NCBI GenBank assembly: GCA_002385625.1
Contig: DGDV01000039.1
Location: forward strand, 52,564 to 116,563
Direction of reading: 5' to 3'
DNA length: 64,000 nucleotides
Origin: Firmicutes bacterium UBA3943
GTDB lineage: Bacteria; Bacillota; UBA4882; UBA10575; UBA3943
In this document: positions 1 through 64,000 of the stretch, in pieces
How the letters are laid out: every line of letters starts with the position of its first letter
How positions within the stretch are numbered: the first letter of the stretch is position 1
Made by a program: the position numbers and the translations under genes
The notes under the pieces: generated by a model
What the model saw: the letters and a program-made list of their open reading frames with translations, nothing else
The model's database searches: none
What the model was told of the DNA's origin: nothing

Positions 1-1
1 T

Positions 2-253
2 AGTGCCGCCGGTGTGCCTTTTACTGCGGCTTACCTTCAATCCAAGGGTGATCCCGTCACTGACCTTCAGGAAGATATGGCCGCAGAAGAAAAAGCGCGG
101 TCCACTTATGAATGGTTGATCAATCTCTCGGATGATCCGGATGTTACCGATGTCCTCCGTTTCCTCAGGCAGCGGGAGATTGTCCATTTCCAACGCTTCG
201 GGGAGGCTTTGGACTTAGTGCAGGAACATATGAATAGTAAACACTTTTACTGA
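2..253 (+). CDS. Mn-containing catalase family protein (CotJC-like), C-terminal fragment; 5' end lies outside the window
   Basis: Frame is open to the window edge. DLQEDMAAEEKARSTYEWL...FLRQREIVHFQRFGEAL resembles the C-terminal helices of the manganese catalase/CotJC family. A strong terminator follows. Confidence 0.65.
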   Translation, partial: SAAGVPFTAAYLQSKGDPVTDLQEDMAAEEKARSTYEWLINLSDDPDVTDVLRFLRQREIVHFQRFGEALDLVQEHMNSKHFY

Positions 254-344
254 TAATAAGGTGGCTGCTTGGTTACTGGTGTCGGGTAATATGTGGCGGG
301 TGCCCGGCGCCCGGCCGGGAATGACGGATAAGTGGTTTTTTATG

Positions 345-382
345 ATAAGACGGGGGACAAATATAACCCGTCTTATTTTTTC
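345..382 (+). terminator. Rho-independent terminator after the catalase gene
   Basis: Perfect 10-bp stem ATAAGACGGG/CCCGTCTTAT (345-354/367-376) followed by TTTTTT. Confidence 0.75.
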
Positions 383-497
383 GTTTGTTTCTTTGGAAGG
401 TAAAAAGCCGGTGGAAAGTGAATACTATTGGCAGTCAGATTTTTTGCCCGTTTTGGCTACACGAATTGCTAGCTTTGATTGCAAAGGAGGAGTGAAA

Positions 498-878
498 TTG
501 GAACAAGCATCCACCAGAGTTGCGGAGTTACTGGACCAAGCGGACCAAGCTTTAAGTGCTGCCGAGACAGGTTTGGAGAAAGAAGCGGATCTGGCGGAGA
601 TTCTTGCCCAGGCGCAAAAATCGGCCACCCTGCTTTTTACCGCCTTTATTCAGGCAAAAGGTGAGGAAGCACCGGCCGGCGCTTCCCTGCGGGCGCTCTG
701 GAATCGCTGTGTTGAACTGGAGGCGGAGTTCGCTGACCTGGAGGAGACCGTGGAGTACCTCATTGTAGAGAGTCCCGTGGAGGACCTGGATATTGAAGAT
801 CTGGGAGAGATTGTCGACGCGGCCAATGAGATCTGGGACTTTGTCGTTGGCTTCTTCCCCGAGTCCGACCTTCCTTAG
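498..878 (+). CDS. Hypothetical acidic all-helical protein (~126 aa)
   Basis: AAAGGAGG at 483-490 precedes in-frame GTG 492 and TTG 498. The 205-aa track ORF from 261 crosses the terminator at 345-382, so its N-terminal part is rejected. No family recognised. Confidence 0.5.
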   Translation: MEQASTRVAELLDQADQALSAAETGLEKEADLAEILAQAQKSATLLFTAFIQAKGEEAPAGASLRALWNRCVELEAEFADLEETVEYLIVESPVEDLDIEDLGEIVDAANEIWDFVVGFFPESDLP

Positions 879-910
879 GTCGAACCACAAATGCTAAAGG
901 AAACTAATGG

Positions 911-947
911 TGAAGGGACGTTCTTTTGCGACGTCCCCTTCTTTTGT
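911..947 (+). terminator. Rho-independent terminator
   Basis: GAAGGGACG...CGTCCCCTTC hairpin followed by a T-run (TTCTTTTG). Confidence 0.6.
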
Positions 948-1046
948 CCGATGCAAGTTGCTGGCGGAAAACAAGCTGTCGACCGCCTGTTTTTTCCTGA
1001 ATCTTTTGTAAAAAAGCCCGTTATAAGCAGGTGACTTATCATTAAC

Positions 1047-1074
1047 GGCGAATAATTCCTGGCGAATAATTCCT
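1047..1074. repeat. Perfect 14-bp tandem duplication GGCGAATAATTCCT x2
   Basis: 1047-1060 and 1061-1074 are identical by direct reading; located ~60 nt upstream of rnhB. Confidence 0.9.
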
Positions 1075-1133
1075 TTAGTTTTCGACAATTTGGGACGATA
1101 TTTAAATATAGGGTATGTAACGGAGGCACTGGG

Positions 1134-1820
1134 ATGGGCAGACGGATCATTTGCGACGAAGCCCTTGAGCGGGAGCGACAGTTGAAGATGTTTGTTTTTG
1201 AAAAGGAACTGGTCGTCCAGGGATACCGCGTTATTGCCGGTGTAGATGAGGCGGGGCGCGGACCGCTGGCCGGCCCCGTGGTGGCCGCCGCCGTGGTGTT
1301 ACCCAGAGATATTTATCTACCCGGTTTGAACGACTCCAAACAGATGCGGCCCGCTGCCCGCGAGCGCCTCTATGAATTGATGTTGCAAGAGAAAGTGGCC
1401 TTTGGCATCGGCATTGGCACTGTAGCGGAGATTGATGCCCTGAATATTCTGGGCGCCACTAAGTTGGCGATGCAGCGGGCAGTGGCCGGGCTGCCGGAGC
1501 AACCCGACTTTTTACTGATCGATGCCCTGACACTGCCGGAGCTTAACCTGCCCCAAAAGGGGATTGTCCATGGCGACGCCTTGTCGTTATCTATTGCCGC
1601 AGCTTCAGTCTTTGCCAAAGTAACGCGGGACCGGATGATGGAGGAGTTGGACCGGGAGTATCCGGAGTATGGTTTTGCTAAGCATAAAGGATATCCGACG
1701 GCTGCCCATTACCGGGCCCTGGCGAAGTATGGTCCTTCACCCATACATCGCCGGTCCTTCCGGTTGGCAGCCGAGGAACAGTTGGCACTGGCGTGGCCCA
1801 AGGATGGTGAAGCGGGTTGA
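1134..1820 (+). CDS. rnhB: Ribonuclease HII
   Basis: GVDEAGRGPLAGPVVAAAV catalytic motif and KGYPT motif; ACGGAGG RBS 6 nt upstream of the ATG. Confidence 0.9.
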   Translation: MGRRIICDEALERERQLKMFVFEKELVVQGYRVIAGVDEAGRGPLAGPVVAAAVVLPRDIYLPGLNDSKQMRPAARERLYELMLQEKVAFGIGIGTVAEIDALNILGATKLAMQRAVAGLPEQPDFLLIDALTLPELNLPQKGIVHGDALSLSIAAASVFAKVTRDRMMEELDREYPEYGFAKHKGYPTAAHYRALAKYGPSPIHRRSFRLAAEEQLALAWPKDGEAG

Positions 1821-2782
1821 AGATCCAGGGACCCATTCCCGGTAATATCCCCGGTGCCAAAACGGCAACGGCCCCACCGTCCGGCGGGTTAATCCGGGGC
1901 GAATTGGCCCGGACCGGGGACGGAAAGGAATTGGTCCTAAAAACCCAAGGCCAGCAGTGGCCGGTCCAGTTACTGATGGCCGATCTGCCCTGCAACCAGG
2001 AGATGACCTTTCAAATCATCGGCCGGGAGAATGGGCAGTTGCTGTTACGGGTGGTTAATCCGGGTGAAGACCGTTTGGCTGGGACATTGCAGAACCTTGG
2101 TTTTAAACCCACTGAATTCTGGCGTGAGTTGGCCCAGGGTTTGCTGCTGGAGAATATGGCTGTTAGCCGGGAAAACTTAGTACAATTGGAGCGTTTTTTA
2201 CGCCTGGCCAGGCAGCAGTGGGGTGTGGTCTTAAACCCGCGGGTGGTTGCCCACCTTATGTCCAGAGGACTGCCGGTAACTCCCGAAACGGTGCTTTTCA
2301 CCATTTATCAACTTTTCCCAGGATACCGGAAAGATTTCCCCGGTAAGCCCAGGACCCTTCCTGTGGATCCGGAGGATGTGGAGGGGTTGGCAGAGTTTTT
2401 CCGGGAGTTTCAAGAAACAGGACCGGAGGGAACTGAGCGGAACTTGGCTATGCTTATTAGTCCGGTTGTCTGGCAAACTAAAGACGGAGGAGAGATTCAC
2501 TGGCCTGTTGAACAGGGGGGCAACAGGCAAGCACAGTCTACGGCCGGTTTTGTTTTGGAACTGATCCCGCCCAACTTAGGGTTGGTGGAGGTTAAGGGCT
2601 TTTGGGAGGAACAATGCTGTAACCTGACCTTTATTGTGGCGCCTGAAGTTATTGATCTCTTCCGGATTGAGTTGCCTAACTGGCTGACGCGCCTCGAAGC
2701 GGCAGGATTTCATATATATGTCACCGTAAAAGCAAGGGAGACAGGGACGAGCCCACCTGTTTCGGTGGATGGGTGGGTGTGA
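1817..2782 (+). CDS. Hypothetical protein in the position of B. subtilis YlqG (flagellar hook-length-control-like)
   Basis: TTG start overlaps the rnhB stop. Located between rnhB and a FlhB-C-like gene, as in B. subtilis rnhB-ylqG-ylqH. No motif recognised. Confidence 0.45.
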   Translation: MKIQGPIPGNIPGAKTATAPPSGGLIRGELARTGDGKELVLKTQGQQWPVQLLMADLPCNQEMTFQIIGRENGQLLLRVVNPGEDRLAGTLQNLGFKPTEFWRELAQGLLLENMAVSRENLVQLERFLRLARQQWGVVLNPRVVAHLMSRGLPVTPETVLFTIYQLFPGYRKDFPGKPRTLPVDPEDVEGLAEFFREFQETGPEGTERNLAMLISPVVWQTKDGGEIHWPVEQGGNRQAQSTAGFVLELIPPNLGLVEVKGFWEEQCCNLTFIVAPEVIDLFRIELPNWLTRLEAAGFHIYVTVKARETGTSPPVSVDGWV

Positions 2783-2783
2783 G

Positions 2784-3077
2784 ATGGAAGAACGGAAACA
2801 AGCTGTGGCCTTACGGTATAAAGCGGGAGAAGATGCAGCGCCGGTGGTCCTGGCCAAAGGCAAAGGGGTCATTGCCGAAGCCATTGTCGAACTGGCCAAA
2901 CAAGCGGGGATCCCTGCCGTTGCTGATCAAGAGTTGTTGAGTTTGTTGGCTGCGACGGAGGTGGGGGAGGCTATTCCTCCCGAGGCTTATCAGCTCGCGG
3001 CGGAGGTTATTGCCTTTGTCTGGCGTTTGGACCGTGAGCTGCAACGCCGGCAGAGAAAGACGGGTAAAGAAAGATAG
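2784..3077 (+). CDS. FlhB C-terminal-domain-like protein (EscU/YscU/HrcU family, YlqH-like)
   Basis: KQAVALRYKAGEDAAPVVLAKGKGVIAEAIVELAKQAGIP...EAIPPEAYQLAAEVIAFV matches the post-cleavage FlhB-CC subdomain. ATG 2784 lies directly after the upstream stop; the track start 2769 is also possible. Confidence 0.75.
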   Translation: MEERKQAVALRYKAGEDAAPVVLAKGKGVIAEAIVELAKQAGIPAVADQELLSLLAATEVGEAIPPEAYQLAAEVIAFVWRLDRELQRRQRKTGKER

Positions 3078-3125
3078 AGGAAGAACAGCAAACCATTCTG
3101 GAGATTCAGGGAGGAACACTTGGAC

Positions 3126-4184
3126 ATGCGTAAAGTCTTATTGCAGGATTTAACCCCCGAGATGAAGCTGGCGCGGACGGTCTTTAACCCGGACGGGCGG
3201 GTATTGGTTGCCGCCGGGACAGCGGTAACACCGAAAGTTGTTGCTAGGTTGGCGGAGAAGGGTCTACCGGCCGTATATGTCAGTACACCGACCTCGCCGC
3301 TGGTGGAGGATATTATCTCCGAGAAGACCATCGCAATGCTGTTGAAACCCTTTTATGAAATGTATCAATCGATAAAAGCCGGACGCGGCCTGGAGTGGAG
3401 AGGCGTAAAAGAGCCGCTGAATGCCTTGGTTGATGAGGCGCTTAGCCATCGCCGCAATTTAGTTGGTTGGACGGATATCCGGATTCATGACGCCTACCTA
3501 TTTGGTCATTCCATCAACGTGACGGTGCTTTCGGTCCTCATGGGGATTATGTATGGCTATAACGAGATCAAACTCAGGGAATTGGCGATAGGCGCCCTCT
3601 TTCATGACCTGGGAATGTTGCTGATACCCCAGGCGATCCTGGAGAAGCGGAGTGCCTTGAATGCTGCCGAAGAGCGCCAGATGCGCGAGCACGCCAACCT
3701 TGGTTTCCAGCTCTTGCGGGGCCGGGACGATATTTCGGCGGTTTCCGCCAACATTGCCTACCAACACCATGAACGCCTGGATAAGAGCGGTTATCCCCGG
3801 AACCTTTCGGATGAGGGGATCCTTGAGATGTCCAAGATTGTAGCAGTGGCGGATGTTTATGATGCCATGACCTCCGAACGGGTCTACCGCCGCGCCCTCA
3901 GTCCACGGCAAGCTGTGAATTATCTGCGGAGTAATGCTGGACGTTTGTTTGATCCCCTTGCTGTTGCAGTTTTGGTAAAATGTGTGGCCGAGTATCCGGT
4001 TGGCACGAGAGTACGTTTGAGTAACGGGCAGATTGCTGTGGTTTCCAGGGTCAATCCAGAAGACGGACGCCGTCCTTGTGTGACAGTGGGCGGTGGACAC
4101 GAAATCAACCTGTTGGACCGGACAGAACTGGCTATTGTGGAGGAAGTGGAAGAAATTAGGTATAACGGAGCCAGCGGGGAATAA
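3126..4184 (+). CDS. HD-GYP domain protein (putative c-di-GMP phosphodiesterase)
   Basis: HDLGM...HHERLDKSGYP motifs; CAGGGAGGA RBS upstream of ATG 3126 (track start TTG 3120). Confidence 0.85.
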   Translation: MRKVLLQDLTPEMKLARTVFNPDGRVLVAAGTAVTPKVVARLAEKGLPAVYVSTPTSPLVEDIISEKTIAMLLKPFYEMYQSIKAGRGLEWRGVKEPLNALVDEALSHRRNLVGWTDIRIHDAYLFGHSINVTVLSVLMGIMYGYNEIKLRELAIGALFHDLGMLLIPQAILEKRSALNAAEERQMREHANLGFQLLRGRDDISAVSANIAYQHHERLDKSGYPRNLSDEGILEMSKIVAVADVYDAMTSERVYRRALSPRQAVNYLRSNAGRLFDPLAVAVLVKCVAEYPVGTRVRLSNGQIAVVSRVNPEDGRRPCVTVGGGHEINLLDRTELAIVEEVEEIRYNGASGE

Positions 4185-4218
4185 ACTTAATTAAGTTATT
4201 TTTAGGCCAGAGTCTTGC

Positions 4219-4243
4219 CATCCGCCACAAGGCGGTTTTTTTA
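4219..4243 (+). terminator. Rho-independent terminator
   Basis: CCGCC-ACAA-GGCGG hairpin followed by TTTTTTT. Confidence 0.6.
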
Positions 4244-4329
4244 TTTTCCGGACGGCAGGGAAAAGATAAAAAATATAGAAAATAACATATGTTTTTGCTA
4301 AAAAGCAGTTTTGCGGAGAGGGTGGAGGG

Positions 4330-4722
4330 ATGTGCATGGACCGAAAGGCCACCGGTCGTTACGGGGAGGACGAGGCAGTGGAGATCCTGCGACGTAAGGG
4401 TTATCTTATCCGGGACCGGAACTATCACACAAAGTACGGGGAACTTGACGTTGTAGCCGAGGACGGAACTTTTCTGGTCTTTGTAGAGGTAAAAGCCCGC
4501 AAAAGCAGTTGCCACCACACTGGTCTGGAAGCAATAACCCGGACAAAACGTATGCATTTGACAAAGGCTGCCGCCCTTTATCTGGCCCGGCACCGGCTGC
4601 AAGACCGGCCTTGCCGTTTTGATGTGATGGCTGTTTACACCAACGCCGGCGGTGAGGTGGAAGGGTATCTGCACATTCCCGGTGCTTTTCAGGTGGAAGG
4701 CGGGAGGGTGTACTCATGCTAG
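4330..4722 (+). CDS. yraN: YraN family (UPF0102) endonuclease-like protein
   Basis: GEDEAVEILRRKGYLIRDRNY...GELDVVAEDG..LVFVEVKAR signature; the start may be ATG 4336. Confidence 0.85.
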   Translation: MCMDRKATGRYGEDEAVEILRRKGYLIRDRNYHTKYGELDVVAEDGTFLVFVEVKARKSSCHHTGLEAITRTKRMHLTKAAALYLARHRLQDRPCRFDVMAVYTNAGGEVEGYLHIPGAFQVEGGRVYSC

Positions 4723-6257
4723 CGAAGGTGATGAGCGCTTCCGTCCTTGGTGTGGATGGTTTTACGGTGGCGGTAGAGGTGGACCTGGGGTTGGGGCTAC
4801 CGTCCTTCGATATTGTCGGTTTGCCCGACACCGCGGTGCGGGAGTCTCGGGAACGGGTGCGATCGGCCATTAAAAACTCGGGTTATGAATTTCCAGCCCA
4901 TAAGATTACTATAAATTTGGCGCCGGCCAATGTCAGAAAAGAGGGCGCCGCCTACGATCTGCCCATTGCCGTGGGGATCTTGGCGGCCCATGGGTCAGTC
5001 CGGATGGATTTGTTGGAACGCACGGTGATCGTGGGGGAATTGGCCTTGGATGGCCAGGTCCGGCCGGTCAATGGTGTGTTGGCGATGGCCCAAGCAGTGG
5101 TGGAAGGCGGGGCCGACTTCTTTGTGGTACCCCGGGAGAATCTGCAGGAGGCGGCGGTGGTGGAGGGGATTATGCCTGTCCCGGTCTGGGATATCCGGGA
5201 GACCGTGAGTTTTTTGAATGGCGACTGGCAACCCGAACCCGTCCGGGTGGACTGGGAAGAGGCGGGCCAACCGGTGTATCCCGAGGATTTTCGGGATGTC
5301 CAGGGACATGACCATGCTAAACGTGCCTTGGAGATTGCCGCTGCCGGTGGGCACAACCTCTTGTTCATCGGCCCGCCGGGCTCGGGCAAGACCATGCTGG
5401 CCCGGCGCTTACCCTCCATCCTGCCGCCTTTGACCAGGGAAGAAGCCATGGAGCTGTCCCGGGTCTATAGCGTGGCCGGGATGCTGCCGACGGGTGTCTC
5501 CCTCCTGACCCAGCGGCCCTTTCGCAGTCCTCACCATACCATCAGCGCCGCCGGTTTAATCGGCGGCGGGCGGATTCCCCGGCCGGGTGAGGTGAGCCTG
5601 GCCCATTACGGTGTGTTATATATGGATGAGTTCCCTGAGTTCCCCCGGGAGGCCTTGGAAGCATTGCGGCAGCCTCTGGAGGATGGGGTGGTGACCATTG
5701 CCCGGGCGGCCACGACCCTGACTTATCCGGCCAAGATGATGCTGGTGGCAAGTCAGAATCCCTGTCCATGCGGCTTTTTAGGCGATGCGGCCCGTCCCTG
5801 TGTTTGCACGCCCATCCAGGTTCACCGGTACCGCTCGCGAATCTCCGGACCCCTCTTGGACCGCATCGACCTGGTTGTGGAAGTACCCCGCTTGCGCCAT
5901 GATGAACTGCTGGGCAGGAAAGAGGGGGAAAGTTCGGCGGCCATCCGGGCTAGGGTGACTGCAGCCAGAAGCATTCAAACCCAGCGGTTGGCGGGGATGG
6001 GCCTGTACTGCAACGCCCATATGGGCGCCAAGGAACTGAAAATCTACTGCGCCCTGGGTGAGGCGGAGCGCCGCCTAGTGGCGAAGGCTATGCAGACTTA
6101 CAATCTCTCGGGCCGCGCCTATGCCCGCCTGCTCCGCGTAGCCCGCACCATCGCCGACCTGGCGGGATCCGACCGCATCGAACTCCCGCACTTGGCCGAG
6201 GCCTTGCAGTATCGTTACAACGAAAGAGGCCTGCCCGGCGCCGCCGGGGTGAGGTAG
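4716..6257 (+). CDS. comM: YifB/ComM family Mg-chelatase-like AAA+ ATPase
   Basis: N-terminal Lon-protease-like domain, Walker A GPPGSGKT, C-terminal Mg-chelatase subunit ChlI-like region. Full length (513 aa); overlaps the yraN stop. Confidence 0.9.
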   Translation: MLAKVMSASVLGVDGFTVAVEVDLGLGLPSFDIVGLPDTAVRESRERVRSAIKNSGYEFPAHKITINLAPANVRKEGAAYDLPIAVGILAAHGSVRMDLLERTVIVGELALDGQVRPVNGVLAMAQAVVEGGADFFVVPRENLQEAAVVEGIMPVPVWDIRETVSFLNGDWQPEPVRVDWEEAGQPVYPEDFRDVQGHDHAKRALEIAAAGGHNLLFIGPPGSGKTMLARRLPSILPPLTREEAMELSRVYSVAGMLPTGVSLLTQRPFRSPHHTISAAGLIGGGRIPRPGEVSLAHYGVLYMDEFPEFPREALEALRQPLEDGVVTIARAATTLTYPAKMMLVASQNPCPCGFLGDAARPCVCTPIQVHRYRSRISGPLLDRIDLVVEVPRLRHDELLGRKEGESSAAIRARVTAARSIQTQRLAGMGLYCNAHMGAKELKIYCALGEAERRLVAKAMQTYNLSGRAYARLLRVARTIADLAGSDRIELPHLAEALQYRYNERGLPGAAGVR

Positions 6258-6338
6258 GAGAGGGAAGTTTCATCAAATAATAAAAGCCTCTTCCTTTAGG
6301 CGTTTATGTTCAACAGTAGAGCAAAGAGGTGTTTAAAA

Positions 6339-6734
6339 ATGGAAGTTGAGAAAACAAATCTGCTTAATTTTGTAATGTGGCATGAACGCTAACTTCGGAC
6401 AGGTCCAAAATGTCCATTTTGTCAAGGCGTAAATCCCCAATGCCAGCTTGGAAACGAAAATATCGAAAATAAATCCCTGGCGGAACTTCTATTTGGAATG
6501 AATGAGACTGAATTAATTGAAAGAAACATGGAGCTGTTGCCTAAAGGGGAACTTACTGATGCTGAGATGTTGATTATCGAAGACTTTATCCGGCAAAAGA
6601 TTACAGACATCAAGGAAGATAGTTTAAGTAACAATTTAAACGGGACGTTTGTGTGTCCGCTGCGTGATACACTTCGCCAAAGGCTCCAGTCTGAACTGGT
6701 AAGTTTACAACAGTTAGTTTTAGATAAAGTATAA
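6339..6734 (+). pseudogene. CPFC zinc-ribbon-like small ORF interrupted by an in-frame TAA (6390-6392); the distal part 6498-6734 may be expressed alone
   Basis: Reading from ATG 6339 gives MEVEKTNLLNFVMWHER-stop-LRTGPKCPFCQGVNPQCQ..., continuous with the 78-aa track ORF in the same frame. The region is AT-rich. Confidence 0.35.
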
Positions 6735-6759
6735 GGTTTAATGTGTTGGGGGTTATGGA

Positions 6760-7071
6760 ATGCGTTATTACGTCTTAGAAGAAGATCACCAAGCCGAGTG
6801 CAAGATTTACTTAGGCAACCTTAATTTGCCTTGGGATCAGGAGATGGTGATGATACTTGGCAAAATAGAGTTTATTAACACCGAACCTATTAATATACCA
6901 TTAAAACAACAACCGGTGGGAGGTAGATCCGACTTTTTAAATACCCAATTGACATTGGTATCAAATGCTCTGATGAACATTATTAAGGAAAAGGCAAGAG
7001 ACCGTGTGTTTTTTCGTCCAGCTTTTCTCATCTATGAGCGATTGACTTTGACACTTATGTCAGTCAGCTAA
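6760..7071 (+). CDS. Hypothetical protein (103 aa), orphan
   Basis: ORF in the AT-rich island, with GGGGG upstream. Its stop lies 2 nt before the next start. No confident family. Confidence 0.45.
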   Translation: MRYYVLEEDHQAECKIYLGNLNLPWDQEMVMILGKIEFINTEPINIPLKQQPVGGRSDFLNTQLTLVSNALMNIIKEKARDRVFFRPAFLIYERLTLTLMSVS

Positions 7072-7073
7072 TT

Positions 7074-7958
7074 GTGTCGCCTAAGCGGGAAAAGTACCTG
7101 ATTTTGTATGGAAATGACGCGCTCATTTTTGATGCCAAGACGGATAAGTTGCTTATCAAGGGAAGTATTAAAACCAATGAACGGGAAATTACCGATTTTG
7201 TCAAATGGTTGAACGACGATGAATTGGTGGTTGTGGTAAATCATCATACAACAAATATATTTGGACGTTTTAAAACCAGTGATTTTAAAGACTTTCAGTT
7301 GATTGAAAAGATTGAGAAGACTATAAAACGACGTTATTCAAATAGCTATAACAAACAATTAGTACAGAAAAATAATGATAAAAAAATAGTCATTCAATAT
7401 GAGAACGGGGAAACGTGGGATACTGGCCTTGCTTTTGAATTCACTGGATTTTGTTGGTCCAATGACGATAGATATTTACAAGTTTCTAATGATAACGAAG
7501 AGTATTTAATTGATACAGTGACTAAAACTACGAGAAAAACATATTTGATGAGCAGTAATTGGGCTCCAACCAAGAATTTACTTATGTTCATGGGTCACTC
7601 TGTTTATGGCCCGGAGACCCAAGAGGTGACTTATATAAACAGAAGTGGAATACCACAAAACTCCATCGATACGCGCATCTGGTCCCCGAATAGCGAGAAA
7701 ATCCTAATCGCCACAGGTAAAGAGCTGTTTGTTTCTAATATAAATATACCGGAAGTTCCACCGAAAAAATTGCTTAAAGTTGATGAACCAAGCTATCTAG
7801 AGGAGAAATTTTTTTGGTCGAAGGATGGCCGAAGCCTATTTGGTATATATCAACGAACGGCACGAAACATCGTAAAACCGCTGGATTTTATTGCCTTTAA
7901 GATTAATCTTGTAACTGGGAAGGTCCAAGAAGTTTATCTTAACGATGCCTACTATTGA
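7074..7958 (+). CDS. Hypothetical protein with beta-propeller-like (PD40/TolB-like) repeats
   Basis: GTG start follows directly after the upstream stop. Repeated W/F-S-x-D/N-G/S-x-x-L motifs (FCWSNDDRYLQV, IWSPNSEKILIA, FFWSKDGRSLFG). Confidence 0.5.
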   Translation: MSPKREKYLILYGNDALIFDAKTDKLLIKGSIKTNEREITDFVKWLNDDELVVVVNHHTTNIFGRFKTSDFKDFQLIEKIEKTIKRRYSNSYNKQLVQKNNDKKIVIQYENGETWDTGLAFEFTGFCWSNDDRYLQVSNDNEEYLIDTVTKTTRKTYLMSSNWAPTKNLLMFMGHSVYGPETQEVTYINRSGIPQNSIDTRIWSPNSEKILIATGKELFVSNINIPEVPPKKLLKVDEPSYLEEKFFWSKDGRSLFGIYQRTARNIVKPLDFIAFKINLVTGKVQEVYLNDAYY

Positions 7959-8676
7959 TATGATCCGGCCGGATGGTTTTAAGGTGGATGTAATCGGCCA
8001 TAGCATGGGGTGTCTGGCGACTGCTTCTTATATAGCCGGTATCTCCGGGGTTCCTTATGGTAATGACATTGACCAGTTTGTGGCCCTTGGCGCTCCCTTT
8101 GGCGGTAATATCTTTGCTGTTTATGCAGATTATACAGATGGACGGCCGGTTTACCCTATTACTGAGAAAGTAAAAGAAAAATCACCATCAGCTGATAAGG
8201 TTTTACATTTATACCCCCCGTATTTTGTAAGAAAACAAGTTGAGAGAGCCATGCCGAACATGCATGAAAAGGGGCCGGCATATAAATGTTTAAGCAAGAA
8301 TAGCGAAGCAATTAAACAATTGCGCACTGCATGGAACGCGGTGGGGCCACGCGGTGTCCGCGCCTATGCACTACAGGGATATGATGGAGATTGGGTTGTT
8401 TCCAGACAGAGTTCCTTCTGCCTTAAACATATGACCAAATATGTGATGGAAGGCAAAGTATTTCATTGTTTACAAGCGGATAACCGGGATTGGCAGCAAA
8501 CGGTCTATAATATTTTAGCTAAAGGTCACAGTGACAAGAAAATCAAGAAATTTGGCGAGTATGTTGACAACCGATATGAAGCTGTCAAAAAATTGGAAGA
8601 GAAGAAGCGTAAGGAACAAATTAAAGAGCTATTTAAAGGTAAACTTTATCCTGGGTTTTGGTATAAAGAATTATAA
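7945..8676 (+). CDS. Alpha/beta-hydrolase (lipase-like) fragment lacking the N-terminal third of the fold
   Basis: Nucleophile elbow VIGHSMG sits only ~20 aa from the start. YDGDWVV and later His residues are candidate triad members. Overlaps the upstream ORF by 14 nt. Confidence 0.5.
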   Translation: MPTIDMIRPDGFKVDVIGHSMGCLATASYIAGISGVPYGNDIDQFVALGAPFGGNIFAVYADYTDGRPVYPITEKVKEKSPSADKVLHLYPPYFVRKQVERAMPNMHEKGPAYKCLSKNSEAIKQLRTAWNAVGPRGVRAYALQGYDGDWVVSRQSSFCLKHMTKYVMEGKVFHCLQADNRDWQQTVYNILAKGHSDKKIKKFGEYVDNRYEAVKKLEEKKRKEQIKELFKGKLYPGFWYKEL

Positions 8677-8884
8677 GTTTGGAGATGGGTTATTTACAAA
8701 TTTAACAATTGAGCCCGGGAAAAAACAGAAACAAGCAATAAATGCAGGTTAAAAGGGTGGACTCACCACGAGGCCACTCTTTTTATATATTGTCCCCAAA
8801 TTGTAAATCTAACAAGAATTATGAAACCGGCTGTGTAAGATCTTCCCCCTGGAAAAAAGGGAGATTCGGGTGTACAATAATAAT

Positions 8885-8898
8885 CGAACATATGTTCT
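8885..8898. promoter_or_regulatory. LexA operator (Cheo/SOS box) CGAACATATGTTCT
   Basis: GAAC-N4-GTTC palindrome matching the Firmicute consensus CGAACN4GTTCG, 19 nt upstream of the umuD-like ATG. Confidence 0.8.
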
Positions 8899-8916
8899 GC
8901 AGGAGGGGACGACAAC

Positions 8917-9342
8917 ATGAGTATGCAGATATTTTCTCCTGAAGAATCTTCCGAGTTTGGCGTGGCCTATGTCGGCAGGCAGATCATAGCCGGTTTTCCT
9001 TCCCCGGCCGAGGATTATTTAGAAAACATCTTGGACCTGAATAAGGCTGTTGTGAAAAACCCCAGCGCCACCTTTTACGGCCGGGTCAGTGGCCAGTCCA
9101 TGAAAGATGCAGGGGTCAGCGATGGCGATCTGTTGGTGATTGACCGGTCCCTTGAGTACCGGAACAATGCTTTAGCCGTCTGCTTCTTAAATGGTGAGTT
9201 CACGCTGAAGCGTGTGAAGAGGACAAAAGACGGCCTTGTCTTGATGCCCGCCAACAAAGATTTTCCGCCGATTCCCGTCACCGGCGAAGCCGACTTTTCC
9301 ATCTGGGGCATTGTAACCTACATCCTGAAGAAGGTGTATTGA
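8917..9342 (+). CDS. umuD: S24 peptidase, UmuD-like (translesion polymerase accessory subunit)
   Basis: Ala-Gly cleavage site ([12 protein letters not shown]), Ser nucleophile in GQSM and Lys in TLKR; AGGAGGGG RBS. Confidence 0.85.
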
Positions 9343-9344
9343 CC

Positions 9345-10607
9345 ATGTTTGCTCTGGTGGACTGCAACAACTTTTATGTCTCCTGTGAGCGGGTCTTCAA
9401 CCCGGCGCTGAATGGGCAACCCGTTGTGGTACTCTCCAATAACGACGGCTGCATTGTGTCCCGGTCCAATGAGGCCAAAGCCCTGGGTATTAAAATGGGG
9501 CAACCAGCCTTTGCAATTGCTGACTTTCTGGCTAAAAACAAGGTCCATGTCTTTTCCTCCAATTATGTCCTTTACGGGGATATGTCTCACCGGGTCATGA
9601 CGACTCTGGCCGAGTTTACGCCGGAGCTTGAGATCTACTCTATTGACGAGGCCTTTTTGAATCTCACCGGGATCACTCATGACCTGGCCTCTTATGGACG
9701 GCAGATCCGGCAGACCGTCTTGAAGAACACCGGTATCCAGGTGAGCATCGGCATTGCCGGCACCAAGGTATTGGCCAAGGTAGCTAACCACCTGGCAAAG
9801 CGAGTGCCGGGGTACGACGGCGTCTTGGTGCTGGACAGCCCGGATAAAATCCGGGCGGCCCTTGAGCAGACTGAAATTGAGGAGGTGTGGGGCATTGGCC
9901 GGCAGTATGCGGCGCTTTTAAAGGGGATAGGGGTGAAGACTGCCTGGGATTTTGGGCAATTGACCGATAGCTGGGTAAAGAAGAAAATGTCCGTTGTCGG
10001 GCTCCGGATAAAAAAGGAGCTTGCAGGGATCTCCTGCCTGGAACTGGAATTAGAACCCGTGGCCAAGAAGGCCATCTGTACCTCCCGTTCTTTTGGCAGG
10101 TCCCAGACCGAATTGGCCCAGCTTAGGGAGGCCGTCGCCACTTTTGCGAGTCAATGTGCCTATAAGCTTCGTAAACAGCGGACATGCGCCGGTGCCATCA
10201 TGGTTTTTATCCACACCAACGGCTATAATAAGAATGAGCCGCAGTATGCGCAGAATTTCAGTTGCCGGCTCCCAACGGCCACCAATAGCAGCATCACCCT
10301 GATCAAGTATGCTCTGTCAGGGCTGTCGGCCATCTATAAAGAGGGGTATAAATATAAAAAGGCCGGGGTAATGGTTTTGGACATTGTCCCCGAAGACCGG
10401 GTCCAGGGATCTTTGTTTGATTGTACCGACTATGGGAAGCATGCCGGGATCATGAAGGTTATGGACGAAATTAACGGGAAATATGGCCGTAATACCGTTA
10501 AATTCGCCGTGCAAGGCTCGGGCGTCAGGTGGAAGCTGCGCCAGGAAAAACTCTCGCCATCCTATACTACGCGCTGGGAGGATATCATCAAAGTAAGGTG
10601 TGATTGA
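9345..10607 (+). CDS. umuC: Y-family DNA polymerase, UmuC-like
   Basis: [18 protein letters not shown]...SIDEAFL motifs. ATG lies 2 nt after the umuD-like stop. Confidence 0.9.
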
Positions 10608-10608
10608 A

Positions 10609-11325
10609 GTGTGCTTTTTCTATGCCCTCAGTCATGAGGCGCAACGCTTGCAAAACCGCTATAACCTACCGGTGAGTCCTGATTTTGAATTTGCTCCGGT
10701 CTATTATACTTCGGGTTTTGAGTTTCCCAGGATGCCGGTGATCACCAATACGGAGCCCGACCGGCTCCAATTGTTCTCCTGGGGCTTGATTCCGGCTTGG
10801 ACCAAAACTTCTGAGGAAGCGGAGAAGATCCGGTCGTATACGCTGAATGCCCGCAGCGATTCCTTATTTGTGAAACCATCGTTCAAAAATGTGATCCGGA
10901 AGAAACGGTGTTTGGTCCCGGCCAGCGGCTTTTATGAGTGGCGGGAGATGGGGGGGAGGAAATACCCGTATTTCATCTACCTGAAGGACCAGGAGATATT
11001 CTCCCTGGCCGGTTTGTGGGAGGAATGGGTGGACAAAGCCACCGGAGAGTTGGTCAAAACCTATAGCATCATTACCACCGAGGCCAATCCGTTAATGGCG
11101 CGGATCCACAACACCAAAAAACGGATGCCTGTTATTTTATTGAGATCGGATGAGGAAAAGTGGTTAGAAGCAAAACTGCAAGATCATGAGATTGCCGCAT
11201 TAACCCGGCCCATTGATGAGGACCTAATGGCCGCCCATACCATTGGCAAACTGATCACATCCCGGACGGGAAACCGTAACGTACCGGCCGTCCAAGAACC
11301 TTTTGATTATGGATTGCACCTGTAA
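10609..11325 (+). CDS. SOS response-associated peptidase (SRAP/YedK family)
   Basis: GTG 10609 followed by TGC gives an N-terminal Met-Cys2, the catalytic nucleophile of SRAP. FSWGLIP, ASGFYEW and H...KRMP motifs are present. Confidence 0.85.
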   Translation: MCFFYALSHEAQRLQNRYNLPVSPDFEFAPVYYTSGFEFPRMPVITNTEPDRLQLFSWGLIPAWTKTSEEAEKIRSYTLNARSDSLFVKPSFKNVIRKKRCLVPASGFYEWREMGGRKYPYFIYLKDQEIFSLAGLWEEWVDKATGELVKTYSIITTEANPLMARIHNTKKRMPVILLRSDEEKWLEAKLQDHEIAALTRPIDEDLMAAHTIGKLITSRTGNRNVPAVQEPFDYGLHL

Positions 11326-11509
11326 AGACGGGGCTAACTACCTTTCCAACGGAGAAAAGCGCTTTTTCTGTTCTTAAATGTTTGGCAGCAGAATTAAACT
11401 GTCTCCTTGGCTAACCGGGTGGTATTAGCAGGAAATTAGTGGTCATTGTGGAATATTATTCTTCTATAGCAAACAATGGTTCATTTTATAAGAAAAAGGG
11501 GTGCAATAA

Positions 11510-12511
11510 ATGAATTATTTGCGCATTACGGTCCTAATCATTCTCACAGCTGTTTTTGCCACCGGTGTTGTTTGGGCGGGTCAAGCTCCCTTAAACGAAA
11601 AGGCGATCCCGGTTTTTCCTGGGGCTGTCGAGGACAAGAAGGCGAGGGACCAATTCTTTGAAGAGATGGGAGATAATCCCGAAGGATTGTTGCTTGGTCT
11701 AGGTTTGGAACTCCGGGACGAAGTCTACAAAATCTATAGTTGTAACACAGGCGCGGAGGAGGTCTCCCGGTTTTACCGTGAAAAGCTGGATGCCAAGGTC
11801 CTTAACTATGCGGTGTACCCGGAAAAGTTGGAACCGGGAGAGACGACGCCGGTTGACCACGAATTGGTCTTCTATAAACTAAAGGATGAGATCTATTCCG
11901 ACTCAGGAGATGTACTCTACCCCGGAAAATTGATCAGGCGGACTTTAGCGGCAAACAGAAGTCCATATCAGCCCGAATGCTGGGTGGCATATGCCCGTTT
12001 TGAATGGAGCGTCCGGGAGAAGAATAACGACCTGTCCGGATATTCCGTTACAATATATGATAAATCATTCTCCGATAATTATAGATCGTACAAAACAAAG
12101 ACCTGGATTGTAGTTCACCGCCAGACCTATCGGGGCGACGACGAAACGTATCTTGATGACGAAATGGATCACGCCGTAGCGGCCAAGGCCGAAAGCATGA
12201 AACAACCTACCGAACGGGAACTTGGCGCACCCGTCTATCCCGGCGCGGTGTTTAACAAAGAATTGTCCGCCGGTATGTCCATGAACGATGATGAACTCTT
12301 CTATATCTTTCAAAGCAACGATGCCCCGGCTAAAGTTGTCCTTTTTTACGAGCAAAAGCTGGGGAAGAAAGCGGTTAAATACGGAGAAAGCTACATGATC
12401 GCCCTTAAAGGAAAGCTGCCTTTGCCCGATGAAGGCATTTGTATTGAACCCAATAAACTGGGCGGACCGGCTAAAACCCTGATCACCTTCAGAAAATGGC
12501 TGGGTGATTGA
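11510..12511 (+). CDS. Secreted hypothetical protein with an internal domain duplication
   Basis: Signal peptide MNYLRITVLIILTAVFATGVVWA. Two copies of a P-V-[FY]-P-G-A-V...[FY]xI[FY]...FYxxKL module. Confidence 0.6.
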   Translation: MNYLRITVLIILTAVFATGVVWAGQAPLNEKAIPVFPGAVEDKKARDQFFEEMGDNPEGLLLGLGLELRDEVYKIYSCNTGAEEVSRFYREKLDAKVLNYAVYPEKLEPGETTPVDHELVFYKLKDEIYSDSGDVLYPGKLIRRTLAANRSPYQPECWVAYARFEWSVREKNNDLSGYSVTIYDKSFSDNYRSYKTKTWIVVHRQTYRGDDETYLDDEMDHAVAAKAESMKQPTERELGAPVYPGAVFNKELSAGMSMNDDELFYIFQSNDAPAKVVLFYEQKLGKKAVKYGESYMIALKGKLPLPDEGICIEPNKLGGPAKTLITFRKWLGD

Positions 12512-12601
12512 GCGCCGTAGTAAAGGCTTTTTGGAAGTAAAGGAAGGGAAAATAGGAAGCATCATTATGCTCAAAAATTAAAAATAAACCATGGGAGTCG
12601 G

Positions 12602-12636
12602 AAAACAGCCCCGGGGTGATTCCGGGGCTGTTTTTC
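12602..12636. terminator. Bidirectional rho-independent terminator
   Basis: AAAACAGCCCCGG/CCGGGGCTGTTTT 13-bp stem flanked by A- and T-runs, between convergent genes. Confidence 0.8.
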
Positions 12637-12659
12637 TTTGTTTTTGCAATGTTCCTTTA

Positions 12660-13550
12660 TTACTTTTTCACCGGAACCACCTTACCCTCGCTGTCAAGGA
12701 AGAAGGTGATGTCACAGCCTTGCGGCACGAAAAAGATCTTATCTTTATCGCTAATCATATCTTTCATCAGCCGTAGTCTTTCCAATTGGTAGGCTTGAGG
12801 ATTGAGGGTGTAGATCCGGTTCTCTTCCGCAGCCACCAAATTCTTCCGTTTGGCAATCTCCAGACTCACCTGGGTCTGGGCCTTTTCTTGCTTCACCTGC
12901 TCCTCCAACTGCTTGGTTTTTTGCGCCGCAACTTCCACCGCGACTTTGGAGACGGCCTTCTCTTTGAGCTGGGCTACGTAATTCTCGTCGGCGCCAATGT
13001 CGTTTACGCCTACATCCAGGAGCTGGACGCTGAACTCATTCAATTCTTTCGCCAAGAGGTTCATCATCCGTTCCTGGAGCACCTCACGGCCGCCTAATCC
13101 CTCGGCGATGCCCAGCATTTCATCGAGGGTAAACATGGTGGTTACCTGTTTGGCCACACGCGGGATGCGGGTGGAGACCAACTGGGAAAGGGCCTGATCA
13201 TTTTTGGCCTCCAGGTTATAATTCTCCCACATCTGTTTGGCCGATTGGGCGTCTCGTTTCCGGGCGTAAGTAACGGTAATTCGAAAACGGACAGGTTGTT
13301 TGTCTTTGGTCCACAGGTCCGGATCTTCCCAAGTCAGGGTCTTAGCGGAACAGTCCATATTAAACTTGGCGGCAAAAAAGCCCAGATGGGTGTAGCGGCC
13401 GGGACCCACAACATTGTTAACTTTGACTCCGTTGTCCATAAGCAGCCCGATTTCATGGGATTGGACCCCGGATAAAATGTAACAACCACTGGTCAGGAAG
13501 GTAGCGATTAAACAGAGAACAATCAATTTGACAATACGAAAAACCTTCAT
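12660..13550 (-). CDS. SPFH/band-7 (prohibitin family) membrane protein
   Basis: N-terminal hydrophobic anchor, an SPFH-like core and a C-terminal coiled coil (EQVKQEKAQTQVSLEIAKRK). AAGGAGG lies 7 nt before the second ATG. Confidence 0.75.
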   Translation of the reverse strand: MKVFRIVKLIVLCLIATFLTSGCYILSGVQSHEIGLLMDNGVKVNNVVGPGRYTHLGFFAAKFNMDCSAKTLTWEDPDLWTKDKQPVRFRITVTYARKRDAQSAKQMWENYNLEAKNDQALSQLVSTRIPRVAKQVTTMFTLDEMLGIAEGLGGREVLQERMMNLLAKELNEFSVQLLDVGVNDIGADENYVAQLKEKAVSKVAVEVAAQKTKQLEEQVKQEKAQTQVSLEIAKRKNLVAAEENRIYTLNPQAYQLERLRLMKDMISDKDKIFFVPQGCDITFFLDSEGKVVPVKK

Positions 13551-13668
13551 TCCCATTCCTCCTTAATGATACATGGTTGAATTTTAAAACATGAGTAACA
13601 ATATTATTATACTAGAAACTAACGGAAAATGTTATAATATGTTACAAATCATCGCAAGCTTGCTTAAG

Positions 13669-13699
13669 AAAACAAAAAGTCCGGAATTTTCCGGACTTT
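13669..13699 (-). terminator. Rho-independent terminator of the PHP gene
   Basis: AAGTCCGG...CCGGACTT hairpin followed by a T-run on the minus strand. Confidence 0.7.
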
Positions 13700-13710
13700 A
13701 TATTGTTTTT

Positions 13711-14562
13711 CTATATCATCCGAACTTCCTGCATTCGTGCCAAAAGCGGCTGGAGATACCGATCGGCCACGACAGGCTGGCCCAGGCGTCGACCGACGAA
13801 GTCTCCGTGGCAGTCGGAACCGCCGGTTATTAGCAACCCCAATTTCTCCGCCAACTGTACCAGTTCTGCGCTTTCCTCCGGGGTGTGGCTGCTGGAGAAG
13901 GCCTCCAGCCCCTCGATGCCCCAAGCAAGCATCTCTTTTTGGAACTCTGGATTCCGGTACAGGTATGCGCCGTCCTGCCGGTACAGGGCTGGATGGGCCA
14001 AAACAGGTACACCGCCAGCCTGCCGGATGGCAGCCACCACTTCCGCCGGCTGGGCAAAGATTATATCCACATAGGCGGGCTTGCCTTTGCCGAAGTACTT
14101 GCCGAAGTAATCGTCAAACCCTTGAACATGGCCGGCTTCCTGCAGGGCGTTTAAGAGCGGCCAGCCCCCCAGGTGCCGGGCGCTGACCCAATAGCGGTAA
14201 CGTTCTGGATCCACATGGATCCCCAGCTTGGCCAGGTTGGCAATGGAGTCCCATTCGCTCTTTTCCCAGGCGGCCATATTAAAGGCCAGGACTTTTTTGA
14301 GGGCCGGGTGGTCGGGGTTTATGTTGTAACCAATGATATGTAAGGTAATATCCGGTGTATAACTGGCAGAGATCTCCACGCCCGGGATGAAGGTCAGACC
14401 GGTGCCGGCGACGAGCCTGGCGGTCTCCGCCAAGGCAGCGGTGACGTCGTGGTCGGTTACGGCGAAGGCGGTCAGGTCAGCTTCTTGAACCTTGCGGACC
14501 AGTTCCGCAGGGGTCCATGTCCCGTCGGAGGCTTGGGTGTGGAGGTGTAGATCGATGGCCAA
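13711..14562 (-). CDS. PHP-domain metal-dependent phosphoesterase (TrpH/YciV-like)
   Basis: IDLHLHTQASDG N-terminal PHP motif and C-terminal GGSDCHG. Confidence 0.8.
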   Translation of the reverse strand: MAIDLHLHTQASDGTWTPAELVRKVQEADLTAFAVTDHDVTAALAETARLVAGTGLTFIPGVEISASYTPDITLHIIGYNINPDHPALKKVLAFNMAAWEKSEWDSIANLAKLGIHVDPERYRYWVSARHLGGWPLLNALQEAGHVQGFDDYFGKYFGKGKPAYVDIIFAQPAEVVAAIRQAGGVPVLAHPALYRQDGAYLYRNPEFQKEMLAWGIEGLEAFSSSHTPEESAELVQLAEKLGLLITGGSDCHGDFVGRRLGQPVVADRYLQPLLARMQEVRMI

Positions 14563-14787
14563 GATAAAGACTCCTTTCCTTGGATTGAATCTTTATTGAT
14601 TGACTTCAGTGGCTGCTATTTTAACATCAAAATCGTCTGGGCGTAGCGCCGGCATTTTTTGTCTTGGATCCGGCGGCAGGCCCGGATGCAGTTTTATATT
14701 GTACCCAATATTCGCTGGAGTGGAGGAAGGTTCCTTTTCTTTGTTCTAAAACCTTTGCCTTCTTGTGTGGGGTAAGGATCCCCTTGA

Positions 14788-14801
14788 CGAACACATGTTC
14801 G
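14788..14801. promoter_or_regulatory. LexA operator (Cheo/SOS box) CGAACACATGTTCG overlapping a TTGACG -35
   Basis: Perfect GAAC-N4-GTTC palindrome, ~160 nt upstream of the dinB ATG; TTGACG at 14784-14789. Confidence 0.8.
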
Positions 14802-14962
14802 TCATGGCAAAATAGAACTGTCCCGGTGAAAATTTGCCAAATGACCAATTGCGACCCACGTTGCGAAAGTATCTTTGCCAGACCAGACAAAGGAATCGGT
14901 TGACCACGGCTTCGTTGGACGGAGGGAGGTGCCCGCCCTTGATGAAGGAGGGCCAAAACCGC

Positions 14963-16141
14963 ATGCGCCAGATCATCCACCTGGATATGGATGCGTTCTT
15001 CGCCGCCATTGAGCAACATGATAACCCGGACTACCGGGGAAAACCCGTGATTGTAGGCGGTGATCCCCGGTCCCGGGGGGTGGTCTCCACCTGTTCTTAT
15101 GAGGCGCGGAAATTTGGGGTGCGGTCGGCCATGCCGCTGCGGGAGGCGGCCCGCCTTTGCCCCCATGGGATCTTTGTTCCGGGGCGGATGCGCCGTTATC
15201 AGGAGGTATCGGAACAGGTGATGGCGATCCTCCGGGAATATACGCCCTTGGTGGAGCAAATCTCCATAGATGAAGCTTTTATGGATGTTACAGGTTGTCA
15301 GGCTTTGTTTGGTCCGGCGGAGGCGATTGCCCGCAATGTGGTGGACCGGATCCGGCAGAACTTGGGGTTGTCCGCGTCCGTTGGGATTGCACCCAATAAG
15401 TTCCTGGCCAAATTGGCGTCGGACCTTCAAAAACCCGCAGGGTTTGTGGTTTTGACTCCTGAGAATTTCCAGACGGTTTTAGATCCCCTGCCCGTAAAGC
15501 GTTTGTGGGGTGTGGGGCCCCAGACGGAGAAGGAACTTTTGCGGATGGGCATCGAAACCATCAGTCAATTGCGCCGTCTTCCTGTGGACTATCTCTGCAA
15601 AAACCTGGGAGAGTTGGGGAGACAACTTTATCAGCTAGCCAACGGCATTGATGAGCGGCCGGTGATGCCGCCAGAGGAGGCGAAGAGCGTCGGGCATGAA
15701 GTGACCTTTCAGGAAGATAACAGTGATGAAGAGTTCCTGGCCAGTGTTTTGCTGGCTTTAGCGGACCGGGTGGCCCGGCGGCTGCGGCAAGCAGGACTGA
15801 AGGGGCGGACGGTAACGGTGAAGATTCGAAATGCGGATTTTAAGACGATTACCCGCAGCCGGACATTGATAGTGCCCACCGATTTTGAGGAGGAGATTTA
15901 CCAAAACGCATTGGAACTGGCGGAAGAAGCAAAGTGGGGCCACGGGCCAGTGCGTTTGCTGGGTGTTAGCATCAGTAATTTCACCGGAGAAGAGGGGGCG
16001 CAGCTTACACTGTTTCCTGAGACGAACCGGTCCGAGTTGGCAGAACTCCACCGGGCCGTGGATCGCCTGAGGGATCGTTTCGGTGAGGGGATTATTACCA
16101 GGGGGAGTTTAATCAAGAGGGACGGTAGAAGACGCGGTTAA
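14963..16141 (+). CDS. dinB: DNA polymerase IV
   Basis: MRQIIHLDMDAFFAAIEQ canonical N-terminus and SIDEAFMDVT. The track ORF start at 14834 is an upstream extension. Confidence 0.9.
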   Translation: MRQIIHLDMDAFFAAIEQHDNPDYRGKPVIVGGDPRSRGVVSTCSYEARKFGVRSAMPLREAARLCPHGIFVPGRMRRYQEVSEQVMAILREYTPLVEQISIDEAFMDVTGCQALFGPAEAIARNVVDRIRQNLGLSASVGIAPNKFLAKLASDLQKPAGFVVLTPENFQTVLDPLPVKRLWGVGPQTEKELLRMGIETISQLRRLPVDYLCKNLGELGRQLYQLANGIDERPVMPPEEAKSVGHEVTFQEDNSDEEFLASVLLALADRVARRLRQAGLKGRTVTVKIRNADFKTITRSRTLIVPTDFEEEIYQNALELAEEAKWGHGPVRLLGVSISNFTGEEGAQLTLFPETNRSELAELHRAVDRLRDRFGEGIITRGSLIKRDGRRRG

Positions 16142-16377
16142 AGCAGGTTGTCTAATCATTGGGCAGGGATTTACCGGTAGGTTTAACCAAGGATAGATTT
16201 TAGAACCCTGAAAACCCTTTTTGCATAACATAAGCCATCCCGCATAATCTATCAAAGGGCCTGTGGTGATTGAAAGCGTTGTTTTAAGGACCTTTTTCCA
16301 GAAACCGTTGATGCCGGTTACAGCGCAACAATCGTTACTGCACAAGCTCCTGGCAAAAGGAAGGTGTCGTTGGAGAA

Positions 16378-17562
16378 ATGCGGCGGATGGCCTTATGTTT
16401 CATTGTCTGGCTCATGACATTCTTTTTTTTGTGGAATGGCGATAGTCGGATTGAAGCGGAGGAAGAAGCCAAGTGGCGGGTTAAGATTAATATACCTGCC
16501 TTTTTACTGACTGTTTACCACAACGGGGAGGAGTGGGGAAGATTTCCGGTGGCAGTGGGTAAACCGGAGACCCCGACGCCGCAAGGGTTATTCCGCATTG
16601 TCACAAAGGTCAGAAATCCCACTTGGTACCCGAAGAAAGGTAAACCTGTGCCGCCAGGGCCCCAAAATCCCTTGGGCGGCTATTGGATGGGCCTGAACCT
16701 GAAAGGCTATGGCATCCACGGGAACAACAATGCGCGATCCATCGGACGCTCGGTTTCCAACGGTTGTATCAGAATGCAGAATAATGATATCAAGGCCCTG
16801 TTTCGTACCCTACCGGTGGGAACTCCGGTGGAGATCGAATACCGCTGTTTCGAACTGGTCAGGTCGCCGGAGAATCGACTTTATCTCCGTACATATCCCG
16901 ATATTTACCATAAGATCAAGGACCGGTGGCAAGCCTTGGCCGAACTTCTTGCCCCCCTGGCGCCGGAGTACCCGGTGCATGATGCGGCCCTCCGTTGGTT
17001 GTTGGCGAGGCAGCCCTACGGTGAATTGGAGCTGCCGCGGTGGTTGCTGTTGACCGTGGACGGCCAGCCCTTTCCCGAGGGGGGCTTTCTCCATGGCGGC
17101 CAAGTGTACCTACCTGCCGCTGTCAACGGTTTATGGAACGGGGAACTGCCGCCACCGGCCGAAGCGTTTATTTCTTTACCCCAATTTCTGCAGGAGTCGG
17201 GGGAAAGCGTCCGTTTGGTCAGAGACGGTGATTTAGCCCTGGATTTACGGACCATCCGGGTCATCTATCCAGGGAAACAAGTGGTTTCACGAGGCCGTTG
17301 GCAGGGGGAACCCTTGGTGGATCTGGAACAGTTGGTAAGTATCTTTGAATTGACCGCCACGCCGGGCTTGTCCCTGGGAACGCTCTATATTGACGGTCGG
17401 CTCCTTACGGACCTGCCGGTTTTCAACGGACGCTTATGGTTGGGTATTTCGCGGCTGCCCGAGTTGAATGTAAGGTTGAAGGCCAAATGGGATTCTGTGG
17501 CCTATCAGGTGGAGATTGATCGTGAGGTGGAGAAGGAGGAGATGTTTCGGGTTATGAAGTAA
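16378..17562 (+). CDS. L,D-transpeptidase (YkuD domain) with a large C-terminal extension
   Basis: GYGIHGNNNARSIGRSVSNGCIRM catalytic motif and an N-terminal signal/anchor. Confidence 0.85.
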   Translation: MRRMALCFIVWLMTFFFLWNGDSRIEAEEEAKWRVKINIPAFLLTVYHNGEEWGRFPVAVGKPETPTPQGLFRIVTKVRNPTWYPKKGKPVPPGPQNPLGGYWMGLNLKGYGIHGNNNARSIGRSVSNGCIRMQNNDIKALFRTLPVGTPVEIEYRCFELVRSPENRLYLRTYPDIYHKIKDRWQALAELLAPLAPEYPVHDAALRWLLARQPYGELELPRWLLLTVDGQPFPEGGFLHGGQVYLPAAVNGLWNGELPPPAEAFISLPQFLQESGESVRLVRDGDLALDLRTIRVIYPGKQVVSRGRWQGEPLVDLEQLVSIFELTATPGLSLGTLYIDGRLLTDLPVFNGRLWLGISRLPELNVRLKAKWDSVAYQVEIDREVEKEEMFRVMK

Positions 17563-17596
17563 AAGGACTATAGCGCAGGGGCTATAGTCCTTTCTT
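17562..17596. terminator. Bidirectional rho-independent terminator
   Basis: AAAGGACTATAGC/GCTATAGTCCTTT 13-bp stem between convergent genes. Confidence 0.8.
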
Positions 17597-17612
17597 CCCT
17601 TCCTGATCCGGT

Positions 17613-18806
17613 TTAGCGCTGCATTAAACGACCCAGCGCCATGGTGGCCAATTCAATTTTGGCGTATTCTTTCGCCCGCTCGAAGTCCTGGTCCAGGATG
17701 GCACGGCTCAGATCAGAAGTGATACCGAGATAATCGGAGATGGCTTCAGCCAACCGATCACGGCTGAGCGTGTCCAAGTGCTCCCAATCCCGTACCAGAA
17801 TGCTTTCGGCCTCTGGAGGCGTCAGGCCAAACTCCACCAAACGGTCGTAGATGCTGCCCTTTAATTCTTCGGTCACTGTATCCCAATCTCCGCTTAAGAT
17901 GGCAGTTACCTGTTCCGGGGTGATCTTTCCTTGGGCGTACGCGCTGATCTGGCTTAGGAGGTCATCCTTGGTGACCTCGCCAAAGGCCTTGACAAAACGG
18001 TATTCTCCCGATGGATTAGAGTAGATGGTTACATTGTCGTTTTTTTGGATTTTCTCCGCTGTTGTGGTTACGTTATTACGGAAAACGATGGTATCCGGCA
18101 TAACTAAGACATTTTCCACATCCCCTGAGTTGGTTTCGATGGTGAGAAAGCCGGAGTTGTCCCCATTATCCAGGATCTTTCCGGTGACAACCTTCAGATT
18201 GCGCAGGGTCTGGACCATCCAGGCGGTTTCGGCCCGGCTGGCCAGGCGGTCCGGTTGAAAGCGGTCTTTGTAATTGGCGGGCAGGATCCCGAGACGGTTG
18301 GCGATCTCCACATATTTAAAGGCCCAAAAGTCTTCCGCTACATCCGGGAAGCTCGGTTCCAGTTCGAAGGTGTACTTTTCTTCCGCTGTGCCCAGATTGG
18401 TCATACGGATCAGCATGGTGATGATCTCCGCCCGGTTAACGGGCCGTTCCGGTTGGAAGGTGCCGTCGGGATAACCGGTGAAAACCTCCTTTTCGGCCAG
18501 CGTGGCAATATACCCTTCGGCCCAGTGGCCTTTGGTATCGGAAAACTTGGTTTGGCCGGTTTTGTTCAAACCGTAGGCCGTAGCCAGGATCTTGGCCAGT
18601 TCTGCCCTGGTGATGCTCTGATCCGGCTTAAACTTGCCGTTGGGATAACCGTTGATCACCTCTGATTGAACTAAAGCTCGGATGGCGCTTTCCGCCCAGT
18701 GACCGTCGACGTCGGAGATGGTGGCCGCATGTACGGCCGGGGCAAATGACAACAGAAGACAGAATGAGGTAAACAATGAGAGCAAGCGATGTTTAAGCAA
18801 CTTCAT
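17613..18806 (-). CDS. Secreted protein with three S-layer homology (SLH) domains
   Basis: Signal peptide ending VHA. Three repeats of the type DxxGHWAExxIxxL...GYPxGxFxP...TRAE. Confidence 0.8.
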   Translation of the reverse strand: MKLLKHRLLSLFTSFCLLLSFAPAVHAATISDVDGHWAESAIRALVQSEVINGYPNGKFKPDQSITRAELAKILATAYGLNKTGQTKFSDTKGHWAEGYIATLAEKEVFTGYPDGTFQPERPVNRAEIITMLIRMTNLGTAEEKYTFELEPSFPDVAEDFWAFKYVEIANRLGILPANYKDRFQPDRLASRAETAWMVQTLRNLKVVTGKILDNGDNSGFLTIETNSGDVENVLVMPDTIVFRNNVTTTAEKIQKNDNVTIYSNPSGEYRFVKAFGEVTKDDLLSQISAYAQGKITPEQVTAILSGDWDTVTEELKGSIYDRLVEFGLTPPEAESILVRDWEHLDTLSRDRLAEAISDYLGITSDLSRAILDQDFERAKEYAKIELATMALGRLMQR

Positions 18807-19275
18807 GTTTCTACTCCTTTCCGGTGGCGCCGTGTATTAATAAATAATAATTTTTGAAGAAAGTGCGTTGTTGGGTTGGGGACATGTGACATAACAGTTA
18901 ACATAAAATCATCTTCTCTACCGGGCTGGTGATTCCTTTCTGTAAATCTTGTGTCCTTTTCCGGTTTTCGGTAAGGCAAGCACAGTGCCTGTTACATACA
19001 AGATAAAACCAGCTTTAAGCTGGAACTATGTCTGTAATGCCTTAATGTAATTTTAAGTTAACAAGCAGGAAGTATAAAGCAGTAAATTATGGACAAACCG
19101 TTACTTTCTTACGGTGGCTCAGGACTGCCGGAGGATGGGCGATACCCCGTTGCTATGCCCGTTTTTGGCCCGGCGGCAAAAAGGAAACCAAGATCTACGG
19201 GATGGCGGGACACGGCAGGAATTCTTATTATGGTATGGAATAAAACAAGCTTGGAAGAGAGGGAGAGGTGCCGCA

Positions 19276-20493
19276 GTGAAAACAGAGTATTCCGTCACTG
19301 AACTTACCCGCTATTTGGCGTCCCTAATCACGGGAGATCCGGTGTTACAGGGTGTTTGGGTCCGGGGGGAGATCTCCAATTTCACCCGCCATACCTCCGG
19401 GCATATGTATTTTACCCTCAAAGACGATGCGGCACGGATCCGGGCGGTGATGTTCCGGGGGCAAAACCGTACCTTGCGGTTTACTCCGGAGAATGGCATG
19501 CTGGTTTTGGCCTTTGGTTCCGTGGGAGTATATGAGCGTAATGGTGATTACCAAATTTATGTAGAGATGTTGGAGCCGGTTGGACAAGGCTCTTTAAACC
19601 TCGCCTTTGAACAGCTAAAAGAGAAGCTGGGCAAAGAGGGGCTGTTTGCACCGGAACGAAAACGCCCCTTGCCCCGCTTGCCCCAAAAGGTGGCCTTGAT
19701 TACCTCGCCGACGGGCGCCGCTGTGCGCGACCTCATCAATATCCTGCGCCGCCGCCGTCCTAACTTGGATATTCTATTGATCCCCGCCCTGGTGCAGGGG
19801 GAAGAAGCGCCGGAGAGCCTGGTGGCAGCGCTGGGCACCGCAGGGCAGATCAGCGATTTGGACCTGGTGATCATCGGCCGGGGCGGCGGTTCCTTGGAAG
19901 AACTGTGGGCTTTTAACGACGAAAGGGTGGCCCGGGCGATTGCTGCTTCATCCCATCCGGTGATTTCCGCCGTGGGCCATGAAACCGACTTTACCATTGC
20001 GGATTTTGTGGCGGATTTGCGGGCGCCTACGCCGTCGGCTGCCGCTGAATTGGCGGTGCCGGACCAAAACGAGTTAACCCGGGACGTTCTTGCCTTGCGG
20101 GAACGCTTGTCCCGTGCGGCCAGGCGTTACCAGGCGCAAAAAAGTGCAGAGTTAAACCGGCTGGCCAACTCGGTGGTATTGACGCGGCCGGAAAGATGGC
20201 TCAATCCCATGCGCCAACGGCTGGATGAAGCCGAGGGACGGTTGCGCCGGATTCTGCCCCGTATATTGCAGGAACGACAGCTGGTCTTCGGCAATCTGAT
20301 AGGGAAACTCAATGCCCTCAGTCCTTTGGCCACTTTGGCCAGGGGTTACAGCATTACACGACGTATTGCCGACGGGGCTTTTGTTTCCGACAGTGAGATG
20401 GTGGAAATCGGTGAAGAGGTTGCCGTCAGGTTGGCCCGGGGTGAACTGATCTGTCGGGTTGAGCAATGTAAAAAGGAGGCAGAACTGGTTTGA
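19276..20493 (+). CDS. xseA: Exodeoxyribonuclease VII large subunit
   Basis: VKTEYSVTELTRYLASLI...VWVRGEISNF...HMYFTLKD OB-fold N-terminus. GTG 19276 follows GGGAGAGG. The track start 19114 is an extension. Confidence 0.9.
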   Translation: MKTEYSVTELTRYLASLITGDPVLQGVWVRGEISNFTRHTSGHMYFTLKDDAARIRAVMFRGQNRTLRFTPENGMLVLAFGSVGVYERNGDYQIYVEMLEPVGQGSLNLAFEQLKEKLGKEGLFAPERKRPLPRLPQKVALITSPTGAAVRDLINILRRRRPNLDILLIPALVQGEEAPESLVAALGTAGQISDLDLVIIGRGGGSLEELWAFNDERVARAIAASSHPVISAVGHETDFTIADFVADLRAPTPSAAAELAVPDQNELTRDVLALRERLSRAARRYQAQKSAELNRLANSVVLTRPERWLNPMRQRLDEAEGRLRRILPRILQERQLVFGNLIGKLNALSPLATLARGYSITRRIADGAFVSDSEMVEIGEEVAVRLARGELICRVEQCKKEAELV

Positions 20494-20759
20494 CGGAAAA
20501 AGCCAAGACCAAGGCCGAAAAGACCGAACAGAGTTTTGAAGAGGCCATGCAAAGGTTGGAAGAGATCGTGACCCGCCTGGAAGGTGGGACTACCGCCCTG
20601 GAGGAAAGCCTGCAATTATTTGAAGAAGGAGCGGCCTTGGCCCGGTATTGCCAGGAGAAGCTGCAAGCGGCCCAAGGCAGATTGGATATTTTGTTGCGCC
20701 GGGATGAAGAGGGAGTTGTGACCGAACCCTTTCAACTGCAACTTGAGGAGGAAGCCTAG
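20490..20759 (+). CDS. xseB: Exodeoxyribonuclease VII small subunit
   Basis: SFEEAMQRLEEIVTRLEGG..ALEESLQLFEEG signature; overlaps the xseA stop. Confidence 0.85.
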   Translation: MTEKAKTKAEKTEQSFEEAMQRLEEIVTRLEGGTTALEESLQLFEEGAALARYCQEKLQAAQGRLDILLRRDEEGVVTEPFQLQLEEEA

Positions 20760-20761
20760 TT

Positions 20762-21658
20762 TTGAAGATTGCTGATTATATTGATGGTTACGACCGGTAC
20801 CGGCAATGGATTGAGGAGGGGTTGGACCGCTATCTACCCCAGGCGAACACGCTACCTGCTTCATTGCACCAATCCATGCGGTATAGCGCCTGCGGGGGCG
20901 GGAAACGTTTACGGGGCGTCTGTTGCCTGCTGGCAGCGGAACTGTTTAATTCCGACCCCGCTGGTGTGCTCCCCATGGCCTGCGCCTTGGAGATGGTCCA
21001 TGCTTATTCGTTGATCCATGATGATTTGCCCTGTATGGACGATGACGATCTGCGCAGGGGAAAACCCACCAATCACAAGGTTTTTGGCGAAGCTGTCGCG
21101 CTGATGGCGGGGAATGCCTTGTTGACCTTAGCCGTTGAGACGGTTTTGACACGGACGCCCCGGGCGATTCCCCGGGAAAGGCTGCTGGCAGCCCTGCAGG
21201 AGCTGGTGGTTGCCGCAGGACCCCAGGGCATGCTGGGCGGACAAGTTTTGGACCTGGCGGCGCAAGGCCGGCGGATCACCTATGAGGAATTGAAAGAGAT
21301 CCACCGGCGGAAGACCGGCGCCCTTATTTTGGCCTCGATCCGGACCGGTGCTCTTTTAAGCGGTGCAGCCGACGATGATCTGCAGGCTCTGACGGAGTAT
21401 GGGACTGCCCTGGGGTTGGCTTTTCAGATCACCGACGACCTGTTGGACGTGACCGGTTCCACGCAGGAACTGGGCAAACCCGTCGGTAGTGACCGACGTA
21501 ATGAAAAGGCTACTTATCCGGCGCTTTTCGGGGTCGAACAATCCCTGGCGATGGCGAAAGAAGAAACGGAAAAAGCCGGGCGGGCACTGGACCGGTTCGG
21601 TGAGCGGGCAACCGCCCTCCGCCGGCTGGCAACTTATGTCTTGGTCAGGAAACAATAA
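20762..21658 (+). CDS. ispA: Farnesyl/geranylgeranyl diphosphate synthase
   Basis: First and second Asp-rich motifs LIHDDLPCMDDDDLRRG and FQITDDLLD. Confidence 0.9.
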   Translation: MKIADYIDGYDRYRQWIEEGLDRYLPQANTLPASLHQSMRYSACGGGKRLRGVCCLLAAELFNSDPAGVLPMACALEMVHAYSLIHDDLPCMDDDDLRRGKPTNHKVFGEAVALMAGNALLTLAVETVLTRTPRAIPRERLLAALQELVVAAGPQGMLGGQVLDLAAQGRRITYEELKEIHRRKTGALILASIRTGALLSGAADDDLQALTEYGTALGLAFQITDDLLDVTGSTQELGKPVGSDRRNEKATYPALFGVEQSLAMAKEETEKAGRALDRFGERATALRRLATYVLVRKQ

Positions 21659-21751
21659 GGTTAACCCAATCTTCAACCGACTTTAGTTAATCTTTGCTTG
21701 ACCAAGTACTAGCCGGTGCTTATTATTGAAATTAACCCCTGACAAAAGAAG

Positions 21752-22201
21752 GTGAAGAATATTATCGGAGAATTTCGTTACAACCAAGTGTTCTGGGTCT
21801 CCTTCACCGCTTGGTTTGTGGCCCAGACCTTAAAAGGAATCTTATGTTTTATCAAAACAGGGAAGATTGATTTTCGCCGCTTTGTCGGTGCCGGCGGGAT
21901 GCCCAGTTCCCACTCGGCCTTTGTCTCGGCTCTGGCCTTTGGTATTGGGGAGATGGAGGGCTGGTCATCGCCGGTGACCGCCTTGGCCCTGGTCTTTGCG
22001 TTTATTGTTATGTACGATGCGGCGGGGGTTCGTTTGGCTGCTAGCAAACAGGCGGCTTCCCTCAATAAATTGGTGGATGAACTCTTTGAAGAAGGCGAAT
22101 TTCACCAGGAGCGGCTGAAGGAGTTATTGGGGCATACGCCGGTGGAGGTCTTTTGCGGGGCTTTGCTTGGGGTTGTTATCAGCGCTTTGCTGTTACGTTG
22201 A
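21752..22201 (+). CDS. Divergent PAP2 family membrane protein (DUF212)
   Basis: GGMPSSHSAFVSALA and MYDAAGVR motifs. Confidence 0.8.
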   Translation: MKNIIGEFRYNQVFWVSFTAWFVAQTLKGILCFIKTGKIDFRRFVGAGGMPSSHSAFVSALAFGIGEMEGWSSPVTALALVFAFIVMYDAAGVRLAASKQAASLNKLVDELFEEGEFHQERLKELLGHTPVEVFCGALLGVVISALLLR

Positions 22202-22284
22202 AGACAGGCCATTTATAAACCGGCCTGATCCGGCCTTGTTCCTGACAATTATGGTAAATAATGCCTGATGTGGGTAGAGGATCA

Positions 22285-22314
22285 TTGTCCCCGCCGGAAT
22301 AATTATGGTATAAT
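22285..22314 (+). promoter_or_regulatory. Putative sigma-A promoter with extended -10 in front of the OLE region
   Basis: TTGTCC (22285-22290), an 18-nt spacer, then TGgTATAAT (22306-22314). Confidence 0.45.
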
Positions 22315-22319
22315 GAAGG

Positions 22320-22940
22320 GGACTGGGATGGTGTAGTATTCTAGTCGGGACCCCTTTTTCGAAGACGGGCCTAAAAATCCGTTAAGGGCACATCGATGAA
22401 GTCCCTGGTGCTGGCTGCCGACGCCCAGTCGGGGGCTGGTGCTGGGGGTTAAGGTGGATGGGGCGATCTGCAATGGCATGCAGGCGTTGACCCTACCACC
22501 GCGGAGACCCAAGTTCGTGGGGAACTTGCGTGAACTACGGCTTGGGGTGGAACCTGCATTCGGTACGGTAACTTTTACTTAGTGTCGATGCAGTGTAGCC
22601 TGCCTTGAGTGAAAGGGGGGGATAGCGGGTGTCAAGCTTAAATCCCTGAAGGCCTGGGGATTTTGGCTCTTTGCCGCTTGAAACCCATTTTGCAAAAGAG
22701 GCTAGGAAAAGCGGGAACCGTTGAGGAAAACTCCTAGACTATTCGCTTCGGCGACATCCGTTGGGGATTGCAGTGTGGTCTAAGTGGTAATCCAGTCTTC
22801 TTTTCGGCAACGAAAGAAAGTGGCCTGAGAGGGAAACCGTCAAGACGGCAACGTCTTGGAGGCCATTGGGAAAACCTACTGGACCTAAGCCACAATTTTT
22901 CCCCAGCTGATGACCATCCCATATCATTATGTCATTTAAG
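22320..22940 (+). ncRNA. ole: OLE (ornate, large, extremophilic) RNA; ends approximate
   Basis: ~620 nt without a credible ORF. Tetraloop hairpins at 22418-22432, 22743-22754 (UUCG), 22802-22815 (GCAA) and 22841-22858 (GCAA). Sits in the characteristic xseAB-ispA-[ole]-oapA-dxs context. Confidence 0.7.
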
Positions 22941-22953
22941 TTGCGTTGGAGGA

Positions 22954-23565
22954 ATGAAAAGCGTGTCGAATCTGCGTCAGGCCTGTAGAACCGGTATCCT
23001 GACCTTTTTTTTATCTATCATCGTCTCTTCGCTCTCGCGAGTGTGGGCATCCACCTTTATCTTTTATTATTCGATCATTCCGCTGTTTTTGGTGATCGGG
23101 GTGGGGATCCTCTTTGACATTGTCGGTACAGCGGTAACAGCAGCCAATGAAACACCCTTGCACGCGATGGCCGCAGATAAAGTCTTCGGTGCCAAACAAG
23201 CCATTTGGTTGGTGCGTCGCGCCGACCGGGTGGCTAATTTTTGCAATGATGTGGTAGGGGATATTTGCGGTACGGCCAGCGGTGGTTTGACCGCTGTGTT
23301 GGTATATGAGTTGGTGACACGTAGCCAGGGCTTAAACATGGATATAGTTAATGTCATCAGTTTGGGACTGGTGGCGGCGCTGACCGTCGGCGGCAAGGCC
23401 TGGGGAAAGAGCACTGCCATTAATAGGGCGGACCAGATTGTCTTCAAAGTTGGACAAGCCTTGGCAACCTGGGATAGGTTTACCGGGAGAAGGCATGAGA
23501 CTGATCGGAAGGGGAAAAATACACATTCTCAGAAGAGAAATGCTTCACGGAAGCGGGGTTCTTGA
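22954..23565 (+). CDS. oapA: OLE-associated protein A-like small 4-TM membrane protein
   Basis: GGAGGA RBS directly before ATG 22954. About 4 predicted TM helices; lies immediately downstream of the OLE region and overlaps the dxs start. The track ORF start 22768 runs into the RNA and is rejected. Confidence 0.65.
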   Translation: MKSVSNLRQACRTGILTFFLSIIVSSLSRVWASTFIFYYSIIPLFLVIGVGILFDIVGTAVTAANETPLHAMAADKVFGAKQAIWLVRRADRVANFCNDVVGDICGTASGGLTAVLVYELVTRSQGLNMDIVNVISLGLVAALTVGGKAWGKSTAINRADQIVFKVGQALATWDRFTGRRHETDRKGKNTHSQKRNASRKRGS

Positions 23566-25463
23566 TGGATCGGATACTGGACAAACTAAACCTGCCGGAA
23601 GACTTAAAAAAATTATCGAATAAAGAGTTGACAGCCCTTGCTGGGGAGCTGCGGGAGATTATCATCAATACCGTGGCCCACAACGGGGGGCATTTAGCTT
23701 CAAGCCTGGGTGTAGTGGAATTAACCCTGGCCTTACATGCGGTCTTAAATAGCCCCGAGGACCACATCCTGTGGGATGTGGGGCATCAGGCCTATGTACA
23801 TAAATTGTTAACCGGTCGTCTGGAGCGTTTTCATACTCTAAGGCAATGGGGAGGTCTGAGCGGTTTTCCCAGGGCCGATGAGAGCCCTCATGATCTTTTT
23901 ACCTCCGGCCACAGTTCCACATCCATTTCCGCTGCGGTGGGTTTGGCCAAGGCCCGGGATATCCAGGGACGTAAAAACCGGATTGTGGCTGTGATCGGTG
24001 ACGGTTCCATGACCGGCGGCCTTGCTTTTGAGGCGTTGAACCACGGGGGCCAACTCCAGACTGATTTGGTGGTAGTCCTTAATGACAATGAGATGTCCAT
24101 CTCACCGAACGTGGGGGCGCTTACCGCCTATTTGAACCGCTTGCGGACAAAGCCTCAGGTTTATCGGTTGAAAAAGACCATTGGGGATATTGTGTCCCAG
24201 ATTCCCAAAGTGGGTAAATCTGCCATTCATTATTTGGAGAAGTTGAACGATAGTTTAACCTACTTGTTCATTCCTGGTGTTGTCTTTGAGGAACTGGGCT
24301 TTACTTACTTGGGCCCGGTGGACGGCCACAATATTGCACTCTTGAAGCGGACTTTGCAAGATGCCTTTGATCATGGAGGACCCGTTCTGATTCATGCCAT
24401 CACCAAAAAAGGGAAGGGTTACGAACCGGCCGAAGCAGAGCCTTGCCGCTTTCACAGCACAACCCCCTTTGACCGTGAGACCGGGCAACCCTATAGAACA
24501 CCTAAGAACGCCACTTATACCCAGGTTTTTGGCGATACCATGGTGGAATTGGCCAAAGAACACCCACAGTTGGTGGCTATTACCGCCGCCATGCCGGAGG
24601 GCACCGGTTTGAACCGGTTTTCGGAGGAATTTCCGGATCGCTTTTTTGATGTAGGCATTGCCGAATCCCATGCGGTAACCATGGCGGCTGGCCTGGCTCG
24701 TGGCGGGATGCGGCCGGTGGTGGCGGTCTATTCGACTTTCTTCCAACGGGCCTATGATCAGGTAGTCCACGATGTCTGCCTCCAGAACCTTCCCGTGGTT
24801 TTTTGCTTGGATCGGGCCGGGGTGGTTGGGGAAGACGGCCCCACCCACCACGGGGTATTTGACATTGCCTACCTGCGTCACCTGCCGAATATGGCAATTT
24901 TGGCTCCGAAGGACGAAGGAGAGTTTCGGCAGATGCTTCGGACGGTCATCAATCATGACGGCCCAGCGGCCATCCGCTATCCCCGGGGTGAGGGGGAAGG
25001 CCTGCCGCTGGACCGGGAGTTTACGGAGCTGCCCTGGGGTAAAGGGGAGGTATTGGCCACCGGCGATCAAGTATTAATCCTTGCTATCGGTAATATGGTG
25101 GCACCCGCCAGGCAGGCGGCGGCCACCTTGGCGCGCAGGGGTATTGCCTGCAGCCTTGTTAATCCACGATTTATCAAGCCCCTGGACAAGGAACTCCTCC
25201 TGCCGCTGGCCCGGAAGATCCAACGTGTGGTTACAGTTGAAGACCATGTGCTGGCGGGTGGGTTTGGTGCTGCCGTCCTCGAGCTGCTGAGTGAGGAAGG
25301 TCTATCCGAGGTCCAAGTGGAACGCATTGGTTATCCCGATTGCTTCCTGCCCCACGGGTCAACCGCCGACTTACACCGGGCCTATGGCTTGACGGAGGAA
25401 AACATTGTCCGGACGGTGATGGCCCTGGCGGCCCCTGAACGCAAAATAAAAAGTGCCAAGTAA
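23565..25463 (+). CDS. dxs: 1-deoxy-D-xylulose-5-phosphate synthase
   Basis: GGHLASSLGVVELT, DVGHQAY and GDGSMTGG (TPP) motifs; full length. Confidence 0.95.
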   Translation: MDRILDKLNLPEDLKKLSNKELTALAGELREIIINTVAHNGGHLASSLGVVELTLALHAVLNSPEDHILWDVGHQAYVHKLLTGRLERFHTLRQWGGLSGFPRADESPHDLFTSGHSSTSISAAVGLAKARDIQGRKNRIVAVIGDGSMTGGLAFEALNHGGQLQTDLVVVLNDNEMSISPNVGALTAYLNRLRTKPQVYRLKKTIGDIVSQIPKVGKSAIHYLEKLNDSLTYLFIPGVVFEELGFTYLGPVDGHNIALLKRTLQDAFDHGGPVLIHAITKKGKGYEPAEAEPCRFHSTTPFDRETGQPYRTPKNATYTQVFGDTMVELAKEHPQLVAITAAMPEGTGLNRFSEEFPDRFFDVGIAESHAVTMAAGLARGGMRPVVAVYSTFFQRAYDQVVHDVCLQNLPVVFCLDRAGVVGEDGPTHHGVFDIAYLRHLPNMAILAPKDEGEFRQMLRTVINHDGPAAIRYPRGEGEGLPLDREFTELPWGKGEVLATGDQVLILAIGNMVAPARQAAATLARRGIACSLVNPRFIKPLDKELLLPLARKIQRVVTVEDHVLAGGFGAAVLELLSEEGLSEVQVERIGYPDCFLPHGSTADLHRAYGLTEENIVRTVMALAAPERKIKSAK

Positions 25464-25557
25464 AACCGGGAAGATAGGGTAAAAACAGTAAAAATTGTTA
25501 TCATGAAACATATTCCTTGACAATGTTATTTTTTCACCATTTGTAATTCAGCGTAGC

Positions 25558-25588
25558 AAAGAGCCGGTCCGGGTGGCTCTTTTCTTCT
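25558..25588 (+). terminator. Rho-independent terminator after dxs
   Basis: AAAGAGCC...GGCTCTTT stem followed by TCTTCT. Confidence 0.65.
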
Positions 25589-25753
25589 GCACCTTGGTTG
25601 TCTGTACGCCTGTACGCTTAAACAGGTTAAATCGGTCCAAAGAGTGCTGTACGGCAATGCCCTATTTAGGAAGGATAATGACCAACCGATAAAATTATAT
25701 ATAGAAAAATTGATATTGATATTGCATTTTAATTTGAGATGGGAGTGTTGAAG

Positions 25754-27607
25754 ATGCGGAAGAATTTATACCTATTGCTGTTCCTCGTTTTTGTACTGTT
25801 TTCGGTTCTGCCGACTGGGACTGCCGATTCTTCCTTTGGCTTTGTGACCATTGCCAAGGAGGGAGATTTTATTGATATCGATGCGGAGACCATTAAGTTC
25901 TTATTCAAAGTTCCGGCCGGTACCGATGTCACGTTTTTGCTGGGCGAAAGCCCGGAGACGCTGAAACCGGTTAAAAGCATCCGCAATTATGACCACAAAA
26001 ACGGGCTGCGGATTGGCAACTTGCAAGCAGGGAAGAAATACTATTACCAGATTCAAGCAACAAACGGCGGGGAGAGTAAAACCAGTGAAGTGTTCTCTTT
26101 TGTTAAATTGAATTTCGCCCGCCGGGCGAAGATGGCGGAATGGGCACGGACAAGCGTCTTTTATCAAGTCTTTGTACGCAGTTTTTATGACGGAAAAGGT
26201 GAGGACGGCATTGGTGACTTCCAGGGACTGAAGAAGAAACTGGGTTACATAAAAAGCCTTGGCGCAGACGGCATCTGGTTGTTGCCGATCTTTGATTCTC
26301 CCAGTTACCATGGGTATGATGTGGTTGACTACCTGAAGATTGACCCGGATTATGGAACCATGAAGGATTTCCAAGAGTTTTTAGCGGAAGCCCATAAGCT
26401 GGGGATTAAAGTGATTTTGGACCTGCCTGTTAATCATACCTCCGTTCAACATCCCTGGTTTGAAGAGTCGGCTAGTGACAAGTATGGGGAGAAACGGGAC
26501 TATTATGTTTGGGCGGATCTGATGGATGACCGGACGGTTCGGGGCCCATGGGGCCAGAATACTATCTGGTATAACAAGAATGGTGATTACTATACAGCGC
26601 TATTTTGGAACGGCATGCCTGATTTGAATCTGCGCAATCCCAAAGTACGGCAGGAGATTAAAGAGATTGCCCGATTTTGGCTGGACCCCAACGGTGACGG
26701 CGATACCAGTGACGGTGTGGATGGGTTCCGCTTGGATGCGGCGCTACATATTGATCATATCGACCAGGAAGTAACGCTTAAATGGTGGCAAGAGTTTGAT
26801 AGTTATGTGAAATCCATCAACCCCAATGCATATTTGGTCGGGGAAGTCTGGACCGCCCCTGATAAGATCGCACCTTTCCTGCAAAGTATGGACAGCACGT
26901 TGAATTTCAACATTGCACCCAAGATTTTTGTGGCCTCCGGCGGGGGATTCAGCTACGATCTGGCTGCAGAGGTCAATGCCATGTACGACGAGTATCGGAA
27001 GTACAACAAAGACTTTATGGATGCTACCTTCTTGACTAATCATGACCAGAACCGGGTTGCTTCAATGTTCCGCGGGAACATCAACCGGCTCAAAATGATC
27101 ACTTCAATCTTTCTGACCTTGCCCGGAACCCCCTTTATCTATTACGGTGAAGAGCTCGGGCAACAAGGCAAAAAACCCGATGAATGCCTCCGGGAACCCA
27201 TGGATTGGTATGCGTCGGCCCAGGGCCCCGGCATGACCGATATGAGCAAGTGGACCTATGTGAAAAGTATGTACACCAAACCCGGGGACGGCATCTCCGT
27301 GGAAGAACAGGAGAATGATGAAAACAGCCTCTTGAATCACTATCGAAGGCTCATCCGGATCCGGAAGGAGAACCCGTTGCTGTTTGTAGGGAATCTTAAG
27401 AATATCAATCTTCCTTCGTTGACTGCCTATGAGGTTTCCGGCAAGGGCTATGATTATGTACTCCAGGTGATCCACAACGGGAACGCCCAGGCGAAGACCA
27501 TTAGCGTTCAACCCGGTGCTGTGGAGCTCATCTCCGGGCAGAAGATTACCGGTGAACAACTGGAAATTGCCCCGTTTAGCTCGGTTATTTTGAAGATCAC
27601 CAAATAA
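25754..27607 (+). CDS. Secreted GH13 alpha-amylase family glycosidase
   Basis: Signal peptide MRKNLYLLLFLVFVLFSVLPTGTA. GH13 regions DGIWLLPIF, GFRLDAALH, GEVW and FLTNHDQNR. N-terminal Fn3-like module. Confidence 0.85.
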   Translation: MRKNLYLLLFLVFVLFSVLPTGTADSSFGFVTIAKEGDFIDIDAETIKFLFKVPAGTDVTFLLGESPETLKPVKSIRNYDHKNGLRIGNLQAGKKYYYQIQATNGGESKTSEVFSFVKLNFARRAKMAEWARTSVFYQVFVRSFYDGKGEDGIGDFQGLKKKLGYIKSLGADGIWLLPIFDSPSYHGYDVVDYLKIDPDYGTMKDFQEFLAEAHKLGIKVILDLPVNHTSVQHPWFEESASDKYGEKRDYYVWADLMDDRTVRGPWGQNTIWYNKNGDYYTALFWNGMPDLNLRNPKVRQEIKEIARFWLDPNGDGDTSDGVDGFRLDAALHIDHIDQEVTLKWWQEFDSYVKSINPNAYLVGEVWTAPDKIAPFLQSMDSTLNFNIAPKIFVASGGGFSYDLAAEVNAMYDEYRKYNKDFMDATFLTNHDQNRVASMFRGNINRLKMITSIFLTLPGTPFIYYGEELGQQGKKPDECLREPMDWYASAQGPGMTDMSKWTYVKSMYTKPGDGISVEEQENDENSLLNHYRRLIRIRKENPLLFVGNLKNINLPSLTAYEVSGKGYDYVLQVIHNGNAQAKTISVQPGAVELISGQKITGEQLEIAPFSSVILKITK

Positions 27608-27630
27608 GCTGAAGATCTTATGAGTTTTTC

Positions 27631-27653
27631 GCCGCCTCCGGGCGGCTTTTTTA
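27631..27653 (+). terminator. Rho-independent terminator
   Basis: GCCGCC-TCCG-GGCGGC followed by TTTTTT. Confidence 0.8.
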
Positions 27654-27747
27654 TTATTCTCCAGCGGTAGGAAAATAAAGAAAAGTTCAGAATATATATA
27701 ATCAAATAATTTATGGTAATATAACAGAAGGGGCGTTGGATTAAGCC

Positions 27748-30108
27748 ATGGTGCACCGGCCATGTTCCAATAACTGTTGGCAATGGATGAAAGGGAAACT
27801 GCCGAATTTATCGGGTATGATTCGTTATTATGGATACCGGTTCAAACAATGGCGGGATAACACACTTAAAGAAATAAAGAGCCCCAACAATACGACAATG
27901 CTTGTGGCTGTCCTGTTGCTGTCCTTTGCGTTCTCTTTGACTGTGGTTTTTTTGGTTGGTCTGTTTACGCCGTTGCCGCCGCCACAGATGCCCATTGCCA
28001 GTGAGGTTTATGATAGCAAAGGGAATTTGGTATCCACCTTTTTCAGCCAGCACCGGCGTCCGGTGAAATTAAAGGAGGTTCCCCTGTTTTTACGCCAGGC
28101 CGTTTTAGCCGTGGAGGATCACCGTTTTTACCAGCATAAGGGGATAAATCTCGGTCGGATCCTCAAGGCGGCATGGCACGATTTGGTCCATCAGAGTCTG
28201 GATCAGGGGGCAAGCACCATCACCCAGCAACTGGCGAAGAATGTCTATTTGACCCATGAACGGAGCTTTTCCCGGAAGATCCGGGAGCTCTTTTATGCTA
28301 TTAAATTGGAGATGCAGTTTTCAAAGGATGAGATCTTCGAGTTATATCTCAACCAAATCTACTTTGGCCATGGGGCATACGGGGTTAGGGTGGCGGCCAA
28401 GACCTATTTCCGTAAGGAGTTAAATGAGTTAAATGAGGCGGAGATGGCTTTGCTAGCAGGTTTGCCGCGGGGCCCGGCCTTTTATTCGCCCTATCGGCAC
28501 CCGGAGGCTGCCAGGGAACGTTTGTTGTTGGTTTTGCGTCGAATGCTGGAGTGCGGTTATATCACTGAAGGGGAATACGTGAGGTATTCCCGGCAGAAGT
28601 TGGCCTTGGCGGGCTTGGAAACGAATAAGACCGCTCCGTATTTTATGGATTTAATCCAACGGGAGGTGGCGCGGCTCTTCCCGGAGAGTCCGGAACTGTT
28701 ATATACCGCAGGGTTGCGCATCGAGACCACTTTGGACCTTACCATGCAGGAGACGGCAAATCGCTGTTTTAACCAAGGAATTCCCAAATTAACAGTGAAT
28801 AAGGAGGGTATTGCCCAGCCCCAGGGAGTTTTAATTGCCATTGATCCCACAAATGGGGAGATCCGGGCTTTAATCGGAGGAACGGATTTTAGCAGTTCCC
28901 AGTTTAACCGGGCAATACAAGCCAAGCGCCAACCAGGCTCATCCTTCAAACCCCTCTTGTATGCAGCGGCGTTGAGTAACGGTCATACGTTGGCCAGTTC
29001 CTTTGATTTAACGCCAAAGACCTATTATGTTGGGGGTAGGTGTTATCGCCCCACCGACAATGGGAATGAGTATGTCAGTGGTTATATCTCCCTCCGGAAA
29101 GCCCTGGCTTGTTCCAGCAATGTGGTGGCTGTGCGCTTGATTCATGACATCGGGCCGCAGTATGTGGCGGATTTTGCGGTGAAGCTGGGTATTGAATCAA
29201 AGCTTTATCCCACGCTCTCTTTGGCCTTGGGCACCAGTGAAGTTACCCCCCTTGAATTGGCGAAAGCCTATTTACCCCTGGCAAATGGCGGGCTTAGCTT
29301 CAAGCCGGTGTTTATCAGGAGAATAAGCGATCGTTCCGGTCGTGTGTTATTTGAAGAAAAACCCCAAAAGGGCCGGCGGGTGCTGGACAGGAGGGTGGCG
29401 TACCTGGTGACCGATGCCATGCGCGGTGTCTTTCAAGCGGGCGGTACCGCAGCCAATGTCGGCCATTTGGTAAAGCGGCCGGCGGCCGGGAAGACAGGAA
29501 CCACGGACCGGAACCGTGACGCTTGGTTTGTGGGGTATACACCGGATTTGTTAACTGTTGTTTTTGTCGGCTGTGACAACCACGAACAAAGGTTGCCGGG
29601 GGCGGCCAACCGTGTCGCGGCTCCAATTTGGGCCAATTTCATGGCGGAGGCGCTGAAAGGTAAACCGGTGAAACAGTTCCCAACCCCCTCCGATTTGCTC
29701 TCTGTTGCTGTCTGTGAAGTCTCCGGCCAATTACCGTCGGATGGGTGTCGACGCCGGAATGAACTGTTTATTCCCGGGACTGAACCGAAAGAGCAGTGCT
29801 GGTATCACCAGGCCAAATGGGTGGAGGTGGATGTCTGCAGCCGTTCGGGCGCCTTGATGAGTGTTTTCTGTCGTGACGGAGAGTCGCGCTTGTTAAGGTC
29901 CGATGAGGCGCCAAACGAAGTATGTAGGCAATGCCGGGGGAAACAGTGGCCAGGAGGCTTTACTGGTGAAGGCAGCCGCGCAGGAAAACAAAAAAAGGAT
30001 AATTATGGGTATAAGGGCGGACAAGACTATTTTTGGCATGAAGACGACGATGAGGAAGAGGACGGATTGTTGCAGCGGCTGCGGAGAATCATCCGCAAAG
30101 CGAAATGA
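27748..30108 (+). CDS. Class A penicillin-binding protein (PBP1A family; glycosyltransferase + transpeptidase) with a Cys-rich C-terminal extension
   Basis: GT51 motifs EDHRFYQHKG and GASTITQQ. Transpeptidase motifs SSFKP, SSN and KTGTT. The start is uncertain (27748, 27787 or 27817). Confidence 0.85.
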   Translation: MVHRPCSNNCWQWMKGKLPNLSGMIRYYGYRFKQWRDNTLKEIKSPNNTTMLVAVLLLSFAFSLTVVFLVGLFTPLPPPQMPIASEVYDSKGNLVSTFFSQHRRPVKLKEVPLFLRQAVLAVEDHRFYQHKGINLGRILKAAWHDLVHQSLDQGASTITQQLAKNVYLTHERSFSRKIRELFYAIKLEMQFSKDEIFELYLNQIYFGHGAYGVRVAAKTYFRKELNELNEAEMALLAGLPRGPAFYSPYRHPEAARERLLLVLRRMLECGYITEGEYVRYSRQKLALAGLETNKTAPYFMDLIQREVARLFPESPELLYTAGLRIETTLDLTMQETANRCFNQGIPKLTVNKEGIAQPQGVLIAIDPTNGEIRALIGGTDFSSSQFNRAIQAKRQPGSSFKPLLYAAALSNGHTLASSFDLTPKTYYVGGRCYRPTDNGNEYVSGYISLRKALACSSNVVAVRLIHDIGPQYVADFAVKLGIESKLYPTLSLALGTSEVTPLELAKAYLPLANGGLSFKPVFIRRISDRSGRVLFEEKPQKGRRVLDRRVAYLVTDAMRGVFQAGGTAANVGHLVKRPAAGKTGTTDRNRDAWFVGYTPDLLTVVFVGCDNHEQRLPGAANRVAAPIWANFMAEALKGKPVKQFPTPSDLLSVAVCEVSGQLPSDGCRRRNELFIPGTEPKEQCWYHQAKWVEVDVCSRSGALMSVFCRDGESRLLRSDEAPNEVCRQCRGKQWPGGFTGEGSRAGKQKKDNYGYKGGQDYFWHEDDDEEEDGLLQRLRRIIRKAK

Positions 30109-30168
30109 CGGAGATAACGAGAGTAAAGGGCGCATGGTTGAAGACAATTTAAGATGGAGAAGGGAACA

Positions 30169-30199
30169 AAAAGGCTCCTTCTGTGGGAAGGAGCCTTTT
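30169..30199. terminator. Bidirectional rho-independent terminator
   Basis: AAAAGGCTCCTTC/GAAGGAGCCTTTT 13-bp stem between convergent genes. Confidence 0.85.
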
Positions 30200-30207
30200 C
30201 CTGCATT

Positions 30208-30504
30208 TTAGTAGTGATTCTTAGCGAAGCAGTCCCGGCAGTAAACCGGCCGGTCCCCGCTGGGCTTGAAGGGGACTTGGGCAACTGTACCGCAAGCGGC
30301 GCAGGTGGTGACATGGAGTTCACGCCGGGGACGGGGACCTTGGCGGAAACCGCCTCCGTTTCGTTGCTTGCGGGCGGCTCGGCAATCCGGGCAACGGCCG
30401 GGTTCGTTGGTGAACCCTTTCTCCGCAAAAAACTCTTGTTCGGAAACAGTAAAGACAAATTCGCTCCCACAGTCCCGACAGGTCAAAGTCTTGTCTACAA
30501 ACAT
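30208..30504 (-). CDS. Zinc-ribbon protein with two CxxC...CxxC modules (CxxC-x17-CxxC type)
   Basis: CRDCGSEF...CPDC and CAACGTVAQVPFKPSGDRPVYCRDC; GAGGAGG RBS. Confidence 0.7.
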   Translation of the reverse strand: MFVDKTLTCRDCGSEFVFTVSEQEFFAEKGFTNEPGRCPDCRAARKQRNGGGFRQGPRPRRELHVTTCAACGTVAQVPFKPSGDRPVYCRDCFAKNHY

Positions 30505-30774
30505 AAAAAAACCTCCTCGTGTTATTTTGCCCAGAACGGCGTGGGATGGCTCTTATTCTCCCCCAAACCGTGGTGCTAAGGCGGGCGCGAGAAGGGATAA
30601 TATGAGGTCCGCACTAAACCTATTTACATGAGCAACTAATTATAGCATGTTTAACGCTTGGTCGTAAAGGATGAATTGAATTATTTTTACTTTATTATAG
30701 GGAGTCCTGGTCGTTTGTACTTGAATATGATAGTCATCATTCGGTAAATTGCATAGCAAAGGAGATGAAGAAAG

Positions 30775-31509
30775 ATGATTAAGCAAATTATCCCTCCGTG
30801 TCAGGGGGTTTTATATACCGTACGGTCCGGCGACACTTTATACCTTATTGCGCAGCGCAATAATATATCTGTTCAGGAGCTGATTAACGCTAACCCGCAG
30901 ATTACAGATCCATCCCGCATAATTCCGGGACAGGTTATTTGTATTCCGGCTCAACAACCTAGCTGTCCGGGGGTGTTTTATACGGTTCAGGCCGGAGATA
31001 ACTTGAATGCCATTGCGGTGCGATTTGGCGTGTCTGTTGAGCAGATCCTGGCGGTTAACCCGGCCATTACCAACCCCAACGTGATTTTTGTCGGGCAATC
31101 CATCTGCATTCCCACGCCCCAACCGGTGGAGGAATGTGCTATAGTTCTCAGCCTGTCCGGAGCAGCCGTTCCAGCCCTTCCTCCCATTGCGGGCGGGGTA
31201 GTTTTGATTCAACGGACAAATGGAGAATATGCTTTAACCTTTGCTGCTACCGGCTTGCCGGAACCGGCGACTATTGGCAATTTTGATGCATATTTGGGGT
31301 CCGTCAATATTAACGGCCAGGTTTACTCGGCGCTTTTGAGTCGCTCCGCTCCCTTTGGACAGGAACCCACTTGGGCGGGGACACGGGTCATTACAGTAAA
31401 TCCCTTTGCCGTTCCGCAAAGCACAGTTACCATAGCACCGTTTAATACCCAAACCGGGGTCCGGACTAATCCGGTTATGGGCGGAACAGTCAGCCAATGC
31501 CGGCGGTAG
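30775..31509 (+). CDS. Protein with two LysM domains
   Basis: Two LysM repeats (YTVRSGDTLYLIAQRNNISVQELINANP; YTVQAGDNLNAIAVRFGVSVEQILAVNP). Confidence 0.8.
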   Translation: MIKQIIPPCQGVLYTVRSGDTLYLIAQRNNISVQELINANPQITDPSRIIPGQVICIPAQQPSCPGVFYTVQAGDNLNAIAVRFGVSVEQILAVNPAITNPNVIFVGQSICIPTPQPVEECAIVLSLSGAAVPALPPIAGGVVLIQRTNGEYALTFAATGLPEPATIGNFDAYLGSVNINGQVYSALLSRSAPFGQEPTWAGTRVITVNPFAVPQSTVTIAPFNTQTGVRTNPVMGGTVSQCRR

Positions 31510-31538
31510 GATCAAATTATAAATATAATTATTGAGAT

Positions 31539-31578
31539 AACGCCAAAGAAATAGCGTTTTGGCGTTTTATTTTTTTTC
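31539..31578 (+). terminator. Rho-independent terminator
   Basis: AACGCCAAA/TTTGGCGTT stem followed by TTATTTTTTTT. Confidence 0.75.
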
Positions 31579-31738
31579 TGGCGGACCTGTTTTAACAAGT
31601 GGTTTTAAAATATTGAAGGAAACACAAAACTAAAAAGAGAATATTTTCAGATAATAGTTGGGTGACCATGGGAGGTTTCCTGGTAGGGGAGACTGTGGTA
31701 GTCAAGGGTTTTTACGAGTCCACTGGGGAGGGTAGACA

Positions 31739-32854
31739 GTGAAAAAGATAATTATGGTTTTGATACTCATGGTTATTGCACTTTGTGTGGAGATTGCCCA
31801 GGAACTAACGCTATTTACCTCAATGGCCCAGGTAATGGAAGATCCCGTAGAACCGCCTTTGTTGTCGCCTGGAGATTACCCGCATTTATTTGAAAGATTA
31901 AAACCTATGTTGCAAAAGGAAGCGGGCGTTAGCCCCGAAGAATTTGCGGTTTTCTGGGAGTATGTCGAGGTATATGAGGTGGATTTGGGTAAATATCCCC
32001 CAGGCGTCTACCGCCAGGTCTTTGTTCTGTTGGATTATATGGCGTACCTTGTTGGTGTTGACCAAAGTGGCTCCCAAGTTTGCCTGCTGGGGAAAGGCAA
32101 TGAACCGGTGGTAATCAATCAGAGGAAAATGGAGATCAAAACCTGTGGGAACCAAGTCTTCCTCTGGAGTCAGAAGGCCTTTTCCGCCATTGAAAAAAAC
32201 TGCGTTTTGGCATGGGATGGGAAACAGTTACGAATTATAAAAAATGAGATTCAGGATCCTGTGCAAATGTATTTTGACCAAAGGGAGAAATATATCGCCC
32301 GGGGTGATATTGAGGGATTGAAGGAATTTGACAGGCTGGAGGGTAAAATAATGTATCCTCTATCGTATGCCGCCTATTTTGAACAACCAAAGAAGGTTGC
32401 CAGGAAAGCCCATGAAGTGGCCATGAAAAGGTACAAAGCGGGGGATCTGGCGGGTGCCGTTAAAATTTTATCCTATGGCCTGAATGACTACGCTTATGTC
32501 TTTTGGAGTTGCCCCGTGGAAGAGATCAGTGACGTCTCTGTAGCGGAGATTGAAGGAGAAAAGTGGACCTTGCACAAGGAGGATCTGCTGCCTGTTGCTG
32601 AGTTGGTGGTTATGCTTAATAACTATGCCTTCTTCCTGGCTGAGGCGGGCGAACATCAAAAAGCCGAGGGGATCTTGTTGAAAGTAATCGATCTGGCGCC
32701 TAACCGGGCGGTGGCCTACATCAATCTGGGGGATGTCTGTTGGGAACTGGGGAAGATAAGGGAAGCCCGGGATTATTACCGGAAATACCTAAAGCTGCTG
32801 GGGAAAAATACAAAGAAGGTACCGAAAAGGGTATATGAAAGGGTGAAGGAGTAA
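31739..32854 (+). CDS. Membrane-anchored protein with C-terminal TPR repeats
   Basis: N-terminal TM helix and a TPR-like C-terminus (NNYAFFLAEAGEHQKAEGILLKVIDLAPNRAVAYINLGDVCWELGKIREARDYYRKYL). Confidence 0.65.
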   Translation: MKKIIMVLILMVIALCVEIAQELTLFTSMAQVMEDPVEPPLLSPGDYPHLFERLKPMLQKEAGVSPEEFAVFWEYVEVYEVDLGKYPPGVYRQVFVLLDYMAYLVGVDQSGSQVCLLGKGNEPVVINQRKMEIKTCGNQVFLWSQKAFSAIEKNCVLAWDGKQLRIIKNEIQDPVQMYFDQREKYIARGDIEGLKEFDRLEGKIMYPLSYAAYFEQPKKVARKAHEVAMKRYKAGDLAGAVKILSYGLNDYAYVFWSCPVEEISDVSVAEIEGEKWTLHKEDLLPVAELVVMLNNYAFFLAEAGEHQKAEGILLKVIDLAPNRAVAYINLGDVCWELGKIREARDYYRKYLKLLGKNTKKVPKRVYERVKE

Positions 32855-32962
32855 GATTTCCAAGGCAAAAGAGCTGGTGATCGAAACGCAAATCGATCTG
32901 ATAGAGAAGACGATCAGTTTTTTGTATAAAATTTGAGATGTCACGAAAATAAGGAGTTTGAA

Positions 32963-33997
32963 ATGGCGTTTAAAGGTTGGGACAAAATACGGATTCAGAC
33001 GGCGCAAGGCTCGGTGGCGGCGGTGGCTCCAGTGATCATCTCCGCCAGCCGGTCCACGGATATACCGGCGTTCTACAGTGATTGGTTCATGCGCCGTTGG
33101 CGGGAGGGTTATGTCCGGTGGACCAACCCCTTCAACCAAAAGGACCAGTATATCTCCTTTGCCAAGGCCAGAGTGGCTGTCTTCTGGACGAAGAACCCCC
33201 GGCCAATGCTGAGGTATGTGCCGGTTTTGGACGATTTGGGCATCAACTACTATTTCACCTTCACCGTCAATGACTATGAACAGGAGGGTTTGGAACCCAA
33301 TGTGCCCAAGCTCGCGGAGAGGATCGATACCTTTCGGCAGCTATCTGAGGCGCTGGGGAAGGCCCGGGTGATCTGGCGGTATGACCCTTTGCTCCTGACA
33401 AAGCAGTTGACGGTGGACCGTTTGTTAGAAAAAGTTGCGCAAGTGGGGGAGACGCTGCATGACTACACAGAGAAGCTGGTCTTCAGCTTTGCTGATGTGG
33501 CAGTCTATGACAAGGTAAAGCGCAATCTTGCGGCCAAGGGTTTTGGTGATGCCCGGGAGTTTAGTCCGGAGGAAATGGCCGCCTTTGCCCAGGGGTTGGC
33601 GGCCATGAACAGAGATTGGGGCTTGACGCTGGCTACTTGTGGCGAGGAAGTCGACCTTTCCGCTTATGGGGTGATTCATAACAAGTGCATTGATGATGAA
33701 CTGATGATCCGGCTGTTTTTCCACGATAAGGCCTTGATGGACTTTTTGGGGTATAAAGAACCGGAGTTAAACCTGTTCTCCGGTTTGACACCGGCAGATG
33801 CAGGGCCAAGGCTTGACCTGAAGGACAAGGGCCAACGCCGGGCCTGCGGTTGCATTGTCAGTAAAGATATTGGCCAGTACAACACCTGTATGCACCTTTG
33901 CGCCTATTGTTATGCCAATACTTCGGAGAAGGTGGTCCGGGCCAATTGTGTTATGAGGCGGAGCTATAGTGGTGAAGCAATTTTGGGGAAAAAGTAA
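32963..33997 (+). CDS. DUF1848 family protein (C-terminal radical-SAM-like Cys cluster)
   Basis: ISASRSTDIPAFYSDWFMRRW N-terminus and C-terminal CGCIVSKDIGQYNTCMHLCAYCYAN. AAGGAG lies 7 nt before ATG 32963. Confidence 0.7.
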   Translation: MAFKGWDKIRIQTAQGSVAAVAPVIISASRSTDIPAFYSDWFMRRWREGYVRWTNPFNQKDQYISFAKARVAVFWTKNPRPMLRYVPVLDDLGINYYFTFTVNDYEQEGLEPNVPKLAERIDTFRQLSEALGKARVIWRYDPLLLTKQLTVDRLLEKVAQVGETLHDYTEKLVFSFADVAVYDKVKRNLAAKGFGDAREFSPEEMAAFAQGLAAMNRDWGLTLATCGEEVDLSAYGVIHNKCIDDELMIRLFFHDKALMDFLGYKEPELNLFSGLTPADAGPRLDLKDKGQRRACGCIVSKDIGQYNTCMHLCAYCYANTSEKVVRANCVMRRSYSGEAILGKK

Positions 33998-34083
33998 AAA
34001 TTTTTTCTGAAGACAAGAAGGGAAAGAGGAATGGACGAAGAAAACATATTTTAAATAGTTGGAAAATAAGAGGGTAACAAAAA

Positions 34084-34665
34084 ATGCTAAAGACAATAAA
34101 CAATATAGCGGATTTTCTTGAGAGGGAGCTGGCATTATCAGCGGATAAAAAGGAAATATTGGTCTATTCTCTGCAGATATTGTTTTTGTTCTGCGGCACT
34201 TTTTTAGGAATCCTCTCTGTGGCCTTCTTGGTCAGCCGTTTGTGGCAGGATATTTTCTCGGAGGCGATCATTGCTTCTCTGACGATGGCAAGTTACCGCT
34301 TTGTTTCGGGTGGCTTTCATTTTAAAAATTTTATCCTTTGTATGATTATATCATCCCTTATCCCTGCGGGCATTGCCGTTCTTGCTGTGATACTTGTCCA
34401 ACAAGGCCTGAATCTCCCGACGCCGGGGTGGTGGTTGGCGTGGCTGCTGATGCTTGGTATAGCTGTTTTCTTCGCGCCACGGCCGGTGGAGGAACGACCA
34501 ATTGGCAAGAAGGAAGCTAAAAAGTTTAAGTGCTTATCCATTGTAATGTTGACTTGCTGGGGAATTATTATTAACCTGTTACCGCCTGCGATTGCTCTGT
34601 CGGTTCTGATTGGGCTGGGCATTCAGACTGCTTCAATTATTACAGGACATGCCGAAGGCAAATGA
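34084..34665 (+). CDS. agrB: AgrB family autoinducing-peptide processing/export endopeptidase
   Basis: Polytopic membrane protein. GGFHFKNFILC gives His79 and Cys86, the same His-x6-Cys spacing as the S. aureus AgrB catalytic pair H77/C84. Confidence 0.85.
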   Translation: MLKTINNIADFLERELALSADKKEILVYSLQILFLFCGTFLGILSVAFLVSRLWQDIFSEAIIASLTMASYRFVSGGFHFKNFILCMIISSLIPAGIAVLAVILVQQGLNLPTPGWWLAWLLMLGIAVFFAPRPVEERPIGKKEAKKFKCLSIVMLTCWGIIINLLPPAIALSVLIGLGIQTASIITGHAEGK

Positions 34666-34775
34666 TTTATCAGATTGGTGAAACCAAGCGACAGAAAGGA
34701 GGGATGACAGTACAACTGAATAAGGCACTGGATCTGTGGGTTGTGTTGTGTAATAATTTTGAAGGAGGGTTTCGA

Positions 34776-34898
34776 ATGGCGAAAGTAATGTTTAAGGTGG
34801 TAGTGGGGATTTTAATGGTGTTGGCTACGGCCTCGGTTTGCGGAGCTTGCATGTTTTGTATTTATCAACCTAAGGTTCCCTCTTCATTATTAGACTAA
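34776..34898 (+). CDS. agrD: AgrD-type cyclic (thio)lactone autoinducer peptide precursor (40 aa)
   Basis: MAKVMFKVVVGILMVLATASVCGACMFCIYQPKVPSSLLD has an N-terminal amphipathic helix, a Cys core and the QPxxPxSL recognition tail typical of clostridial AgrD. GAAGGAGGG RBS. Confidence 0.75.
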   Translation: MAKVMFKVVVGILMVLATASVCGACMFCIYQPKVPSSLLD

Positions 34899-34929
34899 TT
34901 ATAAACTTACTGATTTAGGAAGGTAATAA

Positions 34930-35346
34930 ATGCTAGTTACAATTGTTCAAATAGCCTTGTACATTTTACAGCCATTTTTACTGATCAAAAATGGTTTTAA
35001 GTTATGCGGCATTGACATAAAGATAAAAAATCTGCTTTATAATGCTGTTTTGTTTGGCTTAGTAATCTATTGTATAAGATCGTCCCCGCTTTCCAAGTTT
35101 TATTACTTTCCTTTGATGTTTTTAACTAATCTAATCCTAATATCTGTTATTCATCGGTTAAATATCATCCTAGCGATCGTTCCCAACTTTTTCGGATATT
35201 TGCTTGTTTTTGCCACTGAAATGATCTCTATGGTGCTTTTAAACGCAATAGGGATTACTATTGATATCAATAATGCAAGCAACATTAAAGGTCCACTGGT
35301 TTGGGTCAGTATTTTACTATTATTGCTTAATAACAGTTGTTCTTGA
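34930..35346 (+). CDS. Small polytopic membrane protein (~5 TM, 138 aa), no output domain
   Basis: AGGAAGG RBS and an AT-rich, hydrophobic ORF. It occupies the position where agrC normally sits but has no kinase domain. Confidence 0.55.
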   Translation: MLVTIVQIALYILQPFLLIKNGFKLCGIDIKIKNLLYNAVLFGLVIYCIRSSPLSKFYYFPLMFLTNLILISVIHRLNIILAIVPNFFGYLLVFATEMISMVLLNAIGITIDINNASNIKGPLVWVSILLLLLNNSCS

Positions 35347-35399
35347 TAGAAATGCAATAATTTTGTTTCCGTTAAATAAAGTAATTTTGGAGAAAAGTA

Positions 35400-36323
35400 A
35401 TGAGTAGAGACAGTCTTTTAAAAAAACCAAAGGTACCACTGCCTGAATTAGTTATCCTAATCTTCCTGTCCATAGTTTTTATTGGGGTTATTGCATATAT
35501 CTACTACTGTACGGACGTAAACGTACCTAACCTTGTTCTTGGTAGTGTTTTTATCGTTTTTTTCATCAGTTCCCTTGCAATTTTAAATGAGCTATATAAA
35601 AAGTTGGAAAAGGAATACGAAAAGAACCTCGAACTGGAGCGTATCTTTACTGCCAAATTAAACCGCACCTATGAGGGTACTTTAAAAGCCCTGTCATCCG
35701 CCCTGGACTTACGCGATCATGAGACGTGGGGTCACTCTGCCCGGGTCATTGGCTATGCCGTGGCCATCGCGAAGAAGATGGGCCTCCCGCCTCAAGAGAT
35801 TCGCATCCTTGCCTGGGGCGGATTTCTTCATGACATCGGCAAAATTGGCGTCAAGGATTCCATTTTGCTCAAAGAGGATAAACTTACACCCGAAGAATGG
35901 CGGGAGATCAAACGCCATCCATATATTGGGTATGATATGATCCGTCAAGTTGATTTTTTGGAGGAAGCGGCGGAGATCGTCCTTTTTCACCATGAGCGTT
36001 ATGACGGGACCGGGTATCCCATGGGTTTGTGTAAGGATGAGATCCCGTTAAAAGCCCGCATTTTCTCCGTTGCTGATACCTTTGATGCGATGACCAGCAA
36101 CCGGCCTTATCGCCGGCCCCGGTCTGTCAGTGAAGCCATAAAAGTCATCAGGAGCCAGGCGGGAAGACAGTTTTGTCCAGAATGTGTTAAGGCGTTTTTG
36201 CAACTTTCCAACACTGAATTGATGGAGATCCGCAGAGGTATGGTGGGCATCGACGAGATGGCCTTTTTCCATCGCGTTTTAACCCCGGACAAAAGCAAAT
36301 TGGAAAAACTAAATCTCGCTTAA
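35400..36323 (+). CDS. Membrane-anchored HD-GYP domain phosphodiesterase
   Basis: Two N-terminal TM helices, a coiled linker, then HSARV...HDIGKIGV...HHERYDGTGYP canonical HD-GYP motifs. Confidence 0.85.
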   Translation: MSRDSLLKKPKVPLPELVILIFLSIVFIGVIAYIYYCTDVNVPNLVLGSVFIVFFISSLAILNELYKKLEKEYEKNLELERIFTAKLNRTYEGTLKALSSALDLRDHETWGHSARVIGYAVAIAKKMGLPPQEIRILAWGGFLHDIGKIGVKDSILLKEDKLTPEEWREIKRHPYIGYDMIRQVDFLEEAAEIVLFHHERYDGTGYPMGLCKDEIPLKARIFSVADTFDAMTSNRPYRRPRSVSEAIKVIRSQAGRQFCPECVKAFLQLSNTELMEIRRGMVGIDEMAFFHRVLTPDKSKLEKLNLA

Positions 36324-36345
36324 AAGACCGTAAAGGTCTTTTTTG
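36322..36345 (+). terminator. Rho-independent terminator closing the agr/HD-GYP cluster
   Basis: AAGACC-GTAAA-GGTCTT followed by TTTTT. Confidence 0.75.
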
Positions 36346-36493
36346 ATTTTCCTTTAATTATCTCTTGGGAAAGGGAAGACGGCTGCTCCTTTTTCACGCA
36401 AGGGTTTAAATATATAATGTATAATGGATTTATCATGGCTGATTCAGTAACAAAAAACAGGTAGGCCTTTGGGGATGAAAGGGGTAATTTCCA

Positions 36494-37498
36494 ATGCTAT
36501 GTTCGAAGCAGTTTAAATGCTGGGGTAAATTCCTGATTGGACTTGTTGCTTTTGGAGGGATTCTCCTTTGGTGGCGGCTTTATCGTACACCTGTCCGTGT
36601 CACGGATTATTATATGGGAACATTCTTTACTATTACCGCCTATGGGCCAAGGGTCAAGAGCGGTGTTGATGCCGCAATGCGGGAAATTGCCCGAATTGAG
36701 GCCCTGACCACGGGTTCCCGTGGTCCGGTGGCGGAATTAAACAATAATACCGGCCGATGGATGCGTGTACCGGGCGAATTGTACCGGTTGTTGCAACGTG
36801 TTGATACCTACCGATCTGCAACCGATGGGTATTTCGAACCGGCCATTGGTTCGTTGGTTGAGCTTTGGGGGTTTGGTTATGGCGGGGAAGGACAGCTTCC
36901 GACCCTGTACCGGATTCAAGAGGAGACGGCGCGACTTAGCCAACCAGGATTAGAATTTCGGAAAAACTCCAGGGAAGTGCGGCTTCGCCCAAGGACCAAA
37001 TTGGACTTGGGGGGCGTAGCCAAGGGGTATGCGGTGGACCGGGCAGTCGAGGTCCTGCGTCAGTACGGGGTACGTAGCGCCCTTGTCAATGGCGGAGAAA
37101 GCAGTATCCGTGCCTTGGGCACCCGGCCTGGCGGTGCACCATGGCGGATTGGCCTGCCCCATCCCAGGAACAAAGATTGGATCGGTGTCTTTGAGCTGCC
37201 GGGAGGAATGGCCATGGGGACCTCTGCCGATACCCAGCGTTACTTCATCCGTAATGGTCGGCGGTACTCCCATTTGATTAACCCGAAAACAGGTTATCCG
37301 CCGGAGGACGTTTATTGGGTCTCTGTGTTAGCGCCCAGTGCCCTCCAGGCAGATGTGTATTCTACAGCGGTGTTTGTCTGTGAAGGCGAGGATCGGCTGG
37401 AAGTTTTACGACAATGGAATGTTGAAGGTGCGGTGGTTCCGGCCAAAGGGGATGTGCAAATGACCCAGGAATACCGGAATTGCTTGCGGGATAAATAG
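36494..37498 (+). CDS. apbE: FAD:protein FMN transferase (ApbE family)
   Basis: LDLGGVAKGYAVD and TSADTQRYF motifs with an N-terminal anchor. Confidence 0.85.
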   Translation: MLCSKQFKCWGKFLIGLVAFGGILLWWRLYRTPVRVTDYYMGTFFTITAYGPRVKSGVDAAMREIARIEALTTGSRGPVAELNNNTGRWMRVPGELYRLLQRVDTYRSATDGYFEPAIGSLVELWGFGYGGEGQLPTLYRIQEETARLSQPGLEFRKNSREVRLRPRTKLDLGGVAKGYAVDRAVEVLRQYGVRSALVNGGESSIRALGTRPGGAPWRIGLPHPRNKDWIGVFELPGGMAMGTSADTQRYFIRNGRRYSHLINPKTGYPPEDVYWVSVLAPSALQADVYSTAVFVCEGEDRLEVLRQWNVEGAVVPAKGDVQMTQEYRNCLRDK

Positions 37499-37585
37499 GT
37501 TTGTTCGATTTAACACTGAAGGATGGGGTTCTGGAATCGGAATATATTGTGGGCTCCCTTTGGGTAAATACTATGGAAAGCACCA

Positions 37586-38272
37586 ATGAGGGAGGTATGG
37601 GACTTGGACGATCTGGAACTCCAGAAGGTCGTTGCTGATTGGTTGAGTCGGGATCCCAGGTTGGCGCCTTATGGACTGAAGGCCCGGGTTAACCAGGGCT
37701 TTGTCACTCTTCAGGGCGTTGTGGATGTTTTAGCCGAAAAAGAATATGCCGAGGAACAATTACGTTCAATGGCGGATGTGCGGGGTGTAGAAAATTCCTT
37801 GGTTATTTGCACCGATGGCGGGATTGACGATGAAGATGTGGCCTTTGAAGTCAGTGAAGAACTGCGGGCCGACCCGTCTGTGCCGGATACCATTGGTGTG
37901 GACGTCCGTTCTGGACGGGTCCGTCTGTTGGGGCAGGCGGATACGCTGGCCCAGGAGTTTGCGGCGAAGAAAGCTGCCATGAAGGCGCGGGGTGTAACCG
38001 AAGTCACCAGTGAGATCCGGCTGGACTGTGAACAGGTGGATGACGCCACATTGACCAATCGGGTCAAGGACGCGCTGATGCAGGACGGACGGATCTATTT
38101 TCAAACTGTCGGTATTACCTGCCATGATGGGGTTGTTTACCTGTCCGGAAAGGTTGAGAACGATGAACAGCGCTTGGTCATAAACCATTTGGTCTATCAG
38201 ATCCCCGGCGTCTTGGAGGTGAAAAGTAATTTGCAGGTGGCTGAGAACAACCCGGATGAGGTGGTTCATTAA
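37586..38272 (+). CDS. BON-domain protein (three BON-like repeats)
   Basis: Repeated pattern V..G.V.L.G.V......A......V.GV..V. Confidence 0.7.
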   Translation: MREVWDLDDLELQKVVADWLSRDPRLAPYGLKARVNQGFVTLQGVVDVLAEKEYAEEQLRSMADVRGVENSLVICTDGGIDDEDVAFEVSEELRADPSVPDTIGVDVRSGRVRLLGQADTLAQEFAAKKAAMKARGVTEVTSEIRLDCEQVDDATLTNRVKDALMQDGRIYFQTVGITCHDGVVYLSGKVENDEQRLVINHLVYQIPGVLEVKSNLQVAENNPDEVVH

Positions 38273-38342
38273 TTGTTTTGTAACATCAACTTCCAGAAGG
38301 AGAAACCCTTGGTAAAGAGAATGGATCTGCCAAATAAAAGTA

Positions 38343-38975
38343 ATGGGAGGAATGGTTTTGGTTAAGACAAGGGTTATTCTCATGTTGGCGCTGTTGGGAA
38401 CGATGTTAATGGCCCTTCCGGCGCTGGGGGTGTTCGGCAATACCGAATTAGTGATGGTTCCGTCGGCGGATACCCTTCGTACGCAGCAGTTTGAGTTGGG
38501 TTTCCATGCAATGACCGATGGCCCGTGGTTCGGTGAATTTCATCTGGGGATTGCACCGGGATTTGAGGTCGGTGTGGATGCCATTGAAGATAATGACCTG
38601 GGCTTGCGCCTGAAATACCGGTTTCTTGAGGAAACAAAGGATACACCGGCCCTGGCCGTCGGCATTAATGACGTGGGAAGGGATGATGTGAGCCCCTATA
38701 TTGTGGCCAGCATGCGTTTTCCCAAGACTTTCATCCGTTGGCACCTTGGCCTGGGCGGTGGTTGGTATGACGGGCTGTTCTTGGGGCTGAGTACGGATCT
38801 AAACACCATTTCCAGTGGTAAGAAGGGAACACCCATCTCTTTAATGCTGGAAGTGGTCAATGGTGATCTCAATGCTGGGGCTGGCATTAACTTTGCTCCT
38901 GGCTGGAAACTTGATGTTGGCATCGTGAGTCAGGAACTGTTGCTGGGTTTAACATACCAGAATTCCTTTAAATAG
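38343..38975 (+). CDS. Secreted hypothetical beta-rich protein
   Basis: Signal peptide (VILMLALLGTMLMALPALG); no family recognised. The start could be 38352. Confidence 0.5.
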   Translation: MGGMVLVKTRVILMLALLGTMLMALPALGVFGNTELVMVPSADTLRTQQFELGFHAMTDGPWFGEFHLGIAPGFEVGVDAIEDNDLGLRLKYRFLEETKDTPALAVGINDVGRDDVSPYIVASMRFPKTFIRWHLGLGGGWYDGLFLGLSTDLNTISSGKKGTPISLMLEVVNGDLNAGAGINFAPGWKLDVGIVSQELLLGLTYQNSFK

Positions 38976-39424
38976 GCGCAGAAACGAACAGATCATTTTG
39001 GCTAAGACCCTGTAGGCAGAGGTGATGAGTCTTGATATGCCTTGCAGGGCCTTTGTTTTGGCAAAGAATGAGAGGGCTTTTTAACGGGGGAAATGGATTT
39101 TCAATAAACTGGAAATGGATGCCACTATTTACAATGGCTGTATGATATGGTATATTATTTTTAAGGTCCGGTTTTTCCATTATTTTTTTGCCCTAAACAA
39201 AACATAGGATAATACTGAAAATTATGACCCAAATCTGATTTTTATTTTATGCATAAATCTTGATAACCAGTGGACGGGGCATTATCTCTTGATAATGTCC
39301 TATATGTTTTTATGGCTTATTTTACATTTAATGTTAACAAAATGTTCTTTTTTTTGATCGATTCGTCGGCTTCTGCCATGAGCTTTTCCACCCCGCTTTC
39401 CGGCTGATTGAAAGGAGAGGTAAG

Positions 39425-39871
39425 ATGCAAAAGATTAAATTGACAAAAGGGGCATTTAATAACCTCCTGTACAATTTGGTGGAGATGGAAAGCAGAAGAG
39501 ATGAGATTCTTGATGAGTATTTAACGGGGGATCTTAAAGAGCGGGAAGAGATCTCCGCCATGCTCGATGACTATATTGAATTTATGAATAAGATTATGGG
39601 GTCCTTTTCTGTCCAGCAAACGGCGAAAAACGAAATGCCCTTCGTGGTGGTGGGATGCCGGGTGACCATTGAAGATGTTGCCAGTAAAGAGCAGTTTGAA
39701 TACTGCATTATACCGCCGTTTAAAAAAGAGATCAGGTATTGTGATGCCACTATTTTATCTCCCATCGGCAAGAGTATCCTGAAAAAACGCAAGGGCGAAT
39801 GTTTCAGCATCCAGGCGCCGGGCGGGGAGTTTAAGTACAAGATCCTTTCCATCGTTTATGAAGAGATCTGA
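39425..39871 (+). CDS. GreA/GreB C-terminal-domain-like protein
   Basis: GAAAGGAGAGG RBS. N-terminal coiled coil, then a pattern like the GreA C-terminal FKBP-like domain (V.VGC.V...D......Y.I.......ILSP.GK..L....G). Confidence 0.55.
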   Translation: MQKIKLTKGAFNNLLYNLVEMESRRDEILDEYLTGDLKEREEISAMLDDYIEFMNKIMGSFSVQQTAKNEMPFVVVGCRVTIEDVASKEQFEYCIIPPFKKEIRYCDATILSPIGKSILKKRKGECFSIQAPGGEFKYKILSIVYEEI

Positions 39872-40053
39872 CCTTTTGACGGTCATTCCGGCATAAAAAG
39901 GCCCTTCCTTAACCCGGGAGGGTCTTTTTGTCGCTTGACAAGGAATTATTGGTTCTTAATACGAAAAAGGTTTTACTTGACAAAAAACCTTAAATCCACT
40001 ATACTTCCAATGTCAAGTATTTTCCCTTGACACGTGGGGGCGGTAACGGCTTC

Positions 40054-40437
40054 ATGGAACGCTTAATCCAAATGGGTTTGCTTTATGACTTTTATGCACC
40101 GCTATTAACCGAGAAACAGAGGCAAATTGCGGAGGAATACTATTTTCACAATCTTTCGTTGGGGGAGATTGCCGAAGAGGAGAAAACCTCCAGGCAAGCG
40201 GTGCACGATTTACTGCAGCGGACCGAGGAATTGCTCCTAAAGTATGAGGAACGCCTTGGCCTTTACCGGAGCTATTGTGAGCGCCGCAAGGTCCGGAACC
40301 GTCTCGCCGAAGGATTAAGCCGCCTGGAGCGTTTGCTCCCGGCTGAATTGGCGGAGGCCCGAGGCTTGCTCCGGGAACTCAAAGAAGCATTGGAACTATT
40401 GGTGGAAAAAGAAGAAGGACAGGAGGACTTGGCGTGA
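40054..40437 (+). CDS. ylxM: YlxM (UPF0122) putative helix-turn-helix protein
   Basis: LYDFYAPLLTEKQRQIAEEYYFHNLSLGEIAEE signature; immediately upstream of ffh. Confidence 0.8.
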   Translation: MERLIQMGLLYDFYAPLLTEKQRQIAEEYYFHNLSLGEIAEEEKTSRQAVHDLLQRTEELLLKYEERLGLYRSYCERRKVRNRLAEGLSRLERLLPAELAEARGLLRELKEALELLVEKEEGQEDLA

Positions 40438-41762
40438 TCTTTGAAAGTCTCTCCGAACGTTTGCAAGAAACCTTCCGTCGCTTAAGGGGGCGGGGAAGGC
40501 TAACCGAGAAGGATGTGGATGAAGCCCTTCGCGAGATTAAACTGGCCCTTTTGGAAGCGGATGTCAGTTTTAAGGTTGTCAAAGACTTCATTGCCAAGGT
40601 GCGGGAACGCGCTGTCGGCCAGGATGTCTTGAACAGTTTGACTCCAGGTCAAATGGTCATCAAAATTGTCCATCAGGAACTGACCGAGCTGATGGGCAAG
40701 GCCGAGAGTAAACTGAAGACCGGCGACAGAACGCCCACAGTTATTATGCTTGTGGGTTTGCAGGGCGCCGGTAAAACCAGCACCGCCGGGAAACTTGGCC
40801 GCCTTCTCAAACAGCAGGGCCGCCGCCCGCTGTTGGTTGCAGCTGATATCTACCGCCCGGCTGCCGTCCGGCAATTGGAGATCCTGGGTGAACGCTTGGA
40901 TCTGCCGACTTTTACCGTCCCGGGGGCCAATCCGGTGGAGATTGCTCGCTTGAGCGTGGAAAAGGCCCTCAGCCTCAACCGGGATCCGGTCATCATCGAC
41001 ACCGCTGGTCGTCTGCACATCAATGAAGAACTCATGACTGAGCTGGCGAGGATCAAGCAAACCGTCAACCCTACGGAAATTCTGTTGGTCCTTGATGCCA
41101 TGACCGGTCAGGATGCGGTTAACGTGGCGGAGAGTTTTCACAAGCAGTTGGAGCTCACCGGCCTGATCCTGACCAAACTTGACAGTGATACCAGGGGCGG
41201 CGCCGCCTTGTCCATCCGGGCGGTGACCGGTTGTCCCATCAAATATGTGGGTCTGGGCGAAAAGTTGGAAGACCTCGAGGTTTTTCATCCTGAACGCATG
41301 GCCTCCCGAATCCTGGGGATGGGCGATGTTCTCTCTTTGATTGAAAAAGCCGAGGCGGCAGTTGACGCCCAGGATGCCAAAAAGATGATGGCCAAACTCC
41401 AGCGGGCCGAATTTACCTTCGAGGATTTTTTAGACCAGATGCACCAGTTGAAAAAGATGGGTCCACTGAATCAATTGCTTTCCCTGCTGCCCGGGGCCGC
41501 CAAACATCTCAAAGGACTTGAAGTGGATGAAAAACAAATGAAACGTGTGGAAGCCATGATCCTTTCCATGACACCATTGGAGCGGCGGCAACCCCAGATC
41601 ATCAATGCCAGCCGGAAGCGGCGTATTGCCCAAGGCTCGGGTACGACCATTCAGGATGTTAACCGTTTGTTGAGCCAGTTTGAACAGACCAGGAAGATGT
41701 TCAAGCAATTTGCGGAGTTGGGTAAGGGCGGTAAAATGCCCAAAATCCCATTTCTGCCCTGA
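40434..41762 (+). CDS. ffh: Signal recognition particle protein
   Basis: MIFESLSERLQ N-terminus, GLQGAGKTST, DTAGR and a Met-rich M domain. Confidence 0.95.
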   Translation: MIFESLSERLQETFRRLRGRGRLTEKDVDEALREIKLALLEADVSFKVVKDFIAKVRERAVGQDVLNSLTPGQMVIKIVHQELTELMGKAESKLKTGDRTPTVIMLVGLQGAGKTSTAGKLGRLLKQQGRRPLLVAADIYRPAAVRQLEILGERLDLPTFTVPGANPVEIARLSVEKALSLNRDPVIIDTAGRLHINEELMTELARIKQTVNPTEILLVLDAMTGQDAVNVAESFHKQLELTGLILTKLDSDTRGGAALSIRAVTGCPIKYVGLGEKLEDLEVFHPERMASRILGMGDVLSLIEKAEAAVDAQDAKKMMAKLQRAEFTFEDFLDQMHQLKKMGPLNQLLSLLPGAAKHLKGLEVDEKQMKRVEAMILSMTPLERRQPQIINASRKRRIAQGSGTTIQDVNRLLSQFEQTRKMFKQFAELGKGGKMPKIPFLP

Positions 41763-41897
41763 CCTAAGGTGGACGCCGTGGCTCTTCTCCACGGTTTACC
41801 GATATGTTTTAGGGCCTTTGGCGGCCCGGAAAACTTATCGATGTTACCGGCTGCAAAAGCCGTTGACGGTCCACAGCCTATTTAAGGAGGTGAAAAA

Positions 41898-42164
41898 ATG
41901 GCAGTTCGCATTCGTCTGACAAGAATGGGAGCAAAAAAACGCCCCTGTTATCGTTTGGTGGTTGCTGATTCCCGTTTTCCCCGGGACGGCCGTTTCATTG
42001 AGATTCTCGGCCAATACAACCCCATCACCGAACCTGTGGAACTGGTGATTGACAAGGAAAAAACGTTGGAATGGTTGGCAAAGGGCGCACAACCCTCCGA
42101 TACAGCCAAACGGCTGCTGAAGAAGGCTGGAGTGATCCCCGGTGCCGAAGCCTCCGGTGAATAA
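41898..42164 (+). CDS. rpsP: 30S ribosomal protein S16
   Basis: [26 protein letters not shown]. Confidence 0.95.
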
Positions 42165-42181
42165 CGGGAGGGAAACTATGC

Positions 42182-42415
42182 ATGAGAGAATTAGTTGAAG
42201 TTTTAGTTAAAATGCTGGTTGATGATCCATCTGCGGTTTCTGTGCGGAAAACCGAACGGAACGAGGGCGTTCTTCTGGAAATAAAGGTTGCCAAGGAAGA
42301 CGTGGGTAAAGTCATTGGCCGGCAAGGCCGGGTGATCAAGGCCATCCGCACCGTGGTACGTTCTTGCGCCCAGCGGGAGGGTAAACGGGTTAATGTGGAG
42401 CTGACCGAGGATTGA
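42182..42415 (+). CDS. khpA: KH-domain RNA-binding protein (YlqC/KhpA)
   Basis: VGKVIGRQGRVIKAIRTV GXXG KH motif; conserved position between rpsP and rimM. Confidence 0.85.
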   Translation: MRELVEVLVKMLVDDPSAVSVRKTERNEGVLLEIKVAKEDVGKVIGRQGRVIKAIRTVVRSCAQREGKRVNVELTED

Positions 42416-42960
42416 GGGAAGCGCTGCCACCGGATCTGCCCGGAGAATGGGTCGGTGTGGGCGAGGTTTTAACCACCCATGGTGTCCAGGGTGAATTGAA
42501 GGTATTACCCCTAACTGATGACCCTTCGCGTTGGGAGGAATTGACCCGCGTCTTCGGACGTACCGCCGAAGCAACGCTGGAACTCCACGTGGAAAACGTT
42601 CGTTACTTTAAACAGTTTGTGATCGTTAAATTTCGCGAGATCGCCGATCTGAGTACTGCGGAGAGCCTGCGCGGGAGTCGGCTTTGGATCCCCAAAAGCG
42701 AACGGAAAACCCTGCCGCCCGACAGGTTTTACACCGACGACCTTTTACAGATGGACGTATTTGACGATGCTGGCAGGCTGTTGGGGAAGATTGAGCAAGT
42801 GATGGTCACAGGGGCCAATGATGTCTTTGTGGTCAAAGACGAAGGTGAGCGGGAGATCCTTTTACCCGCCCTTAAATCCGTGGTATTGCAGGTGGATTTG
42901 GCTGGAAAGCGGATGACTGTTCGGATCCCCCCCGGACTGCTGGAGGACGATGAAGGGTGA
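42412..42960 (+). CDS. rimM: 16S rRNA processing protein RimM
   Basis: [16 protein letters not shown]...and PRC-barrel C-terminus; operon position. Confidence 0.9.
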
Positions 42961-43703
42961 AGATCTGGGTATTAACGTTGTTTCCCGAGATGTTTCAGGG
43001 CCCGCTGAGTACCAGCATCCTGAAGAGGGCAAAGGAAAAGGGGCTCTTTGACTACCAATTGGTTAATTTTCGGGATTTTGCCAAAGATCGTCACCGCACC
43101 GTCGATGATACGCCTTATGGCGGAGGAGCCGGTATGGTGCTCAAACCGGAGCCTGTCTTTGCCGCTGTGGACAGTATCATGGCCCAAGCCAACTCCTGTC
43201 CCTACCGGATCTTAACCACGCCGCAGGGAGAACCCTTCAACCAGCGGCTGGCAAAAGAACTGGCGGCGAAGGAAGAATTGCTCTTTATCTGCGGCCATTA
43301 TGAAGGCTACGATGAGCGCATTCGCTCCTTGGCTGATCGGGAGATTTCCATCGGTGATTACGTTTTGACCGGTGGTGAACTGGCGACGATGGTTATGATT
43401 GATGCCATTGTCCGGTTAATCCCCGGGGCGCTTGGTGACGAGCAATCAGCCCAAAATGACTCCTTTTCCGAAGGGCTGTTGGACTATCCGCAGTATACCA
43501 AGCCGGCTGTCTTTCGCGGCCTTGCCGTGCCGGAGATTTTGCTGTCAGGGCACCACGCCCGGATTGCGGCCTGGCGACGCCGGCAGGCCTTGCAACGTAC
43601 CGCTGAGCGACGCCCTGATTTATTGGCCAAGCTGGATTTAACGGCGGAAGAACGTGAGATGTTGCAGCAGATGGGGTATCCGGCGCCAACTTGTGAGGAA
43701 TAA
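42957..43703 (+). CDS. trmD: tRNA (guanine37-N1)-methyltransferase
   Basis: [25 protein letters not shown] and GHYEGYDER motifs. Confidence 0.95.
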
Positions 43704-43747
43704 TATTCCATGATATAATTCTCTTTATTGGAAGGAGGGAAAAACCC

Positions 43748-44095
43748 ATGAATATCATTGACGTGATCAGCAAAGAACATTTGCGCAGCGATATACCCGA
43801 ATTTGCACCGGGAGATGTTGTGAAAGTCTACGTTAAGGTTAAAGAGGGCAACAGGGAACGGTTGCAGGTGTTTGAAGGTGTAGTGCTCCGTCGCTCAAAC
43901 GGTGGTTTGAACGAAACCTTTACCGTGCGGAAAATCTCTGGCGGTATCGGAGTGGAGCGGACATTCCCCATCCATTCACCGATGATTGATCGGATTGAAC
44001 GGGTGCGTCAGGGTAAGGTTCGCCGTGCTAAATTGTATTATCTGCGGGGCCTTTCGGGGAAAGCGGCTCGGATCGAAGAACGGCGGGAGGATTAA
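43748..44095 (+). CDS. rplS: 50S ribosomal protein L19
   Basis: [30 protein letters not shown]. Confidence 0.95.
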
Positions 44096-44142
44096 TCTCT
44101 CGCTTTCCTACTTTTCATCGGCTGGTTGAAGGGGGCTTCCCA

Positions 44143-44790
44143 GTGGAAGAGTTCAGAAAATCGGATATCCGGGAGATTATCGAAGCATTTGCCAGCTCCG
44201 TGGTTACCATACTTTTTATCATGATCTTTGTTGTCCAGTCCTTCCTGGTGCGAGGGAGCTCCATGGAGCCTACACTGCTGGACGGGGAACGTTTGTTTGT
44301 GGACAAGATCACCTACCGGTTTCGCCCGCCGCAACGGGGGGATATCGTAGTCTTCAAGTTTCCGAAAGATCCCACCAAAAAGTTTATCAAGCGGGTAATC
44401 GCCGTGGAGGGTGAAACGATTGTCGTTGAAAACGGCCGGGTTATTGTGGATGGCCGGAGCTTAAACGAACCCTACATCAAGGAGCGGACCAATTCCGGGA
44501 TCAGCTCGTCCATTGTTCCGCAGGGAACGTTTTTTGCCATGGGGGATAACCGCAACTACAGCAAGGACAGTCGTGACCCTGAAGTTGGGTTTATCAGTAT
44601 GCGGAATCTTGTGGGGCGAGCCTTCTTTGTCTATTATTCACCGTCAAAATACTGGAGGAGTCTTGGGCAGTCGCTTCAAAGAATTCGCTGGCTAAAGAGT
44701 CCAACATACCAGCCGACAAAGGATGATTATGATCAGGAGCCGGATACAGGCTCAATGTATGAAAGAAATTATTATCCAAGTTTTTATTAG
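44143..44790 (+). CDS. lepB: Signal peptidase I
   Basis: GSSMEPTL (Ser), KRVIAVEG (Lys) and GDNRNYSKDSR motifs. Confidence 0.85.
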   Translation: MEEFRKSDIREIIEAFASSVVTILFIMIFVVQSFLVRGSSMEPTLLDGERLFVDKITYRFRPPQRGDIVVFKFPKDPTKKFIKRVIAVEGETIVVENGRVIVDGRSLNEPYIKERTNSGISSSIVPQGTFFAMGDNRNYSKDSRDPEVGFISMRNLVGRAFFVYYSPSKYWRSLGQSLQRIRWLKSPTYQPTKDDYDQEPDTGSMYERNYYPSFY

Positions 44791-44798
44791 TTCCGGAT

Positions 44799-44841
44799 GA
44801 CCACTGCTGGGTTTCCCCCAGTAAGTGGTCTATTTTATTTT
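44799..44841 (+). terminator. Rho-independent terminator after lepB
   Basis: GACCACT..CTGGG-loop-CCCAG..AGTGGTC hairpin followed by TATTTTATTTT. Confidence 0.75.
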
Positions 44842-44981
44842 CTGTGTTTATTTTGTCCTGCTTATCGAAACTTTGTTTTGCTTAGCAGCCGGGGAAAAAT
44901 GAAGGAAAATGTGGCGGAATACGGAAATACTCAACTAGTTAAATCGCACGGGTATTTATCTAGAAAGTGCAGGAGGTTCCG

Positions 44982-46163
44982 ATGGAGATTAACAGAGTTT
45001 TTTTGGTTGTCTTGGATGGCGTAGGATGCGGCGAGTTGCCTGATGCGACGGACTACGGTGATGCCGGCAGTAATACGTTGGTGAATACCGCGCGGGCCAT
45101 TGGGGGTCTGTCCGTACCGTTCCTGGCCGAACTTGGTTTGGGCCGGATTGTTGAGATGATGGGGGTTCCTGCCGTTTCCAGGCCGCAAGGGTCCTTTGGG
45201 AAGATGGCGGAGGTCTCGGGCGGAAAAGATACTATCACTGGCCACTGGGAGATCGCGGGCATAATTTCTCCGCGGCCCTTTCCCACCTACCCGCATGGTT
45301 TTCCTGCCACAATTATTGAACGGTTTGCGCAGGCCATTGGGCGAAGGGTTTTGGGGAACCGGGTGGCTTCAGGTACGGTGATCATCGAAGAGTTGGGCCG
45401 GGAGCACCTGCAAACCGGCGCGCCCATCGTTTATACCTCGGCGGATAGTGTTTTTCAGATTGCCGCCCATGAAGATGTGATCCCCTTACCTGAGCTGTAC
45501 CGGATCTGCGGGATTGCCCGGGAGTTACTTCAGGGTGAGCACCGGGTGGCGCGGGTTATTGCCCGTCCCTTCACCGGAACACCGGGGAATTTTCAGCGGA
45601 CCCCCAACCGCCGGGACTTTGCCGTGGACCCGCCCGGGGAGACGCTGCTTGATGCGGTAAAAGCCGCAGGTTTGCGGGTGTGGGCTGTCGGTAAGATTGA
45701 AGATATCTTTAATTTCCGGGGGATTACCGACAGCATCCATTCCCATGACAACCGGGAGACCATGGATGCTTTAGAGCAGATTAGTGCGGAAGATTTCAAG
45801 GGCTTGTTCTTTGCCAACTTCATCGATTTTGATATGGTCTACGGGCACCGGAACGATCCCGTCGGCTTTGGCCGGGCCTTGACTGCGGTGGATCTGGGGC
45901 TTGGGCGGTTGGCGGAGAAGCTTGGGTCGGGAGATGTGCTGATTATTACGGCGGATCATGGGGGGGACCCGACGACGCCGAGTACCGACCATTCACGGGA
46001 GTATGTTCCGCTGTTGGTGGCAGGGCAGGCCGTCAAGGCTGGTGTAGACCTGGGTGTGCGGAAAAGCTTTGCGGATATAAACGCAACTATCCGTGAATGG
46101 TTCAATCTTCCCCCGGGTGGAGCCGGTGAGAGTTTTGCCGGTTTATTGCGCATAGATAAATGA
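44982..46163 (+). CDS. deoB: Phosphopentomutase
   Basis: VFLVVLDGVGCGELPDA and ADHGGDPT motifs. AGGAGG lies 6 nt before ATG 44982. Confidence 0.9.
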   Translation: MEINRVFLVVLDGVGCGELPDATDYGDAGSNTLVNTARAIGGLSVPFLAELGLGRIVEMMGVPAVSRPQGSFGKMAEVSGGKDTITGHWEIAGIISPRPFPTYPHGFPATIIERFAQAIGRRVLGNRVASGTVIIEELGREHLQTGAPIVYTSADSVFQIAAHEDVIPLPELYRICGIARELLQGEHRVARVIARPFTGTPGNFQRTPNRRDFAVDPPGETLLDAVKAAGLRVWAVGKIEDIFNFRGITDSIHSHDNRETMDALEQISAEDFKGLFFANFIDFDMVYGHRNDPVGFGRALTAVDLGLGRLAEKLGSGDVLIITADHGGDPTTPSTDHSREYVPLLVAGQAVKAGVDLGVRKSFADINATIREWFNLPPGGAGESFAGLLRIDK

Positions 46164-46265
46164 CGACATGACGGTTTCGTTCCCGGGCTGGAGCCGCGAT
46201 TGACCACGGCGTCCGGGGATTGGAACCATGGAATATTACCAAGTTTGCATTGGGGAGGTGGGAAT

Positions 46266-47567
46266 ATGAATGCAGTGGAGCTAATTATTAAGAAGCGGCG
46301 GGGCGAGAAATTAAGCCGGGAAGAGCTTGCTTTTTTAATTGATGGCTACTGCCGGGAGCTTATTCCCGATTACCAGATGGCCGCCTGGTGCATGGCCGTG
46401 TTCTTCCAGGGCATGGATGAAGAGGAAGCCACGGCTTTAACGGAGATAATGGCGGCCTCCGGGGAAACGGCGGATCTTTCGGAGATACCCGGCCCGAAGG
46501 TGGATAAGCATAGCACCGGTGGGGTAGGCGACAAGACTTCCTTGGTTTTGGGCCCCTTGGTGGCTGCGGCGGGGGTGCCGGTTTGCAAGATGTCCGGCCG
46601 GGGCCTGGGCCATACGGGCGGCACCATTGATAAATTGGAGTCCATTCCCGGCTTGACTACAAGCTTGACCCGGCGACAACTGATGGAGCAGGTCAGGCGT
46701 ATCGGCATTGGGATTGCCGGGCAAACCCAAGGGATGGTGCCGGCCGATAAGAAATTGTATGCTTTACGGGATGTCACCGGTACCGTGGAGAGTATGCCGC
46801 TGATTGCCGCCAGTATTATGTCGAAGAAACTGGCGGGGGGCGCCGATGGGATTGTGTTGGATGTAAAAGTGGGTAATGGCGCTTTTCTCAAGACCCGCAA
46901 GGAAGCCGAGGCCCTGGTCCGCTTGATGGTACAGATCGGAAACAGGGCCGGGCGGAGGACACTGGCGTTGTTGACTTCTATGGACCAGCCGCTGGGTTAT
47001 GCGGTGGGTAACGCCCTGGAAGTCCGGGAGGCCATCCTGGCTTTACGCGGGGAGGGACCAGCTGATCTCAACGAGGTCTCCCTGGCGCTGGGCGGCAGGA
47101 TGCTCTTCTTGGCCGGTCGGGTTAGCTCGCCGGAGGCTGGGGAGGACTTGCTGCGGGAGCAGATCAAGAATGGAGAAGGATTGCGCCGGTTTGCCCTGAT
47201 GATTGAGGCCCAAGGCGGCGACGGGCGTGTGGTGGATGATCTCTCCCTCTTGCCCCAGGCGCCGGTCAGGCGGGAGATCCTGGCGGAGCAGAGCGGTTAT
47301 TTGACGGAGATTGACACGGAAGAAGTTGGCCGGATTGCCATGCGGCTTGGTGCCGGGCGGATGGTCAAAGACGCGCCTATTGACCCGGCGGTGGGCTTGG
47401 TTCTCTGCAAAAAGTTGGGCGACCGGGTTGAAGCCGGGGAACCCCTGGCGGAAGTCCATTGCCGGAGTGAGGAGGCGGCGGACGAAGCTGGCTGGTCTTA
47501 TCTAGCGGCGGTTCGCTTTGACGCGCAACCGCAAACCTGTCCGGTAATTCTCGGTGATATTTCTTAG
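46266..47567 (+). CDS. pdp: Pyrimidine-nucleoside (thymidine) phosphorylase
   Basis: IIKKRRGEKLSREEL, DKHSTGGVGDK and SGRGLGHTGGTIDKLE motifs. Confidence 0.9.
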   Translation: MNAVELIIKKRRGEKLSREELAFLIDGYCRELIPDYQMAAWCMAVFFQGMDEEEATALTEIMAASGETADLSEIPGPKVDKHSTGGVGDKTSLVLGPLVAAAGVPVCKMSGRGLGHTGGTIDKLESIPGLTTSLTRRQLMEQVRRIGIGIAGQTQGMVPADKKLYALRDVTGTVESMPLIAASIMSKKLAGGADGIVLDVKVGNGAFLKTRKEAEALVRLMVQIGNRAGRRTLALLTSMDQPLGYAVGNALEVREAILALRGEGPADLNEVSLALGGRMLFLAGRVSSPEAGEDLLREQIKNGEGLRRFALMIEAQGGDGRVVDDLSLLPQAPVRREILAEQSGYLTEIDTEEVGRIAMRLGAGRMVKDAPIDPAVGLVLCKKLGDRVEAGEPLAEVHCRSEEAADEAGWSYLAAVRFDAQPQTCPVILGDIS

Positions 47568-47734
47568 GAGAAATATAAAAACCAAGCTGTTACAAGAAAC
47601 GCTGGAAAATGCTTTATAATCCATTTTTTAACTTATGAACATGTTTTTACAGTTGTTTTTTGGTTTGCACAGTCTATTACTTTGCGATATTATCTATTCG
47701 GATGTTTTTATTTTATCAATAATGGGGTGATATA

Positions 47735-49060
47735 GTGCGTCCCAAAACCTTTCGCGGCGGGATCCATCCGCAATATGGCAAAGAAATGACTTGTCACCTG
47801 GGAATTGAGACATTGCCTGCCCCGGAGCAGGTTGTTCTGCCCATGGCGCAACATGCCGGCGCTCCGGCGGAACCTTTGGTCAAAGCCGGAGATACGGTGG
47901 ATCTGGGACAAAAAATCGGTGAAGCCAAGGGTTTTGTTTCGGTGCCGGTTCATGCCAGCATTTCCGGGAAGGTGCTCTCGGTGGGGCCGGTGTCGCTGCC
48001 CAACGGCAATGTATCCGTTGCTGTTACCATTGAGAACGATGGCGAGGACCGGGTCTTTCCAGAACTGAAGGCGCCCGGTGATTATCGGCAACTGACTCCA
48101 GAACGCCTGCGCGAGTTGATGCGGGAAGCGGGTCTGGCTGGGATGGGTGGCGCCTCTTTCCCAACCCATGTCAAGTACAACCCACCGGAAGGGAAACGCA
48201 TTGACACCGTGGTCTTGAACGGCGCGGAATGCGAGCCCTTCCTCACCTGTGACCATCGCTTGATGGTGGAAGATGCGGAGAAGGTTGTCACCGGCTTAAA
48301 GGCGTTAATGCGGGCAGGCGGCGCGGAGAAAGGCATTATTGCCGTGGAAGTAAACAAAGCCGATGCCATCAAAGCCCTGGAGAAGGCCATCGCCGGGGAC
48401 CCGCAGCTGTCTGTAGCTCCGCTGGCGACAAAGTACCCGCAGGGCGAGGAGAAGATGATTATCCGGGCTGCCCTGGGACGCATTGTGCCTTCGGGCGGTT
48501 TGCCGATTGATGTGGGTGTGGTGGTTAATAATGTGGCCACTGCCGCTGCTTTCGCCGACTATTTGGCGACGGGGATGCCCTTGATCTCGCGGGTGGTTAC
48601 TGTGACCGGCCGGGGGGTTAAACAACCGAAAAACCTCCTGGTCCGACTGGGAACGCCCATCCAAAAACTACTGGAGGCCTGCGGCGGGTTTGCCGAAGAG
48701 CCCGGCAAGGTTATTGTGGGCGGACCCATGACCGGACCGGCTGTTTATCATTTGGACTTTCCCGTCGTGAAAGGTACTTCCGGCATCTTGGTGCAAAGCC
48801 GGGCGGAGGTTGCAGGCGGTGAAAGTATGGCTTGTATCCGCTGCGGCCGGTGTGTCAAAGTCTGTCCCTATTCTTTACTGCCTAACTTTTTGGCGGAGTT
48901 CGCCGAGCAAGGCAATTTGGATCAAGCTGAGGCGTACGGTATTATGGACTGCCGGGAATGCGGCTGCTGCACCTTTGTTTGTCCCAGTCGCCGTCCGCTC
49001 ATGCAACTGATCCGCAATGCTAAAGGAAAGATTCTGGCCCGACGGCGTAAGAGCGGCTAA
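47735..49060 (+). CDS. rnfC: Rnf complex subunit C
   Basis: FRGGIHP N-terminus, an NADH/FMN-binding region and two 4Fe-4S motifs (CIRCGRCVKVCP, CRECGCCTFVCP). Confidence 0.9.
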   Translation: MRPKTFRGGIHPQYGKEMTCHLGIETLPAPEQVVLPMAQHAGAPAEPLVKAGDTVDLGQKIGEAKGFVSVPVHASISGKVLSVGPVSLPNGNVSVAVTIENDGEDRVFPELKAPGDYRQLTPERLRELMREAGLAGMGGASFPTHVKYNPPEGKRIDTVVLNGAECEPFLTCDHRLMVEDAEKVVTGLKALMRAGGAEKGIIAVEVNKADAIKALEKAIAGDPQLSVAPLATKYPQGEEKMIIRAALGRIVPSGGLPIDVGVVVNNVATAAAFADYLATGMPLISRVVTVTGRGVKQPKNLLVRLGTPIQKLLEACGGFAEEPGKVIVGGPMTGPAVYHLDFPVVKGTSGILVQSRAEVAGGESMACIRCGRCVKVCPYSLLPNFLAEFAEQGNLDQAEAYGIMDCRECGCCTFVCPSRRPLMQLIRNAKGKILARRRKSG

Positions 49061-49076
49061 GGAGGTAACAGAAGCG

Positions 49077-50057
49077 GTGGAAACGATGTTAAATCCGGAA
49101 GTTGTCGTCTCGTCCTCACCGCATATCCGGTCCGACGTGACGACGGAGAAAATCATGTGGCAGGTCATCTTGGCGTTGGCTCCGGCTGCCTGCGCCGGTG
49201 TGGTGTTCTTTGGCTGGCATGCTTTGGCTGTGATTATCGTCTCCATGATGGCGGCCATGGGAACTGAGGCTGTGACCAGACGGACGATGGGGCGGCCGGT
49301 GACATTAAATGACGGCAGCGCCGCTTTAACCGGTTTGTTGTTGGCCTTGGTCATCCCTCCCGGCGTCCCCTTGTGGATCCCTGCTGTGGGTTCAGCCTTT
49401 GCCATTGCCATTGGCAAGCAGGTCTTTGGCGGCCTGGGTTATAATCCCTTTAACCCGGCTTTGCTCGGGCGGGCTTTTCTCTTGGCCAGCTGGCCGGCGT
49501 TAATGACGAGATGGCAGTGGCCGGCCAACTCCTTGGCTTGGGCCGGCAGCCATGTTGATGCCGTGGCGGGAGCTACTATCTTACCCCTGGTTAAACATGG
49601 CCGTTTGGCCAGCCTGGGACTGGAAATTCCCCTGTCCCAACTCTTCATCGGTAATGTGGCCGGTTCCTTGGGAGAGACGTCGGCCCTGGCCCTGCTTTTG
49701 GGCGCTGCCTTCCTTTTGGTTAGAGGGATTATCGATTGGCGGATTCCCACCGCCTATTTGGGCAGCGTGGCAGTGCTGGCCCTGGTTTTTGGAGAGAATC
49801 CCTTGTTTCACCTCTTGGCCGGAGGTTTGCTCTTGGGCGCCTTCTTTATGGCCACCGACTATGTTACGACGCCGATTACGCCGCGGGGAAGAGTCATTTT
49901 TGGGTTGGGCTGCGGCTTACTAACCATGCTCATCCGGAAGTTTGGCGGATATCCGGAGGGGGTTTGCTATTCCATCTTAATTATGAATGCAACGGTGCCG
50001 CTGCTTGACCGTTACACCCGTCCGCGGCGGTTTGGGGAGGTGGCGAAGGGTGCGTGA
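49077..50057 (+). CDS. rnfD: Rnf complex subunit D
   Basis: SSSPHIRS N-terminus on a polytopic membrane protein. The start is ambiguous (GTG 49077 or ATG 49086). Confidence 0.85.
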   Translation: METMLNPEVVVSSSPHIRSDVTTEKIMWQVILALAPAACAGVVFFGWHALAVIIVSMMAAMGTEAVTRRTMGRPVTLNDGSAALTGLLLALVIPPGVPLWIPAVGSAFAIAIGKQVFGGLGYNPFNPALLGRAFLLASWPALMTRWQWPANSLAWAGSHVDAVAGATILPLVKHGRLASLGLEIPLSQLFIGNVAGSLGETSALALLLGAAFLLVRGIIDWRIPTAYLGSVAVLALVFGENPLFHLLAGGLLLGAFFMATDYVTTPITPRGRVIFGLGCGLLTMLIRKFGGYPEGVCYSILIMNATVPLLDRYTRPRRFGEVAKGA

Positions 50058-50667
50058 TCTTAAGCAAATGATTATCACTGTGGTGGTACTGGTGGTAATC
50101 TGCTCTGTTGCCGCCGGCACCTTGGCTTGGGTGAATGGTTTGACTGCACCGCGCATTGAAGAGGCTAAAGCTAGGGCGCTCCAAGCAGCTTTGGGTGAAT
50201 GTTTGGTTTCCGCCACCGATTTTGTTGAGGATCAAGGGGCGTTAGCGCGGGTCAAGGCGGAGCTTGACGGCGCCAAGAATGCTCCGGCGATTGACAAGGT
50301 TTATCGCGGGACTGCCCAGGGACAGGACCAGGGCTATGTTTTTACGGTTAATACATCGGGTTACGCCAGTGTTATTACATTGATGGTGGGTATTAACGCC
50401 GATGGCCAAATGGAAAAAGTTAAAGTGCTCAGCCAGGCGGAGACCCCCGGCTTGGGAACAAAGATTAAAGATGAGCAATTCATTGACCAGAGCGCCTTTC
50501 GCAGCGTGCGAACCGGTGTGAATCTGGCAGTTACGAAGGACGGGGGACAGGTTCAAGCCATTGCCGGCGCCACCGTTTCTTCCCGGGCGGTTGTGCGGGC
50601 AATCAATCAGGCTTTAACTGCAGCCAACGTCTTATTAACCAAGCAGGGAGAGGGGGGCCTTGAATGA
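50050..50667 (+). CDS. rnfG: Rnf complex subunit G (FMN-binding)
   Basis: ETPGLG and IAGATVSSRAV (flavinylation S/T-GAT motif). The start is GTG 50050 or ATG 50068. Confidence 0.85.
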   Translation: MRDLKQMIITVVVLVVICSVAAGTLAWVNGLTAPRIEEAKARALQAALGECLVSATDFVEDQGALARVKAELDGAKNAPAIDKVYRGTAQGQDQGYVFTVNTSGYASVITLMVGINADGQMEKVKVLSQAETPGLGTKIKDEQFIDQSAFRSVRTGVNLAVTKDGGQVQAIAGATVSSRAVVRAINQALTAANVLLTKQGEGGLE

Positions 50668-51290
50668 GTTTGTGGCGGGATTTTAAAAACGGTCTTTTCA
50701 ATGAGAACCCCACATTTCGCCTGGTCCTGGGAATGTGTCCCACCTTGGCCGTCTCCACGACAGTGGTGAACGGTATCGGTATGGGTTTGGCGGCCACTGC
50801 GGTCTTGGTTGGGTCCAATGTGATTATTTCGTTGCTGCGCAATGTGATCCCCAAAGACGTGCGCATTCCGGCCTTTGTGGTCATTATTGCCGCCTTTGTG
50901 ACCATCGTGGATAAAATAATGGCGGCTTATGTGCCGGAACTCCATAAAGTACTGGGGATTTTCATTCCCCTGATCGTGGTTAACTGTATTATCCTGGCCC
51001 GGGCCGAGGCTTTTGCTTCCAAGCGGCCGGTCATCAATTCAATGATGGACGGGTTGGGCATGGGCCTGGGCTTCACCATGTCAATTACCTTTATTTCGGC
51101 CATCCGTGAATTATTAGGGACCGGGACCATTTTTGTGGCGAAGGACTTTGGTTTTACCGGCCTCAAGGTTTTTGCGGAGGAACTGGGAGCGATCATAATG
51201 ATCCTGCCGCCCGGGGCCTTCATTACCCTCGGCCTGGTTTTGGCTGGCATCAACTGGTTGGTAAGCCGGAAAGGGGCGAAGACGGCGTGA
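50664..51290 (+). CDS. rnfE: Rnf complex subunit E
   Basis: NPTFRLVLGMCPTLAV and IPLIVVNCIILARAEAFA motifs. Confidence 0.9.
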   Translation: MSLWRDFKNGLFNENPTFRLVLGMCPTLAVSTTVVNGIGMGLAATAVLVGSNVIISLLRNVIPKDVRIPAFVVIIAAFVTIVDKIMAAYVPELHKVLGIFIPLIVVNCIILARAEAFASKRPVINSMMDGLGMGLGFTMSITFISAIRELLGTGTIFVAKDFGFTGLKVFAEELGAIIMILPPGAFITLGLVLAGINWLVSRKGAKTA

Positions 51291-51880
51291 CGAAACTTTT
51301 GGTTATAGCTTTTGGCTCCATTTTTATCAGCAATTTTGTCCTCACCCGTTTCTTAGGGATCTGTCCTTTCCTGGGGGTCTCCAAGAAGGTGGAGACCGCC
51401 GTTGGTATGGGTTTTGCCGTCACCTTTGTCATGGGTTTGGCCTCAGCAATTACCTATGGCCTGCAAAAGCTGCTGGAACACTTCCATATTGAGATTTTGC
51501 AGACTTTAACCTTTATTTTGGTCATTGCGGTTTTAGTCCAGTTTGTGGAGATGGTGATTAAAAAGATCAGCCCAGTGCTCTATCAGGCTCTGGGGATCTA
51601 CCTTCCGCTCATCACCACCAACTGTGCGGTGCTGGGTGTGGCGCTCATCAATGTTAAAGAGGGGTATAATTTCCTGCAAGCGGTGGTCAACGGTGTTTCC
51701 GCTGCGTTGGGCTTTACCATGGCCATTGTGCTCTTTGCCGGGATCCGGGAACGCATGGCTGCCGCACCTGTCCCCAAGGCGTTTCAGGGGTTTCCCATTG
51801 CTTTAGTTACCGCCGGTCTTGTTTCCATCGCCTTTTTAGGTTTTAACGGTTTTAAGCTGGAGGCATTGTTTGCCTTTTGA
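51287..51880 (+). CDS. rnfA: Rnf complex subunit A
   Basis: NFVLTRFLGICPFLGVS and LPLITTNCAVLGVAL motifs. Confidence 0.9.
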   Translation: MTKLLVIAFGSIFISNFVLTRFLGICPFLGVSKKVETAVGMGFAVTFVMGLASAITYGLQKLLEHFHIEILQTLTFILVIAVLVQFVEMVIKKISPVLYQALGIYLPLITTNCAVLGVALINVKEGYNFLQAVVNGVSAALGFTMAIVLFAGIRERMAAAPVPKAFQGFPIALVTAGLVSIAFLGFNGFKLEALFAF

Positions 51881-51951
51881 CCGAAGGGTTATAATCTGTC
51901 GTTTGCGCCAGCAAACGTAGTTCCAGGTCTGACATTAAGGGGGATGATGTT

Positions 51952-52779
51952 ATGAACAGTCCCATAATCATTTCCATTTTCGTCCTGTCCGGCATTGGCA
52001 TCTTGTCCGGCGTAATTCTTGTCATCGCCTCAAAGATCTTTATGGTGCAGACTGAGCCCAGGGCGGAGGAGATTGAAGGTTTATTGCCTGGCGCCAACTG
52101 CGGCGGCTGTGGTTACCCCGGCTGTAAAGGGCTGGCCGAAGCCATTGTTGCGGGTAACGCACCGGTTACCGCTTGCCCCGCTACCAAAGATTATTCGGCC
52201 ATTGCGCAAGTGATGGGGGTGACGGTGGAGCCCGTAACAGTGCGTAAGGTGGCCAAACTTCGTTGCCTGGGCGGCAAGGAGGAAACCACCAACCGCTTTG
52301 TTTATCAGGGGGTTCTAGATTGCGACGCCGCCCAAGCTATGGCCGGTGGTTTCAAGGGCTGCACCTATGGTTGTTTGGGGCTGGGAAGCTGCGCGAAGGC
52401 TTGTCCCTTTGGGGCGATTACCATGACCGTCAATGGCCTGCCCCAGGTTGACGAGGGTCTTTGTACTGCTTGCGGGGTCTGTGTCAACACTTGCCCGCGC
52501 AGCTTATTTGCACTTTTGCCCGAAGGCGATCCCGTTACCGTTCTTTGCCAAAGCCAGGCCAAAGGTCCGGAGGTGCGGAAGGTCTGCAAGGTTGGTTGCA
52601 TTGGCTGCGGGATTTGCGTGAAAAACTGTCCTGTCTCCGCCATTACCCTCAATGATAATTTGGCGGTGATTGATCCCCAGCTTTGTACAGCTTGTGGCGT
52701 ATGTATCGAAAAATGTCCCATGAAGACCATTCGGGGTACGGTTTCCCCGGCACGCACAATTGAGGCGACGGGGGCTTAA
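51952..52779 (+). CDS. rnfB: Rnf complex subunit B (polyferredoxin)
   Basis: N-terminal anchor, GANCGGCGYPGC and several CxxCxxCxxxCP clusters. Confidence 0.9.
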   Translation: MNSPIIISIFVLSGIGILSGVILVIASKIFMVQTEPRAEEIEGLLPGANCGGCGYPGCKGLAEAIVAGNAPVTACPATKDYSAIAQVMGVTVEPVTVRKVAKLRCLGGKEETTNRFVYQGVLDCDAAQAMAGGFKGCTYGCLGLGSCAKACPFGAITMTVNGLPQVDEGLCTACGVCVNTCPRSLFALLPEGDPVTVLCQSQAKGPEVRKVCKVGCIGCGICVKNCPVSAITLNDNLAVIDPQLCTACGVCIEKCPMKTIRGTVSPARTIEATGA

Positions 52780-52841
52780 AACGCCAGTTTCCCGGGGGTA
52801 TTAGAGGGATAAAACGGAATATCGGGCTGTTTTACGGAGAA

Positions 52842-52872
52842 AAGGGCAGATGTGAAAAACTTGCCCTTTTTT
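52842..52872 (+). terminator. Rho-independent terminator of the rnf operon
   Basis: AAGGGCA...TGCCCTT stem followed by TTTTT. Confidence 0.7.
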
Positions 52873-52953
52873 CCATGGAAAATCCTCAGTAACGAAGAGG
52901 ATTTCTCCCACTGATTGTGGAATCTCATAAAAATTTGAAGGGGGAGTGTCTAC

Positions 52954-53214
52954 GTGGCAAATTCTGGCGGTTCAGCAAAAAACCCGTGGGTATTGGCTTT
53001 ACTGCTGGTAGTTGGAAGTTTGACCGGTTCTCTGCTGGGACAGTTGTTAGGAGGGACGTTGCCGTTTTTAAAAACCGGTTCCACTATTGAATTGGCTCCC
53101 CAAACCCTCAAGTTGGCCGAGGTGTTTCATCTAACTTTTGGTTTTGGTTTTTGCCTCAATATTGCAACCATCCTTGGGATGGCCTTGGCCATCTGGGTTT
53201 ACCGGAAGCTATGA
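52954..53214 (+). CDS. DUF4321 small membrane protein
   Basis: PWVLALLLVVGSLTGSLLGQ...LNIATILGMALAIWVYRKL; conserved position upstream of maf. Confidence 0.7.
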   Translation: MANSGGSAKNPWVLALLLVVGSLTGSLLGQLLGGTLPFLKTGSTIELAPQTLKLAEVFHLTFGFGFCLNIATILGMALAIWVYRKL

Positions 53215-53825
53215 ACTCCGGGCAAGGCAAGAACAACGGTAAGCCCCGTTTAGTTTTGGCCTCGGCTTCACCTCGTCGCCGCGAGTTATTGGCCGGCCTG
53301 AATCTTCCATTTCTGGTCCATCCAAGCCGGGCCGAGGAGGCGGCGGTGGCTTTACCGGAGGACCCGCAGGACCGTGTCCGATATCTAGCCCTTTGCAAAG
53401 CCAGGGAAGTGGCAAACATTTACCCGGACCATGTGGTCCTTGGCGTTGATACGGTAGTGGCATTGGATGGCCGGATTCTGGAGAAACCGGCCGACTCTGA
53501 AGAGGCCGTCCGGATGCTGCAGGCTCTCTCCGGCAAGTGGCATCAGGTGTATTCCGGCTTGGCCCTGGTGCACAGGAGCACTGGGCAGGAGCGGCAAGGG
53601 GTGGTGCAAACGGCAGTGCATTTTCTGCCCCTGGGTGAAGAGGAGATCCGGGCTTATGTCGCCACCGGTGAACCCATGGACAAGGCGGGCGCCTATGGGA
53701 TTCAAGGACGGGCTGCCGTTTTTATTGATGAGATCCGGGGCTGTTACTTTAACGTGGTGGGACTGCCCCTGGCTGCCTTGGCCCAACTGTTGCGGGAGTT
53801 CGGAATGGAAATATTGAAGGAGTGA
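53211..53825 (+). CDS. maf: Maf-like nucleoside triphosphate pyrophosphatase
   Basis: LVLASASPRRRELL and DKAGAYGIQG motifs. ATGA overlap with the upstream stop; the track start 53151 is rejected. Confidence 0.85.
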   Translation: MNSGQGKNNGKPRLVLASASPRRRELLAGLNLPFLVHPSRAEEAAVALPEDPQDRVRYLALCKAREVANIYPDHVVLGVDTVVALDGRILEKPADSEEAVRMLQALSGKWHQVYSGLALVHRSTGQERQGVVQTAVHFLPLGEEEIRAYVATGEPMDKAGAYGIQGRAAVFIDEIRGCYFNVVGLPLAALAQLLREFGMEILKE

Positions 53826-53859
53826 GATGTCTGTGTCATTACCCCGACGACATCCCACC

Positions 53860-54528
53860 ATGAAGGAACTGCCAATTCACGAACGACCTAGGGAGAGGTT
53901 TAAACATTACGGTCCATCGGTGTTGTCACCGGGAGAGCTATTAGCCATCATCATCCGGACGGGAACAAAAGAGTACTCCGCTCGGGACCTTGCGGAGAAA
54001 CTCTTGACAGAAATGGGAGGGCTGCGCAATTTAGCCCTGTCCAACGTGGCGGAACTGGCCGCTTTCCATGGTATGGGTGAAGCTAAAGCCATTCAAGTCT
54101 TGGCTGCTTTTGAGCTTGGCCGGCGGCTGTTTACCCTCGAAGCCGAGAGTTTACCGGTTATCCGTTCCCCACGGGATGCAGCGCCGCTTTTCATGTCCAC
54201 TTTACGGTATCAACAGAAGGAATTTTTTCTGGCGGCCCATCTCAATACAAAAAACCAGGTGATCACCGTGGAAACCATCTCCATCGGTACACTTAACTCC
54301 TCGTTGGTCCACCCGAGGGAACTTTTTAAATCTGCGGTGAAGAACAGTTCGGCGGCATTAATTATGGCACATAATCATCCCAGCGGCGACCCGGAGCCTA
54401 GCAAGGAAGACCTTCAATTGACCAAAAGGTTGCAACAGGCCGGTGAGCTTATGGGTATTGCGGTTTTGGACCATCTTATCATCGGAGGAGACCGTTTTAT
54501 CAGTCTAAAAGAGAGAGGATTGATGTGA
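53860..54528 (+). CDS. radC: RadC-like JAB domain protein
   Basis: HERPRERF N-terminus, HhH region and JAMM motif HNHPSGDPEPS. Confidence 0.85.
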   Translation: MKELPIHERPRERFKHYGPSVLSPGELLAIIIRTGTKEYSARDLAEKLLTEMGGLRNLALSNVAELAAFHGMGEAKAIQVLAAFELGRRLFTLEAESLPVIRSPRDAAPLFMSTLRYQQKEFFLAAHLNTKNQVITVETISIGTLNSSLVHPRELFKSAVKNSSAALIMAHNHPSGDPEPSKEDLQLTKRLQQAGELMGIAVLDHLIIGGDRFISLKERGLM

Positions 54529-54553
54529 ACCTTTCAGCAAGTTTCATCGTTAA

Positions 54554-54580
54554 GATTGATAACAATACGATTGATAACAA
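54554..54580. repeat. Direct repeat GATTGATAACAA x2 (15-nt period) upstream of mreB
   Basis: 54554-54565 and 54569-54580 are identical by direct reading. Confidence 0.9.
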
Positions 54581-54623
54581 ATTCATGCTTCACATTTTCA
54601 ACGAAGGAAAGGGGTAAAATGTA

Positions 54624-55661
54624 ATGATTAATGCAGTGCTTGGACGCTTCTCCCGTGATATGGGGATCGATTTGGGAACCGCCAACACCCTGGTTTACGT
54701 GAAGGGAAAAGGTGTGGTCCTCCAGGAACCCACTGTGGTTGCCTTGGATCGTGACACATCGGAGATTATTGCCGTCGGTAAAGAAGCAGAACAAATGGTG
54801 GGGAGAACCCCTGGCAATATCATTGCGGTGCGTCCCATGAAGGACGGCGTGATTGCTGATTTTGAAGTCACCGAAAAGATGTTGCGTTACTTTATCGGGA
54901 AAGCCAACCGCCGCCATGGCATCTTTTCACCGCGGGTGATCATCGGTGTTCCTTCCGGTGTCACGGAGGTGGAGAAACGGGCGGTGATGGATGCCGGCAG
55001 GGAAGCCGGGGCCCGAGAGGTGTTTTTGATTGAAGAGCCGATGGCGGCGGCGATTGGCGCTGGCCTGCCGGTGCAGGAGCCGACGGGCAACCTGATTGTG
55101 GATATTGGTGGTGGGACAACTGAGGTAGCTGTTATTTCGTTGGGCGGGATTGTTTCCAGCCGTTCCATCCGGGTGGCCGGCGATGAACTCAACGAAGCCA
55201 TCGCCCAATACATCAAGCGCCGTTATAACCTGATGGTCGGCGAACGTACGGCTGAGGAGATCAAACAAACAATTGGATCGGCATATCCTATGAAAGAAGA
55301 GACAATCCGGGAGGTCCGCGGTCGTGACCTCTTGACCGGCTTGCCCAAGGTCATTGAGGTTTCTTCCAAGGAGATCCTGGAGGCATTGACGGAACCGGTA
55401 GCCAATATTGTCGATGCGGTGAAGATGACGCTGGAGCGCACACCGCCGGAATTGGCCGCTGACATTTTGGACCGGGGGATTGTCATGTCGGGTGGCGGTG
55501 CCTTGTTGCGCGGGATTGATCGCTTGTTGGCCGAGGAGACCGGCATGCCCGTACAAGTGGCTGAGGATCCCTTGACCTGTGTGGCCAGGGGGACAGGCGC
55601 CACTTTAGAGAGTTTGAATCTGCTCAGCAGTGTGCTCATCTCCAACCGGAGGGTAAGCTGA
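54624..55661 (+). CDS. mreB: Rod shape-determining protein MreB
   Basis: [25 protein letters not shown] and an actin-like fold. Confidence 0.95.
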
Positions 55662-55677
55662 GAAAGGCGGAATTTCC

Positions 55678-56529
55678 GTGTGGCAGACATTATTCCAGAA
55701 AAGGTTACTCATATTTCTGGGCTTGGCTTTTCTTTTGATTACTTGGGCCATCTTTCTTACATCTTCCGGAGAGCGGAAGGGTGAGGTGCTCCCGGAATGG
55801 ATCACCAAAGGGATTCTCCGTCCTTTTCAGGGGATTGTCGGGTCTGTCTCCCGGAGTTTTGTTGAGACCTGGCAGACCCTGAACCACCTGGGTGCTCTCC
55901 ACCGGGAGAATTACGAACTCAAAACAGAGATTACCCGCCTGGAGATGGAGAACAAGCGGTTACGGATGTTGGCGCAGGAAAATGCCAGGTTACGGCAGGC
56001 CTTGAATTTTCGGGATCGTTCTCACTTGGAGCTTTTACCGGCGGAGGTGATCGCCCACTCGCCCCACCACTGGACCAGGACACTGACCATTGATAAAGGC
56101 AGTAGGCACGGCCTGCGCCGGAATATGGCGGTGATTACCCCCGACGGGCTCGCCGGACGGATCTTGAGCGTAAGCAGCAACCGCGCTGAAGTGCTGTTGA
56201 TTAATGACGGCCGGGACGGTAACAAGATTAGCGGTATTTTGGAGCGGACCAGAGATCTGGTTTATATCTCGGGGGCAGGCGGTTATTGTATTGTTACTCC
56301 TTCGGATATTGGGGTGACCTTGCGCCCCGGTGACCGGATCTTAACGGCCGAATCCAGCCTGGTGTTCCCCCCCAATTTAACCATCGGGGTCATTGTTGAC
56401 GTGAAACGGTCCGGCGCGGGTCAGAAGGGAGAGGCGTTGCTAAAACCAGCGGTGGCTTCCTCACGTTTGGAAGAACTTTTTGTAGTGCTCCGACCTCTTT
56501 CCCAACCTGAGACACGGAGGAGTCCTTGA
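55678..56529 (+). CDS. mreC: Rod shape-determining protein MreC
   Basis: N-terminal TM helix, coiled coil (ENYELKTEITRLEMENKRLR) and a beta-rich C-terminus; operon position. Confidence 0.85.
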   Translation: MWQTLFQKRLLIFLGLAFLLITWAIFLTSSGERKGEVLPEWITKGILRPFQGIVGSVSRSFVETWQTLNHLGALHRENYELKTEITRLEMENKRLRMLAQENARLRQALNFRDRSHLELLPAEVIAHSPHHWTRTLTIDKGSRHGLRRNMAVITPDGLAGRILSVSSNRAEVLLINDGRDGNKISGILERTRDLVYISGAGGYCIVTPSDIGVTLRPGDRILTAESSLVFPPNLTIGVIVDVKRSGAGQKGEALLKPAVASSRLEELFVVLRPLSQPETRRSP

Positions 56530-57029
56530 TGCGCGGATGGATATTGGCCATCATTATTACGGTGGCTTTGGTCCTGCAAACGACGGTTATACCTTTTTTA
56601 AGTCCTTTGGGGCTGATCCCGGATTTTATTTTATTGCTGACGCTCTCATATGGACTTTTAAAAGGTCCGTTTTTTGGTGTATCAGTGGGTTTTACCAGCG
56701 GTTTTATCATGGACTTTGCCAGTGGAGACGGTGTCCTTGGCGTCAATGCCCTGGCGAAGATGGTAGCCGGTTTGCTTTGCGGCTTAATGGAAAAAAATGT
56801 TTTTAAAGATAACTTGTTGGTACCGGCCATTGCGGCCTTTGTTTTGACATTAATCCACGATCTTATCTTATTTCTGGTTTTGTTTGCCTTGGGTTGGCAG
56901 CTGCGGTTTTTATATCATTTTCTCCGTTACACGCTGCCACTTTCGCTTTACCATGCCCTTTTGGCACCCCTGGTTTATTATTGCGTCTACCGGTTGGAGC
57001 GTTATCTGCTTTTGCGTAAGTCTGCATGA
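56529..57029 (+). CDS. mreD: Rod shape-determining protein MreD
   Basis: Small polytopic membrane protein directly after mreC. Confidence 0.8.
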   Translation: MRGWILAIIITVALVLQTTVIPFLSPLGLIPDFILLLTLSYGLLKGPFFGVSVGFTSGFIMDFASGDGVLGVNALAKMVAGLLCGLMEKNVFKDNLLVPAIAAFVLTLIHDLILFLVLFALGWQLRFLYHFLRYTLPLSLYHALLAPLVYYCVYRLERYLLLRKSA

Positions 57030-57109
57030 TACCGGGGTTTTTGCTGATGCCGGCTTTTCTGTAGGATCATGGATGTAACAACCAGATCGGGTCTTTGCGG
57101 GGTGACACA

Positions 57110-59128
57110 ATGAAGGATCAATCGACTAAGGAGTTGGAGTTCCGGTTCCGGTTCTTTTCGGGCTTGATCCTTTGTATTTTTGCCGTTTTACTGATGCGTC
57201 TCTGGTATCTCCAGATTATCCAGGGCAACGAGCGATTGAGGATGTCCCGGATGAACCAGAGTCGCGAGATTAAGATTCCAGCTCCCCGTGGTGTTATTTA
57301 CGATCGGGACGGACGGGTCTTGGCGTCAAGCCGCATCTCCCATATGATCTCGGTGGCCCCTGATGATGTGCTGAAAAACCAGCGAGTTATCCAGACTTTG
57401 GCCCGATTGTTGCAGATGAAGCAGGAAGATCTGGTGACCCTCATTAAGGATAAGCGAAAGAACAGTGTCAACCCCTCGGATTATGTGGCAATTTTAACCG
57501 ATGTCGACCCCAAGACGGTGGGCCGGATCCTCGAAGCCCAACTGGACTTGCCCGGCGTGCAGGTTGATGATTACCCGGTGCGCTATTATCCCCGGGGGGA
57601 GTGGGCCGCCCATTTGTTTGGCTATATCGGGGAGATCAACAAGGAAGAGTTAAAAGCCAAAGGCGATAAATACCGGATGGGCGATTTGATCGGCAAAACC
57701 GGGCTGGAAAAGGCCTATGAAGATGACCTGCGCGGTAAAGACGGGAGCCGGATCTTGGAAGTAGACCGTCTTGGTCATACTTTGGGCGTCCTTGGAGAAC
57801 GGGAGTCGTATCCCGGGAACAACCTGCGTTTGTCCATCGATGCCGAACTTCAGGATACAGCGGAACAAGCCCTCCGTGAGCATCTGGCCTGGCTGCGGCA
57901 GAACTCAAATTACAAAAATGCCCGTTCCGGCGCGGTAATAGCCATGGATCCAAGAAACGGCAGGATCTTGGCCATGGTTAGTTATCCCGGTTTTGATCCC
58001 AATATCTTTGTGGGGAATACTCGTGGCCGGAATGTGGGGGCGCTGTTTACCGATCCCCTTCATCCCTTTACCAACCGGGCCACGCAAGGAGAGTTCATGC
58101 CCGGTTCCACATTTAAGCCAATTACGGTGATGGCGGCCTTGGGCGAGGGAAAGGCAGATGCCAATGCCAGATTTGGTTGTACCGGCTATGATCGTATTTA
58201 TGGAAGCAAGTTTAAATGTTGGAATGTGAAAACTAAACCGGGTGGACACGGCCGGCAAAATCTGGTGGAATCCCTGCAGAACAGCTGTAACATGGTCATG
58301 GCTGAGCTGGCCCGCTTGGTGGGTCCGGAAGACTTGGCCAAATACGCCCGTCTATTTGGATTAGGCAGTAAAACTGGGTTTAATCTGTCGCCGGGGGAGA
58401 GTTCGGGGGTGGTAGGCGATCCAGAATGGAAAGCCCAACGTTTCAAGCGGGATCCGAAATGGTATCCCCTGGAGACATTGCATTATTCCATTGGCCAGGG
58501 TTATATCACCGTTACTCCCTTGCAACTGGCCAATATGTACTCCGCCATTGCCAACGGAGGCAAATTATATACACCACAGGTTGTCGAAGCGGTGACAAAC
58601 CCTGAAGGGAAGATTATCCGGCAATATCGGCCTAAGTTAAACAAAATTATTCCGATAGAACAAGAACACCTGGCTTTGGTCCGGGAAGGGCTGGAAAAGG
58701 TGATCAGTGTCGGTACCGCCCGGTCATATTTTACCGGTTTTCCCCTGGATAAGTACCCAATTGCCGGTAAGACGGGAACCGCGCAAAATCAGGGGAAAGA
58801 TGATTTTGCGCTGTTTGCCAGTTTTGCGCCGGTCAACAATCCGGAACTGGTAGTTGTGGTGGTGATTGAAGAGGGTGGTTCTGGTGGTTTGGCGGGCGCT
58901 CCCATTGCCCGGAAAATTTACGAAACATATTTCAAGATTCAGCCAAAAGAAAAAGCCGGAGCAAAATTGACGAATACCCAGGGGCAGGCGACAACTGGTC
59001 ATAACAGCGGGCAAAGTCGGACAGCTCCGCAAAATGCCCCACCGACTGCAGCGGATCCAACAAGGGGTACAAGCGGTTCCATGGGAGAGACAAACAGCAT
59101 AAACGGGGAAAACAAGCAAAATCCCTGA
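57110..59128 (+). CDS. mrdA: Penicillin-binding protein 2 (class B elongation transpeptidase)
   Basis: STFKP, SCN and KTGTAQ motifs; between mreD and minC. Low-complexity C-terminal tail. Confidence 0.9.
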   Translation: MKDQSTKELEFRFRFFSGLILCIFAVLLMRLWYLQIIQGNERLRMSRMNQSREIKIPAPRGVIYDRDGRVLASSRISHMISVAPDDVLKNQRVIQTLARLLQMKQEDLVTLIKDKRKNSVNPSDYVAILTDVDPKTVGRILEAQLDLPGVQVDDYPVRYYPRGEWAAHLFGYIGEINKEELKAKGDKYRMGDLIGKTGLEKAYEDDLRGKDGSRILEVDRLGHTLGVLGERESYPGNNLRLSIDAELQDTAEQALREHLAWLRQNSNYKNARSGAVIAMDPRNGRILAMVSYPGFDPNIFVGNTRGRNVGALFTDPLHPFTNRATQGEFMPGSTFKPITVMAALGEGKADANARFGCTGYDRIYGSKFKCWNVKTKPGGHGRQNLVESLQNSCNMVMAELARLVGPEDLAKYARLFGLGSKTGFNLSPGESSGVVGDPEWKAQRFKRDPKWYPLETLHYSIGQGYITVTPLQLANMYSAIANGGKLYTPQVVEAVTNPEGKIIRQYRPKLNKIIPIEQEHLALVREGLEKVISVGTARSYFTGFPLDKYPIAGKTGTAQNQGKDDFALFASFAPVNNPELVVVVVIEEGGSGGLAGAPIARKIYETYFKIQPKEKAGAKLTNTQGQATTGHNSGQSRTAPQNAPPTAADPTRGTSGSMGETNSINGENKQNP

Positions 59129-59208
59129 CAAGTTGGAGAAGGAATTTAACCACCTGCGTTGAAAAGGAGTCATATTGATAATATGAATGGTTTTGAGGTG
59201 AGAAGGCA

Positions 59209-59838
59209 TTGATACCGTCGCCAGCACCACTGAACCCCAAGCAACAAATGGTGTTTAAAGGATTCAAACATGGCTTGACGCTTCTCCTTCCTGAGGAAGG
59301 GGACTTTTCATGGATTTATAATGAATTGAAACGGCGTCTGGATGAAGCCAGCGATTTTTTCCGCGGCGCCAGTCTCACGGTGGTGACCAAGGAGCACCGT
59401 TTTACCACCGAAGAAAGGCGATTGTTGGAAGCGCTCTGCGCCGACCATGAGGTGAGGATGCGGTTGGATAGCGATCAAAGCCCTATGTTGGAGGAAGTTA
59501 AAGAGAAACAAGCCTTTGTGCCGACACTGATGGTGAAGCGAACCCTACGGGGCGGCCAACGGGTGGAGTTTGAAGGGAATGTCGTTGTCAAAGGTGACGT
59601 AAATGCCGGAGCGGAAGTCCTGGCGACCGGCGACATTATCATTCTGGGCGCGCTCCGGGGGATTGCCCACGCCGGTGCTGCCGGTGATACGTCGGCGGAA
59701 GTGATTGCCTTTGATTTTCATCCGGTCCAATTGCGCATTGCGGGTTTTATTGCCCGTCCTCCGGAAAACGCGCCCCGTTCCCGGCATCCTGAGGTGGCCC
59801 GTGTGCGGGGGGAAGCCATTGTGGTCGAGAAATATTAA
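59209..59838 (+). CDS. minC: Septum site-determining protein MinC
   Basis: C-terminal beta-helix GNVVVKGDVNAGAEVLATGDIIILGALRGIAHAG. The start is uncertain (TTG 59209 or ATG 59251). Confidence 0.85.
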   Translation: MIPSPAPLNPKQQMVFKGFKHGLTLLLPEEGDFSWIYNELKRRLDEASDFFRGASLTVVTKEHRFTTEERRLLEALCADHEVRMRLDSDQSPMLEEVKEKQAFVPTLMVKRTLRGGQRVEFEGNVVVKGDVNAGAEVLATGDIIILGALRGIAHAGAAGDTSAEVIAFDFHPVQLRIAGFIARPPENAPRSRHPEVARVRGEAIVVEKY

Positions 59839-59869
59839 TGATCTTAGTTTTAGATGAGGAGGGCATAAT

Positions 59870-60664
59870 ATGTCAGGAAAGTCAATTGTTGTCACCTCCG
59901 GCAAAGGTGGCGTAGGAAAAACAACCACGGTGGCAAATATCGGAACAGGCCTGGCTTTACGGGGTAAACGAGTTGTCCTGTTGGATGCCGATATTGGGTT
60001 AAGGAATCTGGATGTGGTGATGGGGTTGGAGAACCGTATTGTCTTTGACCTGGTAGCTGTCTGTGAGAAAAAGTGTAAAATCCGGCAAGCCTTGATCAAG
60101 GACAAGCGCTTTGAAAATCTCTACCTGATTCCCGCCGCCCAGACCAGGGAGAAGGATGCGGTTACTCCGGCACAAATGAAAGAACTCTGTGATGAATTGC
60201 GCAAGGAATTCGATTATATAATAATCGATTGCCCTGCCGGGATTGAGCAAGGGTTTAAAAATGCCGTCGCTGGGGCGGACGAGGCGATTGTTGTGACAAC
60301 CCCCGAGGTTTCCGCGGTTCGTGATGCGGACCGGATCATCGGCCTGTTGCAGGCCAATGAGCTTTATGAGCCACGGTTGGTCATCAACCGTATTCGGCCG
60401 GAGATGGTCCGCAAGGGTGATATGATGGACATTGAAGATGTCAATGATATTTTGGCCATTAGCTTATTGGGCGTGATTCCCGATGATGAAATGATCATTA
60501 TTTCCACTAATAAGGGAGAACCTGCCGTCATGGACAAGAATTCCCGGGCCGGGGAAGCTTACCGTAATGTCGTCGCCCGTCTTGAAGGTGAAGATGTGCC
60601 CATTATGTCGCTGGATAACAATCACAGCGTATTTCAACGCATAAAAAGATGGATTGGGATGTAA
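59870..60664 (+). CDS. minD: Septum site-determining ATPase MinD
   Basis: Deviant Walker A SGKGGVGKTT and a C-terminal amphipathic membrane-targeting helix. Confidence 0.95.
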   Translation: MSGKSIVVTSGKGGVGKTTTVANIGTGLALRGKRVVLLDADIGLRNLDVVMGLENRIVFDLVAVCEKKCKIRQALIKDKRFENLYLIPAAQTREKDAVTPAQMKELCDELRKEFDYIIIDCPAGIEQGFKNAVAGADEAIVVTTPEVSAVRDADRIIGLLQANELYEPRLVINRIRPEMVRKGDMMDIEDVNDILAISLLGVIPDDEMIIISTNKGEPAVMDKNSRAGEAYRNVVARLEGEDVPIMSLDNNHSVFQRIKRWIGM

Positions 60665-60691
60665 GCGATGAAGCCGAAGGGAGGAAGATTA

Positions 60692-60943
60692 ATGGATTTT
60701 CTGAGCCGGCTATTTCGGGACAGTGGCAGTAAAGAAGCAGCAGTTGAAAGGCTCAGGCTTGTATTGGTTCATGATCGGGCGCAGGTTTCCCCTGGCTTAT
60801 TGGAAACGCTCAAGGAAGAACTGATTCAAGTCATCTCAAAATATATGGATATTGATGAGAAAGGCATGGTTGTGCAACTGAACTCCTCCGACCAACGGGC
60901 GACCCTGATGGCCAACATACCGGTACGGCGGGTGAAACGATAG
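60692..60943 (+). CDS. minE: Cell division topological specificity factor MinE
   Basis: MDFLSRLFR...ERLRLVLVHDR signature. GAAGGGAGGA RBS before ATG 60692. Confidence 0.9.
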   Translation: MDFLSRLFRDSGSKEAAVERLRLVLVHDRAQVSPGLLETLKEELIQVISKYMDIDEKGMVVQLNSSDQRATLMANIPVRRVKR

Positions 60944-61068
60944 GTTAATAAATAGTTTGATCCGTTTATTTCCGTACATTCTAGGCCGACATTTCGCTGG
61001 ATTTCCCCATATTTCCAGGGTGTTTTGTTTTGGTCTATGGTAGAATGGAGTCTAGGAGGTAGACTTCC

Positions 61069-62208
61069 TTGTGGGACCGGCGTTTTTTACGTAATATTGA
61101 TTATTATATGTTGTTCTCCGTGTTGGGACTGGTGATGATCGGCCTGATCATGGTATATAGCGCTACCCGTGCTAATACGGCCTTAAACGGCGGCGATTCT
61201 TTTCTTTTCCTCAAAAAGCAGCTGCTTTCCGTGGTTATCGGCCTTATTGGCATGGCTGTTATCTTTTTTCTGGACTACCGTTTGCCGGATGCGGCCTATC
61301 ATGTGTTGTATGGTTTTAATTTCTTTATGCTACTTCTCGTTCTCTTTGTCGGCAGTGAGGCAAACGGGGCGAAGAGCTGGATTAATCTGGGCTTTATGTC
61401 GTTTCAGCCAGCCGAGTTTGCCAAACTGTTGGTTATTCTCACCTTAAGTAAATACTTGGCGGAGAAAGAGAGTTTCTCGTCGATTTTAGATCTTATCCCA
61501 CCTTTTATCCACATTCTGCCATCGTTGGTCCTCATCTTGCTGCAGCCGGACTTTGGCACCGCCTTGGTCTTTATCTTTTTCTTCTTTGCCATGGTCTATA
61601 TGGCGGGAGCCAAGGGACGGCATCTTTTGCTCGTTATCTTCACGGGGATTACGGTCATAGCTTTGATTTTTGTCTGTAACCACTATTTTGGCTTCCCCAG
61701 TGTTCCGTTGAAAGATTACCAGATTAAACGACTGACCAGTTTTATCAACCCGGACGCGGATCCCCGCGGCGCCGGGTATAATGTGCGGCAGGCCATCATT
61801 GCCGTGGGTTCCGGCCGCTTTTTCGGCAAGGGTTTATTCCAAAACACCCAGGGTCGTTTGGGTTTTCTGCCGGAGTTTCACACCGATTTCATTTTTGCGG
61901 TCTTCTGTGAAGAGTGGGGTTTTCTGGGCGCCTTTGTTTTGCTCATGTTATATCTGCTTTTTATCTGGCGGAGCCTCAAAGTAGTGCAACAGGCGAAAGA
62001 ACGCCATGGGTCCTTGATTGCCACAGGCATCATGACGATGTTTCTCTTTCACATCTTCGAAAATATTGGGATGAACATCGGGATTATGCCCATTACCGGC
62101 ATTCCGCTCCCGTTTATCAGTTCGGGGGGAAGTTCCATGATGACCAGTTTGTTTGCAGTCGGTTATTTGGAGAACATCTGGGCCAGACGGCAGAAGATCC
62201 TGTTTTAG
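61069..62208 (+). CDS. rodA: Rod shape-determining protein RodA (SEDS family)
   Basis: FtsW/RodA/SpoVE motifs (NLGFMSFQPAEFAKL, PDFGTA, HTDFIFA, GIPLPFISSGGSS). Confidence 0.9.
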   Translation: MWDRRFLRNIDYYMLFSVLGLVMIGLIMVYSATRANTALNGGDSFLFLKKQLLSVVIGLIGMAVIFFLDYRLPDAAYHVLYGFNFFMLLLVLFVGSEANGAKSWINLGFMSFQPAEFAKLLVILTLSKYLAEKESFSSILDLIPPFIHILPSLVLILLQPDFGTALVFIFFFFAMVYMAGAKGRHLLLVIFTGITVIALIFVCNHYFGFPSVPLKDYQIKRLTSFINPDADPRGAGYNVRQAIIAVGSGRFFGKGLFQNTQGRLGFLPEFHTDFIFAVFCEEWGFLGAFVLLMLYLLFIWRSLKVVQQAKERHGSLIATGIMTMFLFHIFENIGMNIGIMPITGIPLPFISSGGSSMMTSLFAVGYLENIWARRQKILF

Positions 62209-62248
62209 AAGAACCGACTTACAACAACACAAGATAATAATGCGAATG

Positions 62249-62287
62249 AAAACGCCGCTGACCTTTGCCTCGGTCAGCGGCGTTTTT
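62249..62287. terminator. Bidirectional rho-independent terminator
   Basis: AAAACGCCGCTGACC/GGTCAGCGGCGTTTT 15-bp stem between convergent genes. Confidence 0.85.
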
Positions 62288-62342
62288 GCGTTTCTTTGTT
62301 TCTTTCTTAGTCCTGTCGTTTTGGAATGGAACGGACTCTTTG

Positions 62343-64000
62343 TTACGGCCTGTTGCGGTTGGTGTGTAAATGACAGTAGATTGTGGGTTGTTCCCCTTGG
62401 GGGAAGGTTTGGGTCACGATCCGGTCTTTGGGGCAGAAAGGAGTGGCCAAAAGACCAGAATCAGTGCAGATCCGGGCGGAGGTCATCTGCTTTGGCCGGT
62501 GGATGGTGCAATGTTGCGTTGGCATTTGGGTACCTTCCCGGATCTCCAGGCCGGATTCGCGGTAGTAATAACGACGGACAACCCGGTCCCTGGGACATTC
62601 GCTTGTGGCGATTTCTTCAGAATCAAGGCAGATATCTTGGTAGATCATGTCGGCAAATTCGCTCAAGCTGTGGGCGGGGCACATTTCCCTTGGTTCCGTA
62701 CCGGTAATAAATGTTTCCATCCGGATGTCCGGACAGAGGGGAGAGGAAAGATAACCGGTGGCTGCACAGATCTCGATGCCGGTAACAATATTAACCGGCG
62801 GGGTAAAATCGGAGACGGGGGTGGAAGCCAGGGCTTGTTTCATGAAATCCCCCCAAATGCTGGCAGGTACCGCACTGGTTAAGACGGAACCGTTCACTTT
62901 GATGGGAACGGATTGCGAGTCATTACCGATCCAAACGGCTGCTACCAGGTCAGGCGTATAACCAACAAACCAAATGTTTGTGTAGTCGCTGGTCGTTCCG
63001 GTCTTGCCCGCCGCCGGTCGGCCGATCTGCGCCCGCCGACCTGTGCCGCGCTCGATGACCCCGCGTAGCATGTCGGTGATGAGGTAAGCTGTCTCTTCCC
63101 GGAGGGCTACCCGTTTTTTCGGGGTATTCTCCAGCAAAATATTACCCTGGTCGTCGCGGACTTGCAAAATGGCGAGGGGTTCAGAATGAATCCCCCGGTT
63201 GGCCAAACATGTGTAGCTTGAAGCCATATCCAAGGGGGTAACGCCGTGGGTTAAACCACCGAGGGCCATGGCGGACAAGTTTAAATCGTTCTTGGCGCCG
63301 GAGGCCACCAAGCTGTCGAGGCCCATGCGTTTGCCATAGGACATAACTTTTCCTGGTCCCAGATGGTCCACAAGCTTAATGGCAATGGTATTGACGGATT
63401 TCTCCAGAGCCTCCCGGAGGGTGATGGGGCCGCGGAAGGTACCGTCGGAGTTCTTTGGCTCCCAGTTTTTACCGTCTCTTTGCGGAAAAGAAAGAGGTTC
63501 GTCCACCAGAACAGAGGCGGGTGTAAACTCCTGGCTGTCGATGGCCGCGGTATAGACAAAGGGTTTTATGGCTGAACCAGGTTGCCTGTATGCCCGGGTG
63601 GCGCGGTTCAACGGTGTCATGCTAAAGTCCCTGCCGCCCAGCATGGCCTTGATATAGCCGTTTTTGGGGTCAATGGCCACCAGGGCGCATTGGGGTTGGA
63701 CAACGCCGGCAGCGTCCGGTTTGTTCCCGGGGAGCTTTGCGATGGCTGCTTCCGCTGCTGCTTGTATCTGGTTATCCAAGGTGGTATAGATCTTGTATCC
63801 CTTGGTGTAAAGGGTTTCTTCCTCAAAGCCATAATCCTTGAGTTGTCTGAGGATGTAATCGACGAAGTAGGGGGCATGTCCCCTGCTGGAACGCAGAGGA
63901 ACAACATCCAAAGGCATCTGGGTCGCCTGCTCGGCCTCGTCTTCTGAAATGTAACCATTATTGGCCATGACCTTTAACACAACGGCCCGGCGTTCCAAAG
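62343..64000 (-). CDS. Class A PBP (PBP1A family), C-terminal ~550 aa; N-terminus lies outside the window. Carries three Cys-rich C-terminal repeats
   Basis: Transpeptidase motifs SAIKP, SVN and KTGTT. The frame is open to the window edge, and the M at 63998 is internal. Confidence 0.85.
   Translation of the reverse strand, partial: LERRAVVLKVMANNGYISEDEAEQATQMPLDVVPLRSSRGHAPYFVDYILRQLKDYGFEEETLYTKGYKIYTTLDNQIQAAAEAAIAKLPGNKPDAAGVVQPQCALVAIDPKNGYIKAMLGGRDFSMTPLNRATRAYRQPGSAIKPFVYTAAIDSQEFTPASVLVDEPLSFPQRDGKNWEPKNSDGTFRGPITLREALEKSVNTIAIKLVDHLGPGKVMSYGKRMGLDSLVASGAKNDLNLSAMALGGLTHGVTPLDMASSYTCLANRGIHSEPLAILQVRDDQGNILLENTPKKRVALREETAYLITDMLRGVIERGTGRRAQIGRPAAGKTGTTSDYTNIWFVGYTPDLVAAVWIGNDSQSVPIKVNGSVLTSAVPASIWGDFMKQALASTPVSDFTPPVNIVTGIEICAATGYLSSPLCPDIRMETFITGTEPREMCPAHSLSEFADMIYQDICLDSEEIATSECPRDRVVRRYYYRESGLEIREGTQMPTQHCTIHRPKQMTSARICTDSGLLATPFCPKDRIVTQTFPQGEQPTIYCHLHTNRNRP

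What the first reader, a model, noticed from the sequence alone, without database searches (positions are those of the whole stretch)
22285..22953. ~620-nt ORF-free, hairpin-dense segment inside the isoprenoid operon: probable OLE (ornate, large, extremophilic) RNA
Seen in the sequence: the 750 nt between the DUF212 gene and ATG 22954 holds no credible coding frame. It contains only RBS-less, mutually overlapping ORFs on both strands, and the 265-aa track ORF looks like a membrane protein only after its internal ATG, which is preceded by GGAGGA. The segment starts behind an extended -10 promoter (TTGTCC-18 nt-TGgTATAAT). It is packed with stable tetraloop hairpins: CCGAC-GCCCA-GUCGG at 22418-22432, UCGC-UUCG-GCGA at 22743-22754, UUUCG-GCAA-CGAAA at 22802-22815 and CAAGACG-GCAA-CGUCUUG at 22841-22858. 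Established knowledge: OLE RNA (~610 nt) is restricted to anaerobic or extremophilic Firmicutes. It typically sits in xseA-xseB-ispA-[ole]-oapA-dxs, directly upstream of the small membrane protein OapA, with which it forms a membrane-bound RNP linked to alcohol, cold and Mg2+ stress tolerance. Its biochemical function is still unknown. Inference: length, position and neighbours here match that arrangement, so this is very likely an ole locus and the most unusual element in the window.
Basis: partly seen in the sequence, partly recalled or inferred. Interest (0 to 1): 0.85.

Follow-up and report, generated by a model that had tools for sequence, protein, structure and literature searches.

The report
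A typical OLE RNA gene

Summary
Confirmed. The Rfam OLE model (RF01071) matches window 22312-22933 (+) over its full length (1-616 of 616) at 524.4 bits against a gathering score of 50, E = 6e-151. It is the only Rfam family found in the 64-kb window.

The sequence forms 146 of the 159 consensus base pairs. It agrees with 231 of 236 columns that are at least 90% conserved in 70 other OLE RNAs. It carries the published functional landmarks: the A-rich L4 loop, the L5 and L6 loops, the palindromic GGCC in the P9 loop, a 12-bp P3/P3.1, and P13 with a GNRA loop and a one-base bulge (the OapB site).

The promoter-like site upstream sits where many other OLE loci have one.

The downstream gene encodes a 200-aa OapA. 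It has the invariant DxxxD motif and a weak similarity to the CNNM domain. It starts at GTG 22963, not ATG 22954. The gene order xseA-xseB-ispA-DUF212-ole-oapA-dxs recurs in Clostridia-type genomes.

The host is an uncultured anaerobic-digester member of the Bacillota.

The only peculiarities are minor. One otherwise invariant C-G pair in P2 is a compensatory U-A here, and one invariant A is a C. The kind is already known, so interest is low to moderate.

The parts
22285..22314 (+). Proximal promoter-like site: -35 TTGTCC (22285-22290), 18-nt spacer, extended -10 TGgTATAAT (22306-22314). The predicted start is about 22321, 3-4 nt before P1.
   Evidence: One search found the site. One search shows that 39 of 71 OLE loci have one at the same position, against 2 of 65 controls. 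A proximal ole promoter is experimentally proven in H. halodurans (PMC3413148). Its activity here is inferred.
22312..22933 (+). OLE RNA gene (extent of the Rfam RF01071 match). The likely mature RNA runs from about 22321 to about 22925, roughly 605 nt.
   Evidence: 524.4 bits, E = 6e-151, model positions 1-616 of 616; 146 of 159 consensus pairs are canonical; 231 of 236 conserved columns agree; covariation supports the structure.
22325..22332 (+). P1, 5' strand (GGGAUGGU). It pairs with 22913-22920 (ACCAUCCC) and closes the whole RNA.
   Evidence: 8 of 8 pairs are canonical here. Helix 1 is 91.6% paired across 71 sequences, and 7 of its 8 pairs show double changes. The MFE fold also predicts it.
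22334..22344 (+). P2, 5' strand (UAGU-AUU-CUAG). It pairs with 22734-22741 (CUAGACUA). It contains the palindromic CUAG, near one of the two mapped OapA sites. The outermost pair, 22334-22741, is U-A here.
   Evidence: columns 14/558: C-G in 70 sequences and U-A only in the window, a compensatory double change. The rest of P2 is 100% paired. The OapA-site assignment comes from PMC12265935 (citing Block 2011) and was not tested here.
22347..22360 (+). P3/P3.1, 5' strand. It pairs with 22705-22719 for 12 bp in all (2+3+7), with a small internal loop and bulge. This is the helix proposed to span the membrane.
   Evidence: the distal 6 pairs are 92.3% paired, and 5 of those 6 covary. The proximal part aligns poorly (60.9% paired). 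The typical 12-bp length is stated in PMC12265935.
22364..22383 (+). P4 hairpin with the A-rich loop CCUAAAAA (22370-22377). This is dimer bridge B1, an intermolecular A-A helix.
   Evidence: 6 of 6 pairs form. In one search the loop bases C-U-A-A-A-A-A are invariant. The role comes from the cryo-EM work (PMC12286853).
22386..22402 (+). P4a/J4a-5: GGGCACAUCGAUGAAGU, with the palindrome CAUCGAUG at 22391-22398. It holds the second mapped OapA site and one strand of the kink-turn bound by OapC.
   Evidence: It is identical to the Rfam consensus. Its invariance in alignment A1 is by construction, because the loci were retrieved with this 16-mer. The roles come from PMC9723947, PMC12286853 and PMC12265935.
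22402..22448 (+). P5/P5.1 long hairpin with loop GCCCA (22423-22427).
   Evidence: 19 of 20 pairs form; helix 7 is 96.8% paired, and 14 of its 20 pairs show double changes.
22453..22500 (+). P6/P6.1 with loop AAUGGCAU. Together with L5 it forms dimer bridge B2. The P6 internal loop is the proposed bS21 site.
   Evidence: 9 of 9 and 5 of 5 pairs form. AAUGGCAU is almost invariant. The roles come from PMC12286853 and PMC12054373.
22508..22593 (+). P7 (22508-22546) and P8 (22554-22593), the variable stems. Both are present, so this is the full-length type. The P8 loop is 11 nt longer than the Rfam consensus.
   Evidence: Variants that lack P7/P8 are described in PMC11332333.
22602..22702 (+). P9 long arm. 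Its terminal loop GAAGGCCU carries the palindrome GGCC (22651-22654), the symmetric kissing loop of dimer bridge B3.
   Evidence: GGCC is at least 90% conserved. PMC12286853 reports covariation among GGCC, GAUC and AGCU.
22723..22754 (+). Two small hairpins flanking the P2 3' strand: GAG-GAAAA-CUC (22723-22733) and the variable UCGC-UUCG-GCGA (22743-22754).
   Evidence: helices 18 and 19.
22755..22912 (+). 3' domain (domain 2). It comprises the nested helices 22755-65/22902-12, 22774-78/22890-94 and P12.2 22791-96/22878-83. P13 (22798-22818) has the GNRA loop GCAA (22807-10) and a bulged U at 22803, which together form the OapB site. P14.1 (22839-22860) has a second GCAA loop. An otherwise invariant A is a C at 22901.
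   Evidence: helices 20-26 are 76-99.8% paired and strongly covarying. The OapB determinants (GNRA loop plus 1-nt bulge) come from PMC7936274.
22963..23565 (+). oapA: a 200-aa membrane protein. It has the DxxxD motif (NDVVGD, D96 and D100), four hydrophobic segments and a basic C-terminal tail. The ribosome-binding site GGAGGA lies at 22948-22953.
   Evidence: the exact protein is called from GTG 22963; both D residues are invariant in 68 of 68 homologues, and the last 40 residues hold 12 K/R; a CNNM hit at E = 7.9e-5, 22.8 bits, below the 28.4-bit cutoff, as the literature reports for OapA (PMC11332333).
19114..22201 (+). Upstream genes on the same strand: xseA (19114-20493), xseB (20490-20759), the FPP synthase ispA (20762-21658), and a DUF212/divergent-PAP2 membrane protein (21752-22201).
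   Evidence: ispA matches NF045485 at 356 bits against a cutoff of 275. DUF212 lies between ispA and ole in 8 of 64 other loci.
23562..25463 (+). dxs (DXP synthase). It overlaps the oapA stop codon by 4 nt.
   Evidence: DXP_synthase_N at E = 6e-118.

Best explanation
Window 22312-22933 (+) is a functional, full-length ole gene that encodes OLE RNA (Rfam RF01071).

**How it is made (inferred).** It is most likely transcribed from its own sigma-70-type promoter at 22285-22314, and probably also by read-through from xseA-xseB-ispA-DUF212. No terminator separates it from oapA and dxs.

**What the sequence shows.** The RNA of about 605 nt can form the family's roughly 25-helix structure. P1 and P2 bring the two ends together. 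P3/P3.1 (12 bp) leads into a 5' domain (P4-P9). A 3' domain (P10-P15) follows.

**By homology with the H. halodurans and Clostridium systems (inferred here, shown there).**
- Two RNAs dimerise through the L4 A-rich loop, the L5/L6 loops and the GGCC loop of P9.
- The co-encoded OapA, a CNNM-like membrane protein with a DxxxD motif, binds near P2 and P4a and holds the RNA at the membrane, possibly through it.
- OapB docks on the P13 GNRA loop and bulge.
- OapC docks on the kink-turn beside P5.

**The mechanism I commit to (about 0.45).** The RNA acts as the regulatory or sensor module of OapA, a putative divalent-cation transporter. In that role it replaces the CBS and CorC domains of the all-protein MpfA/CNNM transporters, and the particle tunes Mg2+ and other stress responses (alcohol, cold, poor carbon sources).
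For: **Identity**
- full-length OLE match, 524.4 bits, E = 6e-151.
- 146 of 159 consensus pairs are canonical.
- 231 of 236 columns conserved at 90% or more are shared.
- mapped onto 71 OLEs, the structure is 85.2% paired, against 70.4% in shuffles and 39-46% with partners slid. Double changes occur at 146 of 186 pairs.
- MFE z-score of -4.2.

**Intact partner**
- a 200-aa OapA with an invariant DxxxD motif, four hydrophobic segments and a basic tail.
- a weak CNNM match.

**Context**
- the canonical gene order.

**Promoter**
-.

**Landmarks for dimerisation and protein binding**
- All are present in the sequence. They were read against PMC12286853, PMC7936274, PMC9723947 and PMC12265935.

**Host**
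- an anaerobic-digester, spore-forming member of the Bacillota, with Rnf, CotJ, YunB and SLH proteins.

**Link to CNNM/MpfA**
- PMC11332333 and PMC12265935.
Against: Nothing argues against the identification.

**For function in this organism there are no expression data.**
- The 5' and 3' ends are predicted only.
- The oapB and oapC genes are not in the window, so their presence in this genome is unknown.

**Three bases that are invariant in the 70 other OLEs differ here.**
- Positions 22334 and 22741 compensate each other.
- Position 22901, A to C, does not.

**The mechanism itself is unproven in any species.**
- OapA transport activity has not been demonstrated.
- The transmembrane model is a proposal built from partial cryo-EM maps.
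Confidence: 0.9

Rival explanations
1. It is OLE RNA, but its core job is catalysis. On this view it is a ribozyme acting on an unknown substrate at the membrane, and OapA serves only as an anchor.
For: The size, the roughly 25% of near-invariant nucleotides and the ornate structure are typical of ribozymes, an argument made in PMC11332333 and PMC12265935. Many invariant single-stranded bases are kept here.
Against: No self-cleavage, splicing or other chemistry has been found in about 20 years (PMC3413148 reports no spliced or cleaved products). The cryo-EM work shows that many conserved loops serve dimerisation (PMC12286853). An invariant unpaired A is a C here at 22901, which a strict active-site role for that base would not tolerate.
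Confidence: 0.15
2. It is OLE RNA acting mainly as a cytoplasmic scaffold or signalling hub ('bTOR'). It would sequester or present proteins such as bS21, OapC and ArgR to couple translation and metabolism to stress, independently of any transport by OapA.
For: The binding sites for bS21 and OapC (the P5/P6 joining regions) are conserved in the window. The literature reports pleiotropic phenotypes and many pulled-down proteins (PMC12054373, PMC10898510, PMC12265935).
Against: The near-obligate pairing with oapA (68 of 70 loci) and the anticorrelation with MpfA (PMC11332333) point to a function centred on the membrane protein. The two views are not mutually exclusive.
Confidence: 0.3
3. The segment is protein-coding. 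The candidates are the 265-aa TTG ORF at 22768-23565 or the minus-strand 62-69-aa ORFs. Alternatively, it is a decayed, non-functional OLE remnant.
For: ORFs of 62-265 aa do overlap the segment.
Against: Gene callers start the membrane protein at 22963 in all assemblies. The overlapped sequence is conserved at the RNA level with compensatory pair changes. A remnant would not keep 231 of 236 conserved columns, 92% of pairs, an intact oapA and a promoter.
Confidence: 0.01

Closest known systems
OLE RNA (Rfam RF01071), full-length type; the reference examples are Halalkalibacterium halodurans ole and Clostridium acetobutylicum OLE (cryo-EM)
   Same: The length, all helices P1-P15 and nearly all conserved nucleotides match. 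So do the A-rich L4, the L5/L6 loops, the GGCC P9 loop, P13 with its GNRA loop and bulge, the proximal promoter, oapA immediately downstream, and the xseAB-ispA ... dxs neighbourhood.
   Different: - Only about 73-75% nucleotide identity to the nearest sampled relatives over the aligned parts.
- U-A instead of the otherwise invariant C-G at the outer P2 pair.
- C instead of an invariant A at 22901.
- A P8 loop 11 nt longer than the consensus.
- A DUF212 gene between ispA and ole, an arrangement shared with several Clostridia.
- dxs is followed by an alpha-amylase gene and a PBP1A gene. From my own recollection, which I did not check here, Bacilli have tlyA/nadK/argR/recN at that position.
OapA (OLE-associated protein A)
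   Same: About 200 aa, four hydrophobic segments, an invariant DxxxD motif, a basic C-terminal tail, a sub-threshold match to Pfam CNNM (PF01595), and a position directly 3' of ole.
   Different: 35-54% identity to the homologues sampled. No experimental data exist for this protein, and no structure solved by experiment is related at the sequence level.
MpfA/CorB/CNNM divalent-cation transporters
   Same: A distantly related transmembrane domain. The literature proposes them as the all-protein functional equivalents of the OLE-OapA particle.
   Different: They carry CBS and CorC domains, need no RNA, lack the DxxxD motif, and are anticorrelated with OLE across genomes (PMC11332333).
Other large ornate bacterial RNAs (GOLLD, ROOL, raiA motif)
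   Same: They are large, highly structured, function-unknown non-coding RNAs. GOLLD and ROOL also self-assemble into homo-oligomers (PMC12286853).
   Different: They are unrelated in sequence and structure and none was detected here: OLE was the only Rfam hit in the window. No membrane protein partner is reported for them in what I read.

Membership tests
OLE RNA (RF01071) | A covariance-model score above the curated threshold, over the full length of the model | tested here: met
   524.4 bits against a gathering score of 50, model positions 1-616 of 616, not truncated.
OLE RNA (RF01071) | The consensus secondary structure can form (about 25 helices) | tested here: met
   146 of 159 Rfam pairs are canonical. 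P1, P2 and P3 give 28 of 28 canonical pairs; the structure is supported by covariation across 71 sequences.
OLE RNA (RF01071) | The highly conserved nucleotides (about 25% of positions) are retained | tested here: met
   231 of 236 columns conserved at 90% or more in 70 other OLEs are identical here. Sixteen of those columns were fixed by the retrieval pattern used.
OLE RNA (RF01071) | P7, P8 and a long P9 are present (full-length type rather than variant 1 or 2) | tested here: met
   P7 at 22508-22546, P8 at 22554-22593, P9 at 22602-22702. The variant types are defined in PMC11332333.
OLE RNA (RF01071) | Dimerisation elements: the A-rich L4, the L5/L6 loops and a palindromic tetranucleotide in the P9 loop | tested here: met
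   The sequence elements are present at 22370-77, 22423-27, 22473-78 and 22651-54 (GGCC). Dimer formation itself cannot be tested here.
OLE RNA (RF01071) | OapB site: a GNRA tetraloop on P13 plus a single-nucleotide bulge | tested here: met
   P13 at 22798-22818 has the loop GCAA and a bulged U at 22803. The criteria come from PMC7936274.
OLE RNA (RF01071) | The host is an anaerobic or extremophilic member of the Bacillota | tested here: met
   Identical contigs come from anaerobic-digester metagenomes. The window encodes SLH proteins, CotJABC, YunB and an Rnf complex. The nearest OLE relatives are Bacillota MAGs. No exact taxon was obtained.
OLE RNA (RF01071) | The oapA gene lies immediately downstream | tested here: met
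   The gene is at 22963-23565 on the same strand, 42 nt after the end of P1. The same arrangement holds in 68 of 70 other loci.
OLE RNA (RF01071) | An abundant, stable transcript of about 600 nt that localises to the membrane | not testable with these tools
   This needs RNA-seq or a northern blot, plus fractionation.
OLE RNP complex | The oapB (KOW-type) and oapC (YbxF/L7Ae-type) genes are present in the genome | not testable with these tools
   No L7Ae or KOW family was listed among the precomputed Pfam hits of the genes called across the window. In model species these genes are not linked to ole.
OapA | The DxxxD motif | tested here: met
   NDVVGD is present. D96 and D100 are invariant in 68 of 68 OLE-adjacent homologues. 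PMC11332333 names the motif as distinctive.
OapA | Four transmembrane helices and a distant CNNM-like fold | tested here: inconclusive
   Hydropathy shows segments at about 10-30, 35-60 and 127-147, plus a weaker one at about 100-118. The Pfam CNNM hit has E = 7.9e-5 but 22.8 bits, below the 28.4-bit cutoff. No structure prediction was run.

The most novel reading that the evidence does not exclude
The DUF212 gene encodes a divergent PAP2-type membrane protein, and its family name suggests a phosphatase. It lies between the FPP synthase gene and ole here and in about one in eight sampled OLE loci, all of them Clostridia-type. The most novel reading is that this placement is not a passenger. 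On that view it marks a functional link between the OLE-OapA particle and polyprenyl-phosphate (lipid carrier) metabolism. For example, the membrane-embedded RNA might sense or gate isoprenoid-lipid status. The two unusual base changes in this OLE (the U-A in P2 and C22901) would be lineage adaptations.
Probability: 0.1. Interest if true: 0.55.

Novelty: already known. Interest (0 to 1): 0.3.

Why it matters
OLE is one of the largest and best-conserved bacterial non-coding RNAs whose biochemical function is still unknown. Recent work proposes that it is the first natural RNA to span a membrane. A new instance adds little in itself.

Its practical value is threefold:
1. It prevents mis-annotation of a 750-nt 'gap' and of a falsely extended 265-aa oapA.
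2. It adds a divergent sequence from an uncultured digester lineage. That sequence supplies a rare compensatory change (C-G to U-A) at an otherwise invariant P2 pair, and it shows that one 'invariant' unpaired A can be a C. Both are useful constraints for structural models of the unresolved 3' domain.
3. It documents that the ispA-DUF212-ole-oapA-dxs arrangement and the proximal promoter are recurrent features.

Tried and rejected
- **Protein-coding reading of the segment.** Rejected.
- **ATG 22954 as the oapA start.** Rejected in favour of GTG 22963, on the ribosome-binding-site spacing and the exact-protein look-up.
- **Terminators flanking ole.** None was found between DUF212 and ole or between ole and oapA. 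I therefore infer co-transcription with the neighbouring genes in addition to the proximal promoter.
- **Identifying the organism.**
  - The taxon therefore stays at 'uncultured anaerobic-digester Bacillota'.
- **Population variation as a test of constraint.** Six metagenome copies differ from the window at only 0-10 sites per 12-20 kb, and none of those sites lies in OLE. That is too few to be informative.
- **A solved structure or NCBIfam model for OapA.** None was found.
- **Block et al. 2011 (OapA footprints).** The paper is not held in the library. The OapA-site assignments therefore rest on the summary in PMC12265935.
- **A literature search for 'OLE RNA', ispA and dxs together.** It returned only metabolic-engineering papers.
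- **DUF212/YuiD and the MAG accession.** They are not mentioned in the main text of the 2024 OLE bioinformatics paper or in the one supplement held as text.
- **Not run, because the answer would not change the verdict.** These were structure prediction and fold search for OapA, and the large protein-database searches.

Full report
**Observation**

- The DUF212 gene ends at 22201. No credible coding frame follows until the membrane-protein gene.
- The only ORFs of at least 50 aa in between are three minus-strand ORFs of 62-69 aa and a TTG-started upstream extension of the membrane-protein ORF.
- The four tetraloop hairpins are at exactly the stated coordinates.
- The promoter-like site TTGTCC-18-TGgTATAAT at 22285-22314 was found by the consensus scan. 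About two such sites are expected by chance in that 2-kb region, so it is not significant on its own.

**Identification**

- A scan of the whole window against Rfam 15 at gathering thresholds returned a single family. OLE (RF01071) matches 22312-22933 (+) at 524.4 bits against a threshold of 50, E = 6e-151. The match covers model positions 1-616 of 616 and is not truncated.
- I parsed that alignment. 146 of the 159 consensus base pairs are canonical in this sequence. The mismatches are concentrated in the variable stems P7 and P9.
- The RNA folds 4.2 standard deviations more stably than dinucleotide shuffles.

**Comparison with other OLE RNAs**

About 90 of them contain OLE by nhmmer.
- I aligned the window with 70 full-length examples (alignment A1). 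The window agrees with 231 of 236 columns that are at least 90% conserved in the other 70. Sixteen of those columns were fixed by the retrieval pattern.
- I mapped the Rfam structure, plus P1, P2 and P3/P3.1 read from the sequence, onto A1.
  - 85.2% of cells are paired, against 70.4% in shuffles and 39-46% when partners are slid.
  - Double changes occur at 146 of 186 pairs.
- The structure was derived from this family, so this is a consistency check and not an independent discovery.

**Peculiarities of this copy**

- Three positions that are invariant in the other 70 sequences differ here.
- Positions 22334 (C to U) and 22741 (G to A) are the two sides of the outermost P2 pair. That pair is C-G in 70 of 70 others and U-A only here, a clean compensatory change (columns 14/558).
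- Position 22901 is C in place of an invariant unpaired A in the 3' domain.
- The P8 loop is 11 nt longer than the Rfam consensus.
- None of this takes the RNA out of the full-length class described by Fernando and Breaker (PMC11332333).

**Published landmarks**

All of them are present.

| Landmark | Window coordinates | Published role | Source |
|---|---|---|---|
| A-rich L4 loop | 22370-22377 | Dimer bridge B1 | PMC12286853 |
| L5 loop GCCCA and L6 loop AAUGGCAU | 22423-22427 and 22473-22478 | Dimer bridge B2 | PMC12286853 |
| Palindromic GGCC in the P9 loop | 22651-22654 | Dimer bridge B3 | PMC12286853 |
| 12-bp P3/P3.1 | 22347-22360 with 22705-22719 | Proposed membrane-spanning helix | PMC12265935 |
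| CAUCGAUG palindrome and the J4a/5, J5/6 and J6/7 joining regions | palindrome at 22391-22398 | Form the OapC kink-turn | PMC9723947, PMC12286853 |
| P13 with GCAA loop and bulged U22803 | 22798-22818 | OapB-binding determinants | PMC7936274 |
| P14.1 with a second GCAA loop | 22839-22860 | Weak secondary OapB site | PMC7936274 |

**Promoter and transcript ends**

- In H. halodurans a promoter immediately upstream of ole is experimentally active, and the RNA 5' ends map next to P1 (PMC3413148).
- Here the -10 box ends 15 nt before the invariant G at 22330. That places the predicted start near 22321, 3-4 nt before P1.
- Across A1, 39 of 71 loci have a -10/-35 pair at the equivalent position, against 2 of 65 control windows 300 nt further upstream. 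The promoter is therefore a conserved feature of the locus.
- No terminator-like site lies on either side of ole. I infer read-through from the upstream genes and into oapA-dxs, as reported for H. halodurans.

**Partner protein**

- GGAGGA (22948-22953) abuts ATG 22954, so that ATG is too close to the ribosome-binding site to be the start. The in-frame GTG at 22963 is 9 nt downstream.
- The 200-aa product from that GTG is found exactly in 99 blocks of public assemblies.
- It has hydrophobic segments at about 10-30, 35-60, 100-118 and 127-147, and a basic tail.
- Its DxxxD motif (NDVVGD) has both aspartates invariant in 68 of 68 OLE-adjacent homologues. The literature names this motif as distinctive of OapA (PMC11332333).
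- Pfam gives only a sub-threshold CNNM hit (E = 7.9e-5, 22.8 bits against a 28.4-bit cutoff). That matches the published behaviour of OapA against this model.
- No PDB relative by sequence and no NCBIfam model exists.

**Gene context**

- The order is xseA, xseB, FPP synthase (ispA), DUF212, ole, oapA, dxs.
- In the sampled loci, oapA follows ole in 68 of 70, dxs follows in 41 of 53, and ispA precedes in 46 of 64.
- A DUF212 gene sits between ispA and ole in 8 of 64. These include Caloramator, Alkaliphilus, Acidaminobacter and Clostridiaceae.
- The arrangement is therefore a recurrent Clostridia-type variant, not a novelty.

**Host**

- The same 12-20 kb is 99.94-100% identical in six independent assemblies, mostly from anaerobic digesters. 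One of them is the NCBI MAG GCA_035402565.1.
- The window also encodes SLH proteins, CotJABC, YunB, Rnf, MreBCD and MinCDE. These fit a spore-forming anaerobic member of the Bacillota, which is the expected kind of host for OLE.

**Mechanism**

Shown here:
- The RNA can adopt the family structure.
- It carries every mapped interaction element.
- It is linked to an intact oapA.

Inferred by homology:
- It dimerises.
- It is held at the membrane by OapA, or possibly passes through it.
- It binds OapB and OapC.
- It is needed for tolerance of alcohol, cold, excess Mg2+ and poor carbon sources.

The most likely biochemical role is as the regulatory module of a CNNM-like cation transporter, about 0.45 in my estimate. 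The rivals are a ribozyme and a cytoplasmic signalling scaffold, and these roles overlap. This remains unproven in any species.

**Verdict**

The element is an ordinary, full-length member of an already known RNA family, and standard annotation with Rfam detects it. It is the most remarkable feature of the window in kind, but not a new one.

Noticed in passing
window 22334 and 22741; 22901: The outer P2 base pair is C-G in 70 of 70 other OLE RNAs sampled but U-A here, a compensatory double change. An unpaired A that is invariant in the other 70 is a C at 22901.
   Followed up: partly
window 21752-22201, and loci L029, L032, L047, L050, L055, L061, L064, L081, L083, L090: A DUF212 (divergent PAP2) membrane-protein gene lies between ispA and ole in this window and in about one in eight sampled OLE loci, all Clostridia-type. 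I did not find it mentioned in the OLE papers I read. It may be linked to ispA rather than to ole.
   Followed up: partly
window 23199-23235 (+), inside oapA: A 17-pair GC-rich inverted repeat followed by AATTTTTGCA lies inside the oapA coding region. About three terminator-like sites are expected by chance in the region, so it is probably nothing. It would sit between ole and dxs.
   Followed up: no
window about 8900-11320 and 14834-16141: A cluster that looks like a DNA-damage response: an S24 LexA-like peptidase, a Y-family polymerase and an SRAP protein in a row, with a second Y-family polymerase and a PHP-domain protein a few kb downstream.
   Followed up: no
window 34084-34900: An AgrB-family gene is followed by a 78-aa ORF with no Pfam match, possibly an Agr-type peptide quorum-sensing pair.
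   Followed up: no
window 47735-52779: A complete Rnf (RnfCDGEAB-type) ion-translocating ferredoxin:NAD oxidoreductase operon, consistent with an anaerobic lifestyle.
   Followed up: no
L123 (MAG labelled Fibrobacter sp., 2334-nt contig): An OLE fragment with xseA-xseB-ispA upstream lies on a short contig binned into a non-Bacillota MAG. It is probably binning contamination, like the 24 non-Bacillota hits mentioned in PMC11332333.
   Followed up: no
window 25739-30108: dxs is followed by an alpha-amylase family gene and a class A penicillin-binding protein. From my own recollection, which I did not check here, Bacilli OLE loci have tlyA/nadK/argR/recN at that position.
   Followed up: no

What the first reader, a model, noticed from the sequence alone, without database searches (positions are those of the whole stretch)
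34084..36347. Non-canonical agr locus: agrB-agrD followed by a kinase-less membrane protein and a membrane-anchored HD-GYP phosphodiesterase
Seen in the sequence: four co-directional genes with RBSs and one terminator at the end (36322-36345). They are AgrB (His79/Cys86, the same spacing as the S. aureus catalytic pair), a 40-aa AgrD, a 138-aa ~5-TM protein, and a 307-aa protein with 2 TM helices plus an intact HD-GYP domain (HD...HHERYDGTGYP). The whole 64-kb window contains no histidine kinase (AgrC) and no LytTR regulator (AgrA). Established knowledge: canonical agr systems signal through AgrC/AgrA, orphan agrBD pairs exist in clostridia, and HD-GYP domains hydrolyse c-di-GMP or related cyclic dinucleotides. 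Inference: the cyclic peptide may be sensed at the membrane by the small polytopic protein and/or the TM region of the HD-GYP enzyme. The output would then be second-messenger turnover rather than phosphorelay, linking peptide quorum sensing directly to cyclic dinucleotides. I do not know of a described example.
Basis: partly seen in the sequence, partly recalled or inferred. Interest (0 to 1): 0.75.

Follow-up and report, generated by a model that had tools for sequence, protein, structure and literature searches.

The report
Peptide quorum-sensing operon with c-di-GMP phosphodiesterase output
An agr-type cyclic-peptide signalling operon in an uncultured Bacillota bacterium carries, in place of the usual kinase and regulator, a stand-alone five-helix membrane protein related to the sensor part of peptide-sensing kinases plus a membrane-anchored cyclic-dinucleotide phosphodiesterase. 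The same four-gene cassette recurs in several distant relatives, which suggests a direct, phosphorelay-free route from a peptide pheromone to a second messenger.

Summary
The four genes are real: AgrB (Pfam 2.9e-24, His79/Cys86 invariant), a 40-aa AgrD (TIGR04223 2.2e-11), a small membrane protein, and a 2-TM HD-GYP with all metal ligands. A terminator follows, and no kinase or receiver domain was detected in the 64 kb. One correction: the "138-aa" ORF is a 158-aa gene truncated by one extra T at 35323/4. The intact form overlaps the HD-GYP start codon. The cassette agrB-agrD-5TM-HD-GYP recurs in seven distinct lineages (HD-GYP identity down to about 45%), once in a different chromosomal context. 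None of about 64 generic HD-GYP loci has it. The small protein belongs to an uncatalogued family (360 clusters) homologous to the first five helices of 7-TM AgrC-class kinases that sit beside LytTR regulators. A split kinase (5TM + 2TM kinase core) mirrors the arrangement here. The 5TM protein and the HD-GYP membrane anchor are the fastest-diverging parts of the locus. Best reading (about 0.6): a split peptide receptor whose output is cyclic-dinucleotide hydrolysis. Caveats: orthologous HD-GYPs exist without agr, the evidence is genomic only, and no paper describing this was found.

The parts
34084..34665 (+). agrB: membrane cysteine endopeptidase/cyclase that processes AgrD (193 aa)
   Evidence: Pfam AgrB E=2.9e-24. 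His79/Cys86 invariant among cassette AgrBs. GAGGG ribosome-binding site upstream.
34776..34898 (+). agrD: 40-aa autoinducing-peptide precursor. Predicted ring CMFCI followed by the conserved YQPKVP follower motif.
   Evidence: TIGR04223 E=2.2e-11, above cutoff. GGAGGG ribosome-binding site. Homologous AgrDs with variable rings and a conserved YQPxxP in every related cassette. Gene callers sometimes use the 78-aa start at 34662.
34930..35407 (+). 5TM gene: stand-alone five-helix membrane protein, 158 aa when intact. In this window it is frameshifted by an extra T at 35323/35324, so the ORF as read ends at 35346 (138 aa) and the C-terminal part continues in another frame to 35407.
   Evidence: P0001 is 98% identical and 158 aa long. 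Contigs L104/L105 lack the T. Profile search found 360 relatives, including the N-termini of 7-TM HPK10 kinases. AF2 pLDDT 93.9, 5 TM helices plus a C-terminal helix. K/R distribution supports N-out/C-in topology. No Pfam or NCBIfam family.
35400..35714 (+). HD-GYP protein, residues 1-105: TM hairpin (TM1 residues 14-37, a roughly 5-residue outer loop, TM2 from residue 43) running as one continuous helix (43-105) into the catalytic domain
   Evidence: AF2 model with alignment A1, helices H14-37 and H43-105. Hydropathy. This segment is only 43% identical to L001, against 81% for the catalytic part.
35715..36323 (+). HD-GYP catalytic domain (residues 106-307) with intact metal ligands and GYP motif, and a conserved C-terminal GxQFCP motif
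   Evidence: HD_5 E=3.6e-39. Invariant H107/H112/H144/D145/H173/H197/H198/E199/G205-Y206-P207/D226 in 36 relatives. PmGH 4MCW E=3e-41, V-cGAP3 5Z7C E=1e-35.
36322..36345 (+). Intrinsic-terminator-like hairpin plus T-run closing the four-gene unit
   Evidence: Scan and sequence. The next gene (ApbE, 36494) has a promoter-like site at 36391-36418.
34800..35600 (.). Low-GC (31-33%) stretch that coincides with the fast-diverging 5TM gene and the HD-GYP membrane anchor
   Evidence: Composition profile. Per-gene identities window vs L001: 5TM 34%, HD-GYP N-terminal part 43%, AgrB 62%, HD-GYP catalytic part 81%, ApbE 76%.

Best explanation
This is a non-canonical agr-type quorum-sensing operon whose receptor is split into two polypeptides and whose output is an enzyme rather than a phosphorelay.

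1. AgrB cyclises and releases a peptide from AgrD. The predicted five-residue thiolactone ring is CMFCI.
2. The secreted peptide is recognised in the membrane by the 5TM protein. This protein is the detached equivalent of helices 1-5 of a 7-TM AgrC-class (HPK10) receptor.
3. The 5TM protein packs against the two-helix anchor of the HD-GYP protein. Together they rebuild a 7-TM, N-out/C-in receptor.
4. The conformational change travels down the continuous TM2/cytoplasmic helix into the HD-GYP domain.
5. This changes hydrolysis of c-di-GMP (or a related cyclic dinucleotide such as 3'3'-cGAMP).

Shown: gene identities, intact catalytic residues, conserved linkage, homology of the 5TM protein to kinase sensor modules, topology, and fast divergence of the membrane parts.

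Inferred: peptide binding by the 5TM protein, the 5TM-HD-GYP contact, the direction of regulation, and the substrate.

In this particular window the 5TM gene has a one-base frameshift. The system may therefore be sensor-defective in this strain, or the base may be an assembly error.
For: (1) Conserved cassette.
- agrB-agrD-5TM-HD-GYP is seen in the window, L001, L002/L003/L094/L095, L090-L092, L093, L096 and L097/L098.
- HD-GYP identity falls to about 45%, and GC content ranges from the window's roughly 31-59% to 56% in L097; L090 looks GC-rich, but I did not compute its GC.
- L090 has a different downstream context (a GntR regulator rather than ApbE).
- None of 64 generic HD-GYP loci has AgrB or a 5TM gene.

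(2) Translational coupling. The 5TM stop overlaps or abuts the HD-GYP start in L001, L002, L090, L093, L096, L097 and in the intact form of the window gene.

(3) Homology of the 5TM protein to kinase sensor modules.
- The 5TM profile hits the N-terminal ~150 residues of 428-483-aa kinases carrying SPOB_a + HATPase_c_5, at E of about 3e-10 to 3e-7 against 1.84e9 proteins.
- The broader profile scores 2.5e-33 on the L103 kinase, which sits next to a REC-LytTR regulator.
- These kinases have two further TM helices before the DHp domain.

(4) A natural split kinase. L106 encodes a 170-aa 5TM protein followed by a 288-aa 2TM-SPOB_a-HATPase_c_5 protein. This is the same 5+2 split with a kinase in place of the HD-GYP.

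(5) Topology fits a 7-TM receptor: 5TM is N-out/C-in and the HD-GYP hairpin is N-in/C-in.

(6) The HD-GYP outer loop is only about 5 residues, and TM2 continues as a 63-residue helix into the enzyme. The protein has no ligand-binding ectodomain of its own.

(7) Receptor-like hypervariability. Window vs L001: 5TM 34% and HD-GYP anchor 43%, against 76-81% for the catalytic domain and the flanking ApbE, with AgrD ring changes (CMFCI vs CMFSL).

(8) A second agr-linked c-di-GMP architecture exists: 5TM-agrB-...-2TM-GGDEF-HD-GYP in L108.

(9) Catalytic residues are intact relative to the active enzyme PmGH.
Against: - Orthologous 2TM-HD-GYPs occupy the same Dxs...HD-GYP-ApbE-RimP-NusA position with no agrBD or 5TM within 5 kb (L086 Capillibacterium, L087, L088; also L004, L089, L007). 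The enzyme can therefore exist without the cassette.
- In other loci the 5TM gene sits upstream of, and overlaps, agrB. It is followed by TM-PAS-HisKA kinases that have their own multi-TM regions (L100-L102, L107). This also fits a role alongside AgrB.
- Homology between the HD-GYP hairpin and kinase TM6-7 is not established (hhalign probability 73% over 33 columns).
- The 5TM profile does not match the S. aureus AgrC sensor (the sequence was recalled from memory and is unverified).
- The window and L001 5TM proteins lack the family's near-invariant PxGxH motif.
- Only 64 kb of the genome is visible, so an AgrCA pair may lie elsewhere.
- No experimental data exist.
Confidence: 0.6

Rival explanations
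1. The 5TM protein is an AgrB partner in peptide maturation or export, for example leader removal or release. This would be the role played by SpsB or MroQ in S. aureus (established knowledge, recalled). The HD-GYP is simply co-transcribed cargo, or it senses something else through its own anchor.
For: The 5TM gene accompanies agrB in every AgrB-sampled locus where the flanks are visible. In L100, L101 and L108 it lies immediately upstream of agrB and overlaps it. In L107 it lies between agrB and agrD. The downstream kinases in L100/L101 have their own multi-TM regions.
Against: The family is homologous to the sensor end of receptor kinases. It also occurs fused to, or paired with, HPK10 kinase cores where no agrB is seen on the contig (L103, L106). 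The family alignment shows no protease-like motifs. Its extreme divergence between sister lineages is typical of receptors. It is translationally coupled to the HD-GYP, not to agrB, in all seven cassettes.
Confidence: 0.2
2. The adjacency is historical rather than functional. The 2TM-HD-GYP is a resident housekeeping gene next to apbE, and an agrBD-5TM cassette landed beside it in a variable region between dxs and apbE. The peptide is sensed by an unlinked kinase (AgrC, VirS-like or a sporulation kinase) elsewhere in the genome.
For: The synteny Dxs...HD-GYP-ApbE-RimP-NusA is conserved with and without agr. The region between dxs and the cassette varies in content. Orphan agrBD loci with distal receptors are well known in clostridia (established knowledge; C. 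difficile agr1, PMC8534292).
Against: The cassette, including its HD-GYP, also occurs outside this synteny (L090). A different c-di-GMP enzyme follows agrB-5TM in L108. Start/stop overlap of the 5TM and HD-GYP genes is conserved. The HD-GYP membrane anchor co-diverges with the 5TM protein and AgrD. In an NJ tree the agr-linked HD-GYPs include the deepest branches of the subfamily, which suggests ancestral linkage with later losses (no support values).
Confidence: 0.12
3. In this strain the locus is a decaying, non-functional remnant, because the 5TM gene is frameshifted.
For: An extra T at 35323/4 truncates the protein within TM5 and removes the conserved C-terminal helix and the overlap with the HD-GYP start.
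Against: Two other assemblies of essentially the same organism carry the intact gene. All other genes of the cassette are intact with conserved catalytic residues. The difference is one T in a TT run, and a base-calling or assembly error cannot be excluded. Even if real, it concerns this strain and not the system.
Confidence: 0.08

Closest known systems
Canonical agrBDCA quorum sensing (Staphylococcus aureus, Listeria, Clostridium acetobutylicum)
   Same: It has AgrB with the catalytic His/Cys and a short AgrD with a five-residue Cys (or Ser) ring and a conserved follower motif. The signal and sensor region is hypervariable. The receptor module is related to the membrane part of AgrC-class (HPK10) kinases.
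   Different: There is no AgrC kinase core and no AgrA LytTR regulator in the operon or the window. The sensor is a separate 5TM polypeptide. The output is a membrane-anchored HD-GYP phosphodiesterase, so no phosphotransfer or direct transcriptional autoinduction is implied.
Orphan agrBD loci of clostridia (C. difficile agr1; C. perfringens agrBD with VirS/VirR; C. botulinum)
   Same: agrB and agrD are present without an adjacent AgrCA pair.
   Different: Here the locus is not orphan. It carries a conserved candidate receptor (5TM) and an effector enzyme, translationally coupled. I could not check whether the uncharacterised genes in the C. perfringens agr operon belong to the 5TM family.
RpfC/RpfG DSF signalling in Xanthomonas
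   Same: A quorum signal controls an HD-GYP c-di-GMP phosphodiesterase.
   Different: In Rpf the signal is a fatty acid, and the HD-GYP is soluble and activated by phosphorylation of its receiver domain by a hybrid kinase. Here there is no receiver domain. The enzyme is itself membrane-anchored and is presumably gated within the membrane.
Intramembrane-sensing kinases that rely on accessory membrane proteins (BceS with BceAB, LiaS with LiaF)
   Same: A two-helix anchor with a minimal outer loop cannot bind ligand itself and depends on a partner membrane protein encoded next to it.
   Different: Here the output is an HD-GYP rather than a kinase. The partner is a 5TM protein homologous to pheromone-receptor sensor domains, not a transporter.
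PmGH (PDB 4MCW), V-cGAP3 (5Z7C) and PA4781 (4R8Z): solved HD-GYP enzymes
   Same: The catalytic domain is 81-279 residue-for-residue alignable with all metal ligands and GYP conserved.
   Different: Those proteins carry soluble N-terminal domains (GAF-like, REC, or a tandem HD-GYP). This one has a 2-TM hairpin and a long signalling helix. The substrate cannot be assigned from sequence.

Membership tests
agr quorum-sensing system | AgrB-family membrane peptidase with catalytic His and Cys | tested here: met
   Pfam AgrB 85.9 bits against cutoff 23. H79 and C86 invariant in alignment A7.
agr quorum-sensing system | AgrD precursor: short peptide, amphipathic leader, Cys/Ser five residues before the cleavage site, conserved acidic or Pro-containing follower | tested here: met
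   TIGR04223 43.6 bits against cutoff 19. Ring plus YQPxxP pattern conserved in all cassettes.
agr quorum-sensing system | Adjacent AgrC (HPK10 histidine kinase) | tested here: not met
   No kinase hit in the whole window at E<=10 with an HPK10-core HMM that detects kinases in control loci.
agr quorum-sensing system | Adjacent AgrA (REC + LytTR regulator) | tested here: not met
   phmmer with a REC-LytTR protein found no hit in the window at E<=10, against 78 hits in control loci. The rest of the genome is not visible.
HD-GYP cyclic-dinucleotide phosphodiesterases | HD_5/HD domain above Pfam threshold | tested here: met
   HD_5 134.7 bits against cutoff 27.2; HD 80.9 bits against cutoff 22.
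HD-GYP cyclic-dinucleotide phosphodiesterases | Full set of metal ligands (ExxxH, HD, H, HHE, D) and the GYP motif | tested here: met
   Invariant columns in A1. Residue-by-residue alignment to active PmGH 4MCW.
HD-GYP cyclic-dinucleotide phosphodiesterases | Hydrolysis of c-di-GMP (or 3'3'-cGAMP) | not testable with these tools
   The closest solved relatives include both a c-di-GMP enzyme (4MCW, 4R8Z) and a cGAMP-specific enzyme (5Z7C).
RpfG-type response-regulator HD-GYP | N-terminal receiver (REC) domain | tested here: not met
   No Response_reg hit. The N-terminus is a 2-TM hairpin.
HPK10 (AgrC-class) pheromone-receptor membrane sensor module | Sequence homology of the 5TM protein to the N-terminal TM region of kinases with SPOB_a/HATPase_c_5 cores paired with LytTR regulators | tested here: met
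   Whole-library E from 2.9e-10 (P0179) to 3.4e-07 for the eight SPOB_a/HATPase_c_5 kinases. E=2.5e-33 with the 50-sequence profile on the L103 kinase, which neighbours a REC-LytTR gene.
HPK10 (AgrC-class) pheromone-receptor membrane sensor module | Detectable similarity to the S. aureus AgrC sensor itself | tested here: inconclusive
   Negative score against an AgrC-I sequence recalled from memory (unverified). Its kinase core did match the HPK10 HMM at 3.9e-29. AgrC sensors are known to be highly divergent.
HPK10 (AgrC-class) pheromone-receptor membrane sensor module | Binds the cognate cyclic peptide | not testable with these tools
   Only indirect evidence: hypervariability co-located with AgrD ring changes.

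The most novel reading that the evidence does not exclude
Peptide-pheromone receptors of the AgrC class are modular. A detachable 5TM ligand-binding module, from an uncatalogued family of about 360 sequence clusters, plugs within the membrane into interchangeable 2-TM-anchored outputs. These outputs are an HPK10 kinase core, an HD-GYP phosphodiesterase or a GGDEF-HD-GYP enzyme. In this lineage an agr autoinducing peptide would therefore set cyclic-dinucleotide levels directly, with no phosphorelay and no transcription factor in the primary pathway.
Probability: 0.5. Interest if true: 0.85.

Novelty: new variant of a known kind. Interest (0 to 1): 0.78.

Why it matters
If correct, this would be the first described case in which an agr-type cyclic peptide is read out by a second-messenger enzyme rather than by AgrC/AgrA. 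It would join Gram-positive peptide quorum sensing directly to c-di-GMP signalling.

It also points to an undescribed protein family that looks like the ligand-binding half of AgrC-class receptors existing as a separate polypeptide. That would offer a small, tractable object (about 160 aa, confidently modelled) for studying how cyclic peptides are recognised in the membrane. No experimental structure of that membrane domain was found here.

The family may also supply candidate receptors for some "orphan" agrBD loci. Finally, the design suggests a way to build synthetic peptide-responsive enzymes.

Tried and rejected
- **Genome-contig scan with the HD-GYP subfamily alignment.** It was swamped by generic REC-HD-GYPs from other phyla. 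It served only as a negative control: 0 of 64 had AgrB or 5TM.
- **Metagenome-contig scans.** The three-sequence AgrB alignment (A8) worked but gave only 9 loci. A viral-contig scan gave none.
- **Single-sequence word-indexed search for the 138-aa protein.** It found only its own species. The family appeared only with a profile search of all representatives.
- **Structure comparison.** Foldseek of the 5TM model against the PDB found nothing at E<=0.001. The PDB sequence profile gave no hit. The AFDB library was not available.
- **hhalign of the HD-GYP TM hairpin against kinase TM6-7.** Probability 73% over the juxtamembrane helix only, so homology of the two anchors is not claimed.
- **S. aureus AgrC sensor (from memory) against the 5TM profile.** No similarity.
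- **tblastn of AgrB.** No match against phages. Two plasmid records matched, and both turned out to be informative.
- **Sigma-70 promoter scan.** No convincing promoter upstream of agrB, so the transcript structure remains inferred from spacing, overlaps and the single terminator.
- **Literature.** Searches combining agrB/agrD with HD-GYP, c-di-GMP, orphan, split or sensor domain returned reviews and unrelated papers. None describes this cassette or a split AgrC.
- **Rejected idea: the small protein as a CAAX/Abi-type protease.** The family alignment has no conserved Glu-Glu or His motifs of that kind.
Full report
**1. What is in the sequence**

Window 34084-36345 holds four co-directional genes.

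- **AgrB (34084-34665).** It passes the Pfam AgrB threshold (E=2.9e-24). It keeps the invariant His79 and Cys86 seen in all cassette AgrBs aligned here.
- **AgrD (34776-34898, 40 aa).** It passes TIGR04223 (E=2.2e-11). Its Cys lies five residues before a conserved YQPKVP follower, which predicts the ring CMFCI.
- **Small membrane protein (34930-35346 as read).** It has no Pfam or NCBIfam family.
- **HD-GYP (35400-36323).** It has a strong HD_5 domain (E=3.6e-39). It aligns to the active enzyme PmGH (4MCW, E=3e-41) with every metal ligand and the GYP motif conserved.

A hairpin plus T-run follows at 36322-36345. Each gene has a purine-rich ribosome-binding site.

An HPK10-kinase HMM and a REC-LytTR query found nothing in the whole window even at E<=10. 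The same probes found many kinases and 78 receiver ORFs in control loci.

**2. A correction: the small gene is frameshifted**

A 98%-identical protein in the databases is 158 aa long. Two independent contigs, 99.8% identical to the window, lack one T at 35323/35324.

In the intact form the gene ends at 35407 and overlaps the HD-GYP start codon (35400). The window copy is therefore truncated inside its fifth helix. The cause is either an assembly error or a strain-level mutation.

**3. Genomic setting**

The locus lies between dxs (23562-25463) and apbE (36494-37498). An OLE RNA sits upstream of dxs.

The closest named relative is Capillibacterium thermochitinicola, which NCBI places in Bacillota incertae sedis. 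The window's own species is not among the GTDB representatives; the best match there is 58% identical.

**4. Is the linkage conserved?**

The HD-GYP belongs to a tight subfamily of about 300-aa proteins. Members have a 2-TM N-terminus and a C-terminal GxQFCP motif.

Neighbourhoods with the same order, agrB-agrD-5TM-HD-GYP:
- L001, HD-GYP 70% identical.
- L002/L003/L094/L095, about 50% identical, with a second 5TM paralog after the HD-GYP.
- L093.
- L096 and L097/L098, about 45% identical, with Ser-ring AgrDs.
- L090-L092, an apparently GC-rich organism where the cassette is followed by a GntR-type regulator instead of apbE.

In all of these the 5TM stop overlaps or abuts the HD-GYP start.

By contrast, several orthologous 2TM-HD-GYPs lack agrBD and 5TM within 5-6 kb. 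L086 (Capillibacterium), L087 and L088 sit at the same syntenic site. L004, L089 and L007 sit elsewhere. None of 64 generic HD-GYP loci from other phyla has either gene.

In a neighbour-joining tree of the catalytic domain, agr-linked members are scattered and include the deepest branches. This favours an ancestral cassette with repeated loss. The tree carries no support values.

**5. What the small protein is**

A profile of five cassette proteins was searched against 1.84 billion representatives. It found 360 relatives at E<=1e-3.

- Most are stand-alone proteins of 150-175 aa.
- Nine of the best 150 are histidine kinases of 428-499 aa, matched over their first ~150 residues. Eight of them carry SPOB_a + HATPase_c_5, the AgrC/HPK10 type. 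The ninth (P0244) has HisKA + HATPase_c.
- One of these kinases (P0179, L103) sits next to a REC-LytTR regulator. The 50-sequence profile scores it at 2.5e-33.
- These kinases have two more TM helices between the matched region and the DHp domain, seven in all.

L106 encodes a natural split version. A 170-aa 5TM protein is followed by a 288-aa protein with two TM helices, SPOB_a and HATPase_c_5.

AF2 models the 158-aa protein confidently (pLDDT 93.9) as five TM helices plus a short C-terminal helix. The K/R distribution gives N-out/C-in.

The HD-GYP model shows TM1, a five-residue outer loop, and a single 63-residue helix running from TM2 into the catalytic domain. Its charge pattern gives N-in/C-in. 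So 5 + 2 helices reproduce the topology of the 7-TM kinases. The HD-GYP alone has no surface with which to bind an external peptide.

**6. Receptor-like evolution**

Between the window and its sister L001 the identities are as follows.

| Region | Identity (%) |
|---|---|
| Flanking ApbE | 76 |
| HD-GYP catalytic domain | 81 |
| AgrD | 75 (ring changes CMFCI to CMFSL) |
| AgrB | 62 |
| HD-GYP membrane anchor | 43 |
| 5TM protein | 34 |

The same stretch (34800-35600) is compositionally distinct at 31-33% GC. This mirrors the known hypervariable agrB-agrD-agrC(sensor) block of staphylococci (established knowledge). It argues that both the 5TM protein and the HD-GYP anchor take part in signal specificity.

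**7. Other partners of the 5TM family**

- AgrB-based sampling found 5TM(x1-2)-agrB-agrD-TM-PAS-HisKA kinase in L100-L102.
- A Clostridium beijerinckii plasmid has agrB-5TM-agrD followed by a fragmented TM-PAS kinase. The 5TM gene is not listed in the record's gene table.
- A mislabelled "Klebsiella" plasmid record has 5TM-agrB followed by a 2TM-GGDEF-HD-GYP protein.

The 5TM family is thus generally linked to agr, and c-di-GMP enzymes recur as partners. However, the position next to agrB in these loci keeps open a role in peptide maturation or export.

**8. Mechanism and confidence**

The best-supported reading (about 0.6) is a split AgrC-like receptor. The 5TM module binds the AgrD-derived peptide and gates the HD-GYP through helix-helix contacts and the long signalling helix, changing c-di-GMP or cGAMP turnover.

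Rivals:
- The 5TM protein is an AgrB accessory (0.2).
- The adjacency is historical and the real receptor is distal (0.12).
- The locus is decaying in this strain (0.08).

Peptide binding, the protein-protein contact, the sign of regulation and the substrate are all inferred.

**9. Novelty**

Pfam and NCBIfam have no model for the 5TM family. The PDB has no sequence or fold relative.

Full-text searches found no description of an agr-HD-GYP cassette or of a split AgrC. The nearest precedents are:
- canonical agrBDCA;
- orphan clostridial agrBD loci;
- the Rpf DSF system, where quorum sensing reaches an HD-GYP through phosphorelay;
- intramembrane-sensing kinases with accessory membrane proteins.

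I rate this a new variant of a known kind, with high interest for both the quorum-sensing and the c-di-GMP fields.

Noticed in passing
window 22312-22933 (+): A full-length OLE (ornate large extremophilic) RNA, 524 bits, lies just upstream of a 265-aa ORF and dxs. From memory, this resembles the usual ispA-OLE-oapA-dxs arrangement. The relatives L086 and L087 have an unannotated gap at the equivalent place.
   Followed up: partly
window 35323-35324: There is a one-base (T) insertion relative to two 99.8%-identical metagenome contigs. It truncates the 5TM gene from 158 to 138 aa and breaks its overlap with the HD-GYP start. It could be an assembly error or a sensor-defective variant.
   Followed up: yes
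window 3120-4184 (+): A second HD-GYP-type protein (354 aa, HD_5 E=3e-28) is encoded about 30 kb upstream, so the organism has more than one such enzyme. Its N-terminal region was not analysed.
   Followed up: partly
L002 6944-7432; L101 3841-4323 and 4511-4999: Some loci carry two paralogous 5TM genes. In L002 they flank the HD-GYP and are 36% identical to each other. In L101 they sit in tandem upstream of agrB. This hints at hetero-oligomeric sensors or sensors with dual specificity.
   Followed up: no
L108 (NZ_CP061968.1, 'Klebsiella pneumoniae plasmid unnamed3'): This 27-kb record has 58% GC and Bacillota-like genes (agrB, 5TM, GGDEF-HD-GYP). It also has an inverted duplication: two copies of a 525-aa protein and of the HD-GYP end. 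It looks like a mis-assigned or mis-assembled contig rather than a Klebsiella plasmid.
   Followed up: partly
L107 1319-1807 (C. beijerinckii plasmid NZ_CP107023.1): A 162-aa 5TM-family gene between agrB and agrD is absent from the record's gene table. The TM-PAS-histidine-kinase downstream is broken into several short ORFs annotated as hypothetical proteins.
   Followed up: partly
L096 ~1940-1990 and L097 ~5700-5750: The AgrD precursors of these cassettes have Ser instead of Cys at the ring position (SFIIG, SIVIG). This predicts lactone rather than thiolactone peptides.
   Followed up: no
window 34662-34898: Gene callers on related contigs annotate AgrD as a 78-aa protein starting at an ATG that overlaps the agrB stop. 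The 40-aa form, with a strong GGAGGG site at 34776, fits the AgrD family model and the L001 gene call better.
   Followed up: partly
alignment A5 / window 5TM residues ~52-60: The window and L001 5TM proteins lack the family's near-invariant PxGxH(T) motif in the second outer loop and the PE motif in helix 1. It is unclear whether this reflects altered ligand chemistry or relaxed constraint.
   Followed up: no
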